From the IMG/VR virus record IMGVR_UViG_3300040801_004793, positions 57,017-121,016 of that record: a DNA stretch of 64,000 nt; one strand, written 5' to 3'. The translations under genes were made by a program, and so were the position numbers. Shown here one piece after another: positions 1 to 64,000 of the stretch (the first letter of the stretch is position 1; the number at the start of each line of letters is the position of its first letter). The DNA comes from a virus. The notes below the pieces were generated by a model. It was not told where the DNA came from. It did not search any database and saw only the letters and a program-made list of their open reading frames with translations.

Positions 1-462
1 AGAGGCTCTTGTAGAACAAATCTCAAGGGGGAGATTAATAGTTCTTGGGGAGAGTATAAAGGCCTTCCTTCTAAACCTTTCGATAAGTACCCCGCTATAA
101 TGGAAAAGTGGAGTATTTCTTGTTCCCCCTATGAAACAGCTCTAGCCAACTGCAATAAAGATTCTATTCTTCTTTTAGACCCACCGTATTTAAATACAGG
201 TAAAGTTTATGGTCGCCCCTCTTTTAATCTATCTCAAACAGAAAATCTATTAAAACTGACCTTAGATCATCAAGGTCCAATTATTGCAACTAATTCATAC
301 TGGTCAGAGGGTCTTGAACTCTATGCCGATTTTGGCTATACTATAATGAAAGCGGAGTCCAACCAGAGCTTTCATCACGGAAAAAATAAAGAAGGTAAAG
401 CTTCAGAGCTTTTAGCCTTTAAAAATGTAAACCTGCCATCACAATTATTAGATAATGTCTAG
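1..462 (+). CDS. DNA adenine methyltransferase, Dam/D12 family (5' truncated by window edge)
   Basis: Frame is open from base 1. RGSCRTNLKGEINSSWGEYK resembles the Dam 'GLCRYNLKGEFNVPFGRYK' segment; catalytic DPPY motif present. Confidence 0.8.
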   Translation, partial: RGSCRTNLKGEINSSWGEYKGLPSKPFDKYPAIMEKWSISCSPYETALANCNKDSILLLDPPYLNTGKVYGRPSFNLSQTENLLKLTLDHQGPIIATNSYWSEGLELYADFGYTIMKAESNQSFHHGKNKEGKASELLAFKNVNLPSQLLDNV

Positions 463-1105
463 AATTTCTTCTTCGTACACTGAGGGTCTTTCCAACGGAG
501 ACCTGGGTTTTAGTAATCTTTTAGTGGGAGATACAATTTCTAAGGGCTCTCATTTTAGTTCGGTATATTCTTCTATTGAATGGCTTCAGCATCGCCTTCA
601 AAATATATCTTATAATGAGCCCTCTTTTGTAGATAATTTTCCAAGAGATGCTGCTTTTATATCCTGGCTCTATGAAGCTCTGTATAGTCTAAGTTCCTTT
701 TGTTATCTAAAAGGAATAACTGACGTGAATTATGGACACGTTCCACCTCAAGAATCTATAGAATTTTTAAAAACCCGAATATCTGAACTAAAAGATTTAG
801 AGGAAAACCTTACAGGAAAGAAGGCTGAATCTGATTTTGTAACTCTATCGGGATCTCTTAACACTATTCGTTTGTCAGTAAGAGATGTGGAAAGACACTT
901 TGTAGGCTGGTTTCACAACGAAAGAGTAATAACTCACGAGATTGCAAAGAATCCCGAAATATTAGAAGGTATCTATAGATACGAAACATTTCTAAATAGA
1001 CTCAGTAGTTATTTCTACTGGCTATCCCGAGTTTACATTATTAAAAATACTGGCGTTCAGGCTCTTAAGCCTTGGAATGCTAAGATCCCACCTTTTAACG
1101 TATAA
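455..1105 (+). CDS. PduO-type ATP:cob(I)alamin adenosyltransferase-like protein
   Basis: N-terminal YT..GD.G.S.L..G..ISK, central R..VR..ER and C-terminal FLNRLSSYFY.LSR match the PduO/MMAB pattern. Confidence 0.7.
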   Translation: MSRISSSYTEGLSNGDLGFSNLLVGDTISKGSHFSSVYSSIEWLQHRLQNISYNEPSFVDNFPRDAAFISWLYEALYSLSSFCYLKGITDVNYGHVPPQESIEFLKTRISELKDLEENLTGKKAESDFVTLSGSLNTIRLSVRDVERHFVGWFHNERVITHEIAKNPEILEGIYRYETFLNRLSSYFYWLSRVYIIKNTGVQALKPWNAKIPPFNV

Positions 1106-1113
1106 AAAATACT

Positions 1114-1695
1114 ATGCTTCCTAAAGAAATTCAGCAATTACTATCTATGCCCGGTACTGTAATCTCTTCCTCGTATCAACCTATTGAAATTTACTTAGGC
1201 GGGCCTGTAATGTCTCTAATTGCAGAAACTCCTTCGTATGCTCTTCAGTGGAGACAAGTTTTCTTTCCTAAGATGTTGAATACTTTTTTAGAGGAAGAAA
1301 ATATTATAGATCCCCCTCTTTTTAAATTTCATAATCCTTGCGAGGGAATGTCTACTAAGGAAAATAGTTTCTCCCTAAATGAGAGTAATTCTTTTCTCTA
1401 CAATAGTAAATTTATTTTTGAAAAATGTATTTGGCAAATTGAAAGAAGTTCTATTCTTCTTTTTAATTTTCTAGAAGACGGGGGCTCTAGTTCTCTAGGT
1501 TCTATTTGGGAAGCTGGATTAGGGTACGGGACAGATAAAACAATTATCTATATAATTCCAGAAGAATCTGAGATGAGGTCACATCCCATGATTGAACACT
1601 CAGCAGATTTTATCTGCCCCGATTTAAAAACAGCTTGTAGAGCTTTACTCTTTTCTGCCCTAAAGATACAAAACTCTAATGAAAGTTTTATCTAG
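1114..1695 (+). CDS. Nucleoside 2-deoxyribosyltransferase-like / nucleotide N-hydrolase
   Basis: IYLGGP, WR, HNP, SLGSIWEAGLGY..K.II and HPMI motifs typical of the NDT-like family. Confidence 0.7.
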   Translation: MLPKEIQQLLSMPGTVISSSYQPIEIYLGGPVMSLIAETPSYALQWRQVFFPKMLNTFLEEENIIDPPLFKFHNPCEGMSTKENSFSLNESNSFLYNSKFIFEKCIWQIERSSILLFNFLEDGGSSSLGSIWEAGLGYGTDKTIIYIIPEESEMRSHPMIEHSADFICPDLKTACRALLFSALKIQNSNESFI

Positions 1696-2773
1696 TGATC
1701 TAATTCCCGCTCTAAATACACTTGTTAGTTTTAGTAATACTAAAGATTATTTGTACTTTTTGTATGACTTAAATAATCCGGGTACTTTACTTTTGGAGAA
1801 AAAAGATAGTTGGGAATTTCCCGGCCACTTTTGCTTTTATATTCCAGTAGAAGAGCGAGAGGGGGAAACTTTTTCAAGTTGTAAAATAACTTTTGAAAAT
1901 ATCAAACCGATATCTGCTCTTAAAGCTAGTGTGTTGGAAGAACACGTTTATCTATTCTCTCAAAATAACTCTGTTAGAGTGGAGTCTGCTGTAGTCTATA
2001 ATATCCCTTCAGAGGCCGCCACAAGCCAACAGACAGCGCCTAGTGTAACCAGTAGCCCGGTAGTAAGTAACGACAAGATTACTGCTCTCAGTAAGCTTCT
2101 AGCCCGCTTTAAGAAAGATAATTTTAAAGGTTGTTTTACTGTTTTACCAAACAGAATATACTGTCCGGGCACCTATCACCTATCTATTATTGAAGTAGAG
2201 GGTCTTTCTAGTACATGGGACGGAGCGTATTCTTGTAATACTACCCAATTTAATAAACTAACTAAGTTGGGTTTTGATCTTTCTTTTGGAAGTTCTGGTT
2301 GTATTTTAGGAGTTCAAGGGGAAACTATTAGGTATGTAATTTCATTACCATCTGTGTCCTCTTCTGTCTTAAATTCTATAGATTTTATAGATAGCGAAAG
2401 AAAACTCAGAGTTTTACATGAAGATAATACGCCTCCTTTAAAGATACAAAACTGTAAAAGATTTACGTCTTTATTGAACTCGGCTTCTGCTGATACGAAG
2501 TATGATTTATGTCAAGTAGAAACAGACCCTAGTTTATCTAGAATAGCTATCAGCTTTTATCAGGGTAAGCAAAAAACAAATTCTTTTGTCTATGACGAAG
2601 TAGAAATCTCACCAAAATATATTTGTTGTTATTTACAAACCAAACAACTTATTGCAGTAAGTCAACTTTGTGAGAAAGGAGATTTAGTTCTTAAGATTGT
2701 TTCCTCTTTCGATCCCGTTGAAGCTCAGACTCTTTACGGCACGACTTATTTGATGCAAGGCCTAGTAAGATAG
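1679..2773 (+). CDS. Divergent DNA sliding clamp (DnaN/beta-like)
   Basis: 364 aa, matching DnaN size. N-terminal MKV....L..AL..L and C-terminal P.......YLM..VR patterns; replication context. Confidence 0.5.
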   Translation: MKVLSSDLIPALNTLVSFSNTKDYLYFLYDLNNPGTLLLEKKDSWEFPGHFCFYIPVEEREGETFSSCKITFENIKPISALKASVLEEHVYLFSQNNSVRVESAVVYNIPSEAATSQQTAPSVTSSPVVSNDKITALSKLLARFKKDNFKGCFTVLPNRIYCPGTYHLSIIEVEGLSSTWDGAYSCNTTQFNKLTKLGFDLSFGSSGCILGVQGETIRYVISLPSVSSSVLNSIDFIDSERKLRVLHEDNTPPLKIQNCKRFTSLLNSASADTKYDLCQVETDPSLSRIAISFYQGKQKTNSFVYDEVEISPKYICCYLQTKQLIAVSQLCEKGDLVLKIVSSFDPVEAQTLYGTTYLMQGLVR

Positions 2774-2804
2774 AGTAGGTTACAATATAGTCAGGATTTA
2801 AATC

Positions 2805-3290
2805 GTGACTATGAAAATACTAGGCTTTGATGTTGGCTCTAAAAATTTAGGATATTCTATTTGTGAGTTTGAGAAAGAAAGGTGTAGCTTACTTTTAGCA
2901 GGCACTCTTGTTATGACTCACCCTGAAATATCCCAAAGACTTGTAGTAGCAAACAATCTAATAAGTAATCTGATTAAAGACTATTCTATAGAAGCTATAG
3001 GATATGAGGCTCCGTATATGAACAAAGGGGCTAACGCTATGGGTTTATACTTTGTAGCTGGTTTAATTAACCTTAAGGCAGGTCAATTTAATTTACCCGT
3101 AGTTCCTTTGAGTCCAGCCACCGTAAAAAAAGAAGTTACGGGAAGTGGAAAAGCTGAAAAAGTTCAAGTCGAGAAAAAAGTAAAAGAATTATTGCAGCCT
3201 TTTACTTCAGAAACTATCTCTTTCAATACAGATCACGAAAGTGATGCTGCTGCAATCTGTATAACTACCAGTAAAAAACTATTAAAATAA
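2805..3290 (+). CDS. ruvC: Holliday junction resolvase RuvC
   Basis: ILGFDVG, YE, SPATVKKEVTGSGKAEK.QV and DHESDAAAI motifs. Confidence 0.9.
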   Translation: MTMKILGFDVGSKNLGYSICEFEKERCSLLLAGTLVMTHPEISQRLVVANNLISNLIKDYSIEAIGYEAPYMNKGANAMGLYFVAGLINLKAGQFNLPVVPLSPATVKKEVTGSGKAEKVQVEKKVKELLQPFTSETISFNTDHESDAAAICITTSKKLLK

Positions 3291-3294
3291 ATCT

Positions 3295-3543
3295 ATGCCT
3301 ATTCAATTTCTTATCAACCGCAGTTCTGGAGCTAAATTTAGAATTGAAGCAGTAAATAAAACTGCTTTGGATAAAGGTCTTATCCCGCCTTTTGTCATTG
3401 ACGAGAAAGGTCTTATCCAGACTATTAAAAATAGTCAAAACTACCGCTTTGTTACTAAATTTACTTGGAGCTGGCCTACTCCTAAATTTGAAGTTATTTA
3501 TAAACCGGGTTCTGAGGAAGAAGTAAACTTAGGAATTTTCTAA
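3295..3543 (+). CDS. hypothetical protein
   Basis: 82-aa ORF tightly packed after ruvC. Confidence 0.6.
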   Translation: MPIQFLINRSSGAKFRIEAVNKTALDKGLIPPFVIDEKGLIQTIKNSQNYRFVTKFTWSWPTPKFEVIYKPGSEEEVNLGIF

Positions 3544-3570
3544 TTAAAACCGGAAAAAGAGTTTATTCTG

Positions 3571-3599
3571 GCCCCCTAGATATTTAGGGGGCTTTATTT
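3571..3599 (+). terminator. Putative intrinsic terminator
   Basis: GCCCCCTA-gatatt-TAGGGGGC hairpin followed by TTTATTT. Confidence 0.55.
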
Positions 3600-3619
3600 G
3601 TCTTCTATACAAAAAAGTC

Positions 3620-4468
3620 ATGAATCACACCTTTATTCTTAACACTCCCTCAAAAGCACCCGATCTTTACATTGGTGACTTGGTAGAAAATACAAATGCT
3701 TTGAGAGACGATATTGGACCCTTTCTTATAAATCTGGTTAATCAAAAGAAAGCTAGACTTAGAACAGATTTAAATCACTTTTATTTCCCTGCGATGAGGG
3801 AAACTTTTCTTTATACTGCTAGAAGCACTAGTGTTATTAATCTAGGATCTAGTAGTGTTGTCTATTACCTTTCAGAAGAAGATCTAGAAAACGATCATCT
3901 TCAGTGGCTTTTAAAAGTTTCCGGGAAAAGTGTGTCGGACCTTTTAACAGAACGGCGAACTAATACTACTGAGTATTCATTAGAGAGGCTGTATAGTTCT
4001 AATCCTGGTGCTCAGTATGGCCTTTATTATATACTTAGGAAATTTTATAATTTTTCTAATTTTTATAACGAGGAGCCGGGTCAAATTAATTTTCCGCAAA
4101 GGGGTTTAAAAGTACTTAGTACTTTGTTTCCATCTTTAAATTTTCAGCGTATCAGTATTACGAATTACTACGGTGTGTATAAATTTTTGTCTGCTCTATT
4201 TGCACTTATTTCCCCACGAGGAATCTACTACCTTTCTGAAGGCAACTTTTTAGAGGGGAAAAGAGAAATGTCTAACAGCCTCTTACTTTTTAGTAAGACG
4301 AGGGGCATATCAAAACTAGGTTATGACTTTTCTAAATTAGAATATGACAGCTTTCCAAATAGTCAAAGAGCAGTTGTGACTTTAGCCCAAAAATTAAAAA
4401 TACCAGTCTATAACCTCTACTACCCTGTAGATAGAAAACACATTATTCGTAATGTGTTCTATTGCTGA
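3620..4468 (+). CDS. hypothetical protein
   Basis: 282-aa ORF converging on the portal gene; no recognised motif. Confidence 0.6.
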   Translation: MNHTFILNTPSKAPDLYIGDLVENTNALRDDIGPFLINLVNQKKARLRTDLNHFYFPAMRETFLYTARSTSVINLGSSSVVYYLSEEDLENDHLQWLLKVSGKSVSDLLTERRTNTTEYSLERLYSSNPGAQYGLYYILRKFYNFSNFYNEEPGQINFPQRGLKVLSTLFPSLNFQRISITNYYGVYKFLSALFALISPRGIYYLSEGNFLEGKREMSNSLLLFSKTRGISKLGYDFSKLEYDSFPNSQRAVVTLAQKLKIPVYNLYYPVDRKHIIRNVFYC

Positions 4469-5910
4469 TTTTCTTCTGGCACTTCTGTAGCTTGCGTGTC
4501 TACGGCTGAAGGTTCTTGTCCACTAGAATCAGGTGGGGGAGTATAACTAGTGCCTAACATAGGATGTACTCCCTGATAAACCTGATTTTCGTAGTAAGAC
4601 TTAAGAAGTTGTTCTTGGAGATAAGTCTGAGATTCTTCTTTAGTAACTGTAGGAAGTCCAAGACTATCATACAGAGCATTTTGAATATTAATATTTTGTG
4701 CCGGTAATATTTGACTACTTACTGCACTAATAATATTTTGAACTCTCAAAGAGATCGACTCTTGATCTTCAATTTCGTCCATCTTAAAGGTGCCAAAGTT
4801 TTTGGTAACACCAAAGTTCCAAATAAGAAGGGGTTTTACTATTTTTTCTACTAGTTGATCTCTAATTTGAGCAACTACACTTTCAATTTGAGCATCTAGT
4901 ATAGTTTTTTTCTGTCGAGAAAGATTACTAAAAGAGACACCTTCTCTAAAAGTCATTTCTGGAATTCCATAACTTTTCATAATTCCGTTTTCAAGAATTG
5001 TAATATACATCTGCCAAGTAGCTTCTTTGGTTGTAGGGATGAGAGGCATTACTTGGTTTTTATTATCTGTTACAAGAACGGAATTATTTTCAAGATTTAA
5101 AAGTTGTTGAGCTAGAGCGTGAACGGCGGACTGAACCATTGGAGTGCCGTCAGAGTTAAAACGAGGATTTCCCTGGGAATCAACAATTTGTACAGTTTCA
5201 TTTGAGTCTGCTTTTCCAAGCCACATACCAGAAGCACTATTTTTTGCAGAGATCATCATCTCTGTAAGAATTGCTTGTTTGGCTTTATAGTATTGATAAG
5301 CTGTACCGGATTCAGGATCTCCATAAACCATGTCGTGTTCTCCGATATTCGAAGAAAAACCATTTACGACATGAATAATTTTAGGGTATGGAATTTTTTT
5401 AACTTTTCCAGTAGATTCTCTATAACGAAGAAAAAAGATCTCACCGTTTTTACCTTCAAAAGAGATACGAGTTTGATCTAAAATGTTTATATTCTTTAGA
5501 CGCCACTGACCTAAAATTTCATCTGTAAAAACAATTTCCCCACCAGAAAACCCCAAAGCCATAGCGGAAGCTAAACGACCTACAATATGAGTCAGGCTTC
5601 CCCTCATTCCATCAAAATTTTCTTGCACCCATCTTTCTATAAAAGCATCTTCATGGCTATATTTCCCCAACATTAAAGCAGCTCGTAAACACTTTAATTC
5701 TATGCAACTTCTAACAAGAGGATCTTTTCTAGCCATCTTGAGATAGTCAATAAGTTTAGGATCATTATTAGAAACTTCTTGTAAAAAAGTTTGAGTAATA
5801 GAATTTAAACTCGAACTGATTTGACCCGAAACAGGAGCCATTAAGCTAGGATTCCAAGTTTTTACTTTGTCTTGTTTTTGTGTGTATAAATTTTTAAAGT
5901 TAGGGGCCAT
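4459..5910 (-). CDS. Portal protein (Mu gp29/DUF935-like)
   Basis: 483 aa. M..D..V.SC.E.K, A.ALGFS.GEIV, KII.V....YG.P and Q...KIVKPLL.WNFG pattern of DUF935 portals. Confidence 0.75.
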   Translation of the reverse strand: MAPNFKNLYTQKQDKVKTWNPSLMAPVSGQISSSLNSITQTFLQEVSNNDPKLIDYLKMARKDPLVRSCIELKCLRAALMLGKYSHEDAFIERWVQENFDGMRGSLTHIVGRLASAMALGFSGGEIVFTDEILGQWRLKNINILDQTRISFEGKNGEIFFLRYRESTGKVKKIPYPKIIHVVNGFSSNIGEHDMVYGDPESGTAYQYYKAKQAILTEMMISAKNSASGMWLGKADSNETVQIVDSQGNPRFNSDGTPMVQSAVHALAQQLLNLENNSVLVTDNKNQVMPLIPTTKEATWQMYITILENGIMKSYGIPEMTFREGVSFSNLSRQKKTILDAQIESVVAQIRDQLVEKIVKPLLIWNFGVTKNFGTFKMDEIEDQESISLRVQNIISAVSSQILPAQNINIQNALYDSLGLPTVTKEESQTYLQEQLLKSYYENQVYQGVHPMLGTSYTPPPDSSGQEPSAVDTQATEVPEENQQ

Positions 5911-7897
5911 CGTTAATACTTATTGCTAGTACTTCAATTTTTTCAAATTGGTTTTCGGGTAAGTTATTGAGTGTCTCAAGATTCGTATCGGGAATTAAAT
6001 CTATTAAAGCTGGAATACTAACTCTCTTCGTCATGTCAGTATCTAAAGCTAGGTTGTCTGTGTAATTAGTATTGTCTAAATTACTAATTGGGTAAAAGCC
6101 ATATTTTAATTCTACCCCATGAAAGAAGAAGCCTTCTGTTGGTACATCATCGGTTCTCCAATGAAAGAAAGGAAGACTGCTTTCGTCTGTAAAAATTAGG
6201 TGATCTCCTTCTGTACTATAGCCTAAACAGTTTCTTTGCCATGCTCCTCTCACTCTCTGATAAAGGGTAAAAGCTACACTTTTAGGAGTATTAGGATATT
6301 TGTCTACCCAGTTTACTTCATTTTCATAATCATCCGTCATAAAAAGAGATGAAAGAAAATCAAAGGGACCTAGTACTACTTCTGGGTATATAGCAGCGTC
6401 AATTAAAGATGTACTAACATCTGCAATACTTCCAGGAAGTAAATTCCCTTCTACAACTCTATTTCTTTCGTAGACAAGAGTTACTCCATTTTCAGAAATT
6501 TCGAAGATGCCTATAATCCAAGGTTGATCTAAATCAAAATAAGTCTCAGGATCTTGATTTCTGTCGATATCACCAAAAGATCCCCCAACGTGAAAAACAA
6601 CGTAGGCTTTTTCAGAATTGTTAAAAAGTAAAAACTGACCTTCATCTAGAGGACCTTCTCCAGACCAACTAGCTATAAAAGCTTTTGGAAATTTATGTAC
6701 TTTTCCTTTCCAAAAAGCATAGTATTCTACAAAGGGTTGGTCCCAGGAGGGATGTATGGGAAGTAAACTTTCGTTTGGAGCTACGTAAGGAGAATTTCCA
6801 TCAAAAACAGTTACAGAAGAAGAGTAGTTGCCACTAGTACTTCCAGGTATAATATTCCCTGTTAATGTTCCCGTAAAAATTATATTGCCTCCTGAGTATA
6901 AATTTAAGATTGGATCAGGAGAAATAGAACTTGGAGAATCACAGCTTACTGAACTTGAGCTGTTATAGGCCCAAGCTTGAGTGAGATCGTTGATGTCTTT
7001 AGTGTATACTATTCCGGGCCAAACTCTAGTCCAACCATCCGCACTAGAGTCGGGGTTAATTATAGGAGGCCCTTCTGTTATTCCCCCGGTATACCAAAAA
7101 GTCTCTGTATAGTTTACGTACCTATCTCTAGGGGGTTGAGGTGGAGAGACTGCATCGTTATAAGGCAGAGTAATATTTCTAGGGCCATACTCTCTTAGAG
7201 AGCCACAAGTGCAGGATTCTGGAGTACAAGGAGAAGGAATCCAACCTATAGCCTCTGGAGGTGGATTATAAAAAGAGTTGGCTAAAACATTATCTTCACC
7301 AAAAAAGTTATAGCTTCTATTTTCCGCAACTAACCCTGTACTAGGATAGTAAGAATCTAATCTAGGAGAAACACATGCGGGATTTGGATATCTATCAAAA
7401 CTTGCATCTGAGGGTCTACTTTCAAGTCTAAAACTTCTCGCACCAAGATAGAGACCTTGAGGATGAGTATAAAAATTTTCACTTCCGGGCCAATGCTTTC
7501 CGGCAGCTAATACTTTCTCTGTGTCGATGTCTCTTGTATTGTAGTCAAAAAACTCTACAACGCTTGGACTTCTTCTATTTGGATTTAAATATTCTAGGCT
7601 AAAAAGAATACAAACTTGAGTATCTGCTCTTGTTACAGGATTAGGAAGGGGTACCGTTTGTCGATCTAATAAAATAGTTTCGTTGGTTTCTCTTTCTATT
7701 TCTTGCCCTATGGCTATACCATTTGTAAGAAGAACATTCTGTCCAGGAAAAATATTATTTTGACACCGGTACTCTTTACTTAAGTGGCTAATTACTTGTC
7801 CAGGAAGATATTCTTTCGTGGCTCTGTAAAGACTTGCCCCGGAAGTAATATTCAGTAAATTATTTCCAAAAGAATTAAAAAGATTTTGACTGCTCAT
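5900..7897 (-). CDS. Hypothetical virion/tail-associated protein
   Basis: 665-aa Pro/aromatic-rich ORF at the end of the tail-fibre cluster. Confidence 0.5.
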   Translation of the reverse strand: MSSQNLFNSFGNNLLNITSGASLYRATKEYLPGQVISHLSKEYRCQNNIFPGQNVLLTNGIAIGQEIERETNETILLDRQTVPLPNPVTRADTQVCILFSLEYLNPNRRSPSVVEFFDYNTRDIDTEKVLAAGKHWPGSENFYTHPQGLYLGARSFRLESRPSDASFDRYPNPACVSPRLDSYYPSTGLVAENRSYNFFGEDNVLANSFYNPPPEAIGWIPSPCTPESCTCGSLREYGPRNITLPYNDAVSPPQPPRDRYVNYTETFWYTGGITEGPPIINPDSSADGWTRVWPGIVYTKDINDLTQAWAYNSSSSVSCDSPSSISPDPILNLYSGGNIIFTGTLTGNIIPGSTSGNYSSSVTVFDGNSPYVAPNESLLPIHPSWDQPFVEYYAFWKGKVHKFPKAFIASWSGEGPLDEGQFLLFNNSEKAYVVFHVGGSFGDIDRNQDPETYFDLDQPWIIGIFEISENGVTLVYERNRVVEGNLLPGSIADVSTSLIDAAIYPEVVLGPFDFLSSLFMTDDYENEVNWVDKYPNTPKSVAFTLYQRVRGAWQRNCLGYSTEGDHLIFTDESSLPFFHWRTDDVPTEGFFFHGVELKYGFYPISNLDNTNYTDNLALDTDMTKRVSIPALIDLIPDTNLETLNNLPENQFEKIEVLAISINDGP

Positions 7898-7909
7898 TAA
7901 AGAATAAAT

Positions 7910-8341
7910 TTAAACTGTCCAAAAATCAAAATAACCCCATCCGTTCATACCTATTGATCCAGATGGATCTATACCGAGATAAACTTTATAGCTTTCTTGT
8001 TGGGTGTGATAGAAGAGTTTAAGTTCTCCTACTTGTGCTGGTGGACCTGGATCTATATCATTTTCTTCATAGCTAGCTACTGCAACACCTCCACCACCGC
8101 TGCTTCCAGCAAAAAGAAGTGCTCTACCACCAGAAGTAATTTCTACTACGTCAGGTAAAGATTCTGCCTCTACACTGTTCTCGTCAAAAATATACCAAGC
8201 CGCTTGTCCACTGCCATCACTTAAATCAGAATTGTCTTTAACATAGATAGGTTGACCTGGTAAAAGATTTGTTCTAGCTTTTAATGTAGTAAAGTTAGTG
8301 GAAGAATAAATTTGGCTGAATGCTGTGGTTAGACTGCTCAT
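7910..8341 (-). CDS. Small tail-fibre-associated protein
   Basis: N-terminal module resembles the repeats in 15346..18768; poly-Gly linker. Confidence 0.5.
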   Translation of the reverse strand: MSSLTTAFSQIYSSTNFTTLKARTNLLPGQPIYVKDNSDLSDGSGQAAWYIFDENSVEAESLPDVVEITSGGRALLFAGSSGGGGVAVASYEENDIDPGPPAQVGELKLFYHTQQESYKVYLGIDPSGSIGMNGWGYFDFWTV

Positions 8342-8360
8342 AATTTTTTTGTGTTAGTTA

Positions 8361-9227
8361 TTAATAGTCTGAATAAGTAGAATTACCTGATACAATACCA
8401 TTTGTACTTCCAGGAATTTTATAAATGGTTCGATCTCGTACACTACAATTTTGGTCTAGGTTAACTCTTGGTCCTGAAGCACTTCCCGTTATAGTTACTC
8501 CTAGACCCGCGAAATCTGCTATAGATCCTAATCTACCTAAAATAAAACAGGTACCCCAGACGGGATTTCCTACAAGAGTTAAAGTTCGGGTTTCTTCATT
8601 AGGCACAAAGTAATCTAAAACACTACCATACCCAAGATTAAAAAAGTATGAAAAGTTACCCTCAATAGTAATTCCAGAAATAATTTTACAGATTGCTTGG
8701 TTGTGAGCCTGTATTCCAGTAGGACCTACAGGAGTAGAGGGGTCTAGTACAAAAGATAGATTATCAATTTGTACGAAAGAGTTGTCTATAAATATTCTTC
8801 CTAGGTTAATTACTCTGACTTTAAAATCTTTCAGTACTATTTTTTTTACTCTTTCACCTTTAAAAAGATATCTTGAACCATCATTTTGAAAAGTACTATC
8901 AGAAGCAGTAGAGCTAAAACCTTGTATGGTAACTAGACCAGATCCAACGGGGTCTTTTAATTCTATAGTATTTGCTCCTAAATCCCAAGTTTCCGCTAGA
9001 CCTGCTTTAATAGTAACATTATATACACCTAAATCTAAACTAGAAACATAATCTATAGCTGCTTGCCAAGTAGCAAAAGCTCCTTCTGCACTATTTGAGG
9101 TTCCAGAATTTAAATCATTGCCATCAGACCGGACATAATAAATTTTATCTTCCGTAAGAAGAGTCCGTCCAACTTTAACTCCTTCAGTTCCAGATTTATT
9201 ATTATATAGACTTTGTAGTGTACTCAT
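8361..9227 (-). CDS. Tailspike / beta-helix receptor-binding protein
   Basis: YYVRSDGNDLNSG......AFATWQAAID is a typical beta-helix cap motif. Confidence 0.65.
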   Translation of the reverse strand: MSTLQSLYNNKSGTEGVKVGRTLLTEDKIYYVRSDGNDLNSGTSNSAEGAFATWQAAIDYVSSLDLGVYNVTIKAGLAETWDLGANTIELKDPVGSGLVTIQGFSSTASDSTFQNDGSRYLFKGERVKKIVLKDFKVRVINLGRIFIDNSFVQIDNLSFVLDPSTPVGPTGIQAHNQAICKIISGITIEGNFSYFFNLGYGSVLDYFVPNEETRTLTLVGNPVWGTCFILGRLGSIADFAGLGVTITGSASGPRVNLDQNCSVRDRTIYKIPGSTNGIVSGNSTYSDY

Positions 9228-9228
9228 T

Positions 9229-9630
9229 TTAAGTTAGATTGTAGTTTGTTAAAGCTTCTAAAAGAGTTTGTAAGTTGTAATAATTTAAAGCTTGTATTAT
9301 TTCTAATTCTAGTTGTTCAGATATAGATCCCAATGTTTTGAGTTCATTCCAGACTAAACTGGCACTATTAAAATCTCCCTTGTCGATATCGGACTCTAGA
9401 GCCATAACCAGCCCCGGTTCAGTCCGAAGAAGATTCCGGTAAGCAGAATTGCCCCGCCGCCACTGGCGAAACCCAGCCCAGTCTGGGGGAGTAGGTTGCC
9501 ACTGGGGGAAATCGGCAGGGGTGATCTGTACCCGGCTAATTTCATTCCCTGCTGAATCTAGCGTTATGCCCCAATTGGTAAGGGTGCCACCAATGGCGCG
9601 ATCGTCAACAATGCAAATTTTTTTTCTCAT
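9229..9630 (-). CDS. Tail fibre assembly/tip-associated protein, paralog 2
   Basis: Start reassigned to 9630 (TAATG overlap with the upstream stop). Shares PDWAGFRQWRR...EPGLVMALE.DI with 10444..10857. Confidence 0.6.
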   Translation of the reverse strand: MRKKICIVDDRAIGGTLTNWGITLDSAGNEISRVQITPADFPQWQPTPPDWAGFRQWRRGNSAYRNLLRTEPGLVMALESDIDKGDFNSASLVWNELKTLGSISEQLELEIIQALNYYNLQTLLEALTNYNLT

Positions 9631-10442
9631 TAGAACGCTCCCAAAACTCTGATATTCCAATCAGCCGCCAGTACTGTTGCAGAAGCGCCACCATTGGCGG
9701 GAATGACAATTGGACCGTATCTGGCGATATTTATATTAACGTAAGTCGCGTCTGAACTGGATTGGAATCCATAGTCTGTGTATGCGACGCCTGTTGTGTT
9801 TATCTCTTTCCCCACAGACCAGCCGTGATTGCTAGGACCATTTTTGCAAACAAGCCGGACCTCAATTAATTTTGCAGCCTCCCCCTGCCCATGAGCGATC
9901 TGGATATCTCCCCCCGCTACCCATGATGTGATCGTTGTATCTAAATTCCAGTTAATGATCCCATTAGCACCAGGCAGACCGGCGGGGCCTTGTAGGTCTA
10001 CCGGGCTCGTATCAGAAAGGCCGTTCCCCGTCAGGTCAAAGCTTAGGGATGTTCCGTCCCAGATTGGTGTGGGGGTAAAACTTAAATTATCAACAAAACT
10101 ATTAGCTGAGACGAGAATCCAGATTCCACTAGAATAAACTAACTCTAAATAAGCAAAATCACTATTTAAAGTAAAAGTTGTATTCACCTCATCTATAATA
10201 GTGTTTGTCCCGCTTCTTTCAATAATTAAATTGTTAGTAGAAAAGTTGCCTTTTTTATCCGTGAATTTAATTCTAGACCCCTCTAGTGGGCTATTTGGAA
10301 GAGTAGCTGTTATAGCTCCCGTTGTAGTATCTACTAGATAGACAGTATTTACTAAAGCAGTAAAAGAAGTACTTTGAGAAACAATCCTGTCTACCCAAGT
10401 AATTCCTTGTCTATTATTATAGAGATTTTGAATAAGTGTCAT
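9630..10442 (-). CDS. Short secondary tail fibre
   Basis: About 130-aa module paralogous to the distal part of 10858..15342 (YLVDTT..ITATLPNSP..GSRI.F.DK.G.F.TN.L.I.RSGTNT), followed by a different tip. Confidence 0.7.
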   Translation of the reverse strand: MTLIQNLYNNRQGITWVDRIVSQSTSFTALVNTVYLVDTTTGAITATLPNSPLEGSRIKFTDKKGNFSTNNLIIERSGTNTIIDEVNTTFTLNSDFAYLELVYSSGIWILVSANSFVDNLSFTPTPIWDGTSLSFDLTGNGLSDTSPVDLQGPAGLPGANGIINWNLDTTITSWVAGGDIQIAHGQGEAAKLIEVRLVCKNGPSNHGWSVGKEINTTGVAYTDYGFQSSSDATYVNINIARYGPIVIPANGGASATVLAADWNIRVLGAF

Positions 10443-10443
10443 T

Positions 10444-10857
10444 TTAAGAAGCGTTATAGTTTGTTAGAGCTTCGGCTAACTCGTTTAAGTTGAAGTTCAG
10501 TAAAGCTTGGCTTATTTCTATTTCTAATATATCAGATATAGCGCCTAAATTTTTTAGTTCACCCCAAAGAAGAGATGCACTAATAAGGTCTTTCTGTTCT
10601 ATATCATTTTCTAAGGCCATAACCAACCCTGGTTCAGCCCGCAGAAGATCGCGATAGCTGGCATTAGATCGTCGCCACTGGCGAAACCCAGCCCAGTCTG
10701 GTAGTGCGGGTGGATCTGCCCACGCCACAAACGCGCCATCCTCATCCAGTACCGCATGGCTAGCGCCGGGGGGCGGTGTGTTAGGGGCGGCAAAGTCGTT
10801 AGTTCCAAAACGCAAATCGCCACCGTAAATCTCGCCTGTCGCGGCATCAATCCACAT
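10444..10857 (-). CDS. Tail fibre assembly/tip-associated protein, paralog 1
   Basis: Immediately follows the long fibre; paralogous to 9229..9630. Confidence 0.6.
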   Translation of the reverse strand: MWIDAATGEIYGGDLRFGTNDFAAPNTPPPGASHAVLDEDGAFVAWADPPALPDWAGFRQWRRSNASYRDLLRAEPGLVMALENDIEQKDLISASLLWGELKNLGAISDILEIEISQALLNFNLNELAEALTNYNAS

Positions 10858-13800
10858 TTAGAAAAACCTCCAAGCTACGGCGTAGCAATCTACGCCAGAA
10901 TTAACCTCACTTGTGGTCGTTGTTCCGCCCGCGCCATTTACCCCAGCGCCAGCTTCGTTCCAACCTAAAATTACGTGGTTAGATCCGGTCCTAAACCGGA
11001 TCACCCCAGGGATCCCTGAATACCCTGCGGACAATCCAGCCCGAACAAACGCCGAGCCTGCTGCGGCTTGCTCAGCGTGTCCGCCTGAGAGCAACACCCA
11101 AGCAACAGCCCCTGGCTGTCTGGCGAATACTTGCATGCCTGCCTCTGGGACACCTAGATGAGCGTTCAGGGAATATAGGGTGTTGGCATTAATTGAAATC
11201 ACCCCGCTTTGATAGCGCCCGTTGTACGCATACTGCACTACAGCAGTGACCCCGCTGCCGTCCGTGGTTGCCTGCCCCACGTATACCCGAGGGGCATCAA
11301 CCCATGCCGCCCCATCCCAGGAAAACCCTTTGTAATTAACGGTGTCGAACCACCATTGCCCTGAAGCTGGAGATGTAGGGGCAGTGGCACCATAGGCAGG
11401 CTCCAGGGTGCTGTGCCCGGTGGTGACGGTGGTGCCATCCCACTCCACCCACAGGTAGCAGATATCGCTGGCGGTGAGCGAACCCCAGGACGTAGCGCTG
11501 GGGATTTCAAAAATATCGTCGATCGCCCCTGCCCCGCCCCAACCTTTAGCAATTGTGGCGATCGCACTGCCACTTGAAACCACCTGTAAGCCCGTCCCTA
11601 CCGTCAGCCAAGACGGTGGGCCATTTAATACCACTTGCCTTACTCCCCCGGTGGCTGCCCCCGATGGTCCTCGCAGATTCACCGGGGCGATATCTGCTGA
11701 TCCATCTCCAGTAGTATCCCAACCAAGACTGCTACCATCCCACACGGGATTAGGAGTAAGGCCTTTATTGTCTAGAAAAGAGTTACCTCCTGCAAGACTC
11801 CAAATACCATCAAAGTAGGCTAATTCTATGTTAGCAAAATCGCTATTCAACTCTAAAGAGGTTAATGTTCCATCCGTAAGAGTGTTTGTACCACTTCTAT
11901 TAATGGTTAGAGAGTTTGTTCCAAAGCTTCCCACTTTATCCACAAATCTAATTCTACTTCCGTTAGTAGGACTGTTAGGTAGAGTTGCTGTAATAGAAGT
12001 CGCAGTCGTATCTACTAAATAGAGGTTTTCTGGTTCAGCGGTAAAAGAAATGTTTGTACTTTGAATAGTAAGACTACTTCCTCCTTCACTAGAGCCAACA
12101 GAAATAGATGTATTTTCTATTCGAGAAATTTGGAAAAAACTTTCTACTCTGTAAGTATTAGCCTCAAAGCAAACTACTTTAATCTGGTCTCCTGAAGAAA
12201 GACTTACAATTTTTGTAAAATTAGCAGATGAGGCTCCAGTCGTTTCTGAAAAAGGGTGGTCTATAGTAGCCTCTCTAACACCGTTGATTTCTAGACCAAA
12301 AACAATTCTGCTATTAGTATTTTGTCTAACGTGGACACTGATCAAAACGCTTTCATCTTGAGGAGCTGTATAAACACCTCCCACTAAGTTGGTGTTATTT
12401 AGACTGTCTGTATCCCAAGTTACAGTGTCCGAACTAGCAAATGCTGTATCTACACTTAAACTAGCATCTACTAAAGGAACTAACTGCTTAACACTTGTTG
12501 TGCCAACATTGGCGGGATTTACAGTAATTTCTTTATACCCTAAAACTTCCCAGCTAGAACCCGCAATAAAGTTATCACCTTGAGTTATCTCAATACTCTG
12601 TATCGCTTCGGTGTTTTTCCAAATAATATTCCCGAGTCTAAGACTATCATCTACGTTTGTAGAGTCTCTAGGTACTACTCCATAGACTTCAAGATTTTTA
12701 TACTTAGAAGTACTTCCGGGATCTAAAACTTTGATAAAAAGGCTACCAAACGTATATATTTCAGAATTAGATCCTGGTATCGGAAAACCAACATTACTCC
12801 CCACTCCCTCTAATAAAGCGGGTGTACTGTCAAGGTTTAATAAGTACTTATCGTAGTTAGAGACATTTGAATCTCCGTTAATTCTGATTTCTGGGAAAGT
12901 TCTTGTAGCAGAATCCGAGCGAAGACTATAATTAAGTTCTAATTTTTCATAAGAATTGGCATCTAAATTAGAGGCCAAAAGGCTATTACTTGAAGAAGAA
13001 AGCGTACCCCCCGCTACTTTAATAGCCGTATAAATAGTATTCGAACCAAAACTTCCCCCCACGGTATTTTTTCGCCACCCTAACAACGAAAAGAATCCTC
13101 TTCCAGCATGAAAGTTAATTACCGTATTAGGAAGACCAGACCCCTGATGAGCTAGGATTCTAATTCTTTCTCCCGCAACTAAAGAGAGGTTTGAAGAAAT
13201 TACAGGTATAGTTTCAGCGTCACTATATGTTCCTCTAGCTACTTCAGACCTTCCTACTTCTATATAGGTAGAGTCTAATAGCTTTTTTTCTAGAATGATA
13301 ATACATCTCCCACTTACTGGAGTATTATCTTCATTATCAAAGTGAATGGCAGCAGAAACCTGAAGGTAGCAATCCTCTTGAGCTTCCCATTCATTGTTTA
13401 CAGGGTCCCAGGCGACCTCGGTATCGCTTGTAGGTGTGTCCCAATCAACAAGGACGTTTGATCCAGAAGCTATCGTCTGACCACCATCCTTAGTAGCATA
13501 GAAGTGAATGCTTTGAAAAGAAGTGCCTCCAGTCCCACCAGATCCAATTTCTGTTTCTACTCCACCACTATTACGGTAGTACAGTTTTCCATCGGTACCA
13601 GCATATACAGTAGTATTTGTACCTCCAGGATCAGCGACACTTCCAGGAACTTGTTGAACTAGATTGAGTGTATCTGAACTACCTCCTCCCGCAGGAGGAT
13701 CACCGTAGACTAAATTACTACCAACCTTCTTTAATACCTGCCCTTCAGTAGCCGCATCAAAACCGGAGACTATTGAGGAAAGTTTAGAAGAATAAGGCTG

Positions 13801-15342
13801 AACTTCAGTACCGGGCCGTAAAGAGAGTGTGGCTTGCATAGCAGCTACATCAACGCCAGATAAAAGAGTTCTACCTAAAGCTGATATCGTACTACTCGCA
13901 AAGGTAGTAGCTCCAGTACTGTAAATAATTTGATTCGCAGACAGAGTAAGGCTTGATAGAGATTCAAGAATAGTACTGAAACTTTGAATGGTCGAACCTA
14001 TATCTGATGCTTGTAAACTAGAGTCTGCTAAAGCTAAAGAAGCTAAAGTAGCAGCGGTTAAAGAAATCGTGATATTTGTAGAAAGAGCTCCTCCTCCTTC
14101 TAACCCAAGTTCGGTAGAAACTGTTCTACTAGGAGGAACACTTTCAGCAATGTCTATTACAGTTTGATTTAAAATATCATCATCTGTAATTGTAACTCCA
14201 CCACCAGTAAAATTTAAAGCACTTCTATAAGTTTGAGAAATCCCCTGAAAAAGAATACCTCTATTAACTTGAGAGCCTTCTTGAATACTATCTAGTTTAA
14301 TCTTAAGAGCAGAAGACATTAATCCAGCTAAAGTGTTTGTAACACTACCTATGGATATATTTTGTCCTCCAGTATTATTAATCTCTAAATTTGTGTCGGT
14401 GTGATTAATTACACTTAAATCTACACTGGCACTACCACTCGGTCCCTGTGGTCCTCGGGATGCGAAAGAAAAAGTAATATTACCAGATAGAGTTCCATTA
14501 CTTCCAAGATGAGCAACGGTAAGGTCTCTATAATTTACATTGTCTACAACAGAGTCTAAACGATAAAAAGAATACGAAGTAGAATCACTTTCATCAATTA
14601 GCATTAGAATGCTACCTAAAGTTAGCTCATCTAAAACTAAATCTGTAGCATTGCCATTTCGATCTATCTCAGAAATATAAATATTTGTAGCAAGAGAAGG
14701 AGTAGCGTTATTTAATCTAATTTCACCAGCAGCCGGAGAAGTACTAGTAGAAGTACTAAATGTATGTCTTAATCCAAACCCCGTTATACCATTAACTCCG
14801 GGATTACCCTGTTCTCCTTGAATACCCTGAGGCCCTCTTACAGAAGCCCCAAGTGTAGTATTTCCTGCAATAGTGCCGTTTCCATAAAGATGGGTTACGT
14901 TATAAGTTCTATCCGTACCGTTATCAACTTGACTATTTAACGAAAAGAAGTGGTAATTAGAAGTGTCTGACTCGTCTACTACGGCTAGAACAGAATTTAA
15001 CTGAATAAAATCTAAGAGACCAGAAGTATTTGCTGCATTCCTATCTGTTTCTGAAACGTAAATTTCTGTGGCTAGAGAAAGATTAGAGTTATTTAATCTT
15101 ATTTCTCCGTTAGCTGGAGAACTCGTAGTTGTGGGACTAAAAATATACTTAGCCCCAAAAACAACGGCATCCCCGGATACAATAGAAACTGTAACCTCCT
15201 GACCCGTACCCGTAGCAGTTACGCTGGCCCCTTCAATATTAATAGAGTTTATATTCGAACCTAAAGATACGCCCTCATCTTTTACAGTCAAAGCTCCGGC
15301 GTCTTTAATTAGTTGTACAGCTTTATCGCTAGAAACGGGCAT
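10858..15342 (-). CDS. Long tail fibre protein
   Basis: 1494 aa, Gly/Ser/Thr-rich. Collagen-like GPQGIQGEQGNPG, duplicated N-terminal domain (FS..T..SPA.GEIRLNN twice), Gly linkers, GC-rich variable tip. Confidence 0.8.
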   Translation of the reverse strand: MPVSSDKAVQLIKDAGALTVKDEGVSLGSNINSINIEGASVTATGTGQEVTVSIVSGDAVVFGAKYIFSPTTTSSPANGEIRLNNSNLSLATEIYVSETDRNAANTSGLLDFIQLNSVLAVVDESDTSNYHFFSLNSQVDNGTDRTYNVTHLYGNGTIAGNTTLGASVRGPQGIQGEQGNPGVNGITGFGLRHTFSTSTSTSPAAGEIRLNNATPSLATNIYISEIDRNGNATDLVLDELTLGSILMLIDESDSTSYSFYRLDSVVDNVNYRDLTVAHLGSNGTLSGNITFSFASRGPQGPSGSASVDLSVINHTDTNLEINNTGGQNISIGSVTNTLAGLMSSALKIKLDSIQEGSQVNRGILFQGISQTYRSALNFTGGGVTITDDDILNQTVIDIAESVPPSRTVSTELGLEGGGALSTNITISLTAATLASLALADSSLQASDIGSTIQSFSTILESLSSLTLSANQIIYSTGATTFASSTISALGRTLLSGVDVAAMQATLSLRPGTEVQPYSSKLSSIVSGFDAATEGQVLKKVGSNLVYGDPPAGGGSSDTLNLVQQVPGSVADPGGTNTTVYAGTDGKLYYRNSGGVETEIGSGGTGGTSFQSIHFYATKDGGQTIASGSNVLVDWDTPTSDTEVAWDPVNNEWEAQEDCYLQVSAAIHFDNEDNTPVSGRCIIILEKKLLDSTYIEVGRSEVARGTYSDAETIPVISSNLSLVAGERIRILAHQGSGLPNTVINFHAGRGFFSLLGWRKNTVGGSFGSNTIYTAIKVAGGTLSSSSNSLLASNLDANSYEKLELNYSLRSDSATRTFPEIRINGDSNVSNYDKYLLNLDSTPALLEGVGSNVGFPIPGSNSEIYTFGSLFIKVLDPGSTSKYKNLEVYGVVPRDSTNVDDSLRLGNIIWKNTEAIQSIEITQGDNFIAGSSWEVLGYKEITVNPANVGTTSVKQLVPLVDASLSVDTAFASSDTVTWDTDSLNNTNLVGGVYTAPQDESVLISVHVRQNTNSRIVFGLEINGVREATIDHPFSETTGASSANFTKIVSLSSGDQIKVVCFEANTYRVESFFQISRIENTSISVGSSEGGSSLTIQSTNISFTAEPENLYLVDTTATSITATLPNSPTNGSRIRFVDKVGSFGTNSLTINRSGTNTLTDGTLTSLELNSDFANIELAYFDGIWSLAGGNSFLDNKGLTPNPVWDGSSLGWDTTGDGSADIAPVNLRGPSGAATGGVRQVVLNGPPSWLTVGTGLQVVSSGSAIATIAKGWGGAGAIDDIFEIPSATSWGSLTASDICYLWVEWDGTTVTTGHSTLEPAYGATAPTSPASGQWWFDTVNYKGFSWDGAAWVDAPRVYVGQATTDGSGVTAVVQYAYNGRYQSGVISINANTLYSLNAHLGVPEAGMQVFARQPGAVAWVLLSGGHAEQAAAGSAFVRAGLSAGYSGIPGVIRFRTGSNHVILGWNEAGAGVNGAGGTTTTSEVNSGVDCYAVAWRFF

Positions 15343-15345
15343 TTC

Positions 15346-18300
15346 TTATAATAATCTCCAGGTTGTTGTATCCCACATGACTAAGGCTTGTTCTCCAGGA
15401 TTTAGTACAGATAGGGATACACTACTCTCATTTACTACATCTAAAGTATTAGTGGTTGAGGTGTTAATAATAAAGTGATGTTGAAATTGACTACCTCCAT
15501 TATACAGGTTTACCAAATAGTCGCTAGCCGTATCAAAAACACAATAGTAGGGGTCAGAAGCATCTAGTGTACGATTACCCAGAAGAGTTTCTTTCGTACC
15601 TTTTGACTTTAAATTTGCATGAATTGTGTTTCCTATATCATCGTAGCTAAAAACGATGTCTCCTAGAGTACCATCATCTAAAATTCCACCTACGGCGTCT
15701 TGAGCTTGTTCTACTGTAAAACCAGGAATCTCAATTTGAGTATCGGGATTTGCATCCGTAACTGTTACACCACCGCCAACAAAATTTAGACTACTTCTAG
15801 TTGTAAGGGTAGAACCTTCATCTTTAATAGAATGACCACTACTTCCTCCACCAAAAAAGCCTCCTAAAATAGTGGTGCCGTCTGGAGAATATAAATATAT
15901 AGTTGATTCCCAGCTATTAGCTACACCCCCAAAAGAAGGAATTCCATTTTCCCATCCCACTGAGACCGGCCAACCTGCAATAGTTCTTCCCCCTGTAGCA
16001 TCCTGTAAAACATAGACGGTAGCTTGAGAGCCAGCAACAAAATTCGTGAGATTAATAGTTGTGATATTCTCTGTCAGGGTAAGAATATAGTAATTTTGGT
16101 TGGGAGCATCAATAGTAATAGCCCCAGTGCTGATAGGTAAATTAGAAGGGGCTGTACTTCCTCCCCCCGATGGGAAATTAATAACTACTTCATCGCCAGA
16201 AACAGTAATAGCTCCAGAACCTTTAAAATTTAATCTCCCAACATTTTCCGAAACGACAATATCATCATCGGCTACAGATAGCCTATCGTCTACAGGAATT
16301 TCAATAGTCTCGGGAGTAGGTTCATTTACATAAACAACGTGTCCGTTGTGAGTCAGAACATTTCCATTATGAGTAACAATTCTTTCTGGTTCAAAAGTAA
16401 CGTTTAACCAGTCGTCTGGAGAAATAGTATCTTTAGAGAGATATACAAAATTTGAGAGAGTATCAGAGTAAAGAGTTCCGGCTGCCAATGGGGTCGTAGA
16501 CGGAGGGGTAGTTTGAAATTCTACATTTACAGTTCCTCCACCACCGCTACCTCCACTTTTTAACCATCTGCCCGGATTTTCAATTAAAATATCATCTGGT
16601 CTTAAAGTTATATTAGTCGTGTTGTCTGTACTCAATGCGTCAAAAACCCAGATCTCAGGGGGACGATTCTCTAGTACTAAACGAGTTTCAAAGTTTTGAA
16701 TGCTAGCTGAAGGTATAGCTGTAAGGGCTGCATACGTGTCTATTGAAGAAGACCAAATACCCCCTTCAAAACGAATCCATCTTCCCGGATCTACGCTTGT
16801 TATAGAGGCAGGCTTAATCGAATTGCTGCTGTTGTTAGTAGAAGCTTCAAACCAAGTCCAAAGGCAAAGGTTTTCATTTTCGAAAGTAAATCTTGTTTCA
16901 TAGTTAATTAAATTTGCTGGTACTAAAGTTTCCAGACTGCTTCGATTAGAAATAGGATACTGCCAAATTTGAGTACTCTCTGCAATATCCGCTAAATTTC
17001 TGGTAAGTTCTATAATACAGCCATCGTTAACAGAATGACTAATATCGGTTACGGCGTTACCGAGATACCTAAAAGAAACGCAAACTTCATAAACGTCGGT
17101 TCCCGTAGTCGTGGGAACAACAGAGCTCGGAGCTAGGGGAGTCCATAATCCAAAATAATCCGTATTTAAATTTGGAGTTACGGCCCCTTCAGCCCAAACA
17201 GCCGTAAAGGTATCACTCGTAGTATTCGTGGGTATAAAACCTAAAAACTTTCTAATCTCTACTCCGTTTTTACGAATAAAGAAAATAATTTCATCTACGT
17301 TAAAAACACCTCTGGAACTTCCAGCGATAACATCTGGATAATTTGACCGGATGCTGGAAGGGTAAGGAACTTGAATTGTAAAGTTTGGTGAAACATCAGC
17401 AGTTACAGAAGCCGCAAAAGCTCCACAGTGACTCTCTCCTGATACTGTACTAACTAAAGCTCTTTGAGCTTCGAAATCTTGAACGATATCAGAGGTATAA
17501 ACATCTCCGCTATTATTAATAATTACTTTTTGATTCGCTGTGTCTACATCTAAATTTAAAATATTGACTGAAGCTTTATCTTTAAAAAAGTAACCATTAA
17601 CAGTACCACTTCCTTCATCTACTAGTACCTCCAAAAGGGAAGAGGGATATACTCTTCGAAGTCCTGTAGGGTAAGGTAAAATTACATCTCCTACAATAGC
17701 GCTAGCGTCATTATACGTACCCGATTCTGCAAAGATGAAAGGGTAAATACTGATATCACTTAGATATGCTGGAAGGCTTTTTAGTTGGTAGCTATGAAAC
17801 TCTGGAAAAACTCTACACTGCCAGCAGTAATTAGGCTGAATATCTTTAGCTATTACTATATCGCTAGCTTCAAAAGTATATGGTTTTTCTACCCCAATAT
17901 CTTTTTGTGGGCTAACTTCATCTTCAGCCACTATATCTAACAGACCAGTAGCGGGGTTACTTATTCCTTCATAGACAATTTTTAGTAAACTTTCAAAGTC
18001 TTCCGAAGCAGGAACACCATTTACTGTAATTACAAAACCAACTCTTTCTCCTTTAGAAATAGGTTCAGAACTATTTTGATTTAATATCCAAAGCCTTCTA
18101 TATTTACCCTGACTTCCATCTAAGGCATATTTGTAAGGAAGAAGTTTGGAAGTGTCGGTAATTTCAAGTAAGGCCATATCAGCCCCATTTACAGTATTTG
18201 TGGTGTCAGTAATTGAATTATTAAATTCATCTAAATACTTCAACCATCTTCCTGTAGAAGCCCCTATAACCTCTACTCCATCTACAGTATCCGAGCTATT

Positions 18301-18768
18301 AGGATGATAACGATAAATATTTCCGTTAGCGTTGTACAGCCGTATCATTCCTTCTGTTAGATTTGCTCCAGAAGGAAAGGTGCTGACTCCTTCTCTAGAA
18401 AGATCTAGATGACTATCTTCTGTAATAGTTATTGTCTTAGGTAGCGTAATAGGTTCTTGTGTGCTGGCAATTACAGCATCAATTACGCAAATTACAGTAG
18501 AGGTAGAGTGGTCGTTTTCAGTTCCCGCAGAAATTACAAACTGCTGCCAGTTCTCCCCAGACCTATAACAATCGGCGGGAATCGTAATAGATATACCCTG
18601 TCCCGCAGTAACACTTACACTAGATACAATAGAAGGCAAATTAAAACCAATATCGTTTCTACCTTGAATCCAAAAATAGTATGTTTGGGGTACAGTAAGA
18701 TTGCCTGATGTTGTAGATACATTCAGGGCCGTAATTTGTGTTCTTCCACTAGCGTATTGTACTTTCAT
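15346..18768 (-). CDS. Tail tip/baseplate-fibre platform protein
   Basis: 1140 aa; three repeats ending GRW[LI][KR]; IKDEG...LNFVGGGVTVT repeats shared with the long fibre. Confidence 0.6.
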   Translation of the reverse strand: MKVQYASGRTQITALNVSTTSGNLTVPQTYYFWIQGRNDIGFNLPSIVSSVSVTAGQGISITIPADCYRSGENWQQFVISAGTENDHSTSTVICVIDAVIASTQEPITLPKTITITEDSHLDLSREGVSTFPSGANLTEGMIRLYNANGNIYRYHPNSSDTVDGVEVIGASTGRWLKYLDEFNNSITDTTNTVNGADMALLEITDTSKLLPYKYALDGSQGKYRRLWILNQNSSEPISKGERVGFVITVNGVPASEDFESLLKIVYEGISNPATGLLDIVAEDEVSPQKDIGVEKPYTFEASDIVIAKDIQPNYCWQCRVFPEFHSYQLKSLPAYLSDISIYPFIFAESGTYNDASAIVGDVILPYPTGLRRVYPSSLLEVLVDEGSGTVNGYFFKDKASVNILNLDVDTANQKVIINNSGDVYTSDIVQDFEAQRALVSTVSGESHCGAFAASVTADVSPNFTIQVPYPSSIRSNYPDVIAGSSRGVFNVDEIIFFIRKNGVEIRKFLGFIPTNTTSDTFTAVWAEGAVTPNLNTDYFGLWTPLAPSSVVPTTTGTDVYEVCVSFRYLGNAVTDISHSVNDGCIIELTRNLADIAESTQIWQYPISNRSSLETLVPANLINYETRFTFENENLCLWTWFEASTNNSSNSIKPASITSVDPGRWIRFEGGIWSSSIDTYAALTAIPSASIQNFETRLVLENRPPEIWVFDALSTDNTTNITLRPDDILIENPGRWLKSGGSGGGGTVNVEFQTTPPSTTPLAAGTLYSDTLSNFVYLSKDTISPDDWLNVTFEPERIVTHNGNVLTHNGHVVYVNEPTPETIEIPVDDRLSVADDDIVVSENVGRLNFKGSGAITVSGDEVVINFPSGGGSTAPSNLPISTGAITIDAPNQNYYILTLTENITTINLTNFVAGSQATVYVLQDATGGRTIAGWPVSVGWENGIPSFGGVANSWESTIYLYSPDGTTILGGFFGGGSSGHSIKDEGSTLTTRSSLNFVGGGVTVTDANPDTQIEIPGFTVEQAQDAVGGILDDGTLGDIVFSYDDIGNTIHANLKSKGTKETLLGNRTLDASDPYYCVFDTASDYLVNLYNGGSQFQHHFIINTSTTNTLDVVNESSVSLSVLNPGEQALVMWDTTTWRLL

Positions 18769-18959
18769 TATCTATTTAATAGTTCTCTGGAGGATCTTTC
18801 ATAGCTGGGTCTAGACTTAAAAGTATAAGCTTCATTATTTATAGTAAGTTCGACCTCATGAGAACTTACTTGTTTAGCTGACAGCTTTTTACTATTTACG
18901 TATTGCAAAAATTTGTCTACTAATACTCTTTTCTGTTGGTAATCAAAAACTCTTTTCAT
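18768..18959 (-). CDS. hypothetical protein
   Basis: Start reassigned to the ATG at 18959 (MKRVFDY), just after the upstream stop. Confidence 0.5.
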   Translation of the reverse strand: MKRVFDYQQKRVLVDKFLQYVNSKKLSAKQVSSHEVELTINNEAYTFKSRPSYERSSRELLNR

Positions 18960-18963
18960 TCTA

Positions 18964-21489
18964 TTATACGGGTATAGGGTTAGGGCTGTTAGGATCTGCT
19001 CTGTTACGTCTCGTACGCACGTTTGCAAAGACATTTTTAGTGCCAAGATTACTGCTACTTGAGTTATACGTAGCTGCCATATCTAGGCCATCTAATTGCT
19101 TTTCAAACTTTTTATTTATCTTAATATCTGATCTACTCGGAATGTTCCACACTCCCAAACTTACAGACGTACCATCACAAGTGACTAACAACTCACCGTC
19201 TACAAAACCCTGGTAGTTTAAGGTAAAGCTAACATTCTTTGCTCTTTTAGGGTGTTTATTAAAAGTATCAACTGTAGTTACAAAATCCCCCGGTGTAAGT
19301 TCGGGATAAAACCAAGCTAGAGTAATACTCTCTTCGCTAGCTTGCAGAAAATTTTGAACCGCTAATTGATACCTAGCTGAGTCAATAGCAGTATCTAATA
19401 AACTTGTATTTACAGAAATACTGTCTAGAGTGTTATAAAACTTAGAAGTGTCTTTCCCCGAAATGTAATAACTAGTTAAAGTATTTACGTACCTACTATT
19501 TAATCCGAAGGGTGTTCTTACTCTATTAAGTTCACTTCTTCTAGCGTATCTATCTTGTAATACGTCGGGAGAAGATGGCCTGCCTAAATTTTCACTAAAT
19601 TTTATCTTCTGCAAACTATGTTGGAATTTATAATCCTGGCTGCTTGCGGAAGAAGAATACTCCATAAAGCTATCTTCTTCAATGTCTCTATTTCTTTCTA
19701 CTTTTTTTCTAGTCCAACGAGAAGGTTGAACTTCTCTTTTTACGAAAGAATAAGTATCCTCCCCCGTACTAAGGTCTTCTTGCAATCTAAGAAGTCTAAG
19801 TTCTTCAGCTTTTTGCTCGTCTGTTAGATTGGGATTTTCAGATATTTTCTTTCGTTCATCACGAATAATAATGTTTTCGGGATTATCCATGCTATTAAAA
19901 GCATGAGTCTGATTTACTTCAGATATTACCATCATTGGGTAAATATAAGTTCTTGAAGGAGTTGCTACGATTACTTCTTGTTTTCCGTCAAGACCAATAT
20001 CTTGAAGAGTGGCTTTTTGAGTTTCAAAAGGAACATCTTCACTAGGATCATAATAATCTAGCGGATCTTCTAGATAACTAAGTTTTTGTTCTTTAAGCGG
20101 CATTTTTCTAAATTGAATTGCCTCCCAGAGTCTTTCAAAATACTCAAGATCAATGCCAGTGTTTTCTCCACTATCTATCTCTTCTCTCAGTATTCGACTA
20201 TCTGTATTACCATCGTTTAATTGTTCCTGACTAAATCTTCCCAATTTCCAACCTGTAGTTAGTACTTCAACTAGGTACTTATTTTTAAAAGTTGTACTAA
20301 TAGGTCTTCCTACCTCGTCTCTATAAACTACAGTAAAAACTTTCTTTGTCTTTTTATCTCTCACGAGTAAACGTGCAGAAGCTTCGAGCTTTTTATAGAT
20401 ATATTTAGTTTTTCTGTATTCAATTAAAGTCCAGAAAGATTGTGGATTTTGGCTTAAAAGAGGAGGAGTGTCAGTGGGAGCATCTGGTAGTTCAGCTAGA
20501 GGGTTGTGAATTTCCACAGCTAGGTAGGCCAGGCCATATTGAAAACTCTCTTCTTCAATTAACTTATTGTTTATATACTTAGTTCTTCTAAAACTTTTTC
20601 TCGGTCCACTACTGTCAAAGTTTAAGTCTAGTGTTGTAATAGTTCTAAGATCTCTGGGAACAATAGTGGGATTGTCATCACCTTCTATTAGAGTTCTTTT
20701 AAGAGGTGGTCTCTTAATAACCGGGTCATTTCCGAAAAAGTTTTTTCTGCGAAGAGATCTTACCGCAGCCTCACTTTCCCCGATAACGCCGCCTTTTCCT
20801 TCCAGTCTAGTATTTAAAAATTGAGATGGTTTTTGTACACTACTTTGAATACTATCTAATATTTCATTTGTGGTAAACTTAAATGTTTTACCTTGATCTA
20901 AATCTTTTAGACGAATAGTTTTACCACTGTAGTCTATAAATTTTTTATCTTCTCTCAAAGTCTTACCTAGTTCTCCAGAAACAGTTAAAGCAAACTCTGT
21001 TCCTTGATCACTAGGAATTGTAATTTCTCGATCATTACCTGCGTAACTAATACCACCTCTTTCTGCAAGGTTTTTGAGACTAATAGTACTCGCTAGAGAA
21101 ATTCTATTTAAATCGTTTTCATCATAACGTTTTACATAGACTGGTTTTTCTAGAGCCGTAACATTATAACCTTCTAGATTTACAGAAACAGAGTAAGTCG
21201 TAAGAGCGGTTTGCAGACCAGGACCCTCTAGAGTATCTCTTGTTTCTGCATAGTTCGAGATTCTAAACCAATAATCGTAAATTCTTAATTCTCTACCGAG
21301 GTTATTAAGTTCTTTTCGATACAGATTAATTTCGGATTCTGGTATTGCTGTAATACTAATAGAGCCCGAAGGATGCTGTTCAAATCCACACTCGACATTA
21401 ACTGAACCTTCTATAATGGGAACGGGAAGTTCAGGTAGATTAGTTACTCTATTAGAAATAGGTGTGTAAACTCGGGCTAGTGCAGGCAT
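18964..21489 (-). CDS. Tail tip/hub-like structural protein
   Basis: 841 aa, third gene downstream of the tape measure; call is positional. Confidence 0.45.
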   Translation of the reverse strand: MPALARVYTPISNRVTNLPELPVPIIEGSVNVECGFEQHPSGSISITAIPESEINLYRKELNNLGRELRIYDYWFRISNYAETRDTLEGPGLQTALTTYSVSVNLEGYNVTALEKPVYVKRYDENDLNRISLASTISLKNLAERGGISYAGNDREITIPSDQGTEFALTVSGELGKTLREDKKFIDYSGKTIRLKDLDQGKTFKFTTNEILDSIQSSVQKPSQFLNTRLEGKGGVIGESEAAVRSLRRKNFFGNDPVIKRPPLKRTLIEGDDNPTIVPRDLRTITTLDLNFDSSGPRKSFRRTKYINNKLIEEESFQYGLAYLAVEIHNPLAELPDAPTDTPPLLSQNPQSFWTLIEYRKTKYIYKKLEASARLLVRDKKTKKVFTVVYRDEVGRPISTTFKNKYLVEVLTTGWKLGRFSQEQLNDGNTDSRILREEIDSGENTGIDLEYFERLWEAIQFRKMPLKEQKLSYLEDPLDYYDPSEDVPFETQKATLQDIGLDGKQEVIVATPSRTYIYPMMVISEVNQTHAFNSMDNPENIIIRDERKKISENPNLTDEQKAEELRLLRLQEDLSTGEDTYSFVKREVQPSRWTRKKVERNRDIEEDSFMEYSSSASSQDYKFQHSLQKIKFSENLGRPSSPDVLQDRYARRSELNRVRTPFGLNSRYVNTLTSYYISGKDTSKFYNTLDSISVNTSLLDTAIDSARYQLAVQNFLQASEESITLAWFYPELTPGDFVTTVDTFNKHPKRAKNVSFTLNYQGFVDGELLVTCDGTSVSLGVWNIPSRSDIKINKKFEKQLDGLDMAATYNSSSSNLGTKNVFANVRTRRNRADPNSPNPIPV

Positions 21490-22268
21490 AGGGCTATTTT
21501 ACTAAGTCTATTAAATAAGAGACTTCCTGAAGTTATAGAAGTAGACGAATAAAAAGACTTATTTGAATACTGCAAATAATCTATAAAATCAATATTTAGA
21601 TCTGAAGGGTAGGTAAAAGACCACACATCAAATCTTTCTGCATACGATGTAAAGTCTATATCTAATTTTAACAGTAAGCTTTGATTTTCCGTAGCTCCGA
21701 AAGCATAAGATGATTGAATAGTGAGGTTTTTTGAATTAACATCATAATAAAACTCACTATCTCCAAGAGCTTCTGAGTTCTGTTTGCTAAAAGCAAAACC
21801 ACCAGATTCTACTGAACTTATATCACTAAAAGAATAAATAGAATCTACGAAAGAAAAAGTTAAATTAAAGTAGTCGTCCTCTAAAACTTCTACAAATTCA
21901 GAATAATTGTACTCTAAATCCAAAGTACCCAAAAAACTTGTTTCTGTCTTATCTACAACTAAATAAGTAAAATTTGTGAGAAGATCTATAAAGTAACAAT
22001 TTTTTTCTAGATAGAAAAGACTCGTTTTCTCCGTCAGTGTGGGAAATCTAACTGCTCCCTTAAAAATGTATAAGTATAAATTTTCTGGTATGGGATCTTC
22101 AATAAGCGCAGACTGATAAGGTAAAGGTGCAGAACTACTACTCTTCGCCTGAGGGTCAGCTTTAAAAAAGAAAGTGGGGTTTTCTCCCGATACGAAAAGA
22201 TTGACTCCTTTAGAAGAGAGCCGAGTATAACTTTCTAAGGGTAAAGCAGAACTTTCTAATTTAAACAT
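21477..22268 (-). CDS. Hypothetical tail protein
   Basis: Abutting ORF in the tail operon. Confidence 0.5.
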   Translation of the reverse strand: MFKLESSALPLESYTRLSSKGVNLFVSGENPTFFFKADPQAKSSSSAPLPYQSALIEDPIPENLYLYIFKGAVRFPTLTEKTSLFYLEKNCYFIDLLTNFTYLVVDKTETSFLGTLDLEYNYSEFVEVLEDDYFNLTFSFVDSIYSFSDISSVESGGFAFSKQNSEALGDSEFYYDVNSKNLTIQSSYAFGATENQSLLLKLDIDFTSYAERFDVWSFTYPSDLNIDFIDYLQYSNKSFYSSTSITSGSLLFNRLSKIALCLH

Positions 22269-22691
22269 CTAAAACCACTTTAAGCTATTTGCATATATTT
22301 CAATTACGACTTCTTCGAAATACTCAGTTTCATCTGTATCAATATAACTACCTGCCGGGGTGTCAATCATTTTAATAACTCCACCTTGAATGGTATGGCC
22401 TGCTAAATTTAAATTTATACCACCATCAAAAGTGTTGTAATACTCATTGAGTCTTTGAGTAGCAAAATCAACAATACTTTCGTAAACGCTTCTTTCTACT
22501 TGAGTTAGTGTAACGGAGTACTTAAGCCTCACGGATGTAATGTTGTCTACAAAAGTTCCAATTTTAACTGATATTCTTTTATCTCCCCCTTCTTTAGAGA
22601 CTTTTACGTCATCTGGACTTAGGGGGAAATTGCCGATTCCCGGAATAGTGAGAGCATTACTATAAGCGTGTCCGCAGTCTGTAGCAGGCAT
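22269..22691 (-). CDS. Putative distal tail protein
   Basis: 140 aa, directly after the tape measure gene; call is positional. Confidence 0.45.
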   Translation of the reverse strand: MPATDCGHAYSNALTIPGIGNFPLSPDDVKVSKEGGDKRISVKIGTFVDNITSVRLKYSVTLTQVERSVYESIVDFATQRLNEYYNTFDGGINLNLAGHTIQGGVIKMIDTPAGSYIDTDETEYFEEVVIEIYANSLKWF

Positions 22692-25600
22692 TTAGGTTCC
22701 TCCTCTTCTTCTAACTTCATCGAGAAACTCATTCCATCCTTGATAAGTAGACGTTCTAATTTCTTCCTGTAGTTGTCTAATATCTACGTTGTCTGTATTG
22801 CCCTCAATACTAACATTAATGTTTAAGTTGCCTTCAAAGGCTGACGGAATACGATTAATTGGTTCCACAGCAGGGGCAAATGAGTTCACAGCGGCTCTAT
22901 TTGGATTAGTGATAGTAGGACTCGTAAAACCACTTGTGGCCGCTGGAGAGCTCTGTAGGCCTCTTAAAAAGCTTTCTCCTAGAACTTCGAATTCTTCCTG
23001 TCCTTGTCGGGCTCTTAATAAAGCTCTATCTGCAATTTCCCTATCATCACTGCTTCTTCTCGTAGTTTGAGCCACAGCAAATTCAGCTTGTAAAAGATCA
23101 TTTCCTTGTTGTTCTCTAAACTGGAGGTCTCTTAGGCCAGCAAACCTTTGTTGATTTTCTCTTTGCCTCCCCAAACCTACAAGTTGAGCTTCATTTGCTG
23201 CTAAAGAAGCTTCTGCTGCTGTAATTTGAAGAAGTGCGGCTTCTTTTTGTTCTTGCGTGGATGTTTTATCTGCAAGTACTTTGCTAGCTTCGGCTTCTGC
23301 TATAGCAATATTAGCTTTAGCTTGCTCTCTTGCAGCGTTAAGTTCTATCTCCCTAATTTCTAGAGACAGTTCTTTTTGCAACTCATTAATTTTAAAGATC
23401 TCGTACTCAATTTTTTGTTGAGTTTCAAGAGCTTTTAATTTAGCCCTGGCAGCTTCTTCCTCAATTCTTCTTCTTCTCAATTCATTTCTTTGGCCGCTAG
23501 CAGCTAAAGAGTAGTTTTGTTGAGATAGGTCAGAAGCTTTCTGAATTAGTTTCTGCTGCTCTTCTAGAATACTAGTTTGACTTTCCATAATAGAAGTGGC
23601 CGTATCAAGTCCTACTTTGCGAACTTGATTTGTAACTTCTACCTCTTTGGCCTGTAGTTTAATCTTCTCTATCTGCTTATCGTAAGAAGCTAGAATTTCT
23701 CTATTTCTAGCAAGTTCTAGTTCTACTTCAGCAGTTTCTCTTCTAGCTCTGCTTTGAGCATCGAGAGCTTCGAGTTGCTCTTGATTTAGAACTTCTTGCT
23801 TTTCACCAAACTCAATTAGCTGTTCCCCGGTGTTTCTTAGAAGGTCAACCTGTTGATTGAGAGAAACATTTTGAGCTTCTAAAGCCTCCATCTCTTCTTT
23901 AGTGAGGTTTAACTTATCTGCTTGAGCTAGCCTAGAGTTATTTTCCGCAACTTGAGCTTCTGTTTCAGCAGTGCGAATTCTCAACTCAATTTGCTCTCTC
24001 TCCATAGCTAGAGCATTAAGCTCTTGTTGAAAGAGAATATTCTGCTTCTCAAATTCAATCTCTCTTTCTGTAATTTCTAATCTCTGCTCTGCAAGTTCAA
24101 CTTCAATTTGAGCTCTTTCTTCAACGTCCCCCGTTAGTTTGAGTTTATTTTGAAGAGCATTCTGTTCGTAGTCTGCAATAGCCTTAGTAAGACTTTGCTT
24201 ACTACCCATGGCTTTTTGCTCAAACTGAGCAGCTTTCTCAATAAGCTGCATTTCGTTTAGCGTCTCTTGATTAGAGTTACGAATTAAAGCAACCTCGTTA
24301 TCAAGTCGTTGTTTTAAAAGATTGAGATTACTTTCAACAATCTTCCTTCTTCCATTAACTACTCGAAGTTCTGATTCTAATTCAAACTGTTCTATTTCTC
24401 TTCTAACAGATTGAGCTGCTGCACTCTCTTGCCCTTTTAAATCAATGACATTTTGAAGACGCCTCTTCATGCCCGCTAGTTGTTCATCATCAATTTCTCT
24501 TTGAGCGTCTGCTGCTATTTCAGCTTCTTCTACAATATTGATTCGATTTAATTGTTGAAGTGTAGAGACTTGCTCTAGAGCTCTTTTTTGAGCTTTCGTT
24601 CTTTGTTCTACTTCTTGATTAATTAGTTCTGTTTGTAACTCTAACAACTCTTCTATCTGTTTAGCTGTAAGAGCGTCTTTTACTTGACCACTAAAAAATT
24701 CAGAATCAATTTCCGTATCAAGCATGTTTTTAATTAACTCATTACCTGCTTCTGCGTAAGTAGGATCTTCCTCAATACCTTTTCTTACAGCTTCAATAGC
24801 AGTAAATAAATTCTGGGCTATAATATCCTGAGTAATTTTAGCGTCGGGATTTGGAATCTCTGCAATAGTATTTGAGAGATTCTCCATAGTTGCGTTAATA
24901 GCTGCTTGAGCCCTTCTTCCCGCTTGAGAAGCTTGATTTACCGTATTTTCAGAGATAAACTCGATCTCTCCGTTTTCTTGGACTTCCTCTCGAATACCCA
25001 TGATATTGCTAAAAATATCGTAGGTCCTATCTCCTTCAGCTTGAGCTTCTTTTAAAGACTCGACTGTACTTTGAAAAGCATCGTTAGCAGCCTCCTGACT
25101 TTGAGCTGCTTGATTATTTGCGATAGTAGAAGCTATAGCATTTTGATTGCGAAGAAAATCGGTTTGTAATTGAATACCTCTTTCAAGCTCACTTGTTTGT
25201 TCTTGAAGTAATTCTAGTTCTCTTTGTAAAGCTTCTTTGGATTGTGGATCTTTAGTTTTTTCAATTTTTTCTTCTAAACTTGCAATTACATCGTTGTTAG
25301 CTTGCAACTGAAGCCTAGCTGCCCCGGTCTCAGCAGCAATAGTTTCTTCTAGTTCACTTCCTGTAAGAGCCCTTCTTTGTTCTTCTGCTTGACGAATAAG
25401 CTCTTCACCTCTCTCGGTAATCATTTTGCCCTGTTGTTGAGCAATAGTAATTTTTTTACCTTCAAGCCAAAGCTGTCCTAGCAGCTCTGTAGTTTGTTGA
25501 ACTTCTTCTCTTACGCCTGCGGCTAAAAAGTCTTGAGTAGTGCGTTTAACATTATTGACAAAACCTCTTTGGCCTTCACTCACACCAAAGAAAAAGTCAT

Positions 25601-28600
25601 CTATTAATTCTCGGGCTTTTCCTACTTGGTTTGCTATAAATTTAAAAGGAGCTCCAATAATAGGAATTTTGGAAAGTAAGTCATTGATGCCTTGAGTAAT
25701 TCTAAGAGGTAGGTCAATTATAAATTTAATTACATTCCTACCAGTCATTACCATTGCATCTAAAACATTAATAATTCCTCCAATTACACCCTGAGTATAT
25801 TCTAATTCATCAAGTTTTTTTATTTCCTCGTCTACTTCTCCTAAAGCATCAGCAGCTTCTAAAGCGCTTTCTTTCATATCTTTGAAAGTTCGCTGAGCTC
25901 CATCTTCATCTTTAAAACTATCAACGTCTTCTCGGTATTGCTGTACCAGACCAATAGTAACAGAGAGTTCTTTGTTTGTTTCCCCTAGACTATAAGCTAA
26001 TTTTCTATTGCCGTCTGCAAACTGACTTGAAGCTGGAATTAGTTGCTGGAATAATCTTACTAGAACAAAACCTGCCGCAGCAACAGCCGCACCAAGAGCA
26101 ATAAAAGGTGCAGCAGCAGTTATAAAACTTCCTATTACGGTACCCGCTGTTCCCACGGCTCCACTTAAAGCAGCAAAACCCGCCCCGGCTTTAGCGCTTA
26201 GTACACCTAGAGTGGTACTAGCACCACCGGCTTTAATGGCCGCTAAAGAGTAAGTTTTAGCTCCTTTAGATCCTAGTGTTATATTTGCATTTAATAGTTG
26301 TTGAATTCCAGCTAACTTACCCTGTTCTTTAGCTGTAGTAGAGGCAATTCTTCCAGTTTGTCCTAGGGTAGCGTTAAACTTTTCAGTGGTTTGAGTAATG
26401 ACTCTTTGACTTTCTGACAGCTTGCCTGTATTTTTAGACATAGAGCTAAAGACTTCACTCGCTCCTTCAGACAGTTCTCTAGAACTATAGAAGAACCTTG
26501 TGACTCCATCAAGTGCAGAAGCCGCAGCAGGATTTATCCCATATAATAGACCGCTTAAACCATCTAATGAGTTTGCAATTCCATTTACAGCCTTTTGACC
26601 TGAAGTAGATATCTTAGAAGCTTTTTTATCTAAACCTACAGCCGTGTCATTTATTTGACTACTGATGATATTTAAATTAGTTCTTACTCTATCAGCGGTT
26701 TCTTTATCCCCAATTTTGCTGAGCTCTCTATTTGCTACCTCTTGGGCTCTTTCAAATTGTCTTCTAAAGTCTTCATAAAGAATATCTCCATTAATAAAAG
26801 ATCTCAAAGAGTTATTTAAATCATCCGATAACTCTTGTAAATTACCTTTGATCTCCGCAGATAATTTTTCATCTCCCAGAATACCTTTGAAAGCAGCAAG
26901 AACTTTTTGTTTTTTCTTTCCTAGCGTGGTAGATAACTTTTCACCAAAAGTTTCTACCGCTTGAGGTAATTCATTACTAGCTTTTTCTATACTCTGCACT
27001 CCCCTTCTAAGACCTAAAGCTGTTGCCATAACTGCATCAGAAATAGAGTCTCTTCCTTCTAAAGGAGCTTCTAGAGTTTTAGTAAGTTCTTGAATTGCTA
27101 CTTTAATGGAACCTGCCTGAACCCGAATGTCCTTAGGAACATCCTTAAACATATTTGCAAAAGCTACATTAAACTCTGCAATTCTTTTTTGTATGTTTCC
27201 TCTTGAACTGTCTAATAGTTTGTTTACTTCTTTAGCAAGAGGATTCCTATATTTTCTAACACTGTCGGGCATTGCGGCAAAAGTCTCATCAAAGATTTTA
27301 CCTAATGCTACTTTTCTAGTTGATAAATCAGATTCTAAATCTAGTAGTCCACTTTTATTTCGTTGAATAGCCTCAGCGTACGCCTCTTTTACAGAAGCAG
27401 GCATCTGACTAAGAATCGAAGAGTTCATACTAGTGAGAAGTTTCTCAAACTTTTCTGATTGTTTAGAAATTCTTCCCATACCACTTAGAATCTCTTTTTC
27501 AACATCTCCTAAGTATCCTCTTATAGAGGGGCTAGCTTTTGCTCTTAACTGATCAAAAGTACTACCAATTCTACCAACCTTTTCTTCTACGGTTAGATTT
27601 AAATTGGTTAAAGTATCTCCGAATAAACCTTCAATTTCTTTTTGAAGCATAGCAGAGTCACCTCTTACTAGCTGAGGACTCACCATGCCTTTAACAAGAT
27701 TTTTAAAGGTATTTATTTTTTCTTTTGCTGAGAGATTAGATTCAGATAGAGCTTTGTCTATCGTAATCTTAATATCCTTTAGTGCCTGAACTCTAGCTAC
27801 TTTAAGTTGTGAGATGGCTATATTAACCGACTTCATAGCCGCTTTAATACTATCCATTTCTCTCTTAAATCCTTCGGGATCTACTAATTTGAGAGGCGAT
27901 TTATCTAGCTCTTCTTTTTTCTTTTTTAGTTTTTCTAGAGCTTTATTAAAATTGTGAATTGTAGCGTCTTCAAAGTTAATACTCTCACCTTGTTTTTTAA
28001 GTTCTTCTAGAGCTACTTTAGTGCTGTTCATGGAGCGACTTAGTTGAACAGAACTTGTACTTAATTTTTCATTTAATCCTAAAAGTCTAGAAATGCCTCC
28101 GGCCCAGTCTTTTTCTACGAAAATAAGTTGTTTAAGAACTTCCAGCTCTACACCTAGCTGTCCACTTAAAGCTTTACCAGCAAGTCTCATCAAAGCGTAA
28201 CTTACTAGTAACTGACCTATAGAAGCTACAACCGATAGAACAGCTCCTCCGATATTACTAAAAGCTGTTTGAGCTATGACAATTGTGCCTATAACATTTT
28301 TAAGGGGTTCTGGTAACTGCTGTAAAGTTTCTAGAATGTTTCTAAGAATATCAATACCGGGCTGTAGCATTGGAAGAGTTCTTCTACCAAAGTCTACCAT
28401 CACCTCATTAAAACCATTAGCGATAGCCGTAAATTGTTTAATTGTGGATTGATTACCTGCTCCAAACACCCTTTCTAAGTTTGTTCCGTCTGCAATCTCT
28501 CCCATGTTTTGCAGAGTTCCTTGAACAGAGGTAGCGGCTGCTCCGGTAAGAGCAAGTGCGGTACGGAAGGCTAATTGGTCAGGAAGAATCTTTTTAAGAG

Positions 28601-30593
28601 TCTCTTGGTTTCCTCCGGTAGCTTCCATTAATTCTTTTAGAGAAGCATTTAAACCTTTGGCTCTAACAGAGTTAGCGTCAAATCGAATACCCAGAGAAGC
28701 AATCTCTTCTTTAGCTTGAGCTCCTTGACCTGCAATCGCCGACAACAGAGAGGCTACACCAGTAGTAGCTTCTGCGGTACTCGGGCTCACTTTCGTATAA
28801 CCAGCAACAGTAGCAAGAATTTCATCTAGCTCAATACCTAAAGACTGAGCTTGCGGAATTACATCCGGTAAGCTAGAAGCTAGTTCGCCAAATGTAGTCA
28901 CACCCTCTTCTACAACCTGATTTAATTTAGAAGCTGTAGTAGCTGCCTCAGATGCAGATAGTTTATAAATTGTAGTTGTTTTTGATAGGAGGTTTAGTGT
29001 TTCAGCTGCATTAGCTCCTGTACCAGAAGATAATTTAAGAGAAGATTCTAGAAACTTTTGCTGCGAAGCTAAATCAGAAGTGCCATCAATAGCAACACCA
29101 ATACCGGCAGAAAGTGTTTGGTACATAGCTTCTGCTGCTTGTACGCTAGTAACTGTGTTATTAAGCTCGTTTGCTAATTGGGATGTAAAAGCGGCTACGG
29201 ATTCTGTACCGGCTGCTAACCCTTCCATCTGAGTTCTAGCACCTACTCCGAGTGTTGTTACAAAGGCGGCAGCATCTTCTGTTTGAGCAAAAGCTGTTAC
29301 AGCCTGTTTTCCAAATTCTTTAGCAGCTTCCGCACTAAAAAGGAGTTTTTCTCCCATAATGCCAAACTGAAAAGCCATCTCCGCAGCAGAGGTGTCAATT
29401 CCAAGAGCCTGCATCTGGGCAAATACATCCGAAAGACCCGTAGCTTGAATAACTGCTTGATGTAATGTAGAAACTAATTTTTTGAAGCTTTCAAGAGTAG
29501 CTACTAAAGCAGTGTATTTAGTAAGAGTAAGAGCGGCTGTCTTAGCTAACTGACTTCCAGTAACAGTAGCTACTCCTTTTAAGGAGGACTGTATTAGGGA
29601 CATCTTCTGGGAGACCAAAAGAGCTCTACCATTAGTCTTTTCTAAAACAGTGTTACCTAAAGTAAAGGTTTCTTCAAAAGATTCTTTAGTATCTTCAACT
29701 CTCTGCTTTAAATTAACAAAAGCTAAAACAGAGCTACCGATTAAACCTCCTAAAGCTACCTTTTTACCTAAGCCGTCGAAAGTCTTGGAAAGACCATTAA
29801 AGGTCTTACTCATTTTTTCTCCAGCACTATCGACTCTTTCTAATTTTTTAGGATCTAGATTATCACCAAACTCTTTTGCAGCTTGTGAACCACTTTGAAG
29901 ACCCGAGCTAAGATTTCTCATAGAGTTACCAACTTTTTCACTGATAACTCCAATTTGAACTAGTTTTTGAGCAAGAAAATCAAAAACTTTTCCTAAAGTA
30001 TCTACTGCTTTAACTACTAAGTTAATGCCTGTTTTTGCAAGTCCGACTAAAACAAATTCTAGATTTTTAAAAAAGTTAGAAACTTTTTGTAACTTGTCTT
30101 CTACAAAACCGAGGGCTACGCTTAAAGGCTTAGCTACTTTACTTAGAATTACAAGACCTTTTCCGGCTACACCACTAGCATCAGAAATATCACGAAATAA
30201 AGAAGCAGGTCCATCTAAAGCCGTCTCTAAAAACGTGCTTTGTTTGTGTAGGCCTAGAAATCGAATACCCAAGCCCGAGATGCCTTTATTAGTTTCATAT
30301 AAAGCGTCATTAAGCTTTACTGCGTTAGAAGCTGAACCTAAGAAAAAATTTGTGGTATTTTTAGTTTTACGGCCAAAGAGTTGTAGCCCTTCTACCGTAT
30401 CGCTAATTCCCTTAGCCATGTTTTTAAAGTTTGTTGCGGAATCTTTAGTATGTTTATTTAAAGATTCCGCCGCTTCACTACCTTTTTTGGTAGAGACACC
30501 AAACTCTTTAACAGACTTGTTGAGTTTTTCTAATATTTTTCCTAGATTTCCGCCACCTTCAAAGGAAATTGAGGCTCGGGTATTCTTTTCCAT
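22692..30593 (-). CDS. Tail tape measure protein
   Basis: 2633 aa, helical/coiled-coil. TP901-type core (A.AMY..LSAG, EG.TTF.ELA..L..V.P.A..LGI.L.E, LGI.F.A). Confidence 0.93.
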   Translation of the reverse strand: MEKNTRASISFEGGGNLGKILEKLNKSVKEFGVSTKKGSEAAESLNKHTKDSATNFKNMAKGISDTVEGLQLFGRKTKNTTNFFLGSASNAVKLNDALYETNKGISGLGIRFLGLHKQSTFLETALDGPASLFRDISDASGVAGKGLVILSKVAKPLSVALGFVEDKLQKVSNFFKNLEFVLVGLAKTGINLVVKAVDTLGKVFDFLAQKLVQIGVISEKVGNSMRNLSSGLQSGSQAAKEFGDNLDPKKLERVDSAGEKMSKTFNGLSKTFDGLGKKVALGGLIGSSVLAFVNLKQRVEDTKESFEETFTLGNTVLEKTNGRALLVSQKMSLIQSSLKGVATVTGSQLAKTAALTLTKYTALVATLESFKKLVSTLHQAVIQATGLSDVFAQMQALGIDTSAAEMAFQFGIMGEKLLFSAEAAKEFGKQAVTAFAQTEDAAAFVTTLGVGARTQMEGLAAGTESVAAFTSQLANELNNTVTSVQAAEAMYQTLSAGIGVAIDGTSDLASQQKFLESSLKLSSGTGANAAETLNLLSKTTTIYKLSASEAATTASKLNQVVEEGVTTFGELASSLPDVIPQAQSLGIELDEILATVAGYTKVSPSTAEATTGVASLLSAIAGQGAQAKEEIASLGIRFDANSVRAKGLNASLKELMEATGGNQETLKKILPDQLAFRTALALTGAAATSVQGTLQNMGEIADGTNLERVFGAGNQSTIKQFTAIANGFNEVMVDFGRRTLPMLQPGIDILRNILETLQQLPEPLKNVIGTIVIAQTAFSNIGGAVLSVVASIGQLLVSYALMRLAGKALSGQLGVELEVLKQLIFVEKDWAGGISRLLGLNEKLSTSSVQLSRSMNSTKVALEELKKQGESINFEDATIHNFNKALEKLKKKKEELDKSPLKLVDPEGFKREMDSIKAAMKSVNIAISQLKVARVQALKDIKITIDKALSESNLSAKEKINTFKNLVKGMVSPQLVRGDSAMLQKEIEGLFGDTLTNLNLTVEEKVGRIGSTFDQLRAKASPSIRGYLGDVEKEILSGMGRISKQSEKFEKLLTSMNSSILSQMPASVKEAYAEAIQRNKSGLLDLESDLSTRKVALGKIFDETFAAMPDSVRKYRNPLAKEVNKLLDSSRGNIQKRIAEFNVAFANMFKDVPKDIRVQAGSIKVAIQELTKTLEAPLEGRDSISDAVMATALGLRRGVQSIEKASNELPQAVETFGEKLSTTLGKKKQKVLAAFKGILGDEKLSAEIKGNLQELSDDLNNSLRSFINGDILYEDFRRQFERAQEVANRELSKIGDKETADRVRTNLNIISSQINDTAVGLDKKASKISTSGQKAVNGIANSLDGLSGLLYGINPAAASALDGVTRFFYSSRELSEGASEVFSSMSKNTGKLSESQRVITQTTEKFNATLGQTGRIASTTAKEQGKLAGIQQLLNANITLGSKGAKTYSLAAIKAGGASTTLGVLSAKAGAGFAALSGAVGTAGTVIGSFITAAAPFIALGAAVAAAGFVLVRLFQQLIPASSQFADGNRKLAYSLGETNKELSVTIGLVQQYREDVDSFKDEDGAQRTFKDMKESALEAADALGEVDEEIKKLDELEYTQGVIGGIINVLDAMVMTGRNVIKFIIDLPLRITQGINDLLSKIPIIGAPFKFIANQVGKARELIDDFFFGVSEGQRGFVNNVKRTTQDFLAAGVREEVQQTTELLGQLWLEGKKITIAQQQGKMITERGEELIRQAEEQRRALTGSELEETIAAETGAARLQLQANNDVIASLEEKIEKTKDPQSKEALQRELELLQEQTSELERGIQLQTDFLRNQNAIASTIANNQAAQSQEAANDAFQSTVESLKEAQAEGDRTYDIFSNIMGIREEVQENGEIEFISENTVNQASQAGRRAQAAINATMENLSNTIAEIPNPDAKITQDIIAQNLFTAIEAVRKGIEEDPTYAEAGNELIKNMLDTEIDSEFFSGQVKDALTAKQIEELLELQTELINQEVEQRTKAQKRALEQVSTLQQLNRINIVEEAEIAADAQREIDDEQLAGMKRRLQNVIDLKGQESAAAQSVRREIEQFELESELRVVNGRRKIVESNLNLLKQRLDNEVALIRNSNQETLNEMQLIEKAAQFEQKAMGSKQSLTKAIADYEQNALQNKLKLTGDVEERAQIEVELAEQRLEITEREIEFEKQNILFQQELNALAMEREQIELRIRTAETEAQVAENNSRLAQADKLNLTKEEMEALEAQNVSLNQQVDLLRNTGEQLIEFGEKQEVLNQEQLEALDAQSRARRETAEVELELARNREILASYDKQIEKIKLQAKEVEVTNQVRKVGLDTATSIMESQTSILEEQQKLIQKASDLSQQNYSLAASGQRNELRRRRIEEEAARAKLKALETQQKIEYEIFKINELQKELSLEIREIELNAAREQAKANIAIAEAEASKVLADKTSTQEQKEAALLQITAAEASLAANEAQLVGLGRQRENQQRFAGLRDLQFREQQGNDLLQAEFAVAQTTRRSSDDREIADRALLRARQGQEEFEVLGESFLRGLQSSPAATSGFTSPTITNPNRAAVNSFAPAVEPINRIPSAFEGNLNINVSIEGNTDNVDIRQLQEEIRTSTYQGWNEFLDEVRRRGGT

Positions 30594-30600
30594 AGGTTAT

Positions 30601-31110
30601 TTATCCACCAAAAGTGTCTTCAAAAAGACGATTAAAACATTGAACAAAAGCGTCGTTCGTTAGATATGCAATTTTTAGATCAGGAAAACAAATTTTCATG
30701 ACAGGTAGAAGATAGCGAATTGCAGCTTCACTACTAAAAGCCGCGCTTAGAGTTTCTTGAGCTTTCTGTAACTCAGGACTTTCTGGATTAGTGGTATCTA
30801 AATTGGCAGTAGTACTACTTACAAATTCAAGAACGGAGGTAAAAACTTCATTTCTATTTTTTGTAGCTAGTTCTTCTGGAGAAAATAGAAGGTCTTTAAA
30901 CCCATCAATAATAAAACTAATGATAAAGCTTACTTGAGGCAAAGCTGGTTTAATATACCGAACTTTTTTCTCAAGAATCTCTACTGGTTGAATAATACGG
31001 TGTAAGCCTCTAATATCTTCATCGTACATTTCATGAGAATTTTCAAACTCATGATCTGTTAGAGGACTAAATACTGGAGGTGTAGTTTTTCTAGTAGTTT
31101 GTCGAGGCAT
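30601..31110 (-). CDS. Hypothetical protein, possible additional tail chaperone
   Basis: 169-aa helical ORF between the frameshift chaperone and the tape measure. Confidence 0.5.
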   Translation of the reverse strand: MPRQTTRKTTPPVFSPLTDHEFENSHEMYDEDIRGLHRIIQPVEILEKKVRYIKPALPQVSFIISFIIDGFKDLLFSPEELATKNRNEVFTSVLEFVSSTTANLDTTNPESPELQKAQETLSAAFSSEAAIRYLLPVMKICFPDLKIAYLTNDAFVQCFNRLFEDTFGG

Positions 31111-31124
31111 AATGTGTATTGTGA

Positions 31125-31945
31125 TTAGGAGTTTCTTTTTAATAATCCAGAGAAACGTTCCATAGCAGCTTTAGTTTCAGCGTCTATTTCAGTTTCACCA
31201 TTATTATTTTCCATTGTAGCACTAAATAGTTGTTGTCGTGCTTTCTCTGCCGCCGCATCCGCTTCTTTTCTCATTCTCTTCTCTCTTTCTTCAGTGGGAA
31301 GAGTGATTTCTACCCAAAAAGAATAAATTTTCTCTATCTTCGCAAGAGGGAATTCTTCCATAAGTTGTAGAACCCCTTGAACATTGCCATTTGATTTTTC
31401 AAATAACATTGCTAAAAAGTCAGCTTCAGCATCTCCTGACGAAACAAGTTTAGTTTTGATATCAACGAAGTACTCTATATCCTTCTTTTCGTTGACTACG
31501 CTAGACTCTCTTTCACTTCCATCAGGAGACGAATAAAATTTATACCATTTATCTTTGAAATTCTAGAGGGTCTAAGATAACCCAATGTAGGTTCAGGAAT
31601 TATAAAACCCGTATTTTCATCTCTCTGCTTTGTAGTAGTTACAAAAATCTCTAAAATCTCGTTCATATCTTCAATTCTATCAATGTCAATACCTTTTTCT
31701 TCGGTACCTACAAGAGGCATTAAATCAGCTAGCTTTCTAGCACTATCCCAAAAGTCTTTATTCTTAGGAGATAATAGATCTCCAGGACTTCCAGCTTTAG
31801 ATGCACAATTTTGAAGAATTTGAAATTGAAGAATCTGAACGTCATCAAGATATTTCCAGCTTACGGGTTTAACAATATCCTTACTCCCATCAGAATATGT
31901 TAAATCAAAAGTCTGAAAACCTAATTTTGTTGTGTCAATAGTCAT
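31125..31945 (-). CDS. Tail assembly chaperone pair G/GT (31496..31945 extended into 31125..31409 by -1 frameshift)
   Basis: Slippery A-AAT-TTT at 31541..31535; the -1 frame reads without stops into MLFEKSNG. Confidence 0.8.
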
Positions 31946-32005
31946 GGAGCGTGTTTAGTGTAGAATAGGTATATAAATATCTTCGATTATAACACTAATG
32001 AGTAA

Positions 32006-32215
32006 TTAGGAACTGGGGGCAAAAGCAGCTACCATATTGATGCGGGTCAAGGAGTTGGTGTTGCAGCTAAAACTGGTGCTAGAGCCGTTGTTAAACCAGT
32101 AAAAAATAAATTAGAAAGAGATAGAGGAAAAACCGGAAGACTAATTCTTTCTGAGAGAGAAAAGAAAATTCTAAATGGAATTAAAGGCAAATTTTCTAGG
32201 AAAAAAGGTGCTTAA
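32006..32215 (+). pseudogene. Start-less 69-codon frame resembling the basic protein family
   Basis: Encodes ...GQGVGVAAKTGARAVVKPVKNKL...KGKFSRKKGA*; no ATG/GTG/TTG in frame. Confidence 0.35.
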
Positions 32216-32231
32216 TTAATTTTAGTTATAT

Positions 32232-32263
32232 AAAAAAAGAGGGGTTTTTAGACCCCTCTTTTT
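32232..32263. terminator. Bidirectional intrinsic terminator
   Basis: A7-GAGGGGT-ttttag-ACCCCTC-T5. Confidence 0.8.
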
Positions 32264-32281
32264 ATTTAACTACTTTTTAAC

Positions 32282-32908
32282 TTAAACAGATCTAGCGCTT
32301 CTTTGATTGGATAAAAATGTATCTGTACTTACACTAAAGCTACGATCTAAAATAGCATTTCCATAATCAGTATAAACAGATTCATCTGCCCCATCTCCGT
32401 TAGAATCAATATTTTTGGTGCCATCACTCAAAAACACTCTCACTCTAACTGTTAGAGTTCCTTCACTTTGAGTATAGTTTTTAACGATAGAAAATAACTT
32501 AGCATCATACGTGGGTGGCGTAATTACTAAGTCATTAATTGTTCCCGTTGCAGTGCTTACTACATCTAGAGTAAGCTGAGTTGGGCTATCAATAGAAGCT
32601 ACTTTAGCACCGACCCCGATACCTGTACCGGCTACAGAGTCTCCGACTCTAACATCATAATCTCCATTAGTACTACCAAACTTAAAGGTAGCACCTGTAA
32701 TTGTAATTACCGCAGAGGCATTTGTAGTGTCAATATTTTCTGTAATAGAGATGGATGCGGGAGAGGGAGCTACTCCTTCCATTGTTACGTATTCTACTGT
32801 CTGGTCTGTAGTATCGTTATGAACGGGAGCTACGGAACCCAAATTAACGTTAAGTACGTTTTTTGTTTCCGCTTTTGGTCTACTTCCTGTAAGTGTAATA
32901 TCCGGCAT
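32282..32908 (-). CDS. Virion structural protein (beta-rich, tail accessory?)
   Basis: Thr/Val/Gly-rich; V.VGD.V.GTGI..GA.V.SI module typical of fibre/structural proteins. Confidence 0.5.
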   Translation of the reverse strand: MPDITLTGSRPKAETKNVLNVNLGSVAPVHNDTTDQTVEYVTMEGVAPSPASISITENIDTTNASAVITITGATFKFGSTNGDYDVRVGDSVAGTGIGVGAKVASIDSPTQLTLDVVSTATGTINDLVITPPTYDAKLFSIVKNYTQSEGTLTVRVRVFLSDGTKNIDSNGDGADESVYTDYGNAILDRSFSVSTDTFLSNQRSARSV

Positions 32909-32919
32909 ATAATGTCTCC

Positions 32920-33225
32920 TTATTCCTTATAAGCTTTTGGTTTGGGTCCGTACCCTCGAAGTTTGTTTATATCGTAACCTTTTGGTCTAGCTCTAACCCA
33001 TTTACCTTTTTTAGCTAGATCTTCTTCTTTGGAAGAGAGATTTCTTGTTTGAATAACTTTATCTCCACCCCGTCTTTTCAACTTTCTAGCTTTAGAGATA
33101 GCTTCACTTCTAGATTCCGCGTTTACTAAGATAGGCGTTCTTCGACCTTCAAAAAAGACTGCTTTACCCCTTTTTTTACGGGGCTTTAGGTCTCTACTTC
33201 CTTTCTTTCTAGCGAAATTTATCAT
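32920..33225 (-). CDS. Basic small protein, FARK-tag family
   Basis: Start reassigned to 33225 (MINFARKKGSRDLKPRKKR) because the upstream extension overlaps a terminator. Confidence 0.7.
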   Translation of the reverse strand: MINFARKKGSRDLKPRKKRGKAVFFEGRRTPILVNAESRSEAISKARKLKRRGGDKVIQTRNLSSKEEDLAKKGKWVRARPKGYDINKLRGYGPKPKAYKE

Positions 33226-33229
33226 AATT

Positions 33230-33261
33230 AAAAAAGGGGGTAAATATACACTTACCCCCTT
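33230..33261 (-). terminator. Intrinsic terminator after the major tail gene
   Basis: Minus strand GGGGGTAA-gtgtatat-TTACCCCC-TTTTTT. Confidence 0.75.
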
Positions 33262-33294
33262 CCTCACCTAACCTACACACTATTCAAAATGAAA

Positions 33295-34089
33295 TTAAAT
33301 ACAAGCAACTTTCAAAGGTGTAGCATAGACATTCCAAGCGCTACATTCACCAGGAAGGTTGTTCAGGAATAGAGACATCTCTAGACCTTCTCCACCAAAG
33401 TCAATAGACTTACCTTCAACGTTAGGTGTAACGTTTCTAGCTTCGAAAATCGTAATTTGGTTTAGCGTATCCACCATGAGAGCGTAGACTTCGTGTGGTC
33501 CTACAAGAACATCACTCAGGGTAATACCTGTAACATTGTGGGGAATTAGCAAAGAAACTAGTTCATTTGCTGCCACTAGGTTGTTAGAGTACTTGAGAGC
33601 ACCGTCAGCGCCTAAAGCAAAACTGTCATCTGTAGTAGGATCAAAAGTATCGTAGTCTTGTCTAGTCAAAGCTGTGGACAACAGATTACGAGTCACAGAA
33701 GCAGAAACTCTAGCATCGTTAGCTACTACACCTTGCATAAGATATCCCGCAGCGTCTCCAGCAACTTCATTGCTAGAAACTTCCATCAACAGGGGAATAT
33801 AAGTATCGAAGGTACCAGCAGCTTGCTCGTTACCTACGTTGAAGCTTAACATTTCCGGTTGAATATAGTTGTACGAAATAGAAAGTTCTGGTGTAGTGCC
33901 AGCAACGTAAGATCCAGTTCTTACTTTACGGCCCTGTTTGTTTCTACCCATTTGAACTCTTTGTTCAATATTAGTTGCCAGAGTAAAGTTATCGGGGGTA
34001 GGCCAGTTTAACACTACGCCATCGCTCTTTCTTTTCATCTGGAGTGTACTAATACCAACATAGGTCCGTTGGTTAATACTAATAGTCAT
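33295..34089 (-). CDS. Major tail (tube) protein
   Basis: 264 aa, beta-rich, upstream of chaperones and tape measure, followed by a terminator; no sheath gene in the window. Confidence 0.65.
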   Translation of the reverse strand: MTISINQRTYVGISTLQMKRKSDGVVLNWPTPDNFTLATNIEQRVQMGRNKQGRKVRTGSYVAGTTPELSISYNYIQPEMLSFNVGNEQAAGTFDTYIPLLMEVSSNEVAGDAAGYLMQGVVANDARVSASVTRNLLSTALTRQDYDTFDPTTDDSFALGADGALKYSNNLVAANELVSLLIPHNVTGITLSDVLVGPHEVYALMVDTLNQITIFEARNVTPNVEGKSIDFGGEGLEMSLFLNNLPGECSAWNVYATPLKVACI

Positions 34090-34093
34090 TTAT

Positions 34094-34384
34094 TTACTCC
34101 TCGTTATTAGTTTCGGTTTGTTCTTCTACTTTCCTTCTTTTTCTAGGTTTAGCAGCAGAAGTAGTTGTTTCGATATTTGTTGGTTCGGTTTTGGTAATTT
34201 CTATTACGCTAGAGTCAACATCATATTCAAATTTAATTGTTCCTAATCTAGCTAAGTAATTAATCTCTTCAACTAAAAAATCATCTTTTAAGTATATCCC
34301 TGGAGTTATTACTCTTCTAGCTGTAACTCCGGGAGGGGCTGTATAACAATTTTGAATTACTCTAATTTTTTGTTTTAATTTCAT
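34094..34384 (-). CDS. hypothetical protein
   Basis: 96 aa; PG.Y motif like the N-terminus of 39354..39878. Confidence 0.55.
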   Translation of the reverse strand: MKLKQKIRVIQNCYTAPPGVTARRVITPGIYLKDDFLVEEINYLARLGTIKFEYDVDSSVIEITKTEPTNIETTTSAAKPRKRRKVEEQTETNNEE

Positions 34385-34647
34385 AATTTTCTTCTAGGTA
34401 TTCTATTTCTATTTCTATTTTTATAAGAAATACGATTTTTTAAACCTGTAATTCTATTTCTAATTTTGTTTATTTCAGCCCCTTTTCTAATTGTAGCATC
34501 TGAGTTTTTAGCTGCAACTAAACCAGATCTAGCTTTTTGTTTCATCCCCTGTAACATCCCTGAAATTGTAGTAAAGCCTTGTTGACCTCGACCTCTCCGA
34601 AGTTTTGATCGCATGGCTCTTTTCATTTTTGTTATAGGGGAATCCAT
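34381..34647 (-). CDS. Highly basic small protein
   Basis: 88 aa, Arg/Lys-rich. Confidence 0.6.
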   Translation of the reverse strand: MDSPITKMKRAMRSKLRRGRGQQGFTTISGMLQGMKQKARSGLVAAKNSDATIRKGAEINKIRNRITGLKNRISYKNRNRNRIPRRKL

Positions 34648-34678
34648 TTATATAACTAACCTTTTTTACTTCAGTCTC

Positions 34679-35146
34679 TTATTTTTTCCTGCGGAATCTA
34701 TTTCTTAAATCCGAAGTAGCGCCTTGAAGTCTAGCAGTATTTCTACCTAGACTCGAAGCTGCACTATTGAGAACTCCTTGTTTTCTAATATTAGAGATTC
34801 TCTGACGAGTGTTACCGACAAAACGACCTGCTCTAGTCGCTCCAGAAAGAGCCGCGTTGTTAGCAGAACGTCCGAGGCTTGACGCTCCTCTCCTAACTCT
34901 TGCAATTGGATCTCTTCTCACGGATGCACTCAAAGCAGAGGTCGGCATTGGAATACCTCCGTTTACTCTTTTAGGACCTTTTTTTCTTCCTCTAGCTGCC
35001 AAAGCAGCTCCTCCTAAACCGGCGGCTCCAGCAATAGCCCCCGCTGCAGCAAGCCCTCTTTTATTAACACTCACAGAACGTCTTCTTTTTTTTCTTCGAC
35101 CTTTATCTCTAGATCCTTTCTTTCTTGCAAATTCGTAATAACTCAT
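34679..35146 (-). CDS. Basic small protein, FARK-tag family
   Basis: MSYYEFARKKGSRDKGRRKKRRR plus a Gly/Ala hydrophobic stretch. Confidence 0.75.
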   Translation of the reverse strand: MSYYEFARKKGSRDKGRRKKRRRSVSVNKRGLAAAGAIAGAAGLGGAALAARGRKKGPKRVNGGIPMPTSALSASVRRDPIARVRRGASSLGRSANNAALSGATRAGRFVGNTRQRISNIRKQGVLNSAASSLGRNTARLQGATSDLRNRFRRKK

Positions 35147-35193
35147 TTTTATCTCCTTTTTTTATTACTTTATTTTTTAGTTTGTACTAAACG

Positions 35194-35538
35194 TTAAACA
35201 AAGTTAACTTTGTTTTTTTGGACTCTTCTAGCTCCGCTAGCAATTTTAGAATTTACAGCAAAAGGAGTAGCTCTTGCTAAACCTCTAGCTTGATTAGAAA
35301 CACCCCGAGCGTAGTATTTCGCTCGTCTTCTTTTGCTACCAGATACATCTTCTCTAGCTGCTCTTCTTTGGCCTTTCCCATAACCATATTGTGCTATACC
35401 TCTTAAAGCTCCAGGAGCCTGTCTAGATGCAGCCCTTGTTCGGTTGCGGTTAACTTTTTTAGCCACCCCTTTAATTCCACTGTTAGCTCTATTTGCTAAA
35501 CTCACTAGTCCATTCTTTTTTTTCTTTCTATTAAACAT
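35194..35538 (-). CDS. Highly basic small protein
   Basis: MFNRKKKK start; Arg/Ala-rich. Confidence 0.6.
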   Translation of the reverse strand: MFNRKKKKNGLVSLANRANSGIKGVAKKVNRNRTRAASRQAPGALRGIAQYGYGKGQRRAAREDVSGSKRRRAKYYARGVSNQARGLARATPFAVNSKIASGARRVQKNKVNFV

Positions 35539-35542
35539 AGTA

Positions 35543-36040
35543 TTAATTTAAATCCTTAAATTGAAATTGAATACGAAGGAAAGGGTATACTACTTGCATT
35601 TGTTCATTTGCGGTTAACAGATAATTTACTGTGTAATCTCTGTTTTCTTGAGGAGGGGGCTGTAAATTTAAATCTCTTCTAGAATAACTATGAAGTCCTA
35701 TATTTAATTTTCTACCTATCCAATATAAAAGATCTGGAAGTTTATCTAGGTCAGGATACACTACAGAATAAGTTATTGCCCCTGTAGTAAAATCAGTAGT
35801 TTCGGTAGCTCTTTTAAAAGTATCTGTGAGTCTGTATACCTTTAGTATTGGAAACTCTGAAAGAGGTATGTTGACAGCATCATAATTTCTAATATTTCTA
35901 ATAACTAAACCATCTTTCAATTCAGGTCGAGTTTCTCGTAATTTAACGTATTCGTTGTTTACAAAGTCTCTCAAAAAACGAGCTAATTTTAAACAGTACT
36001 CGTTTTCTCCTATTAAGTAAATGGGGCTAGTATCACTCAT
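35543..36040 (-). CDS. Putative tail terminator/completion protein
   Basis: 165 aa with FP.L.VY motif, between neck genes and tail tube. Confidence 0.5.
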   Translation of the reverse strand: MSDTSPIYLIGENEYCLKLARFLRDFVNNEYVKLRETRPELKDGLVIRNIRNYDAVNIPLSEFPILKVYRLTDTFKRATETTDFTTGAITYSVVYPDLDKLPDLLYWIGRKLNIGLHSYSRRDLNLQPPPQENRDYTVNYLLTANEQMQVVYPFLRIQFQFKDLN

Positions 36041-36077
36041 ATAAACTATTATACTTTATTCAAACTTTTTAATAACT

Positions 36078-36422
36078 CTAGCTTCTCTTTTTTCTTTGTT
36101 TCATTCGAGCTCTCTCTAAAAACTTTTTACTCCAGTATTTTTGACTACCGGGGTGAGCTTGTAAACCAGGAGCTCTATCTATCTCACTACCAAAACCTGT
36201 TACAAACCCGTCTAGTGGGGGAGCTTCTGTTCTCGGCTCTCTTTTTTTTACTTCTTTTCTAGCTTCTACTGTTTTTGCTAATTTTCTAGCAGCAAGACCA
36301 GTAAGACCTATACCAGTTAGTCCTATACCTACTTTTAGAGCAGTTTTCTTTTGAGAGATTCTTTTTTTACGCCTCTTTTTATCTCGGCTTCCTCTTTTTC
36401 TTGCAAATTCGTAATAACTCAT
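36078..36422 (-). CDS. Basic small protein, FARK-tag family
   Basis: MSYYEFARKRGSRDKKRRKKR plus GIGLTGIGLTGLAA. Confidence 0.75.
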   Translation of the reverse strand: MSYYEFARKRGSRDKKRRKKRISQKKTALKVGIGLTGIGLTGLAARKLAKTVEARKEVKKREPRTEAPPLDGFVTGFGSEIDRAPGLQAHPGSQKYWSKKFLERARMKQRKKRS

Positions 36423-36432
36423 TTTTTCTTGT

Positions 36433-36849
36433 TTAAAATATGTCGTCAGCTAGCTGACCCTTAGTTTTCCTTTTTCCTCGTCTCCTGTTAACGGTGATGC
36501 TAGGAGGTCCACCTCTTTGAGCATCTATTTCTTTAATAGCCTTGGAAACAAAATTGCCCGGTAAAACAAAATTGCCCGGAGGTCTAGATGTTTTTATTTC
36601 TGATATTGTATCGTTAGTTCTTTTTGCTTTTTGTTCAAAGGCCTGTTTAGACTTCTCTCTTCTTTTTTTAGCGATAGTTTTAATTCTGTTTCCAATTTTA
36701 TCGTGATTTGCAGTTAACCAAGCAGCCCCAGCTAAAGCTCCGGTTGCGGCAAGTCCTTTAAAATATTTTTTAGTTTTTTTAGGTATAGGTCTTCTTTTTT
36801 TCCTAGGTTTTTTATCCCTACTGCCTCTTTTTCTAGCAAATTCGTACAT
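36433..36849 (-). CDS. Basic small protein, FARK-tag family
   Basis: MYEFARKRGSRDKKPRKKRR plus GLAATGALAGAAWL. Confidence 0.75.
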   Translation of the reverse strand: MYEFARKRGSRDKKPRKKRRPIPKKTKKYFKGLAATGALAGAAWLTANHDKIGNRIKTIAKKRREKSKQAFEQKAKRTNDTISEIKTSRPPGNFVLPGNFVSKAIKEIDAQRGGPPSITVNRRRGKRKTKGQLADDIF

Positions 36850-37214
36850 TACGTTTACCTAACTTTTTTTCTTTTTTTTGAATTTCCGTGTCCAAGTTCC
36901 TTAGATCTACTAACATAATACCCTGCAGCTCCCGTACCTAAAGCAGTTCCAACTATCCCAGGCATGTCCCTCTTTAGACCTGCTTTCAGCCTTCTAGGGA
37001 AATTTGTTTTAAGGGAATATCCTAAAGATCCTCCTATACTTTTTCCTGCTCTTCTACCTGCCCAGAAACCATCGCCAAGCTCCTCAAGAGCTGTACGAGA
37101 GATTTGTGCGCCAGCTCCAATCCCTAACCCTGCTGCAGCTCCTCTTAATCTATTTTTACTAGAAATATTTTTTTTCCTAGGTTTTTTATCCCTACTGCCT
37201 CTTTTTCTAGCAAA
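36795..37214. repeat. 46-bp perfect direct repeat (36795-36840 and 37169-37214) encoding the FARKRGSRDKKPRKK tag
   Basis: tttttttcctaggttttttatccctactgcctctttttctagcaaa occurs twice. Confidence 0.85.
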
Positions 37215-37247
37215 ATTTAAATTGCTAGTTTGTCCTATAAATTTCAT
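36855..37247 (-). CDS. Basic small protein, FARK-tag family
   Basis: NLNFARKRGSRDKKPRKK plus two Gly/Ala-rich segments. Confidence 0.75.
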   Translation of the reverse strand: MKFIGQTSNLNFARKRGSRDKKPRKKNISSKNRLRGAAAGLGIGAGAQISRTALEELGDGFWAGRRAGKSIGGSLGYSLKTNFPRRLKAGLKRDMPGIVGTALGTGAAGYYVSRSKELGHGNSKKRKKVR

Positions 37248-37756
37248 TTTTTATCTTCTATCTTTAATTTATTATTTTCGGGTACCTCTAAGGCCCATTC
37301 TAAAAAAGTTTCTGATAGCTCTTCTAATAACTCATCGTGTAAAAATACAAGACTTCGCATTGAATCAAGTTTATCGGCATAGGCCACTCTAGTACCAAAA
37401 TTAAAGGTCATGCCCTCTTCAAAGTTCGCTATTAATTCAGGAGAATTTATATCAAAACTTCGCATTAGATTTCCCGTATCTATATATATTCTACCTTGAA
37501 CTCTATCCGGCCTACCTGCTAAGTAAGACTCGCTTAAAGCTTTCCACTGTACGTTTCCATGTACCATACCTCCTGAAGTGGTTGGTGGGCTGCTACCAAA
37601 TCTTTTTTCCATGTCTTTTGACATAACTTTAGTAAGCTCTTCTCTCAACTTTTCTTTTTGAGGTTCAGTAGCTTTATTAAACTTAGCTTGAATGGATTCC
37701 ACCCAATTCTCAAGCTCCTTAATGTTTTCTAAAGTTATTTTTAAATCTAAAGACAT
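37244..37756 (-). CDS. Virion morphogenesis protein (Mu gpG / tail completion-like)
   Basis: RF......W.ALS..Y, DTG.L.RS and FGT.V.YA motifs. Confidence 0.75.
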   Translation of the reverse strand: MSLDLKITLENIKELENWVESIQAKFNKATEPQKEKLREELTKVMSKDMEKRFGSSPPTTSGGMVHGNVQWKALSESYLAGRPDRVQGRIYIDTGNLMRSFDINSPELIANFEEGMTFNFGTRVAYADKLDSMRSLVFLHDELLEELSETFLEWALEVPENNKLKIEDKK

Positions 37757-37762
37757 ACGGTA

Positions 37763-38401
37763 TTACCAATCCCCTGTAAAAGGATACCTTCTAGGTTCAA
37801 ATCCAGCCGTAGAATCACTTTCCCCAAAATAGTGTTTTCCCGGTAGTTTAGTTTTATTTTGTACTACAGTAGTGTTTTTAGTTACGTTATCAGGAATCTG
37901 ATCTCTACCTAGTAATCTCTCACCTGGTAGTCTAAGAGGCTGTCTTTCTCCATGTAGAGTTTTATGGTCTACTGGAGGACTAACTGCAATATAAATGTTA
38001 GAACCGGCAGTAATTTGTTGAAGCAATGACTTAGCATGAACATCTAAATTCATAGCTGTCTGACTAATATCCGAAGCTTGCATAATAGGGTTGCTGCCTT
38101 CAAAGTGAATCTGAATTAATCCAGCGATGGATAAAGATTCACTAATATCTGCCAGAATATTTCTAGTTACTTCATGACTCAAACGAAGAGGAGTTACGTA
38201 TATTTGAGAAAGAATTAAATCAATATAACCTTCTTTTCGTTCAGCTACGAGAGTAATAGTTTCCGGGTCAACAACATTTCCCGCTACTACGTTTCCATAA
38301 CCTAGCGCCTGAGTGAGAGCCGTATCAATGGGAGGAGTTTCTTCTATATTAAGTCTCCCCCGAAGTCTTCTAGCTATGTTCTCGACAGTAGTGTATTTCA
38401 T
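37763..38401 (-). CDS. Head-tail adaptor (Mu gp36/DUF1320-like)
   Basis: Y.T.E, ID..L...Y..PL and A...L..I..G pattern. Confidence 0.65.
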   Translation of the reverse strand: MKYTTVENIARRLRGRLNIEETPPIDTALTQALGYGNVVAGNVVDPETITLVAERKEGYIDLILSQIYVTPLRLSHEVTRNILADISESLSIAGLIQIHFEGSNPIMQASDISQTAMNLDVHAKSLLQQITAGSNIYIAVSPPVDHKTLHGERQPLRLPGERLLGRDQIPDNVTKNTTVVQNKTKLPGKHYFGESDSTAGFEPRRYPFTGDW

Positions 38402-39021
38402 TATCTTTTTCTAGATCTCCTAGATTTTCTTTTAGACCTCACAGAAGAAGACTTTTTCTTTCTAGTAAAGGGTTTTACTTTTTTACCATTACGAATATAA
38501 CCTTTTACTCTTACAGTTCCACCCTCTTTGTTTTCAGCTTCTTTCATTGCAAGCTGTCTTTCTTTAAGGTCTAACTGTCTTTTAATAAGGGGTCTTTTTC
38601 CTTTACTTTGGTCAATAGATTTTTCCCACAAGTCAGTACGTCTTGCGGTTTCTGCTAATTCAGCTTTTTTAGCTTCTAGCTTACTTTTATCGTAGTCTAA
38701 TCTTTTTCCTTCTGTTTTAATACCGGATATAGTTTTAGCTACGGCAGCTCCCCCTCTAGCAGCTTTGGTTCCCGTATGTACTACGTTTGCAATTTTTCCC
38801 GCAGTAGAAATAGCTCTATCTAACCTTTTAGCTCCAGTTTGACGTTTTTGATAGACCCCTTGACCTATAGAAGCTGCACCCGCAAGCTGTCTCAAAGCTT
38901 TTGTAGCTGGAACTGATCTAGCTAGAAATACGTCTAGTTCACTACGCTTTGCATAGTTGATAGTACTATTATTATATAAAAAATTTATTTTATTCTGAAG
39001 TTTGCTTAAAGAGTTTCTCAT
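38401..39021 (-). CDS. Basic protein, possible internal virion protein
   Basis: INYAKR near the N-terminus; C-terminal VRVKGYIRNGKKVKPFTR and basic tail. Confidence 0.6.
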   Translation of the reverse strand: MRNSLSKLQNKINFLYNNSTINYAKRSELDVFLARSVPATKALRQLAGAASIGQGVYQKRQTGAKRLDRAISTAGKIANVVHTGTKAARGGAAVAKTISGIKTEGKRLDYDKSKLEAKKAELAETARRTDLWEKSIDQSKGKRPLIKRQLDLKERQLAMKEAENKEGGTVRVKGYIRNGKKVKPFTRKKKSSSVRSKRKSRRSRKR

Positions 39022-39033
39022 ATTAAAAAACTC

Positions 39034-39342
39034 CTAAGACATAATTACGCTAGTTTCATTAGTCACTACTACTCCGTTTGGAATTGTACCGCTTTCTGAA
39101 GTAGTTACAATACTTTTCCTACCATTAATTTTTTTAGCAGCTACACTACCTTTTGCGTTCTTAAACTTTTTGGTAACAATCTTTTCTCCCTCGTCCCATG
39201 GATCAACTCCCACGGTAGAAGAAATATTTTTAATTACTAAACTGTTAGAAGAAGGAGCTCCTTTAATAGAACCTTGTACAGAAGAGGCATCAAAGCACTG
39301 TCCCGTACTAATTCCAGACGTATTTCTTTTATGTTGTAACAT
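39034..39342 (-). CDS. Small hypothetical virion protein
   Basis: 102-aa ORF in the head module. Confidence 0.5.
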   Translation of the reverse strand: MLQHKRNTSGISTGQCFDASSVQGSIKGAPSSNSLVIKNISSTVGVDPWDEGEKIVTKKFKNAKGSVAAKKINGRKSIVTTSESGTIPNGVVVTNETSVIMS

Positions 39343-39353
39343 TTATAATCTCC

Positions 39354-39878
39354 TTAAGAATTGAAGTCAATTTCAATAGAAGTCCAATCTTTACCAAAAG
39401 GTAAATTGACTCTTTCATTAAGATCTCTATAATCCGTAAAAGCAGACTTCTCTCTTAATCGAATTACTTTCTTTGCAGTTGCTTCTGAAATACCAGGTAA
39501 ACCTTGTAGAGTGTCTAAATCTACACTATTTACTTTTACCCCATTAGGCTTACTTTCTGTCTGAGTAGCTTTCAAAGAAATATTATCAGAGGGTCTAGTC
39601 TTAATAGAGACTTCTTCAGAGAGACCCGATCCTGGTTTTCCCTTAGAGACTTTTACCTCAGAAGTTTCAAACTTCCCTTCTCCTGCCATTTTTACTTCTT
39701 TTACCGCTTCTTTTACTTCAGGGATGTCTTCTTCAATTTCTTGAACAATATAGTAAGAAGTATAAGCCTTTTTAGGTAATTCTCCAGGATTATAAATACC
39801 GGGATAAAAAGTATTTCCTGATTTGCTAACAAAAACTCTTAATAGTTTTACTGGTTTGTCTTCTCTAAAATCTTCCAT
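39354..39878 (-). CDS. Helix-hairpin-helix (ComEA-like) DNA-binding domain protein
   Basis: VKVNSVDLDTLQGLPGISEATAKKVIRLREKSAFTDYRDL. Confidence 0.8.
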   Translation of the reverse strand: MEDFREDKPVKLLRVFVSKSGNTFYPGIYNPGELPKKAYTSYYIVQEIEEDIPEVKEAVKEVKMAGEGKFETSEVKVSKGKPGSGLSEEVSIKTRPSDNISLKATQTESKPNGVKVNSVDLDTLQGLPGISEATAKKVIRLREKSAFTDYRDLNERVNLPFGKDWTSIEIDFNS

Positions 39879-39898
39879 TTTTCTCTTATTTATTAATT

Positions 39899-39932
39899 AA
39901 AAAGGGGGTGGAGCAGTTAATCCCCACCCCCT
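39899..39932 (-). terminator. Intrinsic terminator after the capsid gene
   Basis: Minus strand GGGGGTGG...CCACCCCC-TTTTT. Confidence 0.7.
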
Positions 39933-39968
39933 ACACACAACACACCACTCGGATGTTAATTGTTAATT

Positions 39969-41081
39969 TTAGGTAGCGTCAGAAACTTGCTGAGAGAAAA
40001 ACAGCTTGGGATCTGCAAATACGGGAATAATAGTAGCCACGGCTTGGCTTACATCCACAGGGGGAACTTTTTGTTTTTCATAAGTAGTAACAAAAACACC
40101 TGCTTTACCATCATTCTCTAGAGTGGGACCCATTGCTCTTTCGCCCATGTTTTCTTTCATAAACACGAAACGATTATCATGCAGAAATCTAGAGTTAGCT
40201 AGACTTTGATCTCCCAATTCATTTCTGTACTTCTCGTCAAAAGTCTTGATTGTAGGTAGTCCACGAGCTTCTAAAATAGCAGCAAGCATTTTAGGACTCA
40301 CGGTTCCTACTTGAGTAACAGTTAAAGAAGAAGCAGCATCTTTGGTAGATTGCTGTTGCATTAGGTCGTTCAAGGTCTTACGGCTCATGTAGTTCACATC
40401 TGGAGAAAAACCATTTGTATCTACATAAGTATCAACTGCGTTGTAAAGGTCTTGAATACCGTTTGCAGTAGCATGTTCTGACCACCTCTCACCACCAACT
40501 TTAGCGTTGGGGAAGTGATTGTAATTACCGGATCTCTTATAATTCAGTTTTGTGACAACACCCGTACGAGGGTCAGTTCTGTTTAGTTCTCCGAATTGAA
40601 GAACCTGCCAAGTCATATGATTCAGCAGTTCCACTTGAGCCGCTGACAGTTTTTCGATTGTGCCGAAAATAAAGGAAGCTAAGTCTCCGTTAGAACCCTT
40701 AATCACTTTGCCATCTTTGGAAGCGTTTTGAATTTTAATACCTTTAGCTAGAGCCTCTGCACGAGCGTCTTTAATATGCCATTGATATTCTTCATCCCAA
40801 ACATAAGCAAGGCTGGATTTCATCATTTCAGCCGTGATTTTGGTAATGTTTCCTTGGTTTGTCACAGGTGGTTCTGCACCGTACGCCACCACCGAAGCGA
40901 TGACATTAATGTTTTCTACCACGTATGCCAGGAAGTTTCTACTCTCGTACGTTTTAAAAGGTACATAGGGGCCAAGAGCATTAGCATCTCTTCTTTTTAG
41001 ATCATCAAGGGTATCCTCAACAATCAGGTCGGCCATTTTATTTTGATGGGCTTCATTAAGCCACTGTGCGATTTGTGCCAT
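39969..41081 (-). CDS. Major capsid protein (phage capsid E-like, HK97 fold)
   Basis: 370 aa after protease/scaffold/decoration. E...M.WQ.L..G, W....A..I.DL and MS...L..L motifs; own RBS and terminator. Confidence 0.8.
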   Translation of the reverse strand: MAQIAQWLNEAHQNKMADLIVEDTLDDLKRRDANALGPYVPFKTYESRNFLAYVVENINVIASVVAYGAEPPVTNQGNITKITAEMMKSSLAYVWDEEYQWHIKDARAEALAKGIKIQNASKDGKVIKGSNGDLASFIFGTIEKLSAAQVELLNHMTWQVLQFGELNRTDPRTGVVTKLNYKRSGNYNHFPNAKVGGERWSEHATANGIQDLYNAVDTYVDTNGFSPDVNYMSRKTLNDLMQQQSTKDAASSLTVTQVGTVSPKMLAAILEARGLPTIKTFDEKYRNELGDQSLANSRFLHDNRFVFMKENMGERAMGPTLENDGKAGVFVTTYEKQKVPPVDVSQAVATIIPVFADPKLFFSQQVSDAT

Positions 41082-41114
41082 TATTCTTTCCTTCGATATT
41101 TGTTATGTTTCTAA

Positions 41115-41984
41115 TTAACCTTCGAAAATCAGATTGGGGAATCTAGAAGCAAGCTCATCATCATAATAAGCAAGACCAGACTTGTAAACCCGATCACAAC
41201 GTTCGATAGCTTTTAGAGTTTCAGTTGGTTTGTTAGTAAAGTCGATACCATGATTATAAAGACCATAGATATCTTCTACCAAAGTACCCACTCTTGCGCC
41301 TTCGCCCAGATTAGCGGCAGAGTTACCCGTTAGAACAACTGTGCTATTTGCATAGTCCGTATGGGAAACTACACCCAGATAAACAGGAGTAGCACTAATC
41401 TCATTAGTGATAGCAACTGCTCCAGCTCCAGCGGTAACAGCAGAAGCTTCCACTGTAAACACTTTTCCACGAGTGAAGATTTTTAATTCTCCTGCACCAC
41501 CGGCTTCAAAACGAGCGTAAGAATGTAGAGGGTTAGTCGGGTCATTTAACGCTGTAACCAATTCAGGTAACAAAGCAGCCAGATCAGCCCCGACTTGAGT
41601 ATGCGTGTAAGAAATATTAATGCCCTGGCTGGGTTCAATAAATCTTAGAGTTAATTTATCTCCTGCGGCCCACACACTACTCAAAGTGACTAGGCCCTGA
41701 GGTTCTAGATGGTAAATTTCATCACCAGGCAAGAAAATCTCAGGCATCGTAACAGGCAGGTTTGCGGAAGCAGTTACAGCCGATTGAACAACGTCTCTGG
41801 GCAGAAAACGATTCACACCACCCACTTTAGCGAGAAATAAACCCGCTTTAGTTACTTTTTTACCTTCAGAGTTTAAACCGATATTTGTATTTTCCAGAGA
41901 GACACTTTTAGTAGCATTAAAGTGAATACTTCCTACTACGGCTTTGTCTGCTCTGTAAGTTTCTTGAATGTTCCAATTACTCAT
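41115..41984 (-). CDS. Head decoration protein
   Basis: G.K..KAG.F N-terminus and P...F C-terminus, directly upstream of the capsid gene. Confidence 0.6.
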   Translation of the reverse strand: MSNWNIQETYRADKAVVGSIHFNATKSVSLENTNIGLNSEGKKVTKAGLFLAKVGGVNRFLPRDVVQSAVTASANLPVTMPEIFLPGDEIYHLEPQGLVTLSSVWAAGDKLTLRFIEPSQGINISYTHTQVGADLAALLPELVTALNDPTNPLHSYARFEAGGAGELKIFTRGKVFTVEASAVTAGAGAVAITNEISATPVYLGVVSHTDYANSTVVLTGNSAANLGEGARVGTLVEDIYGLYNHGIDFTNKPTETLKAIERCDRVYKSGLAYYDDELASRFPNLIFEG

Positions 41985-42019
41985 TTATTTTTCTCCGATA
42001 TTTGATATTTATTATATGC

Positions 42020-42922
42020 CTAGTCTCTTTTTAGAAGTTCAAGCATTTCTCTGGCTTCGTCTTCTACCTCATCCTCATTAATAGAGAAATCATAGGTAGG
42101 TCTATCAGACATTTCTTGTTCTGCGATTGCGGAAAAATACATTTCATTTCCAGGTAGAGGGCCGATCTCATCAAAGAGTTCTAGAGCAAAAGCTACACAT
42201 TGCAGATAAGTAGCTGGATCTAGTTCAGACTCCTCTACGGCACTAGAGAAATTCATGTAATCATCTTGAGGCCGCTCACTAAACAAAAGAGCATATGCAT
42301 GAGGAGTAATACTCTTAGAAAACAGAAGTTCGTCCGCATAGTCTCTTAAAGTAGAAAGAGTATCGGTAATAACCATTCTAACTTCCATTTCTTCCATGGC
42401 TTCTGCATAACGACTAAAGTTTTCTGCACCTTCTAGAATAGCTTCTTCTAAATCTTCATCTTCTAGGTAATCTTCGATTTCAGTGTCATCTTCCTCGTCG
42501 TAGTACTCGTCTTCATCGTACTCGTCTTCATCGTACTCGTCTTCATCATACTCGTCGTCTTCATCGTACTCGTCGTCCTCGTCTTCTTCAGGATCTTCTT
42601 CTAAAGCTTCCACTAGATCATAAGCATCTTCAGCCGAGTTTACTAGTCTCAGTTGATCGAGTTCGCTATCAGGAGAGAGTTCCATTAGAAGTTCTACAGT
42701 TTCAACACTAGGAAGAACTTCTCCGGTTAAAAGACCAATAATGGTAGTCTCATCAGCCTCAAAGCCTTGACTTTCAAAAGTATCAACCAAGTCTTCTACG
42801 GCGGTGTCGATATCATCGTATTGATCTTCTAAAATACCCAGAAGAGCATGTCCAAAGGGGTTTTGAAGAGCAGAAGTAGAGAAATTAATAAGTCCCTCGT
42901 AATCGCCTCTATAAAAATCCAT
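42020..42922 (-). CDS. Acidic scaffolding protein
   Basis: Extremely Asp/Glu-rich, between the protease and head genes. Confidence 0.6.
   Translation of the reverse strand: MDFYRGDYEGLINFSTSALQNPFGHALLGILEDQYDDIDTAVEDLVDTFESQGFEADETTIIGLLTGEVLPSVETVELLMELSPDSELDQLRLVNSAEDAYDLVEALEEDPEEDEDDEYDEDDEYDEDEYDEDEYDEDEYYDEEDDTEIEDYLEDEDLEEAILEGAENFSRYAEAMEEMEVRMVITDTLSTLRDYADELLFSKSITPHAYALLFSERPQDDYMNFSSAVEESELDPATYLQCVAFALELFDEIGPLPGNEMYFSAIAEQEMSDRPTYDFSINEDEVEDEAREMLELLKRD
42503..42580. repeat. 15-bp tandem repeat (gtactcgtcttcatc) encoding DEDEY
   Basis: About 5 perfect or degenerate units. Confidence 0.85.
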
Positions 42923-42944
42923 AATTTTTCTTTTCCTTTTCTAT

Positions 42945-43895
42945 TTAGTAGTTTCTAATAAAACCGACGCTTTTCAGTTTTCTATGGTAATCAGTAGCGG
43001 ATAAACTAGGAGGGTAGGGTTTTCCACCAGAACCCTTAGTATTATTAGTTACTCGTAAATCCGTTTCTGTGTCATTTTCGTCAGAATCCTCTTCTGACTC
43101 TTGTAAATTAAACATTTCAGATACTTGATCTATAAAATGTTCAATTGCGTCATAGGAAGCTTTAATAGGATTAATTCCTTTTAACTCCTCCTCAGACGAA
43201 GTTCTTATATCGTAAAGAATTCTGAACAATCCTTCACTTAGTTTATCATAACTCTGTTTAAGTTCTGTTTTATCTTCGCTTAATTTTTTTAATTCCTCAA
43301 AACTAAAAGCTTTTCTTTCAAACTTTCTAGAAGATTCAGAATGAGATTGTTTATTATCCTGGTTAGCCGGGGTTAAGCTGCTTTCAAACAAGATAATATT
43401 ATCTTCAGTCGATCCAGCTCTACTAAATAAAGTGGGACCTATAATAGCGGGAACTGGAGTAGCACTAATTTCACAGAAACTTTCTGTCGCGGGATCAATA
43501 CCAGGAGAAAGAGTGCTAATACTTTTACTTTTAATTTTTTGTACTACGTCTTCCCCTCTAGCTACAATGCTGTCAACAAAGACTCCAAGTTTTCCTACTA
43601 AGTGTTGAAATTTACTATTAGGTAAATCTTGTTCTGTAATTACTTTTGTGTAGAATTCAGATTCTACATCTCCAATATTATTTCCCTGGTCTTTTTTATG
43701 ATCTAATTGAAAGGGAATTCTTCTTCCTTGACGAAGAAAATTATTTGAATTTTCTACAATTTTTTTAATTCTATCGGGGCCAAAAAAATGAGTACGTTTT
43801 TGAGAGTCCGTGTGCTCTCCCTCTATAAATACGAGAGCAGGTCTAGCTAAAGTACTTACTCCATCTTCTTTTTGATTAAAACTAATAAACGACAT
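42945..43895 (-). CDS. Prohead protease (Mu gpI-like)
   Basis: G.H.D, IP..LDH, LSP and EIS.T..PAI motifs. Confidence 0.7.
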   Translation of the reverse strand: MSFISFNQKEDGVSTLARPALVFIEGEHTDSQKRTHFFGPDRIKKIVENSNNFLRQGRRIPFQLDHKKDQGNNIGDVESEFYTKVITEQDLPNSKFQHLVGKLGVFVDSIVARGEDVVQKIKSKSISTLSPGIDPATESFCEISATPVPAIIGPTLFSRAGSTEDNIILFESSLTPANQDNKQSHSESSRKFERKAFSFEELKKLSEDKTELKQSYDKLSEGLFRILYDIRTSSEEELKGINPIKASYDAIEHFIDQVSEMFNLQESEEDSDENDTETDLRVTNNTKGSGGKPYPPSLSATDYHRKLKSVGFIRNY

Positions 43896-46800
43896 TACGA
43901 CTCCAGTTCAATAATTCTTTCAGCTAACTCTTTTCTTAATTGTAGCAGTTTTCTATAATACTCTAAAATTTCATTCCCGATAGTTACATTCATTCGGGTG
44001 AGTTGAGATTTATAATCTATTCTACCACTATGATTTTGAAGCTCTCTATAAGCTTGTTCTAATTCAGATAGGGTTAAGGAAAGATCTACCATATCTTCAA
44101 TTTTTCTGACTCTAAATTTTTTACCCGATTTTTCTATAAATTCTTCTTCTGCTTTAGAAACAGCTCTTTCCACTGTATTTAATAAGTACTCAGCCGTATC
44201 TATACTTTCTATAGAATCTGGAAGAATACTAAAGATATCTTCACCAGGCATTTTAGAACGAAAAGAATCGAGTACTTTAGAAGCTTCTCTATTGTATCTT
44301 TCAATTCCAGCTTCCATCTCTTTTACTCTTCTATAGCCAAAAGAATCTGCTTCGGCAGCGTTGTTTCTTATATTTTCTAAATTCTTAAGGTTTTTTACTC
44401 TCTCTAGAGATCTTATATTATTTAAACCTTTAAGAGACTCTAATCTAGAAATTTCTCTTTGTATGAAAGACTTCTGGATAGGATCTTTCTCTGTCTCTGC
44501 TAAATCTTGAAGAACCTTTTCTAGCTGATTAATTCTGTTAGAAGCTAATTCTAGTCTAGAGTCAAAAGACTTGTCACTAATAGTTTTTAGATACTTTTTA
44601 CCACTAAGTAAAGTAGGCTTTCTACCTGGAGTTCTAGAGAGGTAGTCGGGTTTATACTTAACAGAAATACTTCCGTTATAGTTAACAGAAATTTTATCAA
44701 TATTTTCTAAAGAAGTTGCTAGGCCAATGTCTCCTAATACCTCATTGGTAATGGATAGAACATCTCTTCTTATCTTGCTAGTTTCACTATTAATCTTTCT
44801 AAATAGCTCTTCTCTAATTTTTTCTCTATAAAGAGCATCTATCTTAGAACCCTGAGGGAGTAAAACCTTAGATAGGTCTTCTGTGGGTACCCCATTAATA
44901 GCCAAAGCTACAGCAGTTTCACCACGATTTAAAAGGGCATCTACTTCTTGACCTGACTTGCTAGTAATATCAACAATGAAGTCTTTATCTGAATTTTCTT
45001 TTTTAGTTAGTTCACCTACAACACCCGGAGGCAGAGCTTTTAGTTCACCTACAATTCCTTCTACGGCTCTTCTTACAGCTTCTTCCCCCATTTCTCCTAA
45101 AAAGTTTTTACCCTCTTCAACTTCTTCAGCCAGCCTTTCGCCTACGTACTCTTGTATTCCGTCTAGTAGTTTACTTTTGTGTAGTAAATACAATAGAGAC
45201 CCAGCACTAAAAATAGCTGCACCACCTAGAATAACTTTCATTAGGGGCTTATCATTTTTTTGTATTTCTTCTTTAGTAATAGTTTTGTTTCCATCGGAAT
45301 TTAATTTATTTACAAGAAAAGAAATACCCTGTTGATAGAGGTCTCCATATCTAAGAACGTTAAAAAGAGACCGTCTTAAACTAGGGCTACCTCTTTTTAG
45401 TCTGTAAATCAAAAGATCCACAGCTTTTTTCTTTACCTGATTTTTCTCTTTATTCTTAAAAGCTCTAGATTGTTTTTGTAATGACTCTAAAAGCCTAACA
45501 CTTTCTAAATCATTTTGTCCTGTATAAGGAATAACGTTTCCTAGTTTATCTGTCTTTACTCCTAGATCTCTTGCTAGGTATTTTTCATCTTCAGGTAGAT
45601 AGATTGGATGAAGGTAACTTCTGCATCTTGGATGTACCGGAGGAACCCAAACTCCGCTAGGAGACAATATTCTATTGCTAGGGTCTTCTGGAAGTGCTGT
45701 GGTATTTGGTATCGGTTGCATAGAAAGAATTACGTTTCTTACTTCTTCTATTTTGAAAACTCTTCCATTCATGCCCTGACAGAATTCGCTAGTTCTGTCA
45801 TCTAAAACTGAAACCCAAGTAACATACTTGACACCTTCTTCATAGAAAGCTTCAATTCTGCCTAAGTTATAAGCGGCACTTACTTCTGTAATAGCAACGG
45901 CCTCTGCCTGTTTTGTTACACGCTCATCAAAATAAATAGATCCTTTTCTTTCAGCAACCCCAATCAACCTGCGAAGATCTGCCCCTGACATTTCTTTATC
46001 TAAGCTTCTAATAGCTCCTTCAGATTTATAGCCTAGAGAATCGGCTAGCATTCTTTTTTCTTGATCTGAAAGCTTTACTTTTTTAGGATCAATAGTAATT
46101 GAAAAATCTTCTTGATCTATTCTTCTTTGTAACTCAGTAACACGAGATGTAGCTCTTTCTAGTATTTTAGTTTCAGACGCAATTCTCTGATTTATGAGAC
46201 TTCTGGCGGCAGATCTCATCTCCAGTTGTTGGGCCTTACTTGCACCTGCTGGCGGAGGAGTTAAATTTACAATGGAAAATATGTCGCTATCTTTGGATTT
46301 TAAAGCTTCTTTTAAGTTAAAGATTTCTCGGCTTTTTGAATTTACTAGATTAGATTGATTCTCTAAATCTTTTTGAGTTCTTCTTTCTACCTTTTCCATT
46401 TTTTTCTTGATAGAAGGAGGGTAGGGAACTTCAGACAAGCCCGCGTTTCTTCTTACCTCTCTTAATTTTTCTCGGTATTGAGTTTTTAAATCTCTTAGTC
46501 CATTTGTTTCTAAAACAAGTTTATTATACCTTTGTTTTTCTTCTCCTTTTAAAGAGGCGGACCTTCTTCCATTTAGTAATTTCGATACCTCTTGAGCTGT
46601 AGCCGCTATATCTTCAGAGAGGTCGTTTAGTTCATCATCTTGAGAGGGATCAAAACTAGCCGAGGCATCTAATTGTTTTTGGGTGATAACAGTCTTTCTC
46701 GACTCTAATTTCCCTCTAAGCAAATCTACAGCTTCTCTTGTTTTTTCAGCTCTTGGATCTGGGTCTAGATCTCGAATTAAGTTATTTAATAAGTCTTCTT

Positions 46801-47872
46801 GGTTTTTGGGTTTCTTCTGGGATCTTACGTATTCTGATACTTTTAGTTTGATAGTGCTTTGCAAATTATCATTCATGGAAGAACTTATTTGCTCTCCCCT
46901 TTTTTGTGTATAAACTCTAGCAAAATACGAGTCTTCTTTTACAGAAGAATATCTATTTGAATAATTTCGGCGAATCTCTCTTTGGGTTGTCAAGTTTAAA
47001 GAAGCGAGAGCTTTTTCTACAGAGTCCGCGTTTTCTTTTTCGTACTGATCTCGCTCTCTCTGTTTTGCTGTTAGGTAAGAAGGTGTAAGCTCTTGTCTCT
47101 TTTTAGATGCCCAATTAACTCTTCTTTGTTTTTTCTGTTTTTCTCGGGCTTCTTTTGCTAATATCTTGTCCGCCTCAGAAGTAGTTTCTTTTTGTTGTTT
47201 TTGTTCTTGATACTGTCTAATTAACTCTAAGTCTTCTGGGCTTACTGCTCTTCCAGTCTGTTTAGCCTCATTCGCTCTTTCTATAGCTTCTTTGCCTTTT
47301 TCCGTAACTTCTCTTTTTTGTCTTTCTCTAGTTGAGCGCTTCTCTTTTTCTTTATTTAAAGAGTCATAGCGAATAGAGGCTTGATAAGCCCGGTCACTAA
47401 TCATATCTCTAAAGTCTTGCCTCATCTGGTCCGTGACTTTAGATTTTTTAACTCCGAAGTACTTACTTACTAAAGGGTCATTGTCTTGGTTATCTCGACC
47501 TAAAATAATCTTAGCCCCTTCAATTTCTTTAGCCAGAGAGTCTAATTCATCATTTACATCTTTTTTAGAAGCAAACTCAATTATGTCAGAGACACCATAA
47601 CTTAAAGCAAAATCTGATTTTTTTTGTGACTTAACTTCTTTTTCACAATCCTTTATGCCCCCTACTACAGCTTGTTGCCATACAAAGGACCAAACATTTT
47701 GGGCTGCAACGTAGATGTTAAAATTTTTAGCTATGTCTTCTGGCTTTTTTGCCGTACGAAGAGAATTCCTCAAGCTTTCCTGAAAGGCTCTCTTGATGTT
47801 GGAAACGTAGATATCTTTGAGGGTATCTTGAAACTGGCCGATTTTTTTAGGGGTAACTTGTGGGGTGAACAT
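43895..47872 (-). CDS. Large MuF/SPP1 gp7-domain head morphogenesis protein
   Basis: TE...AYN.GR, W.SVLDDRTS.FC..MNG and PP.HP.CRS motifs inside a 1325-aa protein. Confidence 0.85.
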   Translation of the reverse strand: MFTPQVTPKKIGQFQDTLKDIYVSNIKRAFQESLRNSLRTAKKPEDIAKNFNIYVAAQNVWSFVWQQAVVGGIKDCEKEVKSQKKSDFALSYGVSDIIEFASKKDVNDELDSLAKEIEGAKIILGRDNQDNDPLVSKYFGVKKSKVTDQMRQDFRDMISDRAYQASIRYDSLNKEKEKRSTRERQKREVTEKGKEAIERANEAKQTGRAVSPEDLELIRQYQEQKQQKETTSEADKILAKEAREKQKKQRRVNWASKKRQELTPSYLTAKQRERDQYEKENADSVEKALASLNLTTQREIRRNYSNRYSSVKEDSYFARVYTQKRGEQISSSMNDNLQSTIKLKVSEYVRSQKKPKNQEDLLNNLIRDLDPDPRAEKTREAVDLLRGKLESRKTVITQKQLDASASFDPSQDDELNDLSEDIAATAQEVSKLLNGRRSASLKGEEKQRYNKLVLETNGLRDLKTQYREKLREVRRNAGLSEVPYPPSIKKKMEKVERRTQKDLENQSNLVNSKSREIFNLKEALKSKDSDIFSIVNLTPPPAGASKAQQLEMRSAARSLINQRIASETKILERATSRVTELQRRIDQEDFSITIDPKKVKLSDQEKRMLADSLGYKSEGAIRSLDKEMSGADLRRLIGVAERKGSIYFDERVTKQAEAVAITEVSAAYNLGRIEAFYEEGVKYVTWVSVLDDRTSEFCQGMNGRVFKIEEVRNVILSMQPIPNTTALPEDPSNRILSPSGVWVPPVHPRCRSYLHPIYLPEDEKYLARDLGVKTDKLGNVIPYTGQNDLESVRLLESLQKQSRAFKNKEKNQVKKKAVDLLIYRLKRGSPSLRRSLFNVLRYGDLYQQGISFLVNKLNSDGNKTITKEEIQKNDKPLMKVILGGAAIFSAGSLLYLLHKSKLLDGIQEYVGERLAEEVEEGKNFLGEMGEEAVRRAVEGIVGELKALPPGVVGELTKKENSDKDFIVDITSKSGQEVDALLNRGETAVALAINGVPTEDLSKVLLPQGSKIDALYREKIREELFRKINSETSKIRRDVLSITNEVLGDIGLATSLENIDKISVNYNGSISVKYKPDYLSRTPGRKPTLLSGKKYLKTISDKSFDSRLELASNRINQLEKVLQDLAETEKDPIQKSFIQREISRLESLKGLNNIRSLERVKNLKNLENIRNNAAEADSFGYRRVKEMEAGIERYNREASKVLDSFRSKMPGEDIFSILPDSIESIDTAEYLLNTVERAVSKAEEEFIEKSGKKFRVRKIEDMVDLSLTLSELEQAYRELQNHSGRIDYKSQLTRMNVTIGNEILEYYRKLLQLRKELAERIIELES

Positions 47873-47891
47873 AAAAGAGTTGGTTTAGTTG

Positions 47892-47900
47892 TGCTATAAT
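47892..47900 (+). promoter_or_regulatory. Extended -10 promoter for the HU gene
   Basis: TGCTATAAT 46 nt upstream of the ATG; AGGA RBS present. Confidence 0.55.
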
Positions 47901-47946
47901 TAAATTCAGGCATTAGCCTAATAAACACATTATAGGACAAAACAAA

Positions 47947-48252
47947 ATGAATAAAAGTGAACTGACCCGAGTGCTTTACACTCTGATTAACAAGAACGTT
48001 TCTGGTGGTTACATTACTCTTAATGGAGCAGCTTCCGTTCTGGAAGATCTTGTGGATACTGTTTTTGCCAGCGTAAAAGATGGTGGAGAAGTGAGACTGC
48101 CTAAACTAGGTAAGCTTTATACTACTCAGTGTGCCGGACGTACTATTCCCCACCCTCATATTGAAGGTCAAGCATTGCAAGTGCCTCCGTTTAAACAGAT
48201 TCAGTTTAAAGCTTTTGATAGCGCTAAGAAAGTTCTTAACAGCAGAGACTAA
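47947..48252 (+). CDS. HU/IHF-family DNA-binding protein
   Basis: MNKSEL, G.EVRLPKLGK, R...HP..G....VP....I.FKA....K..LN. Confidence 0.85.
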   Translation: MNKSELTRVLYTLINKNVSGGYITLNGAASVLEDLVDTVFASVKDGGEVRLPKLGKLYTTQCAGRTIPHPHIEGQALQVPPFKQIQFKAFDSAKKVLNSRD

Positions 48253-50972
48253 TTAAATAGATCTCTTAATGTTCGAACGCTATTAGCATTAACAACTGAT
48301 CTAGAAGGCTTGGAGAAATCTCTAATTGGGGTTTCTCCTTTTTTATGTTCTGATAATAGATTCGAGTTTGGCCTTTCTACCCGGTTGTTTAGATTTCCAT
48401 AAGATTGGTCAAGTAGTTGTCTTATATGATTCTCGTTAATTATCATTGAGGAGACATTAGATGCCTTATAAGCAAACCAGTTTAAAGCTTGAGACGTTGC
48501 ATCTACCGCGTCGTCATACTTTGCTTTAGGAAAGCTAACTAATTCATGTATATACTTTTCTACCCAGTCAAATAGATTGGTAGATGGAATATAAATGTTA
48601 CCCGCTTCAAAATCTACAGAGCAAGCAGAAAGTCTTACTGTTTTATCTCCCCCGCCTATTTCTCTAGGTTCAATTCCAATTAAACCGGGAATTTCTTTTT
48701 TTAGAACATCTAGAGCTGCTCGGCCATTAGCTTTATCCTCTACAAGAACACTGCGGGTCATAGGCCACTTAGCTCTTAGATTGCGAATAGCTTGAATCTG
48801 ATTTGTAAAAACCCATTTACCAGAAACTTGATCTAGTAGAAACTTGTCTGTTCCTTTTTTACCCCACACTTGTCCACAGGTGTAATCTCCAGTATCCCCA
48901 AAAGAAAGATCCCAGGATTGAATTACCATATCGAAATTTCTAAGAGTATGTATATTAAAGGGAACTGCGTAGTGTTTAATCCAGTCTCTTTTTATAATTC
49001 CACCTTCTTTAGCAGCAGGCCTTTGTTGGTACTGTGCAGCATAACCATAGCTACCTAATTCCCTTTTAAGTCTTTTAACTTCATACTCGGGAAATCTTTC
49101 AGGCCATAAAATCTCGCCTTCTTTTTGCCGTGGATCTTTCCATCCTATACTAGTGAAGTATTTTACAGGTTCATATTCCATTGGTAGAGAAACAACTTCC
49201 CAACTCTCACTATCGTTCTCTCGAATAAAACCAATCAAGTCTTCATCGGATAATCTTTGGTGCATAACTACTCTACGGCTGTCAGGGGAATTTTTACGAG
49301 AAGTCATTGTTCCTGTCCACCACTCAATTACGGCTTGAATTGCAGGTTTCGAGTTTATTTCTTTTGGTTTGTGAGGGTCATCTACAATAAGAATGTCATA
49401 GCCCTCACCAACGGCTCGGCCTGAGATAGAAGTTGCAATACGATAGCCGTTGGATGTGTTCTCATATTTACTCTTTTGATTTGAACCTGGTTTGAGTGCA
49501 ACAAGTTTACCCCAATTTTTTTGAAACCAAGGAGACTCTATTAGCTGTCTACTCTTCACCGAGTCTCTTACAGCTAGAGAATCTCCATGAGCACAGGTAA
49601 TAAACTTTAGTGCAGGTTTCTGTATCCAGCTCCACACAGGAAAAGCAATGTTGATAATAGAACTGTTATGAGTAGGTATGAGATTTTTTCCGCAGAGATA
49701 CATTCCGTCTTCTGCTTCTACTGTGATACAGTTTCCAATTTCCCAGTCTTCTTCGGGAAGGTATTCAATTTTCTTAAAACCAATTTTAGGCTGAAGACAT
49801 AAACGAGATATTTTCTTTCGTGGTATAGCTGTTGGAAAAGGAATTGTTGGTTGGAAAGCTAGAGTGTAGACTTTTAGTTTTCCTTGAATGTTCCAGTTTC
49901 CGTAGTTATTTATAGAAGGTTCTGCTTCATAGATATGCGGTCTTTGTCCTAGAGACAGAAGAATCTCATAGGCTCCCTCTATGATTTGCCAGTTAGTATT
50001 TACAATGCGTACTCTATCTCTTGCCCCTACATGACCATCAGAATCAATGAGTCCAGCTATTAATTCACATCTCTGTTCTATAGAAGAATGAATATAAATT
50101 TCTGGTATGTGTTTGTTTCCCCAAACATTTAGCTCTTTAAGTTTTCGCGGTAGATCCTGATGTCCGAAGTAACTATCTATTGCATCAACCCCTTTGTTTT
50201 GATTCGAAGTTACGGAGAAACCTAACTCGGCTAATCTTTCTATAGACTGAAGATCAGCTGCGTGGTGTGTAATTCTAGGAGCTTTGCTATGTCCGTCTCC
50301 TAGCCATAGACCTAAAAAGTAAGGATGAAGAGGAAGATTTGCAGAGGGTTTTTCTAGAGCACTAATGTTAGGTAATTGGAATCTACTTCTATCTTGATTA
50401 GACTGATTCCATAAATCTATTAGTGTTTTAGTATCATAATTTTTTACGGTGTTTCTATGTCTGTATCTATCATATACAGCCCAAATATGATCTTCATTAC
50501 ACTTAATAGATTCTCCATTGGTAAAGGTAATTAGAATATTGGCAACATCATTCGGGTGTCTACTAATTACTTTTGTGGTGTTTCCTGAAGAGTGATAAAC
50601 TAAGTCTCCTTCTTTTAGTTGACCATGTGTAGTCCAGCCTTGAGGAGTTAGTATAGGTGTGCTACTAGCTAATAGTTTAGAGTGTCTAGGTGGACATTCA
50701 AAAATAATGTTTTGTATGTCTCCATGAAAGACAGCTTCTAGATGTTCGCAGATACATTGAAGATGCCAGTTACCTAAAAAAGGAACCGTTTCAAAAACAT
50801 CCCAGGAGTTTTGATAGAAATGGTATAGACTTTTTTGACTGTTTTCTACGGCTTCTTCTGTAAGCATACTTTGAAGTAAAGAAGAAGTTTCTTCATACTC
50901 TTCCATTAGTGTTTGAAGTTGAAGTTGTAAGTCTAATGCAGCCTTTGTAAGGGAAGGGTCTGAAAAGTTCAT
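48249..50972 (-). CDS. terL: Terminase large subunit, intein-containing
   Basis: PPRHSK|S Walker A, G.G.DILIVDDP Walker B, QR...DL.G, AQYQQ.P, SWD, VEDKANG and FP....DD.VDA.SQAL. Confidence 0.95.
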   Translation of the reverse strand: MNFSDPSLTKAALDLQLQLQTLMEEYEETSSLLQSMLTEEAVENSQKSLYHFYQNSWDVFETVPFLGNWHLQCICEHLEAVFHGDIQNIIFECPPRHSKLLASSTPILTPQGWTTHGQLKEGDLVYHSSGNTTKVISRHPNDVANILITFTNGESIKCNEDHIWAVYDRYRHRNTVKNYDTKTLIDLWNQSNQDRSRFQLPNISALEKPSANLPLHPYFLGLWLGDGHSKAPRITHHAADLQSIERLAELGFSVTSNQNKGVDAIDSYFGHQDLPRKLKELNVWGNKHIPEIYIHSSIEQRCELIAGLIDSDGHVGARDRVRIVNTNWQIIEGAYEILLSLGQRPHIYEAEPSINNYGNWNIQGKLKVYTLAFQPTIPFPTAIPRKKISRLCLQPKIGFKKIEYLPEEDWEIGNCITVEAEDGMYLCGKNLIPTHNSSIINIAFPVWSWIQKPALKFITCAHGDSLAVRDSVKSRQLIESPWFQKNWGKLVALKPGSNQKSKYENTSNGYRIATSISGRAVGEGYDILIVDDPHKPKEINSKPAIQAVIEWWTGTMTSRKNSPDSRRVVMHQRLSDEDLIGFIRENDSESWEVVSLPMEYEPVKYFTSIGWKDPRQKEGEILWPERFPEYEVKRLKRELGSYGYAAQYQQRPAAKEGGIIKRDWIKHYAVPFNIHTLRNFDMVIQSWDLSFGDTGDYTCGQVWGKKGTDKFLLDQVSGKWVFTNQIQAIRNLRAKWPMTRSVLVEDKANGRAALDVLKKEIPGLIGIEPREIGGGDKTVRLSACSVDFEAGNIYIPSTNLFDWVEKYIHELVSFPKAKYDDAVDATSQALNWFAYKASNVSSMIINENHIRQLLDQSYGNLNNRVERPNSNLLSEHKKGETPIRDFSKPSRSVVNANSVRTLRDLFN
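49665..50675 (-). mobile_element. Intein (337 aa) with LAGLIDADG homing endonuclease, class-3 signature
   Basis: Starts LLASSTPILTPQGW, ends IPTHN|S. LGLWLGDG and IAGLIDSDG motifs; DHIW / NCITV / PTHN. Confidence 0.9.
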
Positions 50973-51020
50973 GGGGTTATATTTGCTAGAATAAGAATGA
51001 ATTTATTCTTATAATAACAG

Positions 51021-53195
51021 ATGTCCCCTAATCCATTACAAAATACAAATCTTGGTTCTGAATTAGTGAAGTATTTACCTTTTCCTCTCTTTGTAAAAAA
51101 CGTAAAAGGTAAATACGTTTACTTAAATCCTATACTTTTGGAACAAGCGAATAAAAATCTTAAGGATTTCCTAGATAGAGGAGATGAAGCTTTAGATAGA
51201 GACTCTCTGAGATGGTTAGCAAATGATCTTCGAGTCTTAGAAACAGAAGAGAGTATTCAAAAAGACTTTATCATTAAAGGTAAAAGCTATACAGTTATTA
51301 AGTTTGCTTTTAGAGATAGAAATGGTGATAAGTTTTTAGCTGGTTTTGCCATTGATCATAGTGATTCAGTAAAAGCTTTACATCAGCTTTCTATTTTTAA
51401 GAAGATCATTTTTTCTATGCATGATAGTTTAATGGTAGTCACTAATAGAAAAAATGGTAACTATCCTATATCTTATATAAACAAGTCCTTTACAGAGCTA
51501 ACACATTATAACTTCTCGGATATTCATCGAAAGTCTTACACTCTATTACAGGGGATAGATACAGATTCTTCTGTAATAGCAAATATAAATAGAACTCTTC
51601 TTTCTGAGATTGATGGTAGTTTTGTTTGTCAGTTGTACAGAAAGGATCGTACCTCTTTTTGGGCTCATTTAAAGATACTTCCTATTTATATAGATAGTAC
51701 GGATAAAGTGGGTTTTTTTGTTTTTCTGATAAGAGATATTAGTGAGGTTTTAGGTAAGAGAGAAGCTTTAGAAGCTAGTGAGAGAAGATACTCCAGTATT
51801 GTAGAAGATCAAACAGATTTAGTTTGTAGGTTTAGTTCTACGGGTTCTCTCACTTACTGTAATAGAGCTTTTAAAGATTTCTTTGGTTTAAAAGAGGATT
51901 CTACTGAATCTTTAAATTTTTATGATCTACTTAGTAAGGAAAGTCAAGAAACTATTGATGTATTAAAGAACAGCATTGACTTTCATACACCCGTAGTAAC
52001 ACATACACAAAAGACTTCTAATAAAGTAATTTCTTGGGTAATTAAGGGTCTGTATCATACCAAAAGTCAGAAGTTATTTGAGTATCAATGTATTGGTAGA
52101 GATATTACAGATTTACAGGAAACTCAACTAGCTTTAAGTAGCTTTGAAGAAAAGTATAAATCTATTTATCATAATACTCCTGCTCTATTACAGAGTCTTG
52201 ATGAGAATGGAATTATTGAAAAAGTGTCCAATCACTGGTTAAAGGTGTTGGGATATGAGTATCACGATGTTGTGGGTAAGAGTTTCTCTATCTTTTTAGA
52301 TGCTGAAAGTAGGCATAAGTTTAATAACGAAATTTGGCCTACTTATAAAAGAGAAGGTGAATGTCTTAATGTGGAATTGAGGGTATTAGATAAACATAGT
52401 AAATTACGTACTTTTCTAGTTTCCTTTGTACATAATGGAGAACTCGGTACGGTTACTAGTGTTTTATCTGATATTGATGAATTGCAAGAGACTAAGAATC
52501 GTTTGATAAAGAGCCAAAAACAATTTTCTACTCTGTTTTATAACAGTTATAGTTTATTAGTTTTATTAGATAGCTCAGGTAAGATACGAGATCTAAATAA
52601 TAGATTTTCTAGTGTATTTGGTGTAGAAAAAAAATCGGTATTACATACGATTTTGTGGGAAGCCTTTTGGTTAAAGTTGAATGAACAAAATCGAGAGTCT
52701 CTAGAAAAAAACTTTAAATACTCTGTAGCTGTAGAAAACGAACCTCAAACTTTTGAATTAGAGACTACGAATAAAGATGGTAGAGATCTTGTTTTAGATG
52801 TCACAATTAAGTCTATACGAGATCATTCGGGTAATGTTAGTTATGTCATATTTGAAGCTCGTGATATAACTTCTACTAAATTAAAGAATAAATCTTTAGA
52901 GAGTCACGCTAAGTTAGGTAAGGCTTTAGAAAATAAATTTCAAGTTTCAAAAAGAAAAGACTATGCTTCTTTAAATGAAGAGCAGATGGAAGAGCTTCTA
53001 CAAAACATCCTTACAAATAAAGCTCGTAGATTAATAGGTATACTTTGGCAAAGCATACCTAAAAAGAACGTTATTCTATTTCTAGGTCTTGTTTTAGCAG
53101 GTAGTCTTTTAGGTAATGGTCTGGTAAATGATATATACCAAGTGATTACTAATCCTATCTCAGTCTTTGAGAGAAACGTGGAACCTAAGAATTAG
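51021..53195 (+). CDS. Multi-PAS/PAC sensor-like protein with C-terminal hydrophobic helix and no output domain
   Basis: About five PAS repeats ending DHS/RDIS/RDIT/SDID/RDIT; C-terminal NVILFLGLVLAGSLLGNGLV. Confidence 0.85.
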   Translation: MSPNPLQNTNLGSELVKYLPFPLFVKNVKGKYVYLNPILLEQANKNLKDFLDRGDEALDRDSLRWLANDLRVLETEESIQKDFIIKGKSYTVIKFAFRDRNGDKFLAGFAIDHSDSVKALHQLSIFKKIIFSMHDSLMVVTNRKNGNYPISYINKSFTELTHYNFSDIHRKSYTLLQGIDTDSSVIANINRTLLSEIDGSFVCQLYRKDRTSFWAHLKILPIYIDSTDKVGFFVFLIRDISEVLGKREALEASERRYSSIVEDQTDLVCRFSSTGSLTYCNRAFKDFFGLKEDSTESLNFYDLLSKESQETIDVLKNSIDFHTPVVTHTQKTSNKVISWVIKGLYHTKSQKLFEYQCIGRDITDLQETQLALSSFEEKYKSIYHNTPALLQSLDENGIIEKVSNHWLKVLGYEYHDVVGKSFSIFLDAESRHKFNNEIWPTYKREGECLNVELRVLDKHSKLRTFLVSFVHNGELGTVTSVLSDIDELQETKNRLIKSQKQFSTLFYNSYSLLVLLDSSGKIRDLNNRFSSVFGVEKKSVLHTILWEAFWLKLNEQNRESLEKNFKYSVAVENEPQTFELETTNKDGRDLVLDVTIKSIRDHSGNVSYVIFEARDITSTKLKNKSLESHAKLGKALENKFQVSKRKDYASLNEEQMEELLQNILTNKARRLIGILWQSIPKKNVILFLGLVLAGSLLGNGLVNDIYQVITNPISVFERNVEPKN

Positions 53196-53859
53196 ACTTA
53201 ATTTCTTCTAATTGTTTTTTAATAACTTCTATATTCTTAGCGTTTTGTTCTCTTTTTTCAATAAGTTTAGAGATACGCTTTTCTCTTTGAAGGGCCTCTT
53301 CTGGATCATTAGAGTTGCCAATAAAGATCTCTTCAGCCAGAGACTTGTAAGCTTCAGCATCTCCATGTAGAGGTTCTCCTACGGTACGCCTAACAAGAAT
53401 TTGAGCTTTATCGAGAGTCTCTACTAGACTTTTAAGTTCATGAACTTTGATTGCTGGTAGAGACTCCCTATCTTCTTCTGATAGATCACGAATAGACACT
53501 GTTCCATCTGGATTAGACTCAAGAATATCGTACTGGTCAAAGAAAGCTTCTATAAGCCGATACATCTTTTTCATAGCAATGATCGTCATAGCGTCAAAAT
53601 GAGCGCTATCGGATATGTAACTATGTAGTGTGTTTTGAGCTGTCTTTTCTTTTAGTTTGGCTTGTAGGGCCTCACGTCTACTACTCCAACGCTCTTTCTG
53701 GCCTTTCTTACGTAGGTAGTCTAAATTCATACCATACTTCTTGTGAAGATCCTCATATGTGGGATACCAGTGTTTCTTGGTAAACGTTTCGGGATCTGTC
53801 ACAAAATAGCCAGTGATGTATTCGGTTGCTATCTGTTCCCAGGGATATTTCTCGTTCAT
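53185..53859 (-). CDS. Putative terminase small subunit
   Basis: W..I..EYI.G, DL..KYG, LR....KE.W...R HTH-type N-terminus; helical C-terminus; upstream of terL. Confidence 0.6.
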   Translation of the reverse strand: MNEKYPWEQIATEYITGYFVTDPETFTKKHWYPTYEDLHKKYGMNLDYLRKKGQKERWSSRREALQAKLKEKTAQNTLHSYISDSAHFDAMTIIAMKKMYRLIEAFFDQYDILESNPDGTVSIRDLSEEDRESLPAIKVHELKSLVETLDKAQILVRRTVGEPLHGDAEAYKSLAEEIFIGNSNDPEEALQREKRISKLIEKREQNAKNIEVIKKQLEEIKSNS

Positions 53860-53868
53860 AGATAGGGT

Positions 53869-54249
53869 TTATGGGTGATCTACTAATGTAGTGTATTTGA
53901 CGTTGTGTGGTAGGTAAGAAGGGTCACGTACGATAAAAGTAGTGTCTAAATCACATATAGAAGCATAGTCTTCTAGAGTAGTTTGTAATAGACGTGTTTC
54001 TGTCTCTCCTTTAGGTGAGAGGAGGTAAACGTGTTTTCCTAAGTCGAGAAGATGTAAAGCTGAGATTAGTAATTCTGTAGTACGTCCAGTTTGGGAAAAG
54101 ACATCTTCAGAATTAATGGGCTTCGCGTTATTTCGACTTTTGAGAATCATCAACATTTGACAAGGGTTTGACCACTTTGATCTGCGATTGATATAGACGT
54201 TGTGTGGCATCAAACCTAATTTTCTTCTAAACGTAGCTGTGTTATCCAT
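53869..54249 (-). CDS. hypothetical protein
   Basis: 126 aa; YINRRSKWSNP resembles the DUF4326 start; SQTGRTT is a degenerate P-loop-like stretch. Confidence 0.5.
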   Translation of the reverse strand: MDNTATFRRKLGLMPHNVYINRRSKWSNPCQMLMILKSRNNAKPINSEDVFSQTGRTTELLISALHLLDLGKHVYLLSPKGETETRLLQTTLEDYASICDLDTTFIVRDPSYLPHNVKYTTLVDHP

Positions 54250-54492
54250 TAGGATGTGGTCCTTAATTTAAGGTGTACTTAAACATTCTAACATGATGAA
54301 AAAATGTATCACAGTGGTATAGGGTGACTTGTGTAGGGTAGTGATAGCAGGTAGTGAGGTAGTGAGAGAGAGCAGTATAAGAAGGGTAGGGTAGGAAGAA
54401 GGCTAGTTTTGGTAAATGGTGGAGAGAATGGTTTGTAGTCATAGAACACCCTCCATCCCATATACCGCAAGCGATCCAGCCATTTTTCGCGG

Positions 54493-54501
54493 TGTTATAC
54501 T
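54493..54501 (+). promoter_or_regulatory. Extended -10 promoter at the start of the GC-rich gene array
   Basis: TGTTATACT; no clear -35. Confidence 0.5.
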
Positions 54502-54656
54502 GTGTTCAACAGGGAGAGAAATATCCCGCTCGGTTGAGACCTATCGGTTTCCTGAGTCCCGAATAGTAAACCGCCTATATAGAGGGAAGGAACCTCTATC
54601 GGCAAACTACTATAAAGGACTCAGGAAATCCAAACCACATAATTGAGGATCAAATC

Positions 54657-55508
54657 ATGACAACTTCAATGTTAGCGCTCCGTAAAACGGAGCTTAACCC
54701 CGATATGGTTGCCGCCTTTAACGAAGGCAAGCTGATTGGCTACGCTACCACCGCTAGCGGCAATTTTAAGGGTGCTGCCGTGGGGAAGTTACACCGGGCA
54801 CTTAATAGCACGCTACCCCAAAGGGTCAAGCCGTTTAGTCACAGTGTCAACTGTGACACCCTCCCGGTGTCCTTGAGTGCTGGGGTGTCGTATCGCCTCG
54901 CCCTGGAATTTAAGGTGGAATCTGTCAGCGATACAAGCGAGGGCGCGGGCTTTAGCTTTAGCCTCCTCTATCGGCCTAATCAGGCTAAAGATCAGGGTAC
55001 CCTAGTGCGGGAACTCACCCGCCATGGTTATCCCGTTGAGGGTACCTTGAAAGTCTCCGTTTCCAATCTTGATAGTCCGTTCCCGAATTATTCGGCTCAG
55101 CTATCCGACACGGAATCGGTCGATAATACGTCGGAAACTAAGTTGGCACAATGGGTCAAAGTCCTGACCCCCATGGCAGAAAAGATCTACGATAAGGCGC
55201 TAGGGGTGACCCTAGCGCTCCCCTTAATGGAGTTCTATCTCGGGGGAACCATGTCTCTCAAAACCGTGTCTAAACTGGCATGGTCCGTATTCGTAGCGCG
55301 GTATAGCCGCGAAAGCCCTAATATTTTCCTAACTACGGAGGCCGCATATACAATGTGTTCCCTGCTAGGACGATTCCTAGCTACGTCCCCTTACTCTAGC
55401 GTCGAGCCTACACGGGCTCTCGTTAGTACCCTAGAAGTCGATTGGGACTTCCTCACAAAATACAGCTATTCGTTGGATGAAAATACGGACGAATTCGAGG
55501 TAATGTAA
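54657..55508 (+). CDS. hypothetical (putative early) protein
   Basis: 283-aa ORF with GAGG RBS. Confidence 0.7.
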   Translation: MTTSMLALRKTELNPDMVAAFNEGKLIGYATTASGNFKGAAVGKLHRALNSTLPQRVKPFSHSVNCDTLPVSLSAGVSYRLALEFKVESVSDTSEGAGFSFSLLYRPNQAKDQGTLVRELTRHGYPVEGTLKVSVSNLDSPFPNYSAQLSDTESVDNTSETKLAQWVKVLTPMAEKIYDKALGVTLALPLMEFYLGGTMSLKTVSKLAWSVFVARYSRESPNIFLTTEAAYTMCSLLGRFLATSPYSSVEPTRALVSTLEVDWDFLTKYSYSLDENTDEFEVM

Positions 55509-55583
55509 TCTATACCGGGGGGGTTACTAACCCGGTAAAACCACAGTAACCATAACTAAGTAGAGTGTAGGGGGGAGGCTACG

Positions 55584-56276
55584 ATGGACCCGATTCATTT
55601 TAATCACTTAAGCTGTGAACAAATCACAGCAGCTACAGACCGAATTGTGGTCTATCGCAGCACCGCTAAGGTGGAATGGCTTGAACTTCATGCCGTACGG
55701 TCCCCCTATGGGGATGTTACAGGGTGGACCGTCACTAGACACAAATCCTGTGCTTTGACTCTGGAGACCGATAGTACCGGAATCCATAAAGGGTATGGCG
55801 AGGAGCCTACCTTAGATCATCGGGGTTACCTGACCCATAGTGCCAATATAGGAACCATTAAGGATGGGTTCCCGTTTGAACCATCATCCGACTATTTTTC
55901 CTTCTCCGATCGGGAAAATGCCTGGATTCCCGGTTGCCTTGGCAGAGCCCGGTCTGCCTTAGCTGAAGGCACCCTGTTTATAGCCGTCGAAGGCCATGGG
56001 GCTATGATCGGCTCCGTAGCCTATCAGTATCTCACGGGCATGATGCCCAAAGGGTCCGAGTCCATAGCCTTAACCCGTGCTATCGGGAAGGCACGTAAGC
56101 TAGAGCCTATTCCCGGCTCCGTAGACTGCCCTCTATACCACTATCGGGGTAGGGTAGCTACCGGCTCCAAGATCCCGAAACGGGATCTGCTAATCTATAA
56201 GCTGGCTCAGGATGAGTCGGTCTGGGGATTTTATATTCCCCAGGGAATAAATTTTGCCCGCAAGCGTAGGCGTTAA
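55584..56276 (+). CDS. hypothetical (putative early) protein
   Basis: 230-aa ORF with GGAGG RBS. Confidence 0.7.
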   Translation: MDPIHFNHLSCEQITAATDRIVVYRSTAKVEWLELHAVRSPYGDVTGWTVTRHKSCALTLETDSTGIHKGYGEEPTLDHRGYLTHSANIGTIKDGFPFEPSSDYFSFSDRENAWIPGCLGRARSALAEGTLFIAVEGHGAMIGSVAYQYLTGMMPKGSESIALTRAIGKARKLEPIPGSVDCPLYHYRGRVATGSKIPKRDLLIYKLAQDESVWGFYIPQGINFARKRRR

Positions 56277-56305
56277 CGCTGCGGGATCGTATTCTATATT
56301 TTTTC

Positions 56306-56333
56306 CCGAAGGAATTTCTTCGGTATTTTTTTT
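56306..56333 (+). terminator. Intrinsic terminator
   Basis: CCGAAG-gaattt-CTTCGG followed by TATTTTTTTT. Confidence 0.7.
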
Positions 56334-56412
56334 GTCTCTGAAAGTCTGCATTTTTATGTAGGCTCTTTTTTTGTACCCTTTTAGGGGGTGTCAAAAAAAC
56401 TGAGAGAGACAC

Positions 56413-56509
56413 GGGTTAAGAAATTCTCCCTGGTGACAGTACCTAAAAATTTCTTTTCGTAACACACTTTTGGGCTGGCATCCCGATATCACTGCTAGGA
56501 GAAACCATG
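56413..56509 (+). repeat. About 95-bp leader repeat, copy 1
   Basis: Highly similar to 63465-63558; 25-nt identical core agtacctaaaaatttcttttcgtaa. Confidence 0.9.
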
Positions 56510-56761
56510 GAATCTAACACCACGTTCAAGAAAGTTGTCGGTGAAGGGAAAGGGGGGTGGATCCCCTACTCCACCCTGTCCTGCAACGGACAAACCCGGG
56601 AGGGTGCCCAACTGTGGGTACCCATATCACAGTACGGGAGGGACTACTGGGATCTTACCCAGGCCCTCGACTACGGGGGAGTCCTCCTTTCGGAGGAGGA
56701 CACCATGGCGGCCCTAGCCGTTGGGGAGGGTTCCCCAGTCACAGGGGGTAACCTGTATTAG
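56507..56761 (+). CDS. hypothetical protein
   Basis: AGGAG RBS within the leader repeat. Confidence 0.65.
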   Translation: MESNTTFKKVVGEGKGGWIPYSTLSCNGQTREGAQLWVPISQYGRDYWDLTQALDYGGVLLSEEDTMAALAVGEGSPVTGGNLY

Positions 56762-56835
56762 ACCCCCAAACACAACTAGGGGTACTGTTCACGAGAGCAC
56801 GGCAGTACCCACACCTCACACACTGTAAAACATAC

Positions 56836-56863
56836 TAGGGGAGCGCCCCATACAGCGCAGGAG
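56836..56863 (+). promoter_or_regulatory. Start-associated pseudoknot/RBS element
   Basis: taggggagcgccccatacagcgcaggag. Confidence 0.8.
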
Positions 56864-56868
56864 AAATC

Positions 56869-57504
56869 ATGGGTTGGTTAATGCAGCGATCTGTTACTGT
56901 CGATGGGTTGAAAGTGGAGCTAGATTCCGTCAACTCGACGGATATAGAGGGAGGGACAGCACCTCCCCAGCCAAAGGTTTTCGTAGTAGAAGCACCCCTC
57001 CCCATGGGGCTAAATGACCACAAAGGATTTATTCTCTGCAAGGTAGGAGATGAATTACTATACTCCTACGGCCCCCGCCGGGAGGTGATAGAAGTGGTCG
57101 CCTTTGCATTTGAAGGTGACTGCCAGTGGACTCCCGTTGACGTTTGGAAGAAGCGCTGGGATCTTGCTAGATTCGTGGTCCCTTTGGGCCATGAATATTT
57201 TGAAGACGAGGAGTACGGAGAGTGGGTCCAAGGCGACTACAAGGGGATTGAGTTTATCCCCTCACCCGAAAAGGAGGGAAGACGTGCACGATATGTTCGA
57301 TGGGTCTGCACGGGATACCGTCAGGACGAAGGGTACTGGTGCCCTTGGGATGAAGCAGGGGCACACCCTTGCCAATGGGAAGACGTTGTTGCCCTGGTTG
57401 CGGACAAAAGGGGCGGGAAGCATCCCTTCGCTATCGCGGAGGCAGTGACAGTCCTCCCTGAGGGAGACTGCACGTTTTTGGAGGGAGTTGAGGCCGTCGC
57501 TTGA
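56869..57504 (+). CDS. hypothetical protein
   Basis: 211 aa, preceded by the element. Confidence 0.7.
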   Translation: MGWLMQRSVTVDGLKVELDSVNSTDIEGGTAPPQPKVFVVEAPLPMGLNDHKGFILCKVGDELLYSYGPRREVIEVVAFAFEGDCQWTPVDVWKKRWDLARFVVPLGHEYFEDEEYGEWVQGDYKGIEFIPSPEKEGRRARYVRWVCTGYRQDEGYWCPWDEAGAHPCQWEDVVALVADKRGGKHPFAIAEAVTVLPEGDCTFLEGVEAVA

Positions 57505-57568
57505 CCCTTTTTCACTAACCCCACACCCCCGCCCTGGCTCACTACCGGGGCACCTCACACATAAACTT

Positions 57569-57598
57569 TAGGGACGCGCCCCCGTAATAGCGCAGAGG
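57569..57598 (+). promoter_or_regulatory. Start-associated pseudoknot/RBS element
   Basis: tagggacgcgcccccgtaatagcgcagagg. Confidence 0.8.
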
Positions 57599-57603
57599 AT
57601 AGG

Positions 57604-58110
57604 ATGGAAAATACTTTAACCAAGCTGCAACTTCGACGCTATTCCGTTCAAGAAGTGAAAAGCCTATTGAACCTAAACGGATTCTCCAACGGGCAGCATT
57701 ACGCTGCCTGGAGCAAGGTCAAAATGGACTCCGTAGACTGGAATTTTGCGGAAGAGGCGATGCGATGCTTTGAGTCCATTGACCCATCTACGCTTGATGG
57801 GATGGAGGATCTGCTCCGCTTTATGAAAAGGGGTGGGCGAGAATCCTGCTCCGCCATATCCCTTGTTAAGGGAGCGAGTTCGTTTTCTGTTCGGGTGGCT
57901 CCTAGCATCGCCACCGGGCGGCTTGATGACACCGCATGGACTTCCGTATCCACCTGCTGGGATGCGGGACAGTACAGCCTCGCATTTGCCCAATTGGGCA
58001 CTAAGGGCAGCGCACCTTGGGGCTGCGTCTGCTCCCAAGTGCGGTTTATCCGTTTAGGCAATACCCCGGAATTAAGTCACAAGGCCGTAGACATCATGCG
58101 TACGGCTTAG
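57604..58110 (+). CDS. hypothetical protein
   Basis: 168 aa, preceded by the element. Confidence 0.7.
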   Translation: MENTLTKLQLRRYSVQEVKSLLNLNGFSNGQHYAAWSKVKMDSVDWNFAEEAMRCFESIDPSTLDGMEDLLRFMKRGGRESCSAISLVKGASSFSVRVAPSIATGRLDDTAWTSVSTCWDAGQYSLAFAQLGTKGSAPWGCVCSQVRFIRLGNTPELSHKAVDIMRTA

Positions 58111-58165
58111 CCTCGCATCCCACCTCCGCTCGGGCTAACCACTGGGGCTTTTTGCACCAAAACTC

Positions 58166-58193
58166 TAGGGGAGCGCCCCTTACAGCGCAGGAG
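58166..58193 (+). promoter_or_regulatory. Start-associated pseudoknot/RBS element
   Basis: taggggagcgccccttacagcgcaggag. Confidence 0.8.
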
Positions 58194-58198
58194 AAATC

Positions 58199-58537
58199 AT
58201 GACCATTCGTATCGTTCACGCATTACCAAACTCTTGGTTCCCCATACCGGGGGCTAAGGTGACCATGGCGGGGTTGACCGCTGCACAGGTTTCCGAAATC
58301 TGTCATCGGCATGAGGTCATTTCACACGTCAGGTACCCGGATCATGCCGAGAATATCAGCAAGGAACTGGGGGTTGACCTCCCAGTAGGAGTTGAAAACG
58401 CCCCGTCCCCTGCTGGTAGTGCTGACACGTTTATCGTGGCTTCCCGTCGCTTTGATGGGGGCATTGATTACGTCCATGTCTGGGACGCAAATCCGGACTA
58501 TGCAGAACTTGAGTTTCTGCATGAACAATCATTTTAA
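58199..58537 (+). CDS. hypothetical protein
   Basis: 112 aa; ISHVRYPDHA..IS..LGV.LP is reminiscent of DUF1874/STIV B116-like proteins. Confidence 0.65.
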   Translation: MTIRIVHALPNSWFPIPGAKVTMAGLTAAQVSEICHRHEVISHVRYPDHAENISKELGVDLPVGVENAPSPAGSADTFIVASRRFDGGIDYVHVWDANPDYAELEFLHEQSF

Positions 58538-58543
58538 GGGGAC

Positions 58544-58999
58544 ATGGATATAGACTTAGAGTGGCTTGCTAGACTTAGCGAAGCTATAGAGGCCTGGCAC
58601 ACCTCGGGAAACCAAGAGACAGAGTGGATTGAAGTGTCGCTCTGGACTGACCCCCCACAAGAGTTTCTAGATTACGAGCAGTTGTGTCTAAAAGGGGGTC
58701 TGGGGTCTCTTTTGGATTATGGAAGCGGGTGCGACCTCTTGGAAAATTTTCAGGATTGTTTAGCCCAGAGCCTAGATCCTTCACAGGGTTGGAGATTTAA
58801 GCTAGCCGTTGCTCTTAACTCCCTATCTTGGGAACAACGGTACCGGACTGGCAAAAAACCATTCATCTGGGAATATATAGCCCGGACCTCTTATAAGCAA
58901 ACACCAGAAGAGTGTGAAAAATTTCTCCGGCAATTTTGCATCTCTGTAGGAGAGTGGCAAAAAGATGACCGTGGGAACTTCTGTGAAATTGCTTATTAA
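58544..58999 (+). CDS. hypothetical protein
   Basis: 151 aa, coupled to the previous gene. Confidence 0.65.
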   Translation: MDIDLEWLARLSEAIEAWHTSGNQETEWIEVSLWTDPPQEFLDYEQLCLKGGLGSLLDYGSGCDLLENFQDCLAQSLDPSQGWRFKLAVALNSLSWEQRYRTGKKPFIWEYIARTSYKQTPEECEKFLRQFCISVGEWQKDDRGNFCEIAY

Positions 59000-59042
59000 G
59001 ACAGAGTACCTCCACGCCCAGACTAACCCCCATAAAAAACAT

Positions 59043-59070
59043 AAGGGTCGCGCCCTGTACAGCGCGGAGG
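59043..59070 (+). promoter_or_regulatory. Start-associated pseudoknot/RBS element
   Basis: aagggtcgcgccctgtacagcgcggagg. Confidence 0.8.
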
Positions 59071-59075
59071 ATAAC

Positions 59076-59912
59076 ATGACTTCAGTGTGTGCATTCAAGA
59101 TACAGTACGAAAAAGTGTCGAACAACACCGCCCGCTGGGTGAAATCCAGCTTTGAAGAGGCGGAGTATATCGAAGCCGAGACCAACCACCCCGACGGGAT
59201 ACACTCGTCTTGCGCCGTTCGGCGTATAGATGAGGAAACCCGGCGCTTTCTCATCAAACACCGGGAGGGCAGACAGTTAGGTCGGGTTTCCTACGTATCC
59301 CTTTGCAGAAAGATAACTGCAAGGGAGTTAACAGAGGATCAAATACCTCTGTTAATTCGACGATGTATGAAAGCGAAAGGCCTTGAGGCCGTACGTCGAT
59401 ACGGCAGCAATAACAAGTATGTCCTCGACTGGGGATACGACGTAATGGCCGGATTAGAAGTGGAACCTCTAATCGAGTCATCTCCACTGCCGGACCTCCG
59501 GCCAAAGCTATTTGAAAAGACGAAAAAGGGCTTTACGTTTAAGGCTCCAAAGGGGTGTACCCATCCCAAGAATCTGGAGCATCTACCGAATTGGCTTACA
59601 GTAAAGGTAGAGCCTTACAATAGTCTGTCAGATTATGTGACGGAACTAACTATCAAGAAGCCCATCACTCCAGGGCTAGTCGAGGAGCTTAATAAACTTG
59701 CTAAGGAGGTCGATCACTCTTTGAGGAATAGTGATCGACGGATTGCGGGGGAGGACGTGCTCATGTGCTCCACCCTCTACTTTATTTACAAAAGTGCCAT
59801 GTTTAGTGTCTCTAAAGCTCTAGACCTGGCGCTTAAAGATACAAAAGGCGATGTTAGCAAGGCTACCGCCTTATTAAACTCGGGTACGCCGCCCGATTAT
59901 CGCGTCGATTAA
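59076..59912 (+). CDS. hypothetical protein
   Basis: Start reassigned to the ATG at 59076 after the element and GGAGG. Confidence 0.7.
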   Translation: MTSVCAFKIQYEKVSNNTARWVKSSFEEAEYIEAETNHPDGIHSSCAVRRIDEETRRFLIKHREGRQLGRVSYVSLCRKITARELTEDQIPLLIRRCMKAKGLEAVRRYGSNNKYVLDWGYDVMAGLEVEPLIESSPLPDLRPKLFEKTKKGFTFKAPKGCTHPKNLEHLPNWLTVKVEPYNSLSDYVTELTIKKPITPGLVEELNKLAKEVDHSLRNSDRRIAGEDVLMCSTLYFIYKSAMFSVSKALDLALKDTKGDVSKATALLNSGTPPDYRVD

Positions 59913-59958
59913 TCTAGTTGACCCCCCGGCTAACCACTGGGGCATCTCACAACAACTT

Positions 59959-59988
59959 TAGGGGAGCGCCCCCGTAAGAGCGCGGAGA
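59959..59988 (+). promoter_or_regulatory. Start-associated pseudoknot/RBS element
   Basis: taggggagcgcccccgtaagagcgcggaga. Confidence 0.8.
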
Positions 59989-59994
59989 GTCACA

Positions 59995-60237
59995 GTGTTT
60001 GAATCCTTCGAAACTTTTATCGCCCAAGTAAACGAATGCTTTCCGGGCGCAGAGTGCATTATGTACTCCCCCGGTTTGTACATCGGAAGGCGGCAGGGGG
60101 TCGAAATTAGATACGACGAGGACGGCTGGTACGCCGAACTTGTAGGAGTCGGTGGGAAGGGGGACACTCTAGAGTTGGCGATTGCCGATTCTATTGCAGT
60201 GTCCGAAGAACACTGGCAAGCGCAGCAAGACCGTTAA
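59995..60237 (+). CDS. hypothetical protein
   Basis: 80 aa, GTG start after the element. Confidence 0.65.
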   Translation: MFESFETFIAQVNECFPGAECIMYSPGLYIGRRQGVEIRYDEDGWYAELVGVGGKGDTLELAIADSIAVSEEHWQAQQDR

Positions 60238-60312
60238 CCTTAAGTCAGTTTGCACCCGCCCCGGTGGTTTGCAGGGGCTTTTTGTGGGCAGTACCCACAC
60301 GTCACGTAAAAA

Positions 60313-60341
60313 TAAGGGATGCGCCCCGTACAGCGCAGGAG
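60313..60341 (+). promoter_or_regulatory. Start-associated pseudoknot/RBS element
   Basis: taagggatgcgccccgtacagcgcaggag. Confidence 0.8.
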
Positions 60342-60346
60342 ATGAA

Positions 60347-60995
60347 ATGGAAAGAGTCAAGGGGTACGTTATTGGCCCTCGGGTTAATCTTCAGGGGGCC
60401 AACCTGGAGGAGGCTAACCTTCGGGATTCTGACCTTTGGGAGGCTAACCTTCGGGGGGCCAACCTCCTAAAGGCCAAACTTCAGCTGGCTATCCTTCGGG
60501 AAGCTGACCTTAGGAGGGTCAATCTTCAGGAGGCCAAACTTCAGGGGGGCTGACCTTCAGGAGGCAAATCTTCAGGGGGCTGACCTAATGCAGGCGGATC
60601 TGATCGGGGCGGACCTGCGCCATGCCAACCTGCGGGGGGCCAACCTGGTGGGCGCTGACCTGAGAAGGACCAGACTTCTGGGGGCGAATCTGAAAGGTGC
60701 AACCGGGATTAAGGAGGTTCCTCGGTCCCCCATCCCCGGCCTAGCCCAACAAGTGCTAGAGCAAATTACACAGAATCCCGAGTCTCTGAACCAAAAAGTT
60801 TGGCACTCATCCTGCGGAACTGCCCACTGCACGGCAGGGTGGACTGTGGTTTTATCTGGCCCAATCGGGCTAGCCGCAGAAAAACGGCTCGGGACAAGGG
60901 GAGCCGCCGAAATTCTACTGGGTGGATCTAATCACCCATTTGGGATCTACGATGATCCCATCCCTTGGTTGAAAGAGATGGCAGCCAATTCGTAG
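60347..60995 (+). pseudogene. Pentapeptide-repeat protein split by a +1 frameshift in a G6 run (60544-60549)
   Basis: A[ND]Lxx repeats on both sides; removing one G fuses the two frames. C-terminal WH..CGTAHC.AGW motif. Confidence 0.75.
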
Positions 60996-61033
60996 GTCAA
61001 TTAATAGTCAGCCGGGAATTTTTGCACCACCAC

Positions 61034-61061
61034 TAGGGACGCGCCCTGTACAGCGTGGAGG
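61034..61061 (+). promoter_or_regulatory. Start-associated pseudoknot/RBS element
   Basis: tagggacgcgccctgtacagcgtggagg. Confidence 0.8.
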
Positions 61062-61066
61062 ACGAG

Positions 61067-61495
61067 ATGGAAACGACAGTAGCCAAAATACTGAAAGGGG
61101 AGATCAAGGGTTATTTCTTGCCTCTCCATTCAGAATGTGAAGAAGGCATCCTCATCTACTCGGAGGGCCTGCGGGGGATCAACAAAATGGCTCTCATAGC
61201 AGCAGCCAAGGGTAATCTTCGTCACCCTACATCATGCTCAAGAATGAGGGTTCTACTTGAATCCGGGAAAGAACAAGTCCGGGTCTACTCTGGCTGGGAG
61301 GCAGCCCAGTCGGACGCTAATATTTGGGGGTCTTTCAAAAAAGAGTGTTACTTAGTAGCCTCTACAAGGGTAGCAGGAGGCGCAGGACTCACCTATTGGA
61401 AGGGAGGTCGTCCCCAAGGATCGGGGGGAAGCACTTTTGTTCTTAGCACATACCAAAGGCGTGACGGGAGCCTCAGAACAAAAGTCCTATATTAG
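61067..61495 (+). CDS. hypothetical protein
   Basis: Start reassigned to the ATG at 61067. Confidence 0.65.
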   Translation: METTVAKILKGEIKGYFLPLHSECEEGILIYSEGLRGINKMALIAAAKGNLRHPTSCSRMRVLLESGKEQVRVYSGWEAAQSDANIWGSFKKECYLVASTRVAGGAGLTYWKGGRPQGSGGSTFVLSTYQRRDGSLRTKVLY

Positions 61496-61560
61496 TTCAT
61501 CCCGTAGCAATGCTTACCCCCGACCTGGTTAATCACAGAACATTTCGAATCGTAGAATCA

Positions 61561-61588
61561 TAGGGACGCGCCCTGTACAGCGCGGAGG
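61561..61588 (+). promoter_or_regulatory. Start-associated pseudoknot/RBS element
   Basis: tagggacgcgccctgtacagcgcggagg. Confidence 0.8.
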
Positions 61589-61593
61589 ATGAG

Positions 61594-61815
61594 ATGATGG
61601 AAAGATTAGACCTTGGCGACAACGTTGGCGAAAGATGTACCGACCCTGGGTGGTATGTGGAGATTCAGTACACAAAAGACCAGGATGACGAGTGTTACAT
61701 CTTCTACTCCGAAGATGGGGTGGTGAGTTACAACCTCAACGATTACCAGTTTTTGGGTCCATTCGACTCAGAGCAGGAAGCTCTTTTCGTGAAAAAGAGA
61801 CATTACCCTGAATGA
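61594..61815 (+). CDS. hypothetical protein
   Basis: 73 aa; GWY...GPFDSE.EAL motif seen in small phage proteins. Confidence 0.65.
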   Translation: MMERLDLGDNVGERCTDPGWYVEIQYTKDQDDECYIFYSEDGVVSYNLNDYQFLGPFDSEQEALFVKKRHYPE

Positions 61816-61848
61816 GTACCGCGCCCCCACAAGATCGAGGAGGATAGC

Positions 61849-62133
61849 ATGGACGAAGTAAAAGCGGGAATGTACGAGCTGATGATGGGGACATCACAAA
61901 CTGGGACACAAGCCCGCCGACTGATACGTTATCAAAAGGTTTCAAACATGCTTGTGTGGTGTAATTACACCAATGCCCAGTTTGAAAACGACAAGGTAAG
62001 GGTGTGGCCTTCGCCCCAAGGATTGAGTGTTGTGTTTCCAGGGAACAGCCAGGTTTTTGGCCTCATAGAGGTTGAAGCCTGGGAAGAGTTCATGGTCGAG
62101 TTAGAAAGCTGCTTGCCTTCTCTCTGGCCCTAG
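61849..62133 (+). CDS. hypothetical protein
   Basis: GGAGG RBS with a degenerate element upstream. Confidence 0.65.
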   Translation: MDEVKAGMYELMMGTSQTGTQARRLIRYQKVSNMLVWCNYTNAQFENDKVRVWPSPQGLSVVFPGNSQVFGLIEVEAWEEFMVELESCLPSLWP

Positions 62134-62236
62134 GCAGTCTCAACACCCACCCCGCCCCAGGGATTAGTCGGGGCTTTTGTCAATATTAAGGCGTTAGCGC
62201 AGACAGCCTTTAAGCGCCGTTAGTCCACGAGATGGC

Positions 62237-62551
62237 TTGGAAAGGTATATGGTTTTCGCAAGACACATTAACAAAATCGCACATCGGTCCGGCTACGCTT
62301 GCCAGATTGATGAGTTACCCAGCGATAGCAATTTAGTAGTGATTGAGGAGGATGACACAGGACGCATCCTCAAGGGACCGAGCGGCAAAATATATGAGCA
62401 CATCTACGCAGGTAAGCGTAGACGTTCTCCGGGTTTGCCGCCTAACCCCGAACAGTTTTTCCTCCTCATCCCTGAGGAGGTGATGGGTGTAATGATGGGC
62501 ATGATGCCCAAACGGTCATCCCTGGCCGTTAAATACGGCTACCAGAAATAA
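62237..62551 (+). CDS. hypothetical protein
   Basis: 104-aa ORF; start uncertain. Confidence 0.55.
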   Translation: MERYMVFARHINKIAHRSGYACQIDELPSDSNLVVIEEDDTGRILKGPSGKIYEHIYAGKRRRSPGLPPNPEQFFLLIPEEVMGVMMGMMPKRSSLAVKYGYQK

Positions 62552-62565
62552 TCGGAGAGCTGAAA

Positions 62566-63189
62566 ATGAGAAATCTGATTGTGACTAAAGAAAATCGTCA
62601 GCCTCTTGAGGGCGGGCGCGTTTCGTTCGGTGAGCAATATTTTAGCTGCCGTGGTGGTAGCTACCGCACGTATGAGGTGCGCCTGTCTGCCAAAGCAGCA
62701 GCTTATCTTGAGGACGGAGATGAGTTGCGATGGTGGGACGGCCCCAGCGAGTTGCCGTACATTGCGTGTGGGGGCGAGATCATCAAAGCTGATGGTCGTC
62801 GCATTCAGCTTAGAGGTAGCCGTGATGTTGGGATCGACACAGGCCACCCGCCTCGTTTAACCCTAAAAATGAGAAGTCGCAGGGGAGTCACCTGGGAATG
62901 GGATGGAAAGGGTGGAAGATCCTATCAGGCTGTCAAAGCGCCCTGGGGAACGTGGTACAAATTTGACCACTGTCCGCCCGGTATTTGGGGTGTTAAATCC
63001 CACGAAGAATTCATGACATGGGCAACAAACGCCCAAGTCTTTGATGGGAAGACCGAGTACATCTCGTCGAATCGCAGACTGCATCTAGTTACCCGCCCCA
63101 AAGATCAGGAGGGTTGGATTTCCGGTTCGCTGACACCTCAAATAAAGGTGATTGGCGACATCGCCACTGATGAGCCTTTGATACTGTAG
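62566..63189 (+). CDS. hypothetical protein
   Basis: 207 aa, GGAG RBS. Confidence 0.65.
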   Translation: MRNLIVTKENRQPLEGGRVSFGEQYFSCRGGSYRTYEVRLSAKAAAYLEDGDELRWWDGPSELPYIACGGEIIKADGRRIQLRGSRDVGIDTGHPPRLTLKMRSRRGVTWEWDGKGGRSYQAVKAPWGTWYKFDHCPPGIWGVKSHEEFMTWATNAQVFDGKTEYISSNRRLHLVTRPKDQEGWISGSLTPQIKVIGDIATDEPLIL

Positions 63190-63231
63190 CAAACGCATAG
63201 CTTGACAGCCCTGTACATTGCGGAGGATAAA

Positions 63232-63414
63232 GTGACAGTCTATCTAGTTCAAGAATGGGACACGGAACCCATGCTGCTGAAAATCCTAAGCAGCATGGAC
63301 GGTGCTGTTGACTATGCAAAGTCACTGGCACAAACAGAAAACAATAGCTGGTTTTCTGTCACCGCCTGGACTATAGACGGTGAGGAGGGGGATATGATTT
63401 ACAGGAGTTGTTGA
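63232..63414 (+). CDS. hypothetical protein
   Basis: GTG start reassigned after the degenerate element gccctgtacattgcggagg. Confidence 0.6.
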   Translation: MTVYLVQEWDTEPMLLKILSSMDGAVDYAKSLAQTENNSWFSVTAWTIDGEEGDMIYRSC

Positions 63415-63464
63415 CACCCCACCCCATCTAATCAATGGGGCGTCTAATCTTTTGTGACTAGCAT

Positions 63465-63558
63465 GGGTTAAGAAGTTATCCCTGGTAATAGTACCTAAAA
63501 ATTTCTTTTCGTAATACACCTTTGGGTTAGTACCCCGTATAGTACTGGAGAAAAAATG
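63465..63558 (+). repeat. About 95-bp leader repeat, copy 2
   Basis: Similar to 56413-56509. Confidence 0.9.
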
Positions 63559-63978
63559 GACGTTACCAAGATCATGCAGAAAGCGTTAAATCCCGCAGAT
63601 TGGGAAGTGAACGAGGTAATGCAGAAGGTAAATCCTCTGGTTTACTATTGGAAGAAGGCAGAGGGCATTCCTTCCCCCATAGAGGTCTACCCCGACCTCT
63701 CAAGGGGGGTGGTTATTTTCCAAATCACTCCCGTTCTAGGGGAGGATAACGCCTTTGAAGGGTACTTTCAGGGGGTAGAAATAACTCTCGAAAGTATCCC
63801 TTTCTGGAAGGCCACTTTTAAGGTTATTTTCCTGGGCCGGAGTGCTCTCTGGGGAGACCCAGTAGTATCCCAGGAATGGGAAAAATCGGGTCTGACCTGG
63901 AATCAGTGGGTGAAACAGGTCCACCAGAGATATCTCCACTTGATGGAGAATATGGGTTACTACTTACCTCAGGGCTAG
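63556..63978 (+). CDS. hypothetical protein
   Basis: 140 aa, GGAG RBS within the leader repeat. Confidence 0.65.
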   Translation: MDVTKIMQKALNPADWEVNEVMQKVNPLVYYWKKAEGIPSPIEVYPDLSRGVVIFQITPVLGEDNAFEGYFQGVEITLESIPFWKATFKVIFLGRSALWGDPVVSQEWEKSGLTWNQWVKQVHQRYLHLMENMGYYLPQG

Positions 63979-64000
63979 GGAGTAACTAAAAGGAGCCCTA

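Follow-up and report, generated by a model that had tools for sequence, protein, structure and literature searches.

The window, a stretch of 64,000 nucleotides from a phage record of a microbial mat (121,016 bp, with terminal repeats), was found to carry a gene for a multi-PAS, tail-anchored protein (the PAS gene) between the large terminase gene, terL, and a terS candidate, both of which lie on the opposite strand (Table 1). The viral origin of the locus, claimed in the initial annotation, was borne out by the gene content of the record, which includes a major capsid protein (MCP), TerL, a Mu-F-domain head protein that is the probable portal, PolA, RNR and 10 tRNAs. The start of the PAS gene was also kept in its ortholog P0001 (see below). 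The 3' end overlapped the terS-candidate ORF by 11 bp, the sole overlap, and no listed ORF of at least 50 aa was present antisense to the gene over positions 51021–53184.

Table 1. Features of the PAS gene and its flanks; positions are those of the window.
Feature	Position	Strand	Residues (aa)	Remarks
Large terminase with LAGLIDADG intein	48249..50972	-		Terminase_6C, LAGLIDADG_3, Hom_end; divergent from PAS gene
Divergent spacer, terL start/PAS-gene start	50973..51020	.		48 bp, read directly from sequence
Multi-PAS, tail-anchored protein gene	51021..53195	+	724	ATG start, stop codon included
PAS1, divergent N-terminal PAS fold	51075..51356	+	19-112	PAS_4 E 2.7e-3, sub-threshold
PAS2, LOV-derived (by sequence)	51423..51746	+	135-242	PDB YtvA/YF1/PpSB1; NCBIfam YtvA_fam E 1e-21
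PAS3	51783..52136	+	255-372	Pfam PAS E 5.7e-6; missing in ~600-aa LOV-type cousins
PAS4	52149..52505	+	377-495	Pfam PAS E 2.6e-8; counterpart of cousins' third PAS
PAS5	52521..52880	+	501-620	Pfam PAS_9 E 5e-10, PAS_4 E 2e-9
Predicted helical region	52881..53060	+	621-680	Conserved HAKLG+ALE motif; no known family
Single hydrophobic (transmembrane-like) segment	53070..53126	+	684-702	Kyte-Doolittle mean 2.23
terS-candidate ORF	53185..53859	-	224	Convergent with PAS gene; small terminase by position only

The placement of the gene antisense between terS and terL was thus upheld for terL, identified by its Terminase_6C domain, and for the strand, but the terS assignment had no family match behind it. 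No match to the terS candidate was obtained in Pfam, PHROGs, NCBIfam or the PDB (E ≤ 5), and its nearest ESM-Atlas clusters were viral hypothetical proteins, with a cluster named "putative terminase small subunit" at rank 24 (score 0.94). Its position upstream of terL fits a small terminase. Relatives of the TerL that lack the intein measured 561–567 aa.

The spacer between the two divergent starts contained an 8-bp inverted repeat (ATAAGAAT at 50991–50998 and ATTCTTAT at 51005–51012) and the word TATAAT at 51010–51015. A scan of the 47.5–55 kb interval for sigma-70 promoters and terminators returned fewer sites than shuffled sequences, none of them assignable to the PAS gene; the nearest scored sigma-70-like site was on the minus strand at 51097–51070, within the 5' end of the gene, and none fell in the spacer. 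The Rfam scan of the window gave no match. The word TAGGGG[AG], enriched upstream of genes, also lies on the antisense strand of the opening codons of the PAS gene. It is part of a longer element confined to the GC-rich block, and its occurrence here was judged to be due to chance. Of the sequencing runs, one DNA run, of a microbial-mat metagenome, was listed as containing the sequence, and no RNA run was. Two RNA libraries of the same mat sample yielded no contig on the PAS gene, a result that says nothing on expression either way.

The composition of the gene had been described as being as AT-rich as the phage. This did not hold: the GC content of the PAS gene is 31.3% against 39.3% for the genome, the lowest value among the 26 ORFs of at least 300 aa.

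Domain architecture and output search

The overall picture of a multi-PAS protein (the ORF, its domains, the quoted motifs, the hydrophobic segment and the missing output) was confirmed. Four of the about five tandem PAS domains that had been proposed scored above the Pfam gathering scores, and the fifth, at the N-terminus, was sub-threshold but adopted a PAS fold in the AF2 model; TIGR00229 (sensory_box) covered four stretches of the protein with an E-value of 6e-45. PAS topology was seen in domains 1–4 of the model (block pLDDT 56–88), and PAS5 and the C-terminus had pLDDT values below 50, with the PAS5 fold not resolved. PAS1 reached 18.3 bits with Pfam PAS_4, against a cut-off of 23.1, showed a beta-beta-alpha-alpha-beta-beta-beta topology (pLDDT 63–77) and aligned with a genuine PAS_4 domain in the cellular kinase L124; among PDB sequences, only one chance-level row was returned for it (E 0.74, limit E ≤ 1). 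The PAS2 region, aa 139–242, matched Pfam PAS_9 when scanned alone (E 9e-13). PAS3 had no match to PDB sequences at E ≤ 0.01, and PAS5 matched the TodS PAS weakly. The top Foldseek matches of the model were to tandem-PAS structures: Brucella LOV-PAS, PpsR, DosP, NifL-NifA, FixL and HIF-2a:ARNT.

Downstream of the PAS array, the stretch described in the initial annotation as a helical linker was indeed predicted to be helical, but the pLDDT of the AF2 helices there was below 50. The single C-terminal hydrophobic segment was found as described, preceded by a basic patch (KARR..KK) and followed by a tail of 22 aa.

No HisKA, HATPase, GGDEF, EAL or other output domain was detected in the protein with Pfam, NCBIfam, PHROGs, PADLOC, the PDB or a DHp profile, in agreement with the earlier reading of its sequence. 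For aa 618–724, a Pfam scan run to E ≤ 1 gave nothing better than one chance-level row (E 0.13), and hence no family at E ≤ 0.1; HisKA did not appear even at the wider limit, and no PDB match was found. When the alignment of the C-terminus was compared by hhalign with a profile of 46 DHp regions the probability was 1.6%, which ruled out a vestigial H-box in the "SHAKLG" motif. HATPase_c was absent from the protein and from the six frames of the 121-kb genome, and Response_reg and integrase domains were absent from the entire genome; the phage encodes neither a kinase nor a receiver domain. Pfam and NCBIfam detected no DNA-binding domain in the PAS protein. The PADLOC defence models gave 0 families at E ≤ 0.001 for this protein, for the GGDEF-EAL protein of the same phage (P0234) and for one of the LOV-type cousins (P0158). 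No cryptic catalytic output domain turned up in these searches.

The second PAS domain and the phage-lineage family

The motifs that had led to the description of the second PAS as LOV-like (PISYINKSFTELTHY, LLQGIDTD, YRKDRTSFW and RKSYTLLQ) were all present. The best PDB matches of PAS2 were YtvA, YF1, PpSB1 and phototropin LOV domains, at E 2e-11 and weaker; the matches were mostly LOV domains, aureochrome included, with PAS domains of EAG/KCNH channels interspersed. After the generic S-box, its best NCBIfam models were YtvA_fam (E 1e-21) and BluLightHisKinLov. PAS2 shares with the YtvA-type and short LOV photoreceptors (2mwg, 2pr5, 4gcz, 3sw1) the fold and the elements LLQG, DTD and KD.T.FW. 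Nevertheless, those photoreceptors have the adduct cysteine Cys62 and the flavin contacts, whereas PAS2 has Tyr173 at the cysteine position, in agreement with the claim that the photoactive Cys is missing, and keeps only Gln66. The signature GXNCRFLQG is replaced by RKSYTLLQG, and the tyrosine is also present in P0001. At the positions that we take to be the flavin contacts of YtvA (R63, Q66, R79, N94, N104 and Q123), the changes were Arg63 to Thr, Arg79 to Asn, Asn94 to Leu, Asn104 to Ala and Gln123 to Ile. Counting the cysteine, one of the seven flavin and photocycle positions was retained in PAS2, none in P0001 and six or seven in the cousins; the adduct cysteine itself was kept in 7/10 cellular homologs and 4/4 cousins. 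Judged by its sequence, PAS2 derives from a LOV domain but no longer has the adduct cysteine or, with one exception, the flavin contacts; it is consequently not expected to bind flavin or to undergo a photocycle.

One full-length, colinear ortholog (P0001, 49% identity) was found, with ORFs of 713–724 codons in both. Judging by the length and source of the contig, it is located on the same 13,736-bp Logan contig as a TerL that is 68% identical to that of the phage. The identity between both proteins was unevenly distributed: the inter-PAS linker helices were the most conserved parts (88% in linker 2, 72% in linker 3) and PAS1 was the best-conserved domain (65%), while the lowest values corresponded to PAS2 (41%), PAS5 (32%) and the C-terminus (17–19%). 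A 724-codon ORF maintained in DNA of 31% GC, together with the colinear ortholog and this patterned conservation, argues for a real and maintained gene.

Four cousins of about 600 aa (P0141, P0156, P0158 and P0159) were found on contigs of 4.6, 130, 129 and 141 kb, respectively, and the contigs of 129 and 141 kb also carry TerL relatives. They share with the PAS protein the N-terminal PAS and LOV-type module (31–33% identity over ~280–300 aa), keep the GxNCRF(L/M)QG signature and contain a third PAS that corresponds to PAS4. PAS3 and PAS5 are absent from them, and a folded alpha/beta domain of ~170–200 aa is predicted beyond their transmembrane (TM) segment, with pLDDT up to 92. The cousins thus combine an intact LOV signature with a post-TM domain, whereas the window protein has PAS3, PAS5 and the short tail. 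The hydrophobic segment after a basic patch was present in 6/6 family members, with Kyte-Doolittle values of 1.61–2.79 in the cousins and a borderline 1.57 in P0001, so that a membrane tether is probably a trait of the family.

In the phylogenetic tree, the six phage-lineage proteins formed one side of a branch supported at 100/100 against the cellular homologs, and the two "blind" copies, the window protein and P0001, paired with each other at 100/100 at the end of a long branch (0.89). Members of the family are rare: a single ortholog cluster was found among 1.84 billion representatives, and there was no homolog of the PAS protein in 50,697 phage records (E ≤ 1e-5). Scans of IMG/VR with the PAS protein, the terS candidate and the TerL alignment gave no close relative, and a scan with the MCP gave two fragments (L163 and L164, 67% identity), both of which stop before the terL-PAS region. 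A single metagenome scan was dominated by generic PAS matches, and the contig of P0232 was not among its results. Matches of P0158 to "Listeria phage" and to faecal "Bacteriophage sp." entries were discarded as phage LOV genes; they are short unannotated fragments that cover the LOV core only.

The long residence of the gene in phages, which had been deduced from its composition, obtained no support from that source. It was supported by diversification, because the six phage-lineage proteins cluster on their own at 100/100 and the identity to P0001 (49%) is lower than that between the TerL proteins (68%). Taken jointly, it is very probable that the gene is maintained, that it encodes an outputless, tethered cytoplasmic array of five PAS folds, and that it belongs to a small family found on contigs with close TerL relatives, in genomes of 120–141 kb. 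This same joint claim, held with high confidence, includes a founding module of the form [N-terminal PAS]-[LOV]-[PAS]-basic patch-TM, whose LOV domain is canonical in the four cousins; the window copy and P0001 would have gained two PAS domains, lost the photoreceptor features of the LOV domain and lack the post-TM domain of the cousins.

Cellular homologs and the host

The cellular homologs of the PAS protein were giant multi-PAS histidine kinases of metagenome-assembled genomes (MAGs). The pair formed by the N-terminal PAS and the LOV-like domain was homologous to the same module in these kinases, as proposed in the idea of a host sensor input module. Four of them (L083, L089, L115 and L124) resemble the phage protein in that a LOV-type PAS comes directly after a divergent domain of the PAS_4 type, the alignment covering aa 6–250 with 25–29% identity, and the kinases also contain runs of S-box PAS domains with helical linkers. 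However, their length ranges from 788 aa to over 2775 aa and they terminate in HisKA, where the phage protein has its helical stretch and one TM. HATPase_c was found in L083 and L124. A receiver domain is present in L083 and also in L089, and the L089 ORF leaves its contig just past HisKA; the phage protein has none of these domains. The nearest sampled homologs belonged to Ignavibacteriota, Kapaibacteria and Bacteroidota MAGs and not to the cyanobacteria that had been suggested, though the MCP and PolA of the phage were most similar to those of cyanophages. The motif TAnnTTTG, which we take to be the Bacteroidota-type -7 consensus, was discarded as a host clue, with six occurrences in 12,400 nt of upstream sequence (0.48/kb) versus 0.55/kb genome-wide; it was found once upstream of the PAS gene.

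Possible roles of the PAS protein

The reading that we tentatively favour is that of a "blind" membrane-tethered PAS adaptor that contacts host PAS signalling enzymes. The protein would no longer sense light and would act at the membrane via protein-protein contacts, its PAS cores and strongly conserved linker helices assembling with PAS-containing signalling enzymes into homo- or hetero-oligomers. Among possible targets, multi-PAS histidine kinases of the host or its c-di-GMP enzymes would be the most plausible, being of the type from which the protein descends. Host signalling may be held or diverted in this way during infection, and the effect could be modulated by a small ligand bound in a PAS pocket that remains. 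The antisense position of the gene in the minus-strand, apparently late, terS-terL-portal string suggests that the protein is made before late transcription and shut off once late transcription crosses the gene.

This adaptor reading draws on the structural matches. Tandem PAS domains with helical connectors, like those of the model, are present in PpsR (4hh2) and NifL-NifA (9qq6), which were among the top matches. The output of these systems is protein-protein contact and both NifL and PpsR regulate through partner binding; PpsR also carries an HTH, and a GHKL-type domain is present in NifL. Action through protein contact would thus appear to be the norm for the nearest folds, as far as the Foldseek tandem-PAS matches indicate. 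Unlike the PAS protein, neither PpsR nor NifL-NifA is known to be membrane-anchored or phage-encoded. A precedent for phage proteins that bind host signalling enzymes is reported in PMC8085984. Since the cellular homologs are only 25–29% identical over the module, the sequence does not imply that the protein forms specific hetero-oligomers with a kinase of its present-day host. The interpretation in the initial annotation was partly supported: its phage-borne, outputless and anchored protein with homology to kinase inputs stood, its composition argument and its cyanobacterial affinity did not, and its ideas of a decoy of host kinases or a timer of lysis or packaging are still conjectural.

It is possible, if doubtful, that the protein is the "blind" branch of an undescribed family of phage-encoded, membrane-anchored photoreceptors whose cousins are true LOV blue-light sensors, and that the window protein swapped light for other PAS ligands and kept the downstream contact. 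An unlikely reading is a membrane sensor for a phage process, in which the PAS array would read a cytoplasmic redox, oxygen or metabolite cue and the linker and TM helices would gate holin/antiholin timing, superinfection exclusion or the blocking of DNA entry; the LOV-type cousins would do likewise under blue light. The TM located straight after the PAS array in 6/6 members, the high conservation of the linker helices and the position of the gene within the packaging/late region are consistent with such a sensor, as is the folded alpha/beta domain of the cousins. The nearest Atlas clusters of that domain were viral proteins of 161–182 aa, one with GAF in 44% of its members and another with Phage_holin_T in 12%, and these matches are leads only, the scores of partial proteins being uncalibrated. 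Nevertheless, the domain had no PHROG match, holin included, at E ≤ 0.1, no lysis genes were identified near the PAS gene, and the 22 residues past the TM leave the window protein no extracytoplasmic domain to act with.

The phage also encodes the GGDEF-EAL protein P0234 (655 aa, positions 54090–56057 of the genome), with the usual motifs of GGDEF (SGDEF) and EAL (EVL, EITE, DDFGT, EGVE and GQG), a sub-threshold PAS_4 match at aa 12–51 and a chance-level PAS_9 match at aa 131–221. The PAS protein might be a detached input module that binds this weakly PAS-like N-terminus and tunes c-di-GMP turnover, altering host motility or the biofilm state, an explanation that we regard as quite improbable. 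The two genes rank first and second in AT content among the 26 ORFs of at least 300 aa (31.3 and 32.7% GC), compatible with a common source, and each has exactly one full-length ortholog of ~50% identity, but they lie ~52 kb apart, both proteins lack sequence similarity (E 0.12) and no GGDEF-EAL ortholog was found on the 129–141-kb contigs of the cousins within the range of lengths searched. A complex prediction with aa 1–680 of the PAS protein and the N-terminus of P0234 scored 0.00, which counts neither for nor against. There is likewise little probability that the gene is a decaying passenger, useless to the phage and drifting after chromophore loss. The low conservation of the former LOV domain PAS2, PAS5 and the C-terminus, the long branch to the two blind copies and the rarity of the family, including its absence from the 50,697 phage records and the IMG/VR pattern scans, would fit such drift. 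On the other hand, lineages whose TerL proteins are 32% apart both keep an intact ORF of 713–724 codons with the same architecture in AT-rich DNA, PAS1 and the linkers are still 65–88% identical, and two PAS domains were gained, not lost.

That phages borrow host regulators was known already. The new element is a full-length ortholog and four cousins with intact LOV domains that form one phage-lineage family, and an outputless anchored sensor array kept across a phage lineage suggests that some phages either read intracellular cues themselves or jam host signalling by contact. The cousins may be light sensors of phages living in mats with steep diel gradients of light and oxygen, and, if so, could tie a membrane event, or the reprogramming of the host, to the daily cycle of light in the mat. 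Such a family would be the first case of natural light sensing by a bacteriophage, with a natural series leading from a photoreceptor to a chemical or redox sensor. The Cys-less copy, for its part, would be a natural case of the reuse of a photoreceptor domain following chromophore loss.

Full-text searches of the literature yielded no description of a natural phage-encoded LOV protein or of a multi-PAS sensor-only protein. VqmA-Phage of vibriophage VP882, a quorum-sensing receptor with PAS and HTH domains, is a phage PAS sensor taken from a host signalling family (PMC8284805). In contrast to this soluble transcription factor, in which a single PAS is joined to a DNA-binding domain, the protein of the mat phage combines five PAS folds with a predicted membrane anchor.

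Domain composition of the PAS protein

The complete 724-aa PAS protein matched PAS_9 (E 3e-36) and PAS (E 2e-30) in Pfam, as well as PAS_4, PAS_8 and PAS_3. It was also scanned as six separate pieces, and four PAS domains were found above the Pfam cut-offs (aa 139–242, 255–372, 377–495 and 501–620), together with a sub-threshold PAS_4 match in the N-terminal piece (aa 19–112, E 2.7e-3). The last 107 residues matched no Pfam family at E≤0.1, their one row (E 0.13) being at chance level. The AlphaFold domain parsing proposed in the initial annotation, run as an AlphaFold2 (AF2) model on a six-sequence alignment, gave PAS topology for domains 1–4 (block pLDDT 56–88), and the top Foldseek matches of the model were tandem-PAS proteins (Brucella LOV-PAS, PpsR, DosP, NifL-NifA and FixL). 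PAS5 and the C-terminus were predicted as helices at pLDDT <50; the helical linker described earlier was thus recovered, but at low confidence. The strongest hydrophobic window (aa 684–702, Kyte-Doolittle 2.23) was preceded by KARR...KK and followed by a 22-residue tail. No output domain was detected with PADLOC, PHROGs or the PDB, the sole PHROGs match (phrog_5982) lying in the PAS region. Taken together, Pfam, AF2, hydropathy, hhalign and these searches confirmed a sensor-only protein of about five PAS domains, a helical stretch and one hydrophobic segment. The motif SHAKLG was considered as a vestigial H-box and rejected, its hhalign probability being 1.6% when compared with a profile built from 46 DHp regions of kinase hits.

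The best PDB matches of the second domain, PAS2, were mostly LOV photoreceptors (YtvA, YF1, PpSB1-type short LOV, phototropin and aureochrome), with PAS domains of EAG/KCNH channels interspersed, and its best specific NCBIfam matches were YtvA and LOV-kinase models. In YtvA, Cys62, Arg63, Gln66, Arg79, Asn94, Asn104 and Gln123 have roles in flavin binding or the photocycle. These positions were counted along the YtvA alignment and the columns transferred to the family alignment. Only Gln66, one of the seven, was kept in PAS2, where Cys62 corresponds to Tyr173, Arg63 to Thr, Arg79 to Asn, Asn94 to Leu, Asn104 to Ala and Gln123 to Ile. The earlier reading of a LOV-like second PAS domain without the photoactive Cys was therefore upheld. 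PAS2 is LOV-derived and, since a single YtvA position survives, should not bind flavin or undergo a photocycle.

Relatives and origin of the PAS/LOV family

No homologs of the PAS protein were found at E≤1e-5 in 50,697 phage records, nor by pattern scans of IMG/VR. Among 1.84 billion representatives there was one full-length ortholog, P0001 (713 aa), whose 90% cluster has a second member, P0232. P0001 is 49% identical and colinear from the start to the transmembrane (TM) segment, with identity varying along its length: 65% in PAS1, 88% in linker 2, 72% in linker 3, 57% in PAS4, 49% in PAS3, 41% in the former LOV domain PAS2, 32% in PAS5 and 17–19% in the TM segment and tail.

Four cousins of 590–603 aa (P0141, P0156, P0158 and P0159) showed 31–33% identity over aa 6 to ~280–310. 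Their Pfam content was restricted to PAS families, PAS3 and PAS5 were absent, and one strong hydrophobic segment (Kyte-Doolittle 1.61–2.79) followed a basic patch. All four kept GxNCRF(L/M)QG, NYKK(D/N)G and the Gln of the I-beta-strand, that is, 6–7 of the seven LOV positions. At their C-terminal end lay a domain of ~170–200 aa belonging to no known family, modeled by AF2 as an alpha/beta fold (pLDDT up to 92) and unmatched in PHROGs; as leads only, its Atlas look-alikes were viral proteins of 161–182 aa, and of the nearby Atlas clusters one carried a GAF label (44% of its members) and another a Phage_holin_T label (12%).

A search with the phage TerL returned P0237 (61% identity), P0241 (64%) and P0238 (68%), on contigs of the same length and source as those of P0158 (129,105 bp; NCBI, Logan), P0159 (141,365 bp; ENA) and P0001 (13,736 bp; Logan). 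Matched in this way, three of the five relatives (P0001 and the cousins) share a contig with a close TerL relative; the contigs of P0156 (130,259 bp), P0141 (4.6 kb) and P0232 (7.3 kb) had no TerL match, and other TerL relatives lay on contigs of 120–137 kb. This co-occurrence argues strongly, though indirectly, for placing the family in a lineage of 120–141-kb phages. The more surprising lead is that the cousins seem from their sequences to be intact LOV photoreceptors and lie on contigs of phage size; they are candidate phage-encoded blue-light receptors. No natural phage-encoded LOV protein was described among the papers listed in literature searches, their phage-LOV mentions being engineering uses, reporters or unrelated. 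A LOV-type domain with 31% identity to residues 152–328 of P0158 was also seen at 10001–10561 of a 146-kb IMG/VR giant-virus MAG contig (L002), the sole IMG/VR match of the LOV-family pattern scan.

When species-representative genomes were scanned, the contiguous module of N-terminal PAS and LOV-type domain was also seen in Kapaibacteria, Bacteroidota and Ignavibacteriota MAGs, within proteins of 788, 1881 and >2775 aa that carry HisKA and as many as 18 PAS stretches. Two of these proteins have HATPase_c (the ORF of the remaining one is cut off at a contig edge) and two have a receiver domain. The PAS protein was 25–29% identical to cellular multi-PAS kinases over aa 6–250, and the LOV Cys was kept in seven of the ten cellular or metagenomic loci covering both domains. 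In a maximum-likelihood tree of 16 rows, rooted by midpoint only, a branch supported at 100/100 set the six phage-lineage proteins apart from the other rows, and the PAS protein paired with P0001, also at 100/100; the branch leading to that pair is 0.89 long, and along it, by parsimony, the LOV signature would have been lost. The grouping and the kinase homology argue that phages acquired the module from a multi-PAS kinase in the distant past and that it has since diversified in them. The long residence initially proposed was thus supported, and a recent acquisition was not. The composition cited in its favor had to be corrected: the PAS gene is not as AT-rich as the phage, having 31.3% GC (GC3 22%) in a genome of 39.3%, the lowest of 26 ORFs of at least 300 aa, followed by the GGDEF-EAL gene (32.7%).

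The phage genome and the PAS locus

The 121,016-bp record is a tailed-phage genome, classed by IMG/VR as having direct terminal repeats; a 117-bp overlap of its ends was confirmed. The window covers bases 57017–121016 of this record. Close TerL relatives comprised intein-bearing (900–1376 aa) and intein-less (556–567 aa) proteins. All of the tRNA genes lay in the record's first half and none in the window, and scans of all frames of the 121-kb genome were negative for tyrosine integrase, HATPase_c and receiver domains.

Features of the phage genome (w, window coordinates; g, whole-record coordinates)
Feature	Coordinates	Strand	Remarks
PAS gene	w 51021-53195	+	724 aa
terS candidate	w 53185-53859	-	224 aa
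Large terminase (TerL)	w 48249-50972	-	LAGLIDADG intein
HU-like DNA-binding protein	w 47947-48252	+	antisense between terL and 1325-aa Mu-F-domain gene
Head protein (probable portal)			1325 aa, Mu-F domain; Phage_Mu_F sole match
Major capsid protein (MCP)			phrog_29, E 1e-24
PolA, class II RNR, DnaB-like helicase, Dam methylase			
ThyX with intein	g 37265-39001		intein has NUMOD4 and HNH domains
tRNA genes (10)	g 2451-30723		Arg x3, Met, Thr, Leu, Pro, Lys, Gly, Asn
P0234, GGDEF-EAL protein	g 54090-56057	+	655 aa; ~1 kb before window start
ORF without family	w 54657-55508		283 aa; covered by RNA-library contig 54527-55406
Pentapeptide-repeat protein	w 60588-60995		GC-rich block

Between the PAS gene and the divergently oriented terL lies a 48-bp spacer; on its other side the PAS gene converges with the 224-aa ORF, the two 3' ends overlapping by 11 bp. 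That ORF, initially called terS, had an Atlas lead to small terminases and no family in Pfam, PHROGs, NCBIfam or the PDB, so that it stands as a candidate only. The HU-like gene overlaps the 3' end of terL by 4 bp, is followed by a terminator-like hairpin within terL (48312–48338) and, like the PAS gene, is a ‘moron’ of this module. Since the flanking structural genes are all minus-strand, their transcription would run antisense to the PAS gene, which may be expressed early and then silenced by it. No promoter or terminator was assignable to the PAS gene. Over the 19 kb examined, RNA-library contigs covered only 54527–55406 and 57111–57270 (100% matches, from two metatranscriptome libraries made from the same mat sample); none fell on the PAS gene, which has no bearing either way on its expression. 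In one DNA run of a microbial-mat metagenome, 40% of the locus's sampled words were present.

A GC-rich block of ~20 kb (44–53% GC in a 39% GC genome; window 54300–64000 plus genome 1–10700) begins ~1 kb from the PAS gene. Its ORFs of at least 200 aa are all on the plus strand, most without family, and include seven or eight tandem ORFs of ~245–263 aa (genome 4557–10715), both of those scanned being FGE-sulfatase-domain proteins. In DNA contigs of run X1 both compositions occurred at similar low depth, and a chimeric assembly at the boundary is possible because no listed piece spans it. Three plus-strand ORFs of the block are preceded, at a distance of 33–36 nt, by a repeated element of the form (C/T)TAGGGGAGCGCCCC...(A)GCGC(A)GG (window 56836, 58166 and 59959, +), possibly a hairpin or a regulatory site. 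Elsewhere, a GC-richer island (genome 32641–36054, +) holds adjoining genes for a weak, below-cut-off Prok-JAB match (E 9e-5), a 341-aa protein without assigned family and a ThiF/E1-like protein with weak PADLOC E1-E2 matches, and may encode a ubiquitin-like conjugation module.

The host signals were split, and a filamentous cyanobacterium is favored tentatively. The MCP was closest to Pseudanabaena phages Pam2 and PA-SR01 (31% identity, E 7e-49), PolA, by E-value, to Nodularia phages of 139–145 kb (25%, E 3e-16), and TerL to Porphyromonas and Bacteroides phages (28–32%). Both the pentapeptide-repeat protein and the tandem FGE-sulfatase paralogs of the GC-rich block are of kinds common in cyanobacteria. 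The suggested comparison with cyanobacterial kinases pointed elsewhere, the nearest sampled cellular homologs of the PAS module belonging to the FCB group.

Possible modes of action

The PAS protein could act through contacts, as a membrane-tethered PAS array that would oligomerise with PAS-bearing signalling enzymes. This adaptor reading, tentative and somewhat short of probable, was favored because the protein lacks an output domain, neither a kinase nor a receiver is encoded in the phage genome, PAS1 and the inter-PAS helices are conserved, and the tether occurs in all six members. That the protein instead gates a membrane event of the phage, such as lysis timing, was judged unlikely. The initial annotation, whose observation was confirmed and whose statements on composition, terS and linker confidence were corrected, was supported in part in its interpretation.

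It is also conceivable, at a lower probability still, that the protein supplies, as a separate polypeptide, the input of P0234, the GGDEF-EAL enzyme of the phage. This enzyme combines an SGDEF motif with an EAL domain whose motifs are the usual ones, and its N-terminus gave a sub-threshold PAS_4 match and a chance-level PAS_9 match. One ortholog, P0355 (51% identity), was found on a 15-kb contig. Equally improbable was the view of the PAS protein as a decaying passenger.

As regards the adaptor reading, a host diguanylate cyclase bound by phage peptides is reported in PMC8085984. PAS-only signalling proteins are a known kind; this one is encoded by a phage, has a tail anchor and descends from a LOV photoreceptor. 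The whole word ‘PAS’ is absent from the text of a jumbo-phage survey (PMC7824862). A known PAS sensor of phages is VqmA-Phage of VP882, according to PMC8284805. Phage GGDEF-EAL genes as such are not new, since PHROGs has families matching P0234 (phrog_11823, E 5e-88).

Follow-up and report, generated by a model that had tools for sequence, protein, structure and literature searches.

A GC-rich leader of about 30 nt is repeated before ten unrelated genes, all ORFans or of unassigned function, in the 121,016-bp genome of an uncultured cyanophage-like virus. Eight near-identical core leaders and two divergent ones lie within 7 kb of this 121-kb genome, all on the + strand. In all ten, the loop of a GGG/CCC hairpin has the potential to pair with the bases just before the SD, and this potential is kept with three different sequences. 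The leader is probably a device, putatively made of RNA, for starting translation.

The eight core copies of the original prediction were all recovered by a pattern check of the window (the whole stretch of 64,000 nucleotides analyzed here). Their predicted gap of 5-7 nt to the start codon also held, each leader ending in GGAG or GAGG followed by ATG or GTG (Table 1). A strict sub-pattern gave 5 matches, all on the + strand, against 0.00 expected from 100 shuffles, and a repeat search placed the core copies in families D2-D4. Over the whole 121,016-bp genome, the GGG-n1-3-GCGCCC core was found at 8 loci of the + strand, all between genome positions 113854 and 118579, and at 1 locus of the - strand. 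A covariance model built from the 10 leaders and searched on the whole genome retrieved only those 10, the next match having an E value of 0.29. Conservation has sharp borders: exactly at the start codon, and 2 nt ahead of the GGG, information content drops from 2 bits to background. Between these borders the core copies are identical at no fewer than 22 of some 30 positions, loop-3 bases included (GUACA in 5 of 8). By eye, a TAnnnT hexamer was seen just upstream of only 2 of the 8 core copies.

Table 1. Leaders and associated elements of the array, in window numbering. Coordinates of the core copies begin 3 nt ahead of GGG and end with the start codon.
Feature	Position	Strand	Description
Core leader 1	56835..56871	+	GGGG..CCCC type; ends at ATG of 211-aa ORFan
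Core leader 2	57568..57606	+	7-nt loop 3; before 168-aa ORFan
Core leader 3	58165..58201	+	97% identical to copy 1; before 112-aa ORFan
Core leader 4	59042..59078	+	5-bp stem 2, CCU; before 278-aa singleton protein
Core leader 5	59958..59997	+	7-nt loop 3, GTG start; before 80-aa ORF
Core leader 6	60313..60349	+	Stem 2 UGCGC/GCGCA; before pentapeptide-repeat gene
Core leader 7	61033..61069	+	Stem 2 with G-U pair, GCGU; before 142-aa ORFan
Core leader 8	61560..61596	+	Before 73-aa ORF
Divergent leader	56469..56509	+	GGG..CCC kept, stem 2 UGGCA/UGCUA (one G-U); first gene of 7-kb unit
Divergent leader	63521..63558	+	GGG..CCC kept, stem 2 AGUAC/GUACU, extendable by G-U pairs; first gene of next unit
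Decayed copy	61816..61851	+	Retains GCGCCCCC and GGAGGAUAG; both stems gone
Decayed copy	63203..63234	+	Retains CCCUGUACA and GGAGGAUAA; both stems gone
Originally proposed variant	62188..62217	+	Membership not supported
Promoter/operator-like element	56413..56462	+	About 50-60 nt, conserved; copy 1 of 3, heads array
Promoter/operator-like element	63465..63514	+	Copy 2, heads next unit
Terminator-like hairpins	56306..56374	+	Two strong hairpins closing preceding unit
3' hairpin module	57531..57551	+	After stop codon, GCCC..GGGC
3' hairpin module	58129..58146	+	With T-run, loop CUAACCAC
3' hairpin module	59924..59942	+	Loop family as at 58129..58146
3' hairpin module	60258..60278	+	Followed by TTTTT
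3' hairpin module	62154..62174	+	Followed by TTTT
Closing hairpin	63422..63440	+	Closes 7-kb unit

Wherever the spacer before an array gene exceeds 30 nt, it contains the motif, one of the decayed copies or the originally proposed variant at 62188; the two array genes without a motif start 6 and 14 nt after their neighbour. The proteins encoded downstream of the leaders are mutually unrelated (no pair at E < 0.01 except two halves of one gene), and the repeat therefore did not arise through duplication of the genes. Only the pentapeptide gene among the array proteins has a Pfam or PHROG match. Searches for relatives did not find a related genome carrying the array. Since the leaders come from one genome and are paralogous, they cannot be counted as independent.

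Stem 2 is of the GCGC type in eight leaders, AGUAC/GUACU in one and UGGCA/UGCUA in one. As first proposed, the two divergent leaders keep GGG..CCC and a loop-to-pre-SD pairing of 5-6 bp with other sequences. We searched for the topology itself (GGG, loop, CCC, a 3' strand pairing with the loop over 4 bp, then SD). With G-U pairs allowed, this search returned the 10 leaders and two further loci, one per strand; restricted to Watson-Crick pairs, it gave 9 of the 10 leaders and no - strand locus. For any one leader, a fixed 5-mer would pair with the loop by chance with a probability of 0.003 for Watson-Crick pairs only and about 0.025 with G-U. In the alignment of the leaders (A4), the share of paired cells is 86.3%, whereas shuffles give 79.8% (1 of 500 reaches 86.3%) and slid controls 28-50%.

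Three stem-2 pairs of this alignment are changed on both sides. The divergent leaders, themselves a homologous pair, account for all of these double-sided changes. Stem substitutions among the core copies are of two kinds, both C-to-U changes giving G-U (CCU in 3 copies, GCGU in 1), and a fifth stem-2 pair is formed by 4 of the 8 core copies, where chance would give about 3. The covariation originally claimed for stem 2 is not significant within the eight core copies; the examples first given for it apply to the 4 core copies with a fifth pair, and the other 4 read A.A, A.A, C.A and A.G. The inner two GGG/CCC pairs are invariant, so that stem 1, and hence the pseudoknot, is without covariation support. 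The 62188 variant was missed by the covariance model, and its MFE fold takes other pairs. The copies near 61819 and 63207, by contrast, are degenerate as had been described, both stems being lost; two genes keep such stemless copies, and the fold is therefore not indispensable.

Because three unrelated stem-2 sequences stay complementary at the same place, the leader is better read as RNA than as a DNA operator. This preference, already expressed in the original prediction, is upheld by the swapped stem 2, wobbles that are G-U on the sense strand, loop lengths that vary across leaders, strict orientation and the junction with the SD, though not by covariation in the core. Overall, the reading as RNA has moderate support. 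Energies speak against an unusually stable fold: nested MFE z-scores of the leaders against shuffles range from -0.59 to +0.69, and a crude estimate for the pseudoknot comes to about the same energy as the nested MFE, without improving on shuffles (z from -0.7 to +0.7 for both energies together). Nested MFE folds choose stem 1 in five leaders and stem 2 in the other five; both helices are therefore competitive, and they could coexist only as a pseudoknot. Predicted SD accessibility showed no consistent gain when the motif bases were sequestered.

We infer that the fold forms, with stem 1 and stem 2 together, and likewise infer each functional step that follows. Tentatively, we favour the reading that the motif would be the RNA component of a portable ribosome-binding-site cassette and that its fold would help each cistron to start translation or to survive. 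In the + strand transcript, the loop of the GGG/CCC hairpin would pair with the 4-5 nt that immediately precede the SD. The resulting stem 2 would most likely close a compact H-type pseudoknot of 7-9 bp, with a loop 1 of 1-2 nt, no loop 2 and a loop 3 of 5-8 nt, leaving the SD and start codon outside the fold. An A/C-rich unpaired tract with this structured cap behind it may make each internal cistron an independent initiation unit, cap and tract together serving, on a long GC-rich polycistronic message, as a place where the 30S subunit and protein S1 dock. After processing, cap and tract would also protect the 5' end, and the hairpin past each stop codon would protect the 3' end. As the same cassette stands before unrelated ORFan genes, it is probably also a joint for gene shuffling.

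The repZ, tisB and timP activator pseudoknots are among the closest kinds to the leader, together with mycobacteriophage start-associated sequences (SAS) and the T4-type PeSL cassettes; the leader belongs to none of them. In IncI-alpha repZ (PMC8383071), tisB (PMC7708055) and timP (PMC11228461), the loop of a hairpin base-pairs with a stretch upstream of the ribosome-binding site, and the potential for such pairing is present in 10 of 10 leaders. As described there, these pseudoknots promote initiation: S1 and the 30S subunit bind the 5' pseudoknot of tisB together with the unpaired tract beside it, and translation of timP requires its pseudoknot. The same accounts present them as single-copy switches coupled to antisense RNA, a leader peptide or processing, whereas the leader has ten copies, each ahead of a different, unrelated gene, and a promoter scan gave no hint of an antisense partner. 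It also lies 0-1 nt from the ribosome-binding site, against about 100 nt in tisB.

The SAS and ESAS of Cluster K mycobacteriophages (PMC3203893), whose function was still putative in 2025 (PMC12699233), resemble the leader in being short asymmetric repeats with GGG..CCC outer parts and a GGAG core. They lie 3-7 bp before start codons in one orientation and in 11-19 copies, are restricted to the non-structural half of the genome and precede genes of different families. The leader likewise has one orientation and stands directly before the starts of non-structural genes of different families. Its sequence is nevertheless unrelated: the 13-nt SAS consensus, with up to 2 mismatches, was found nowhere on the + strand of the 121 kb and at 1 chance-like site on the - strand. 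The SD follows the GGG..CCC hairpin in the leader but lies inside it in SAS, the upstream inverted repeat of the leader keeps RNA-type pairing for which the ESAS authors found no such support, and phage and host are unrelated to those here.

PeSLs, as presented in the available parts of PMC2839356 and PMC4122927, are repeated intergenic cassettes in an ORFan-rich plastic region, with G-run/C-run stem-loops, a 3' end made up of SD and start codon, and a mosaic structure that fits recombination. In the leader too, a G/C-tract stem-loop is joined to the SD and start of the ORFan that follows, within a plastic region, and mosaicism is seen within this genome only. PeSLs are, however, defined by a strong sigma-70-like early promoter, and no such -35/-10 promoter was found at any leader copy; moreover, the PeSL stem-loop is itself the terminator, whereas in this array a terminator-like hairpin forms its own module further upstream. 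No match to Rfam 15 (including preQ1, mini-ykkC and SAM-II) was obtained in the window at gathering score, and at E <= 10 none of 9 weak matches in 56250-63650 fell on a motif copy on the sense strand. The original prediction recognised no described family in the leader; this agrees with Rfam, but start-associated repeats ahead of non-structural phage genes have been published as a kind (PMC3203893, PMC2839356).

The main alternative to the cassette is a translational operator, in which one trans-acting protein, from phage or host, would bind the fold and switch about ten ORFan genes together by blocking or freeing the SD. The element adjoins the SD, and its invariant positions, loop 3 among them, are more than the fold alone needs. 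T4 provides precedents: in the available text of PMC3014915, RegA represses about 30 mRNAs at initiation regions, gp32 uses a small H-type pseudoknot, and early-gene initiation regions are under post-transcriptional control; the GGAG SD of the leader, with the purine-rich spacer after it, resembles the RegB consensus. The same text describes the gene 32 knot as single-copy and far upstream, nucleating binding on an AU-rich stretch of the SSB gene, and RegA sites as unstructured and AU-rich. Here the knot adjoins the SD, and the downstream genes lack an SSB or any other Pfam domain except in the pentapeptide gene. Identity with the gene 32 operator was rejected, as no SSB leader with a pseudoknot and then a long AU-rich unstructured tract was found. 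We regard the operator as unlikely, since a sequence-reading protein would not bind the two divergent leaders with their wholly changed stem 2; the lack of Pfam or PHROG matches among array proteins other than the pentapeptide one also counts against it, as does the absence of a CsrA match in the genome, while the equal absence of RegA and RegB has little weight, their search controls being silent. These searches yielded no candidate for the binding protein.

Recombination might instead account for the whole pattern, recent copying or gene conversion keeping the cassette alike as a PeSL-like homology patch for ORFan shuffling, with pairing incidental to a GC-rich near-palindrome. Intergenic mosaics in which repeat modules (D8, D9, D11, D17, D18) are variously combined with motif subtypes would suit this explanation, as would the unrelated flanking genes, the sharp conservation borders, folds no stabler than shuffles and the precedent of PeSLs, which also precede ORFans, have G-run/C-run stems and end in an SD (PMC2839356, available part). 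It appears quite unlikely as a sole explanation, because copying alone leaves the re-created pairing of the divergent leaders unexplained and does not account for the G-U-preserving stem changes; relatives in which to see exchanges were not found.

An exonuclease stop or processing mark, the fold halting a 5'-to-3' exonuclease or directing an endonuclease cut in the upstream A-rich tract so that each cistron becomes a separate stable mRNA, would agree with the A-rich unpaired tract at -9 to -6, the invariant A before GGG and the 3' hairpin after most stop codons. We consider it improbable, since a 7-9 bp fold of average stability is a weak roadblock. A site acting at the DNA level is very doubtful, whether as a promoter read by a modified RNA polymerase or as an oriented operator like the stoperators of mycobacteriophages, which PMC3203893 sets apart from SAS: the copies do share one orientation in intergenic spaces, and terminator-like hairpins before many of them would call for re-initiation, but the region holds 5 sigma-70-like sites against 8.4 expected and none at the motif, the genome gave no T7-type RNA polymerase or sigma70_r2 match (with a silent RNA polymerase search control), a transcript initiating after the motif would be without an SD, and the variable GGG..CCC spacing, the swapped stem 2 and G-T wobbles confined to the sense strand all fit RNA better. 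Neither a phage repressor nor an integrase match was identified in the genome.

The ribosome-binding-site cassette could conceivably, though this is somewhat unlikely, represent a widespread and so far undescribed class of phage 'RBS-pseudoknot cassettes' of which the array is a local instance: a minimal knot docked on the SD that, through 30S recruitment via S1 or switching by a phage protein, would drive an early ORFan regulon and also supply the homology for shuffling its genes. For most phage accessory genes no function has been assigned, and little is known of their expression beyond a few model phages. If the cassette is real, a small portable RNA module would set the translation of any gene placed behind it, making new ORFan genes expressible at once. 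It would also give the unexplained start-associated sequences of mycobacteriophages a concrete counterpart and synthetic biology a compact natural RBS insulator, and at about 30 nt it is short enough for complete mutate-and-rescue.

All eight GC-rich core leaders of the original prediction, in which GGG, GCGCCC and a second GCGC run into the Shine-Dalgarno sequence (SD), were confirmed at their predicted positions. A strict sub-pattern of the motif matched five times against 0.00 expected, and repeat families D2-D4 link all copies to one another. Each copy carries GGAG or GAGG, followed after 5–7 nt by ATG or GTG. Positions from the A preceding GGG through GCGCCC carry 2 bits of information each, and the content is high once more at the second GCGC and the SD; background is reached 2 nt before GGG and at the first codon past the start. 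Over the whole genome, the motif core occurs at eight plus-strand loci, all inside about 5 kb, and at one minus-strand locus. A covariance model built from ten leaders (the core copies and two divergent ones) and run on both strands of the 121 kb recovers those ten only. The leader repeat is real, strand-specific and start-linked.

Within the array, the 7-kb GC-rich plus-strand gene unit that carries the leaders, every gene with a spacer longer than 30 nt has the motif, a decayed copy or a variant leader predicted at 62188, and the two genes with none of these lie 6 and 14 nt behind the neighbouring gene. The decayed copies look like the result of decay by descent. The proteins encoded downstream of the copies show no mutual relatedness, and the repeat is therefore not a by-product of gene duplication.

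Coordinates of the leaders and associated elements (window positions unless marked as genome)
Feature	Position	Strand	Description
Divergent leader	56469-56509	+	heads the 7-kb unit; GGG and CCC kept; stem 2 UGGCA/UGCUA
Divergent leader	63521-63558	+	heads the next unit; GGG and CCC kept; stem 2 AGUAC/GUACU
Decayed copy	61816-61851	+	both stems gone; loop-3 and SD sequence kept
Decayed copy	63203-63234	+	both stems gone; loop-3 and SD sequence kept
Conserved ~50-60 nt element	56413-56462	+	heads the array, right after two strong terminators
Conserved ~50-60 nt element	63465-63514	+	heads the next unit
Conserved ~50-60 nt element	genome 1137-1184	+	third copy, without knot
Post-stop hairpin	57531-57551	+	repeat family, by repeat comparison
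Post-stop hairpin	58129-58146	+	as above
Post-stop hairpin	59924-59942	+	as above
Post-stop hairpin	60258-60278	+	as above
Post-stop hairpin	62154-62174	+	as above
Post-stop hairpin	63422-63440	+	as above

The leaders had been proposed to fold as H-type pseudoknots, with a GGG/CCC hairpin (stem 1) whose loop pairs with the bases just before the SD (stem 2). As GCGC is its own complement, pairing and a direct repeat cannot be told apart from the eight core copies taken by themselves. In the divergent leaders, the replaced stem 2 sits where it does in the core copies with respect to the SD; the chance of a fixed 5-mer pairing with such a loop is, per leader, 0.003 if just Watson-Crick pairs count and about 0.025 once G-U pairs are admitted. 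Paired alignment cells amount to 86.3%, compared with 79.8% in shuffles (1 of 500 reaches 86.3%) and 28–50% in a control with slid partners. Three stem-2 pairs display changes on both sides, and the stem substitutions of the core copies are of two kinds, each a C-to-U change giving G-U on the sense strand. A topology search (GGG, loop, CCC, a strand pairing with the loop, and SD; 4 bp, G-U allowed) returned the ten leaders plus one coding-region match on the plus strand, and one locus on the minus strand. Nested folding divided the ten leaders evenly, five with stem 1 and five with stem 2, as would be expected of a pseudoknot given to a program unable to draw one.

Several observations weaken this picture. 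All both-sided changes stem from two mutually homologous leaders, and a fifth stem-2 pair thought to covary is formed in four of the eight core copies, against about three expected. The folding energies of the minimal motifs do not stand out from those of dinucleotide shuffles (z −0.59 to +0.69). Once a generic pseudoknot penalty is applied, the knot roughly equals the best nested fold in stability and likewise shows no gain over shuffles. Predicted SD accessibility, compared with motif bases blocked and unblocked, showed no consistent freeing of the SD. The leader at 62188 did not hold as a variant: the model misses it and its predicted fold differs. The proposed RNA fold draws moderate support from stem-2 pairing that is kept with replaced sequences, but none from fold energies, nor from stem 1, whose inner pairs are invariant. 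Weighing the supporting pairing data with the weakening points, we consider it rather likely that stem 2 is real, and the full pseudoknot plausible, though we would not count on it. The repeat is probably an RNA element and possibly a minimal pseudoknot.

The array begins past two strong terminators (56306-56374). The conserved element of about 50–60 nt is present in three copies in the genome, heading three successive plus-strand units, with an exact 21-mer common to all. It is a likely promoter or operator, with no sigma-70-like hexamers recognised in it; no sigma-70-like promoter was found at any motif copy either. Inside the array, the usual order past a stop codon is a GC-rich hairpin, in some cases ending in a T-run, then an A/C-rich tract and the motif. 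The post-stop hairpin loop CTAACCAC has its complement, GTGGTT, in another copy.

That the leader serves as a translational operator appears unlikely to us. Searches of the genome gave no match for CsrA or a sigma factor, and none for RegA, RegB or a T7-type RNA polymerase, the latter three carrying little weight since the search controls were silent. The SD and spacer GGAGGAUAA at window 59066-59075, 61831-61840 and 63219-63228 is similar to the strong cleavage consensus of T4 RegB (PMC3014915). Hairpins and tracts are repeat modules (families D8, D9, D11, D17 and D18) variously combined with motif subtypes, so that unrelated genes are separated by mosaic, cassette-like intergenic regions. 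That the leader is a recombination joint only is a poor prospect. Integron-like cassettes were rejected, since the genome has no match for a tyrosine recombinase. A DNA-level site is improbable, and we rate an exonuclease stop just as low. An antisense terminator was rejected, the minus strand having a terminator look in just two of the eight copies, as were a sigma-54 or T7-type promoter (on visual inspection and the silent-control polymerase search) and a riboswitch: no Rfam family matched, in agreement, as far as Rfam goes, with the initial view that the motif is not recognisable as a described family.

The virus record is complete (121,016 bp, with a 117-bp terminal repeat), the window being its bases 57017-121016. 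GC content is 34–40% over most of the genome versus 48–53% in the window's final 10 kb. Genes for the large terminase, capsid and head morphogenesis are found just upstream, on the minus strand, with the major capsid protein at window 39969-41081 (−). Its nearest named relatives are those of the Pseudanabaena cyanophages Pam2 and PA-SR01 (31% identity); just two IMG/VR contigs of 11–13 kb are nearer (67%). Public runs with pieces of the region come from a microbial mat only; their DNA contigs over it show no differences and have low depth, no RNA run is listed as carrying the region, and the RNA run that was tried yielded none of it. In the GC-rich block lie about 18 plus-strand genes with a clear coding signature (codon position 1 G-rich, position 2 low in GC). 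Among them, Pfam and PHROG searches returned just a pentapeptide-repeat gene and, below threshold, a single DUF7336 match. The 278-aa array protein, encoded behind the fourth core copy, is a singleton in a set of 5.8 billion proteins; the 211-aa protein behind the first has four homologues, all distant.

In the pentapeptide-repeat gene (window 60347-60995), the reading frame shifts by one base at a G6 run (60544-60549), which breaks the gene in two. Both halves match PF00805, and from 60471 onward the second half has an open frame in which the repeat carries on; an assembly error in the homopolymer would account for this, as would genuine slippage or phase variation. A 21-nt repeat of 95% identity (window 56036-56056 and 62497-62517), coding for G-M-M-P-K, is shared by two genes that are unrelated elsewhere and lies inside the 3′ part of each. 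At genome 4557-11646, paralogous genes of about 245–260 aa stand in tandem, each finishing with a similar tail, and the junction after each is TTTTGGATT(C/T)TAAAA-ATG.

Motif patterns gave 2 and 74 single matches in viral contigs, about chance level and never more than one copy per contig; both stretches of the two-match pattern look like GC-rich coding sequence. Genome contigs gave 40 single matches, mostly in actinomycete, Acidobacteriota and other MAG records, with no contig holding more than one copy. The promoter-like 21-mer had 0 matches in viral contigs, and the sole blastn match against phages was to a pentapeptide repeat. The model found nothing in four capsid-relative records (the two 67% contigs and the Pseudanabaena phages), and the large terminase and the 278-aa protein as queries led to no related loci. 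As far as seen, the leader repeat is restricted to one phage.

A literature search at the level of titles and abstract openings found no printed description of a repeated pre-SD knot of this kind. A large survey reports numerous candidate RNAs lying no more than 25 nt from phage genes, its 8,495 IMG/VR candidates perhaps including the leader motif, perhaps not (PMC10690425). Among published kinds, the closest is the Cluster K mycobacteriophage start-associated sequence, similar in placement, orientation, copy number and limit to non-structural genes and still of unknown function (PMC3203893, PMC12699233). Its consensus, allowing up to 2 mismatches, is absent from the plus strand of this genome, and its own upstream inverted repeats are without RNA-type support. 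T4-type PeSL cassettes share the ORFan context, G/C stems, terminal SD and mosaic pattern, but are defined by a strong early promoter (PMC2839356), and none was seen at the leaders here.

The reading towards which we lean, as almost but not quite an even call, is that the leader is a cis-acting RNA, part of a portable ribosome-binding-site cassette aiding the translation start or survival of its cistron. A pseudoknot upstream of the ribosome-binding site is required in repZ (PMC8383071), initiation requires a knot in timP (PMC11228461), tisB binds S1 and the 30S subunit through a 5′ knot and an unpaired tract, and S1-binding H-type knots came out of SELEX (both PMC7708055). We infer every functional step of the cassette mechanism. 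The fold would sequester the GC-rich bases adjoining the SD, with the SD and start staying outside; together with the unpaired upstream tract it could give the 30S subunit and S1 a place to land, and may double as a protected 5′ end.
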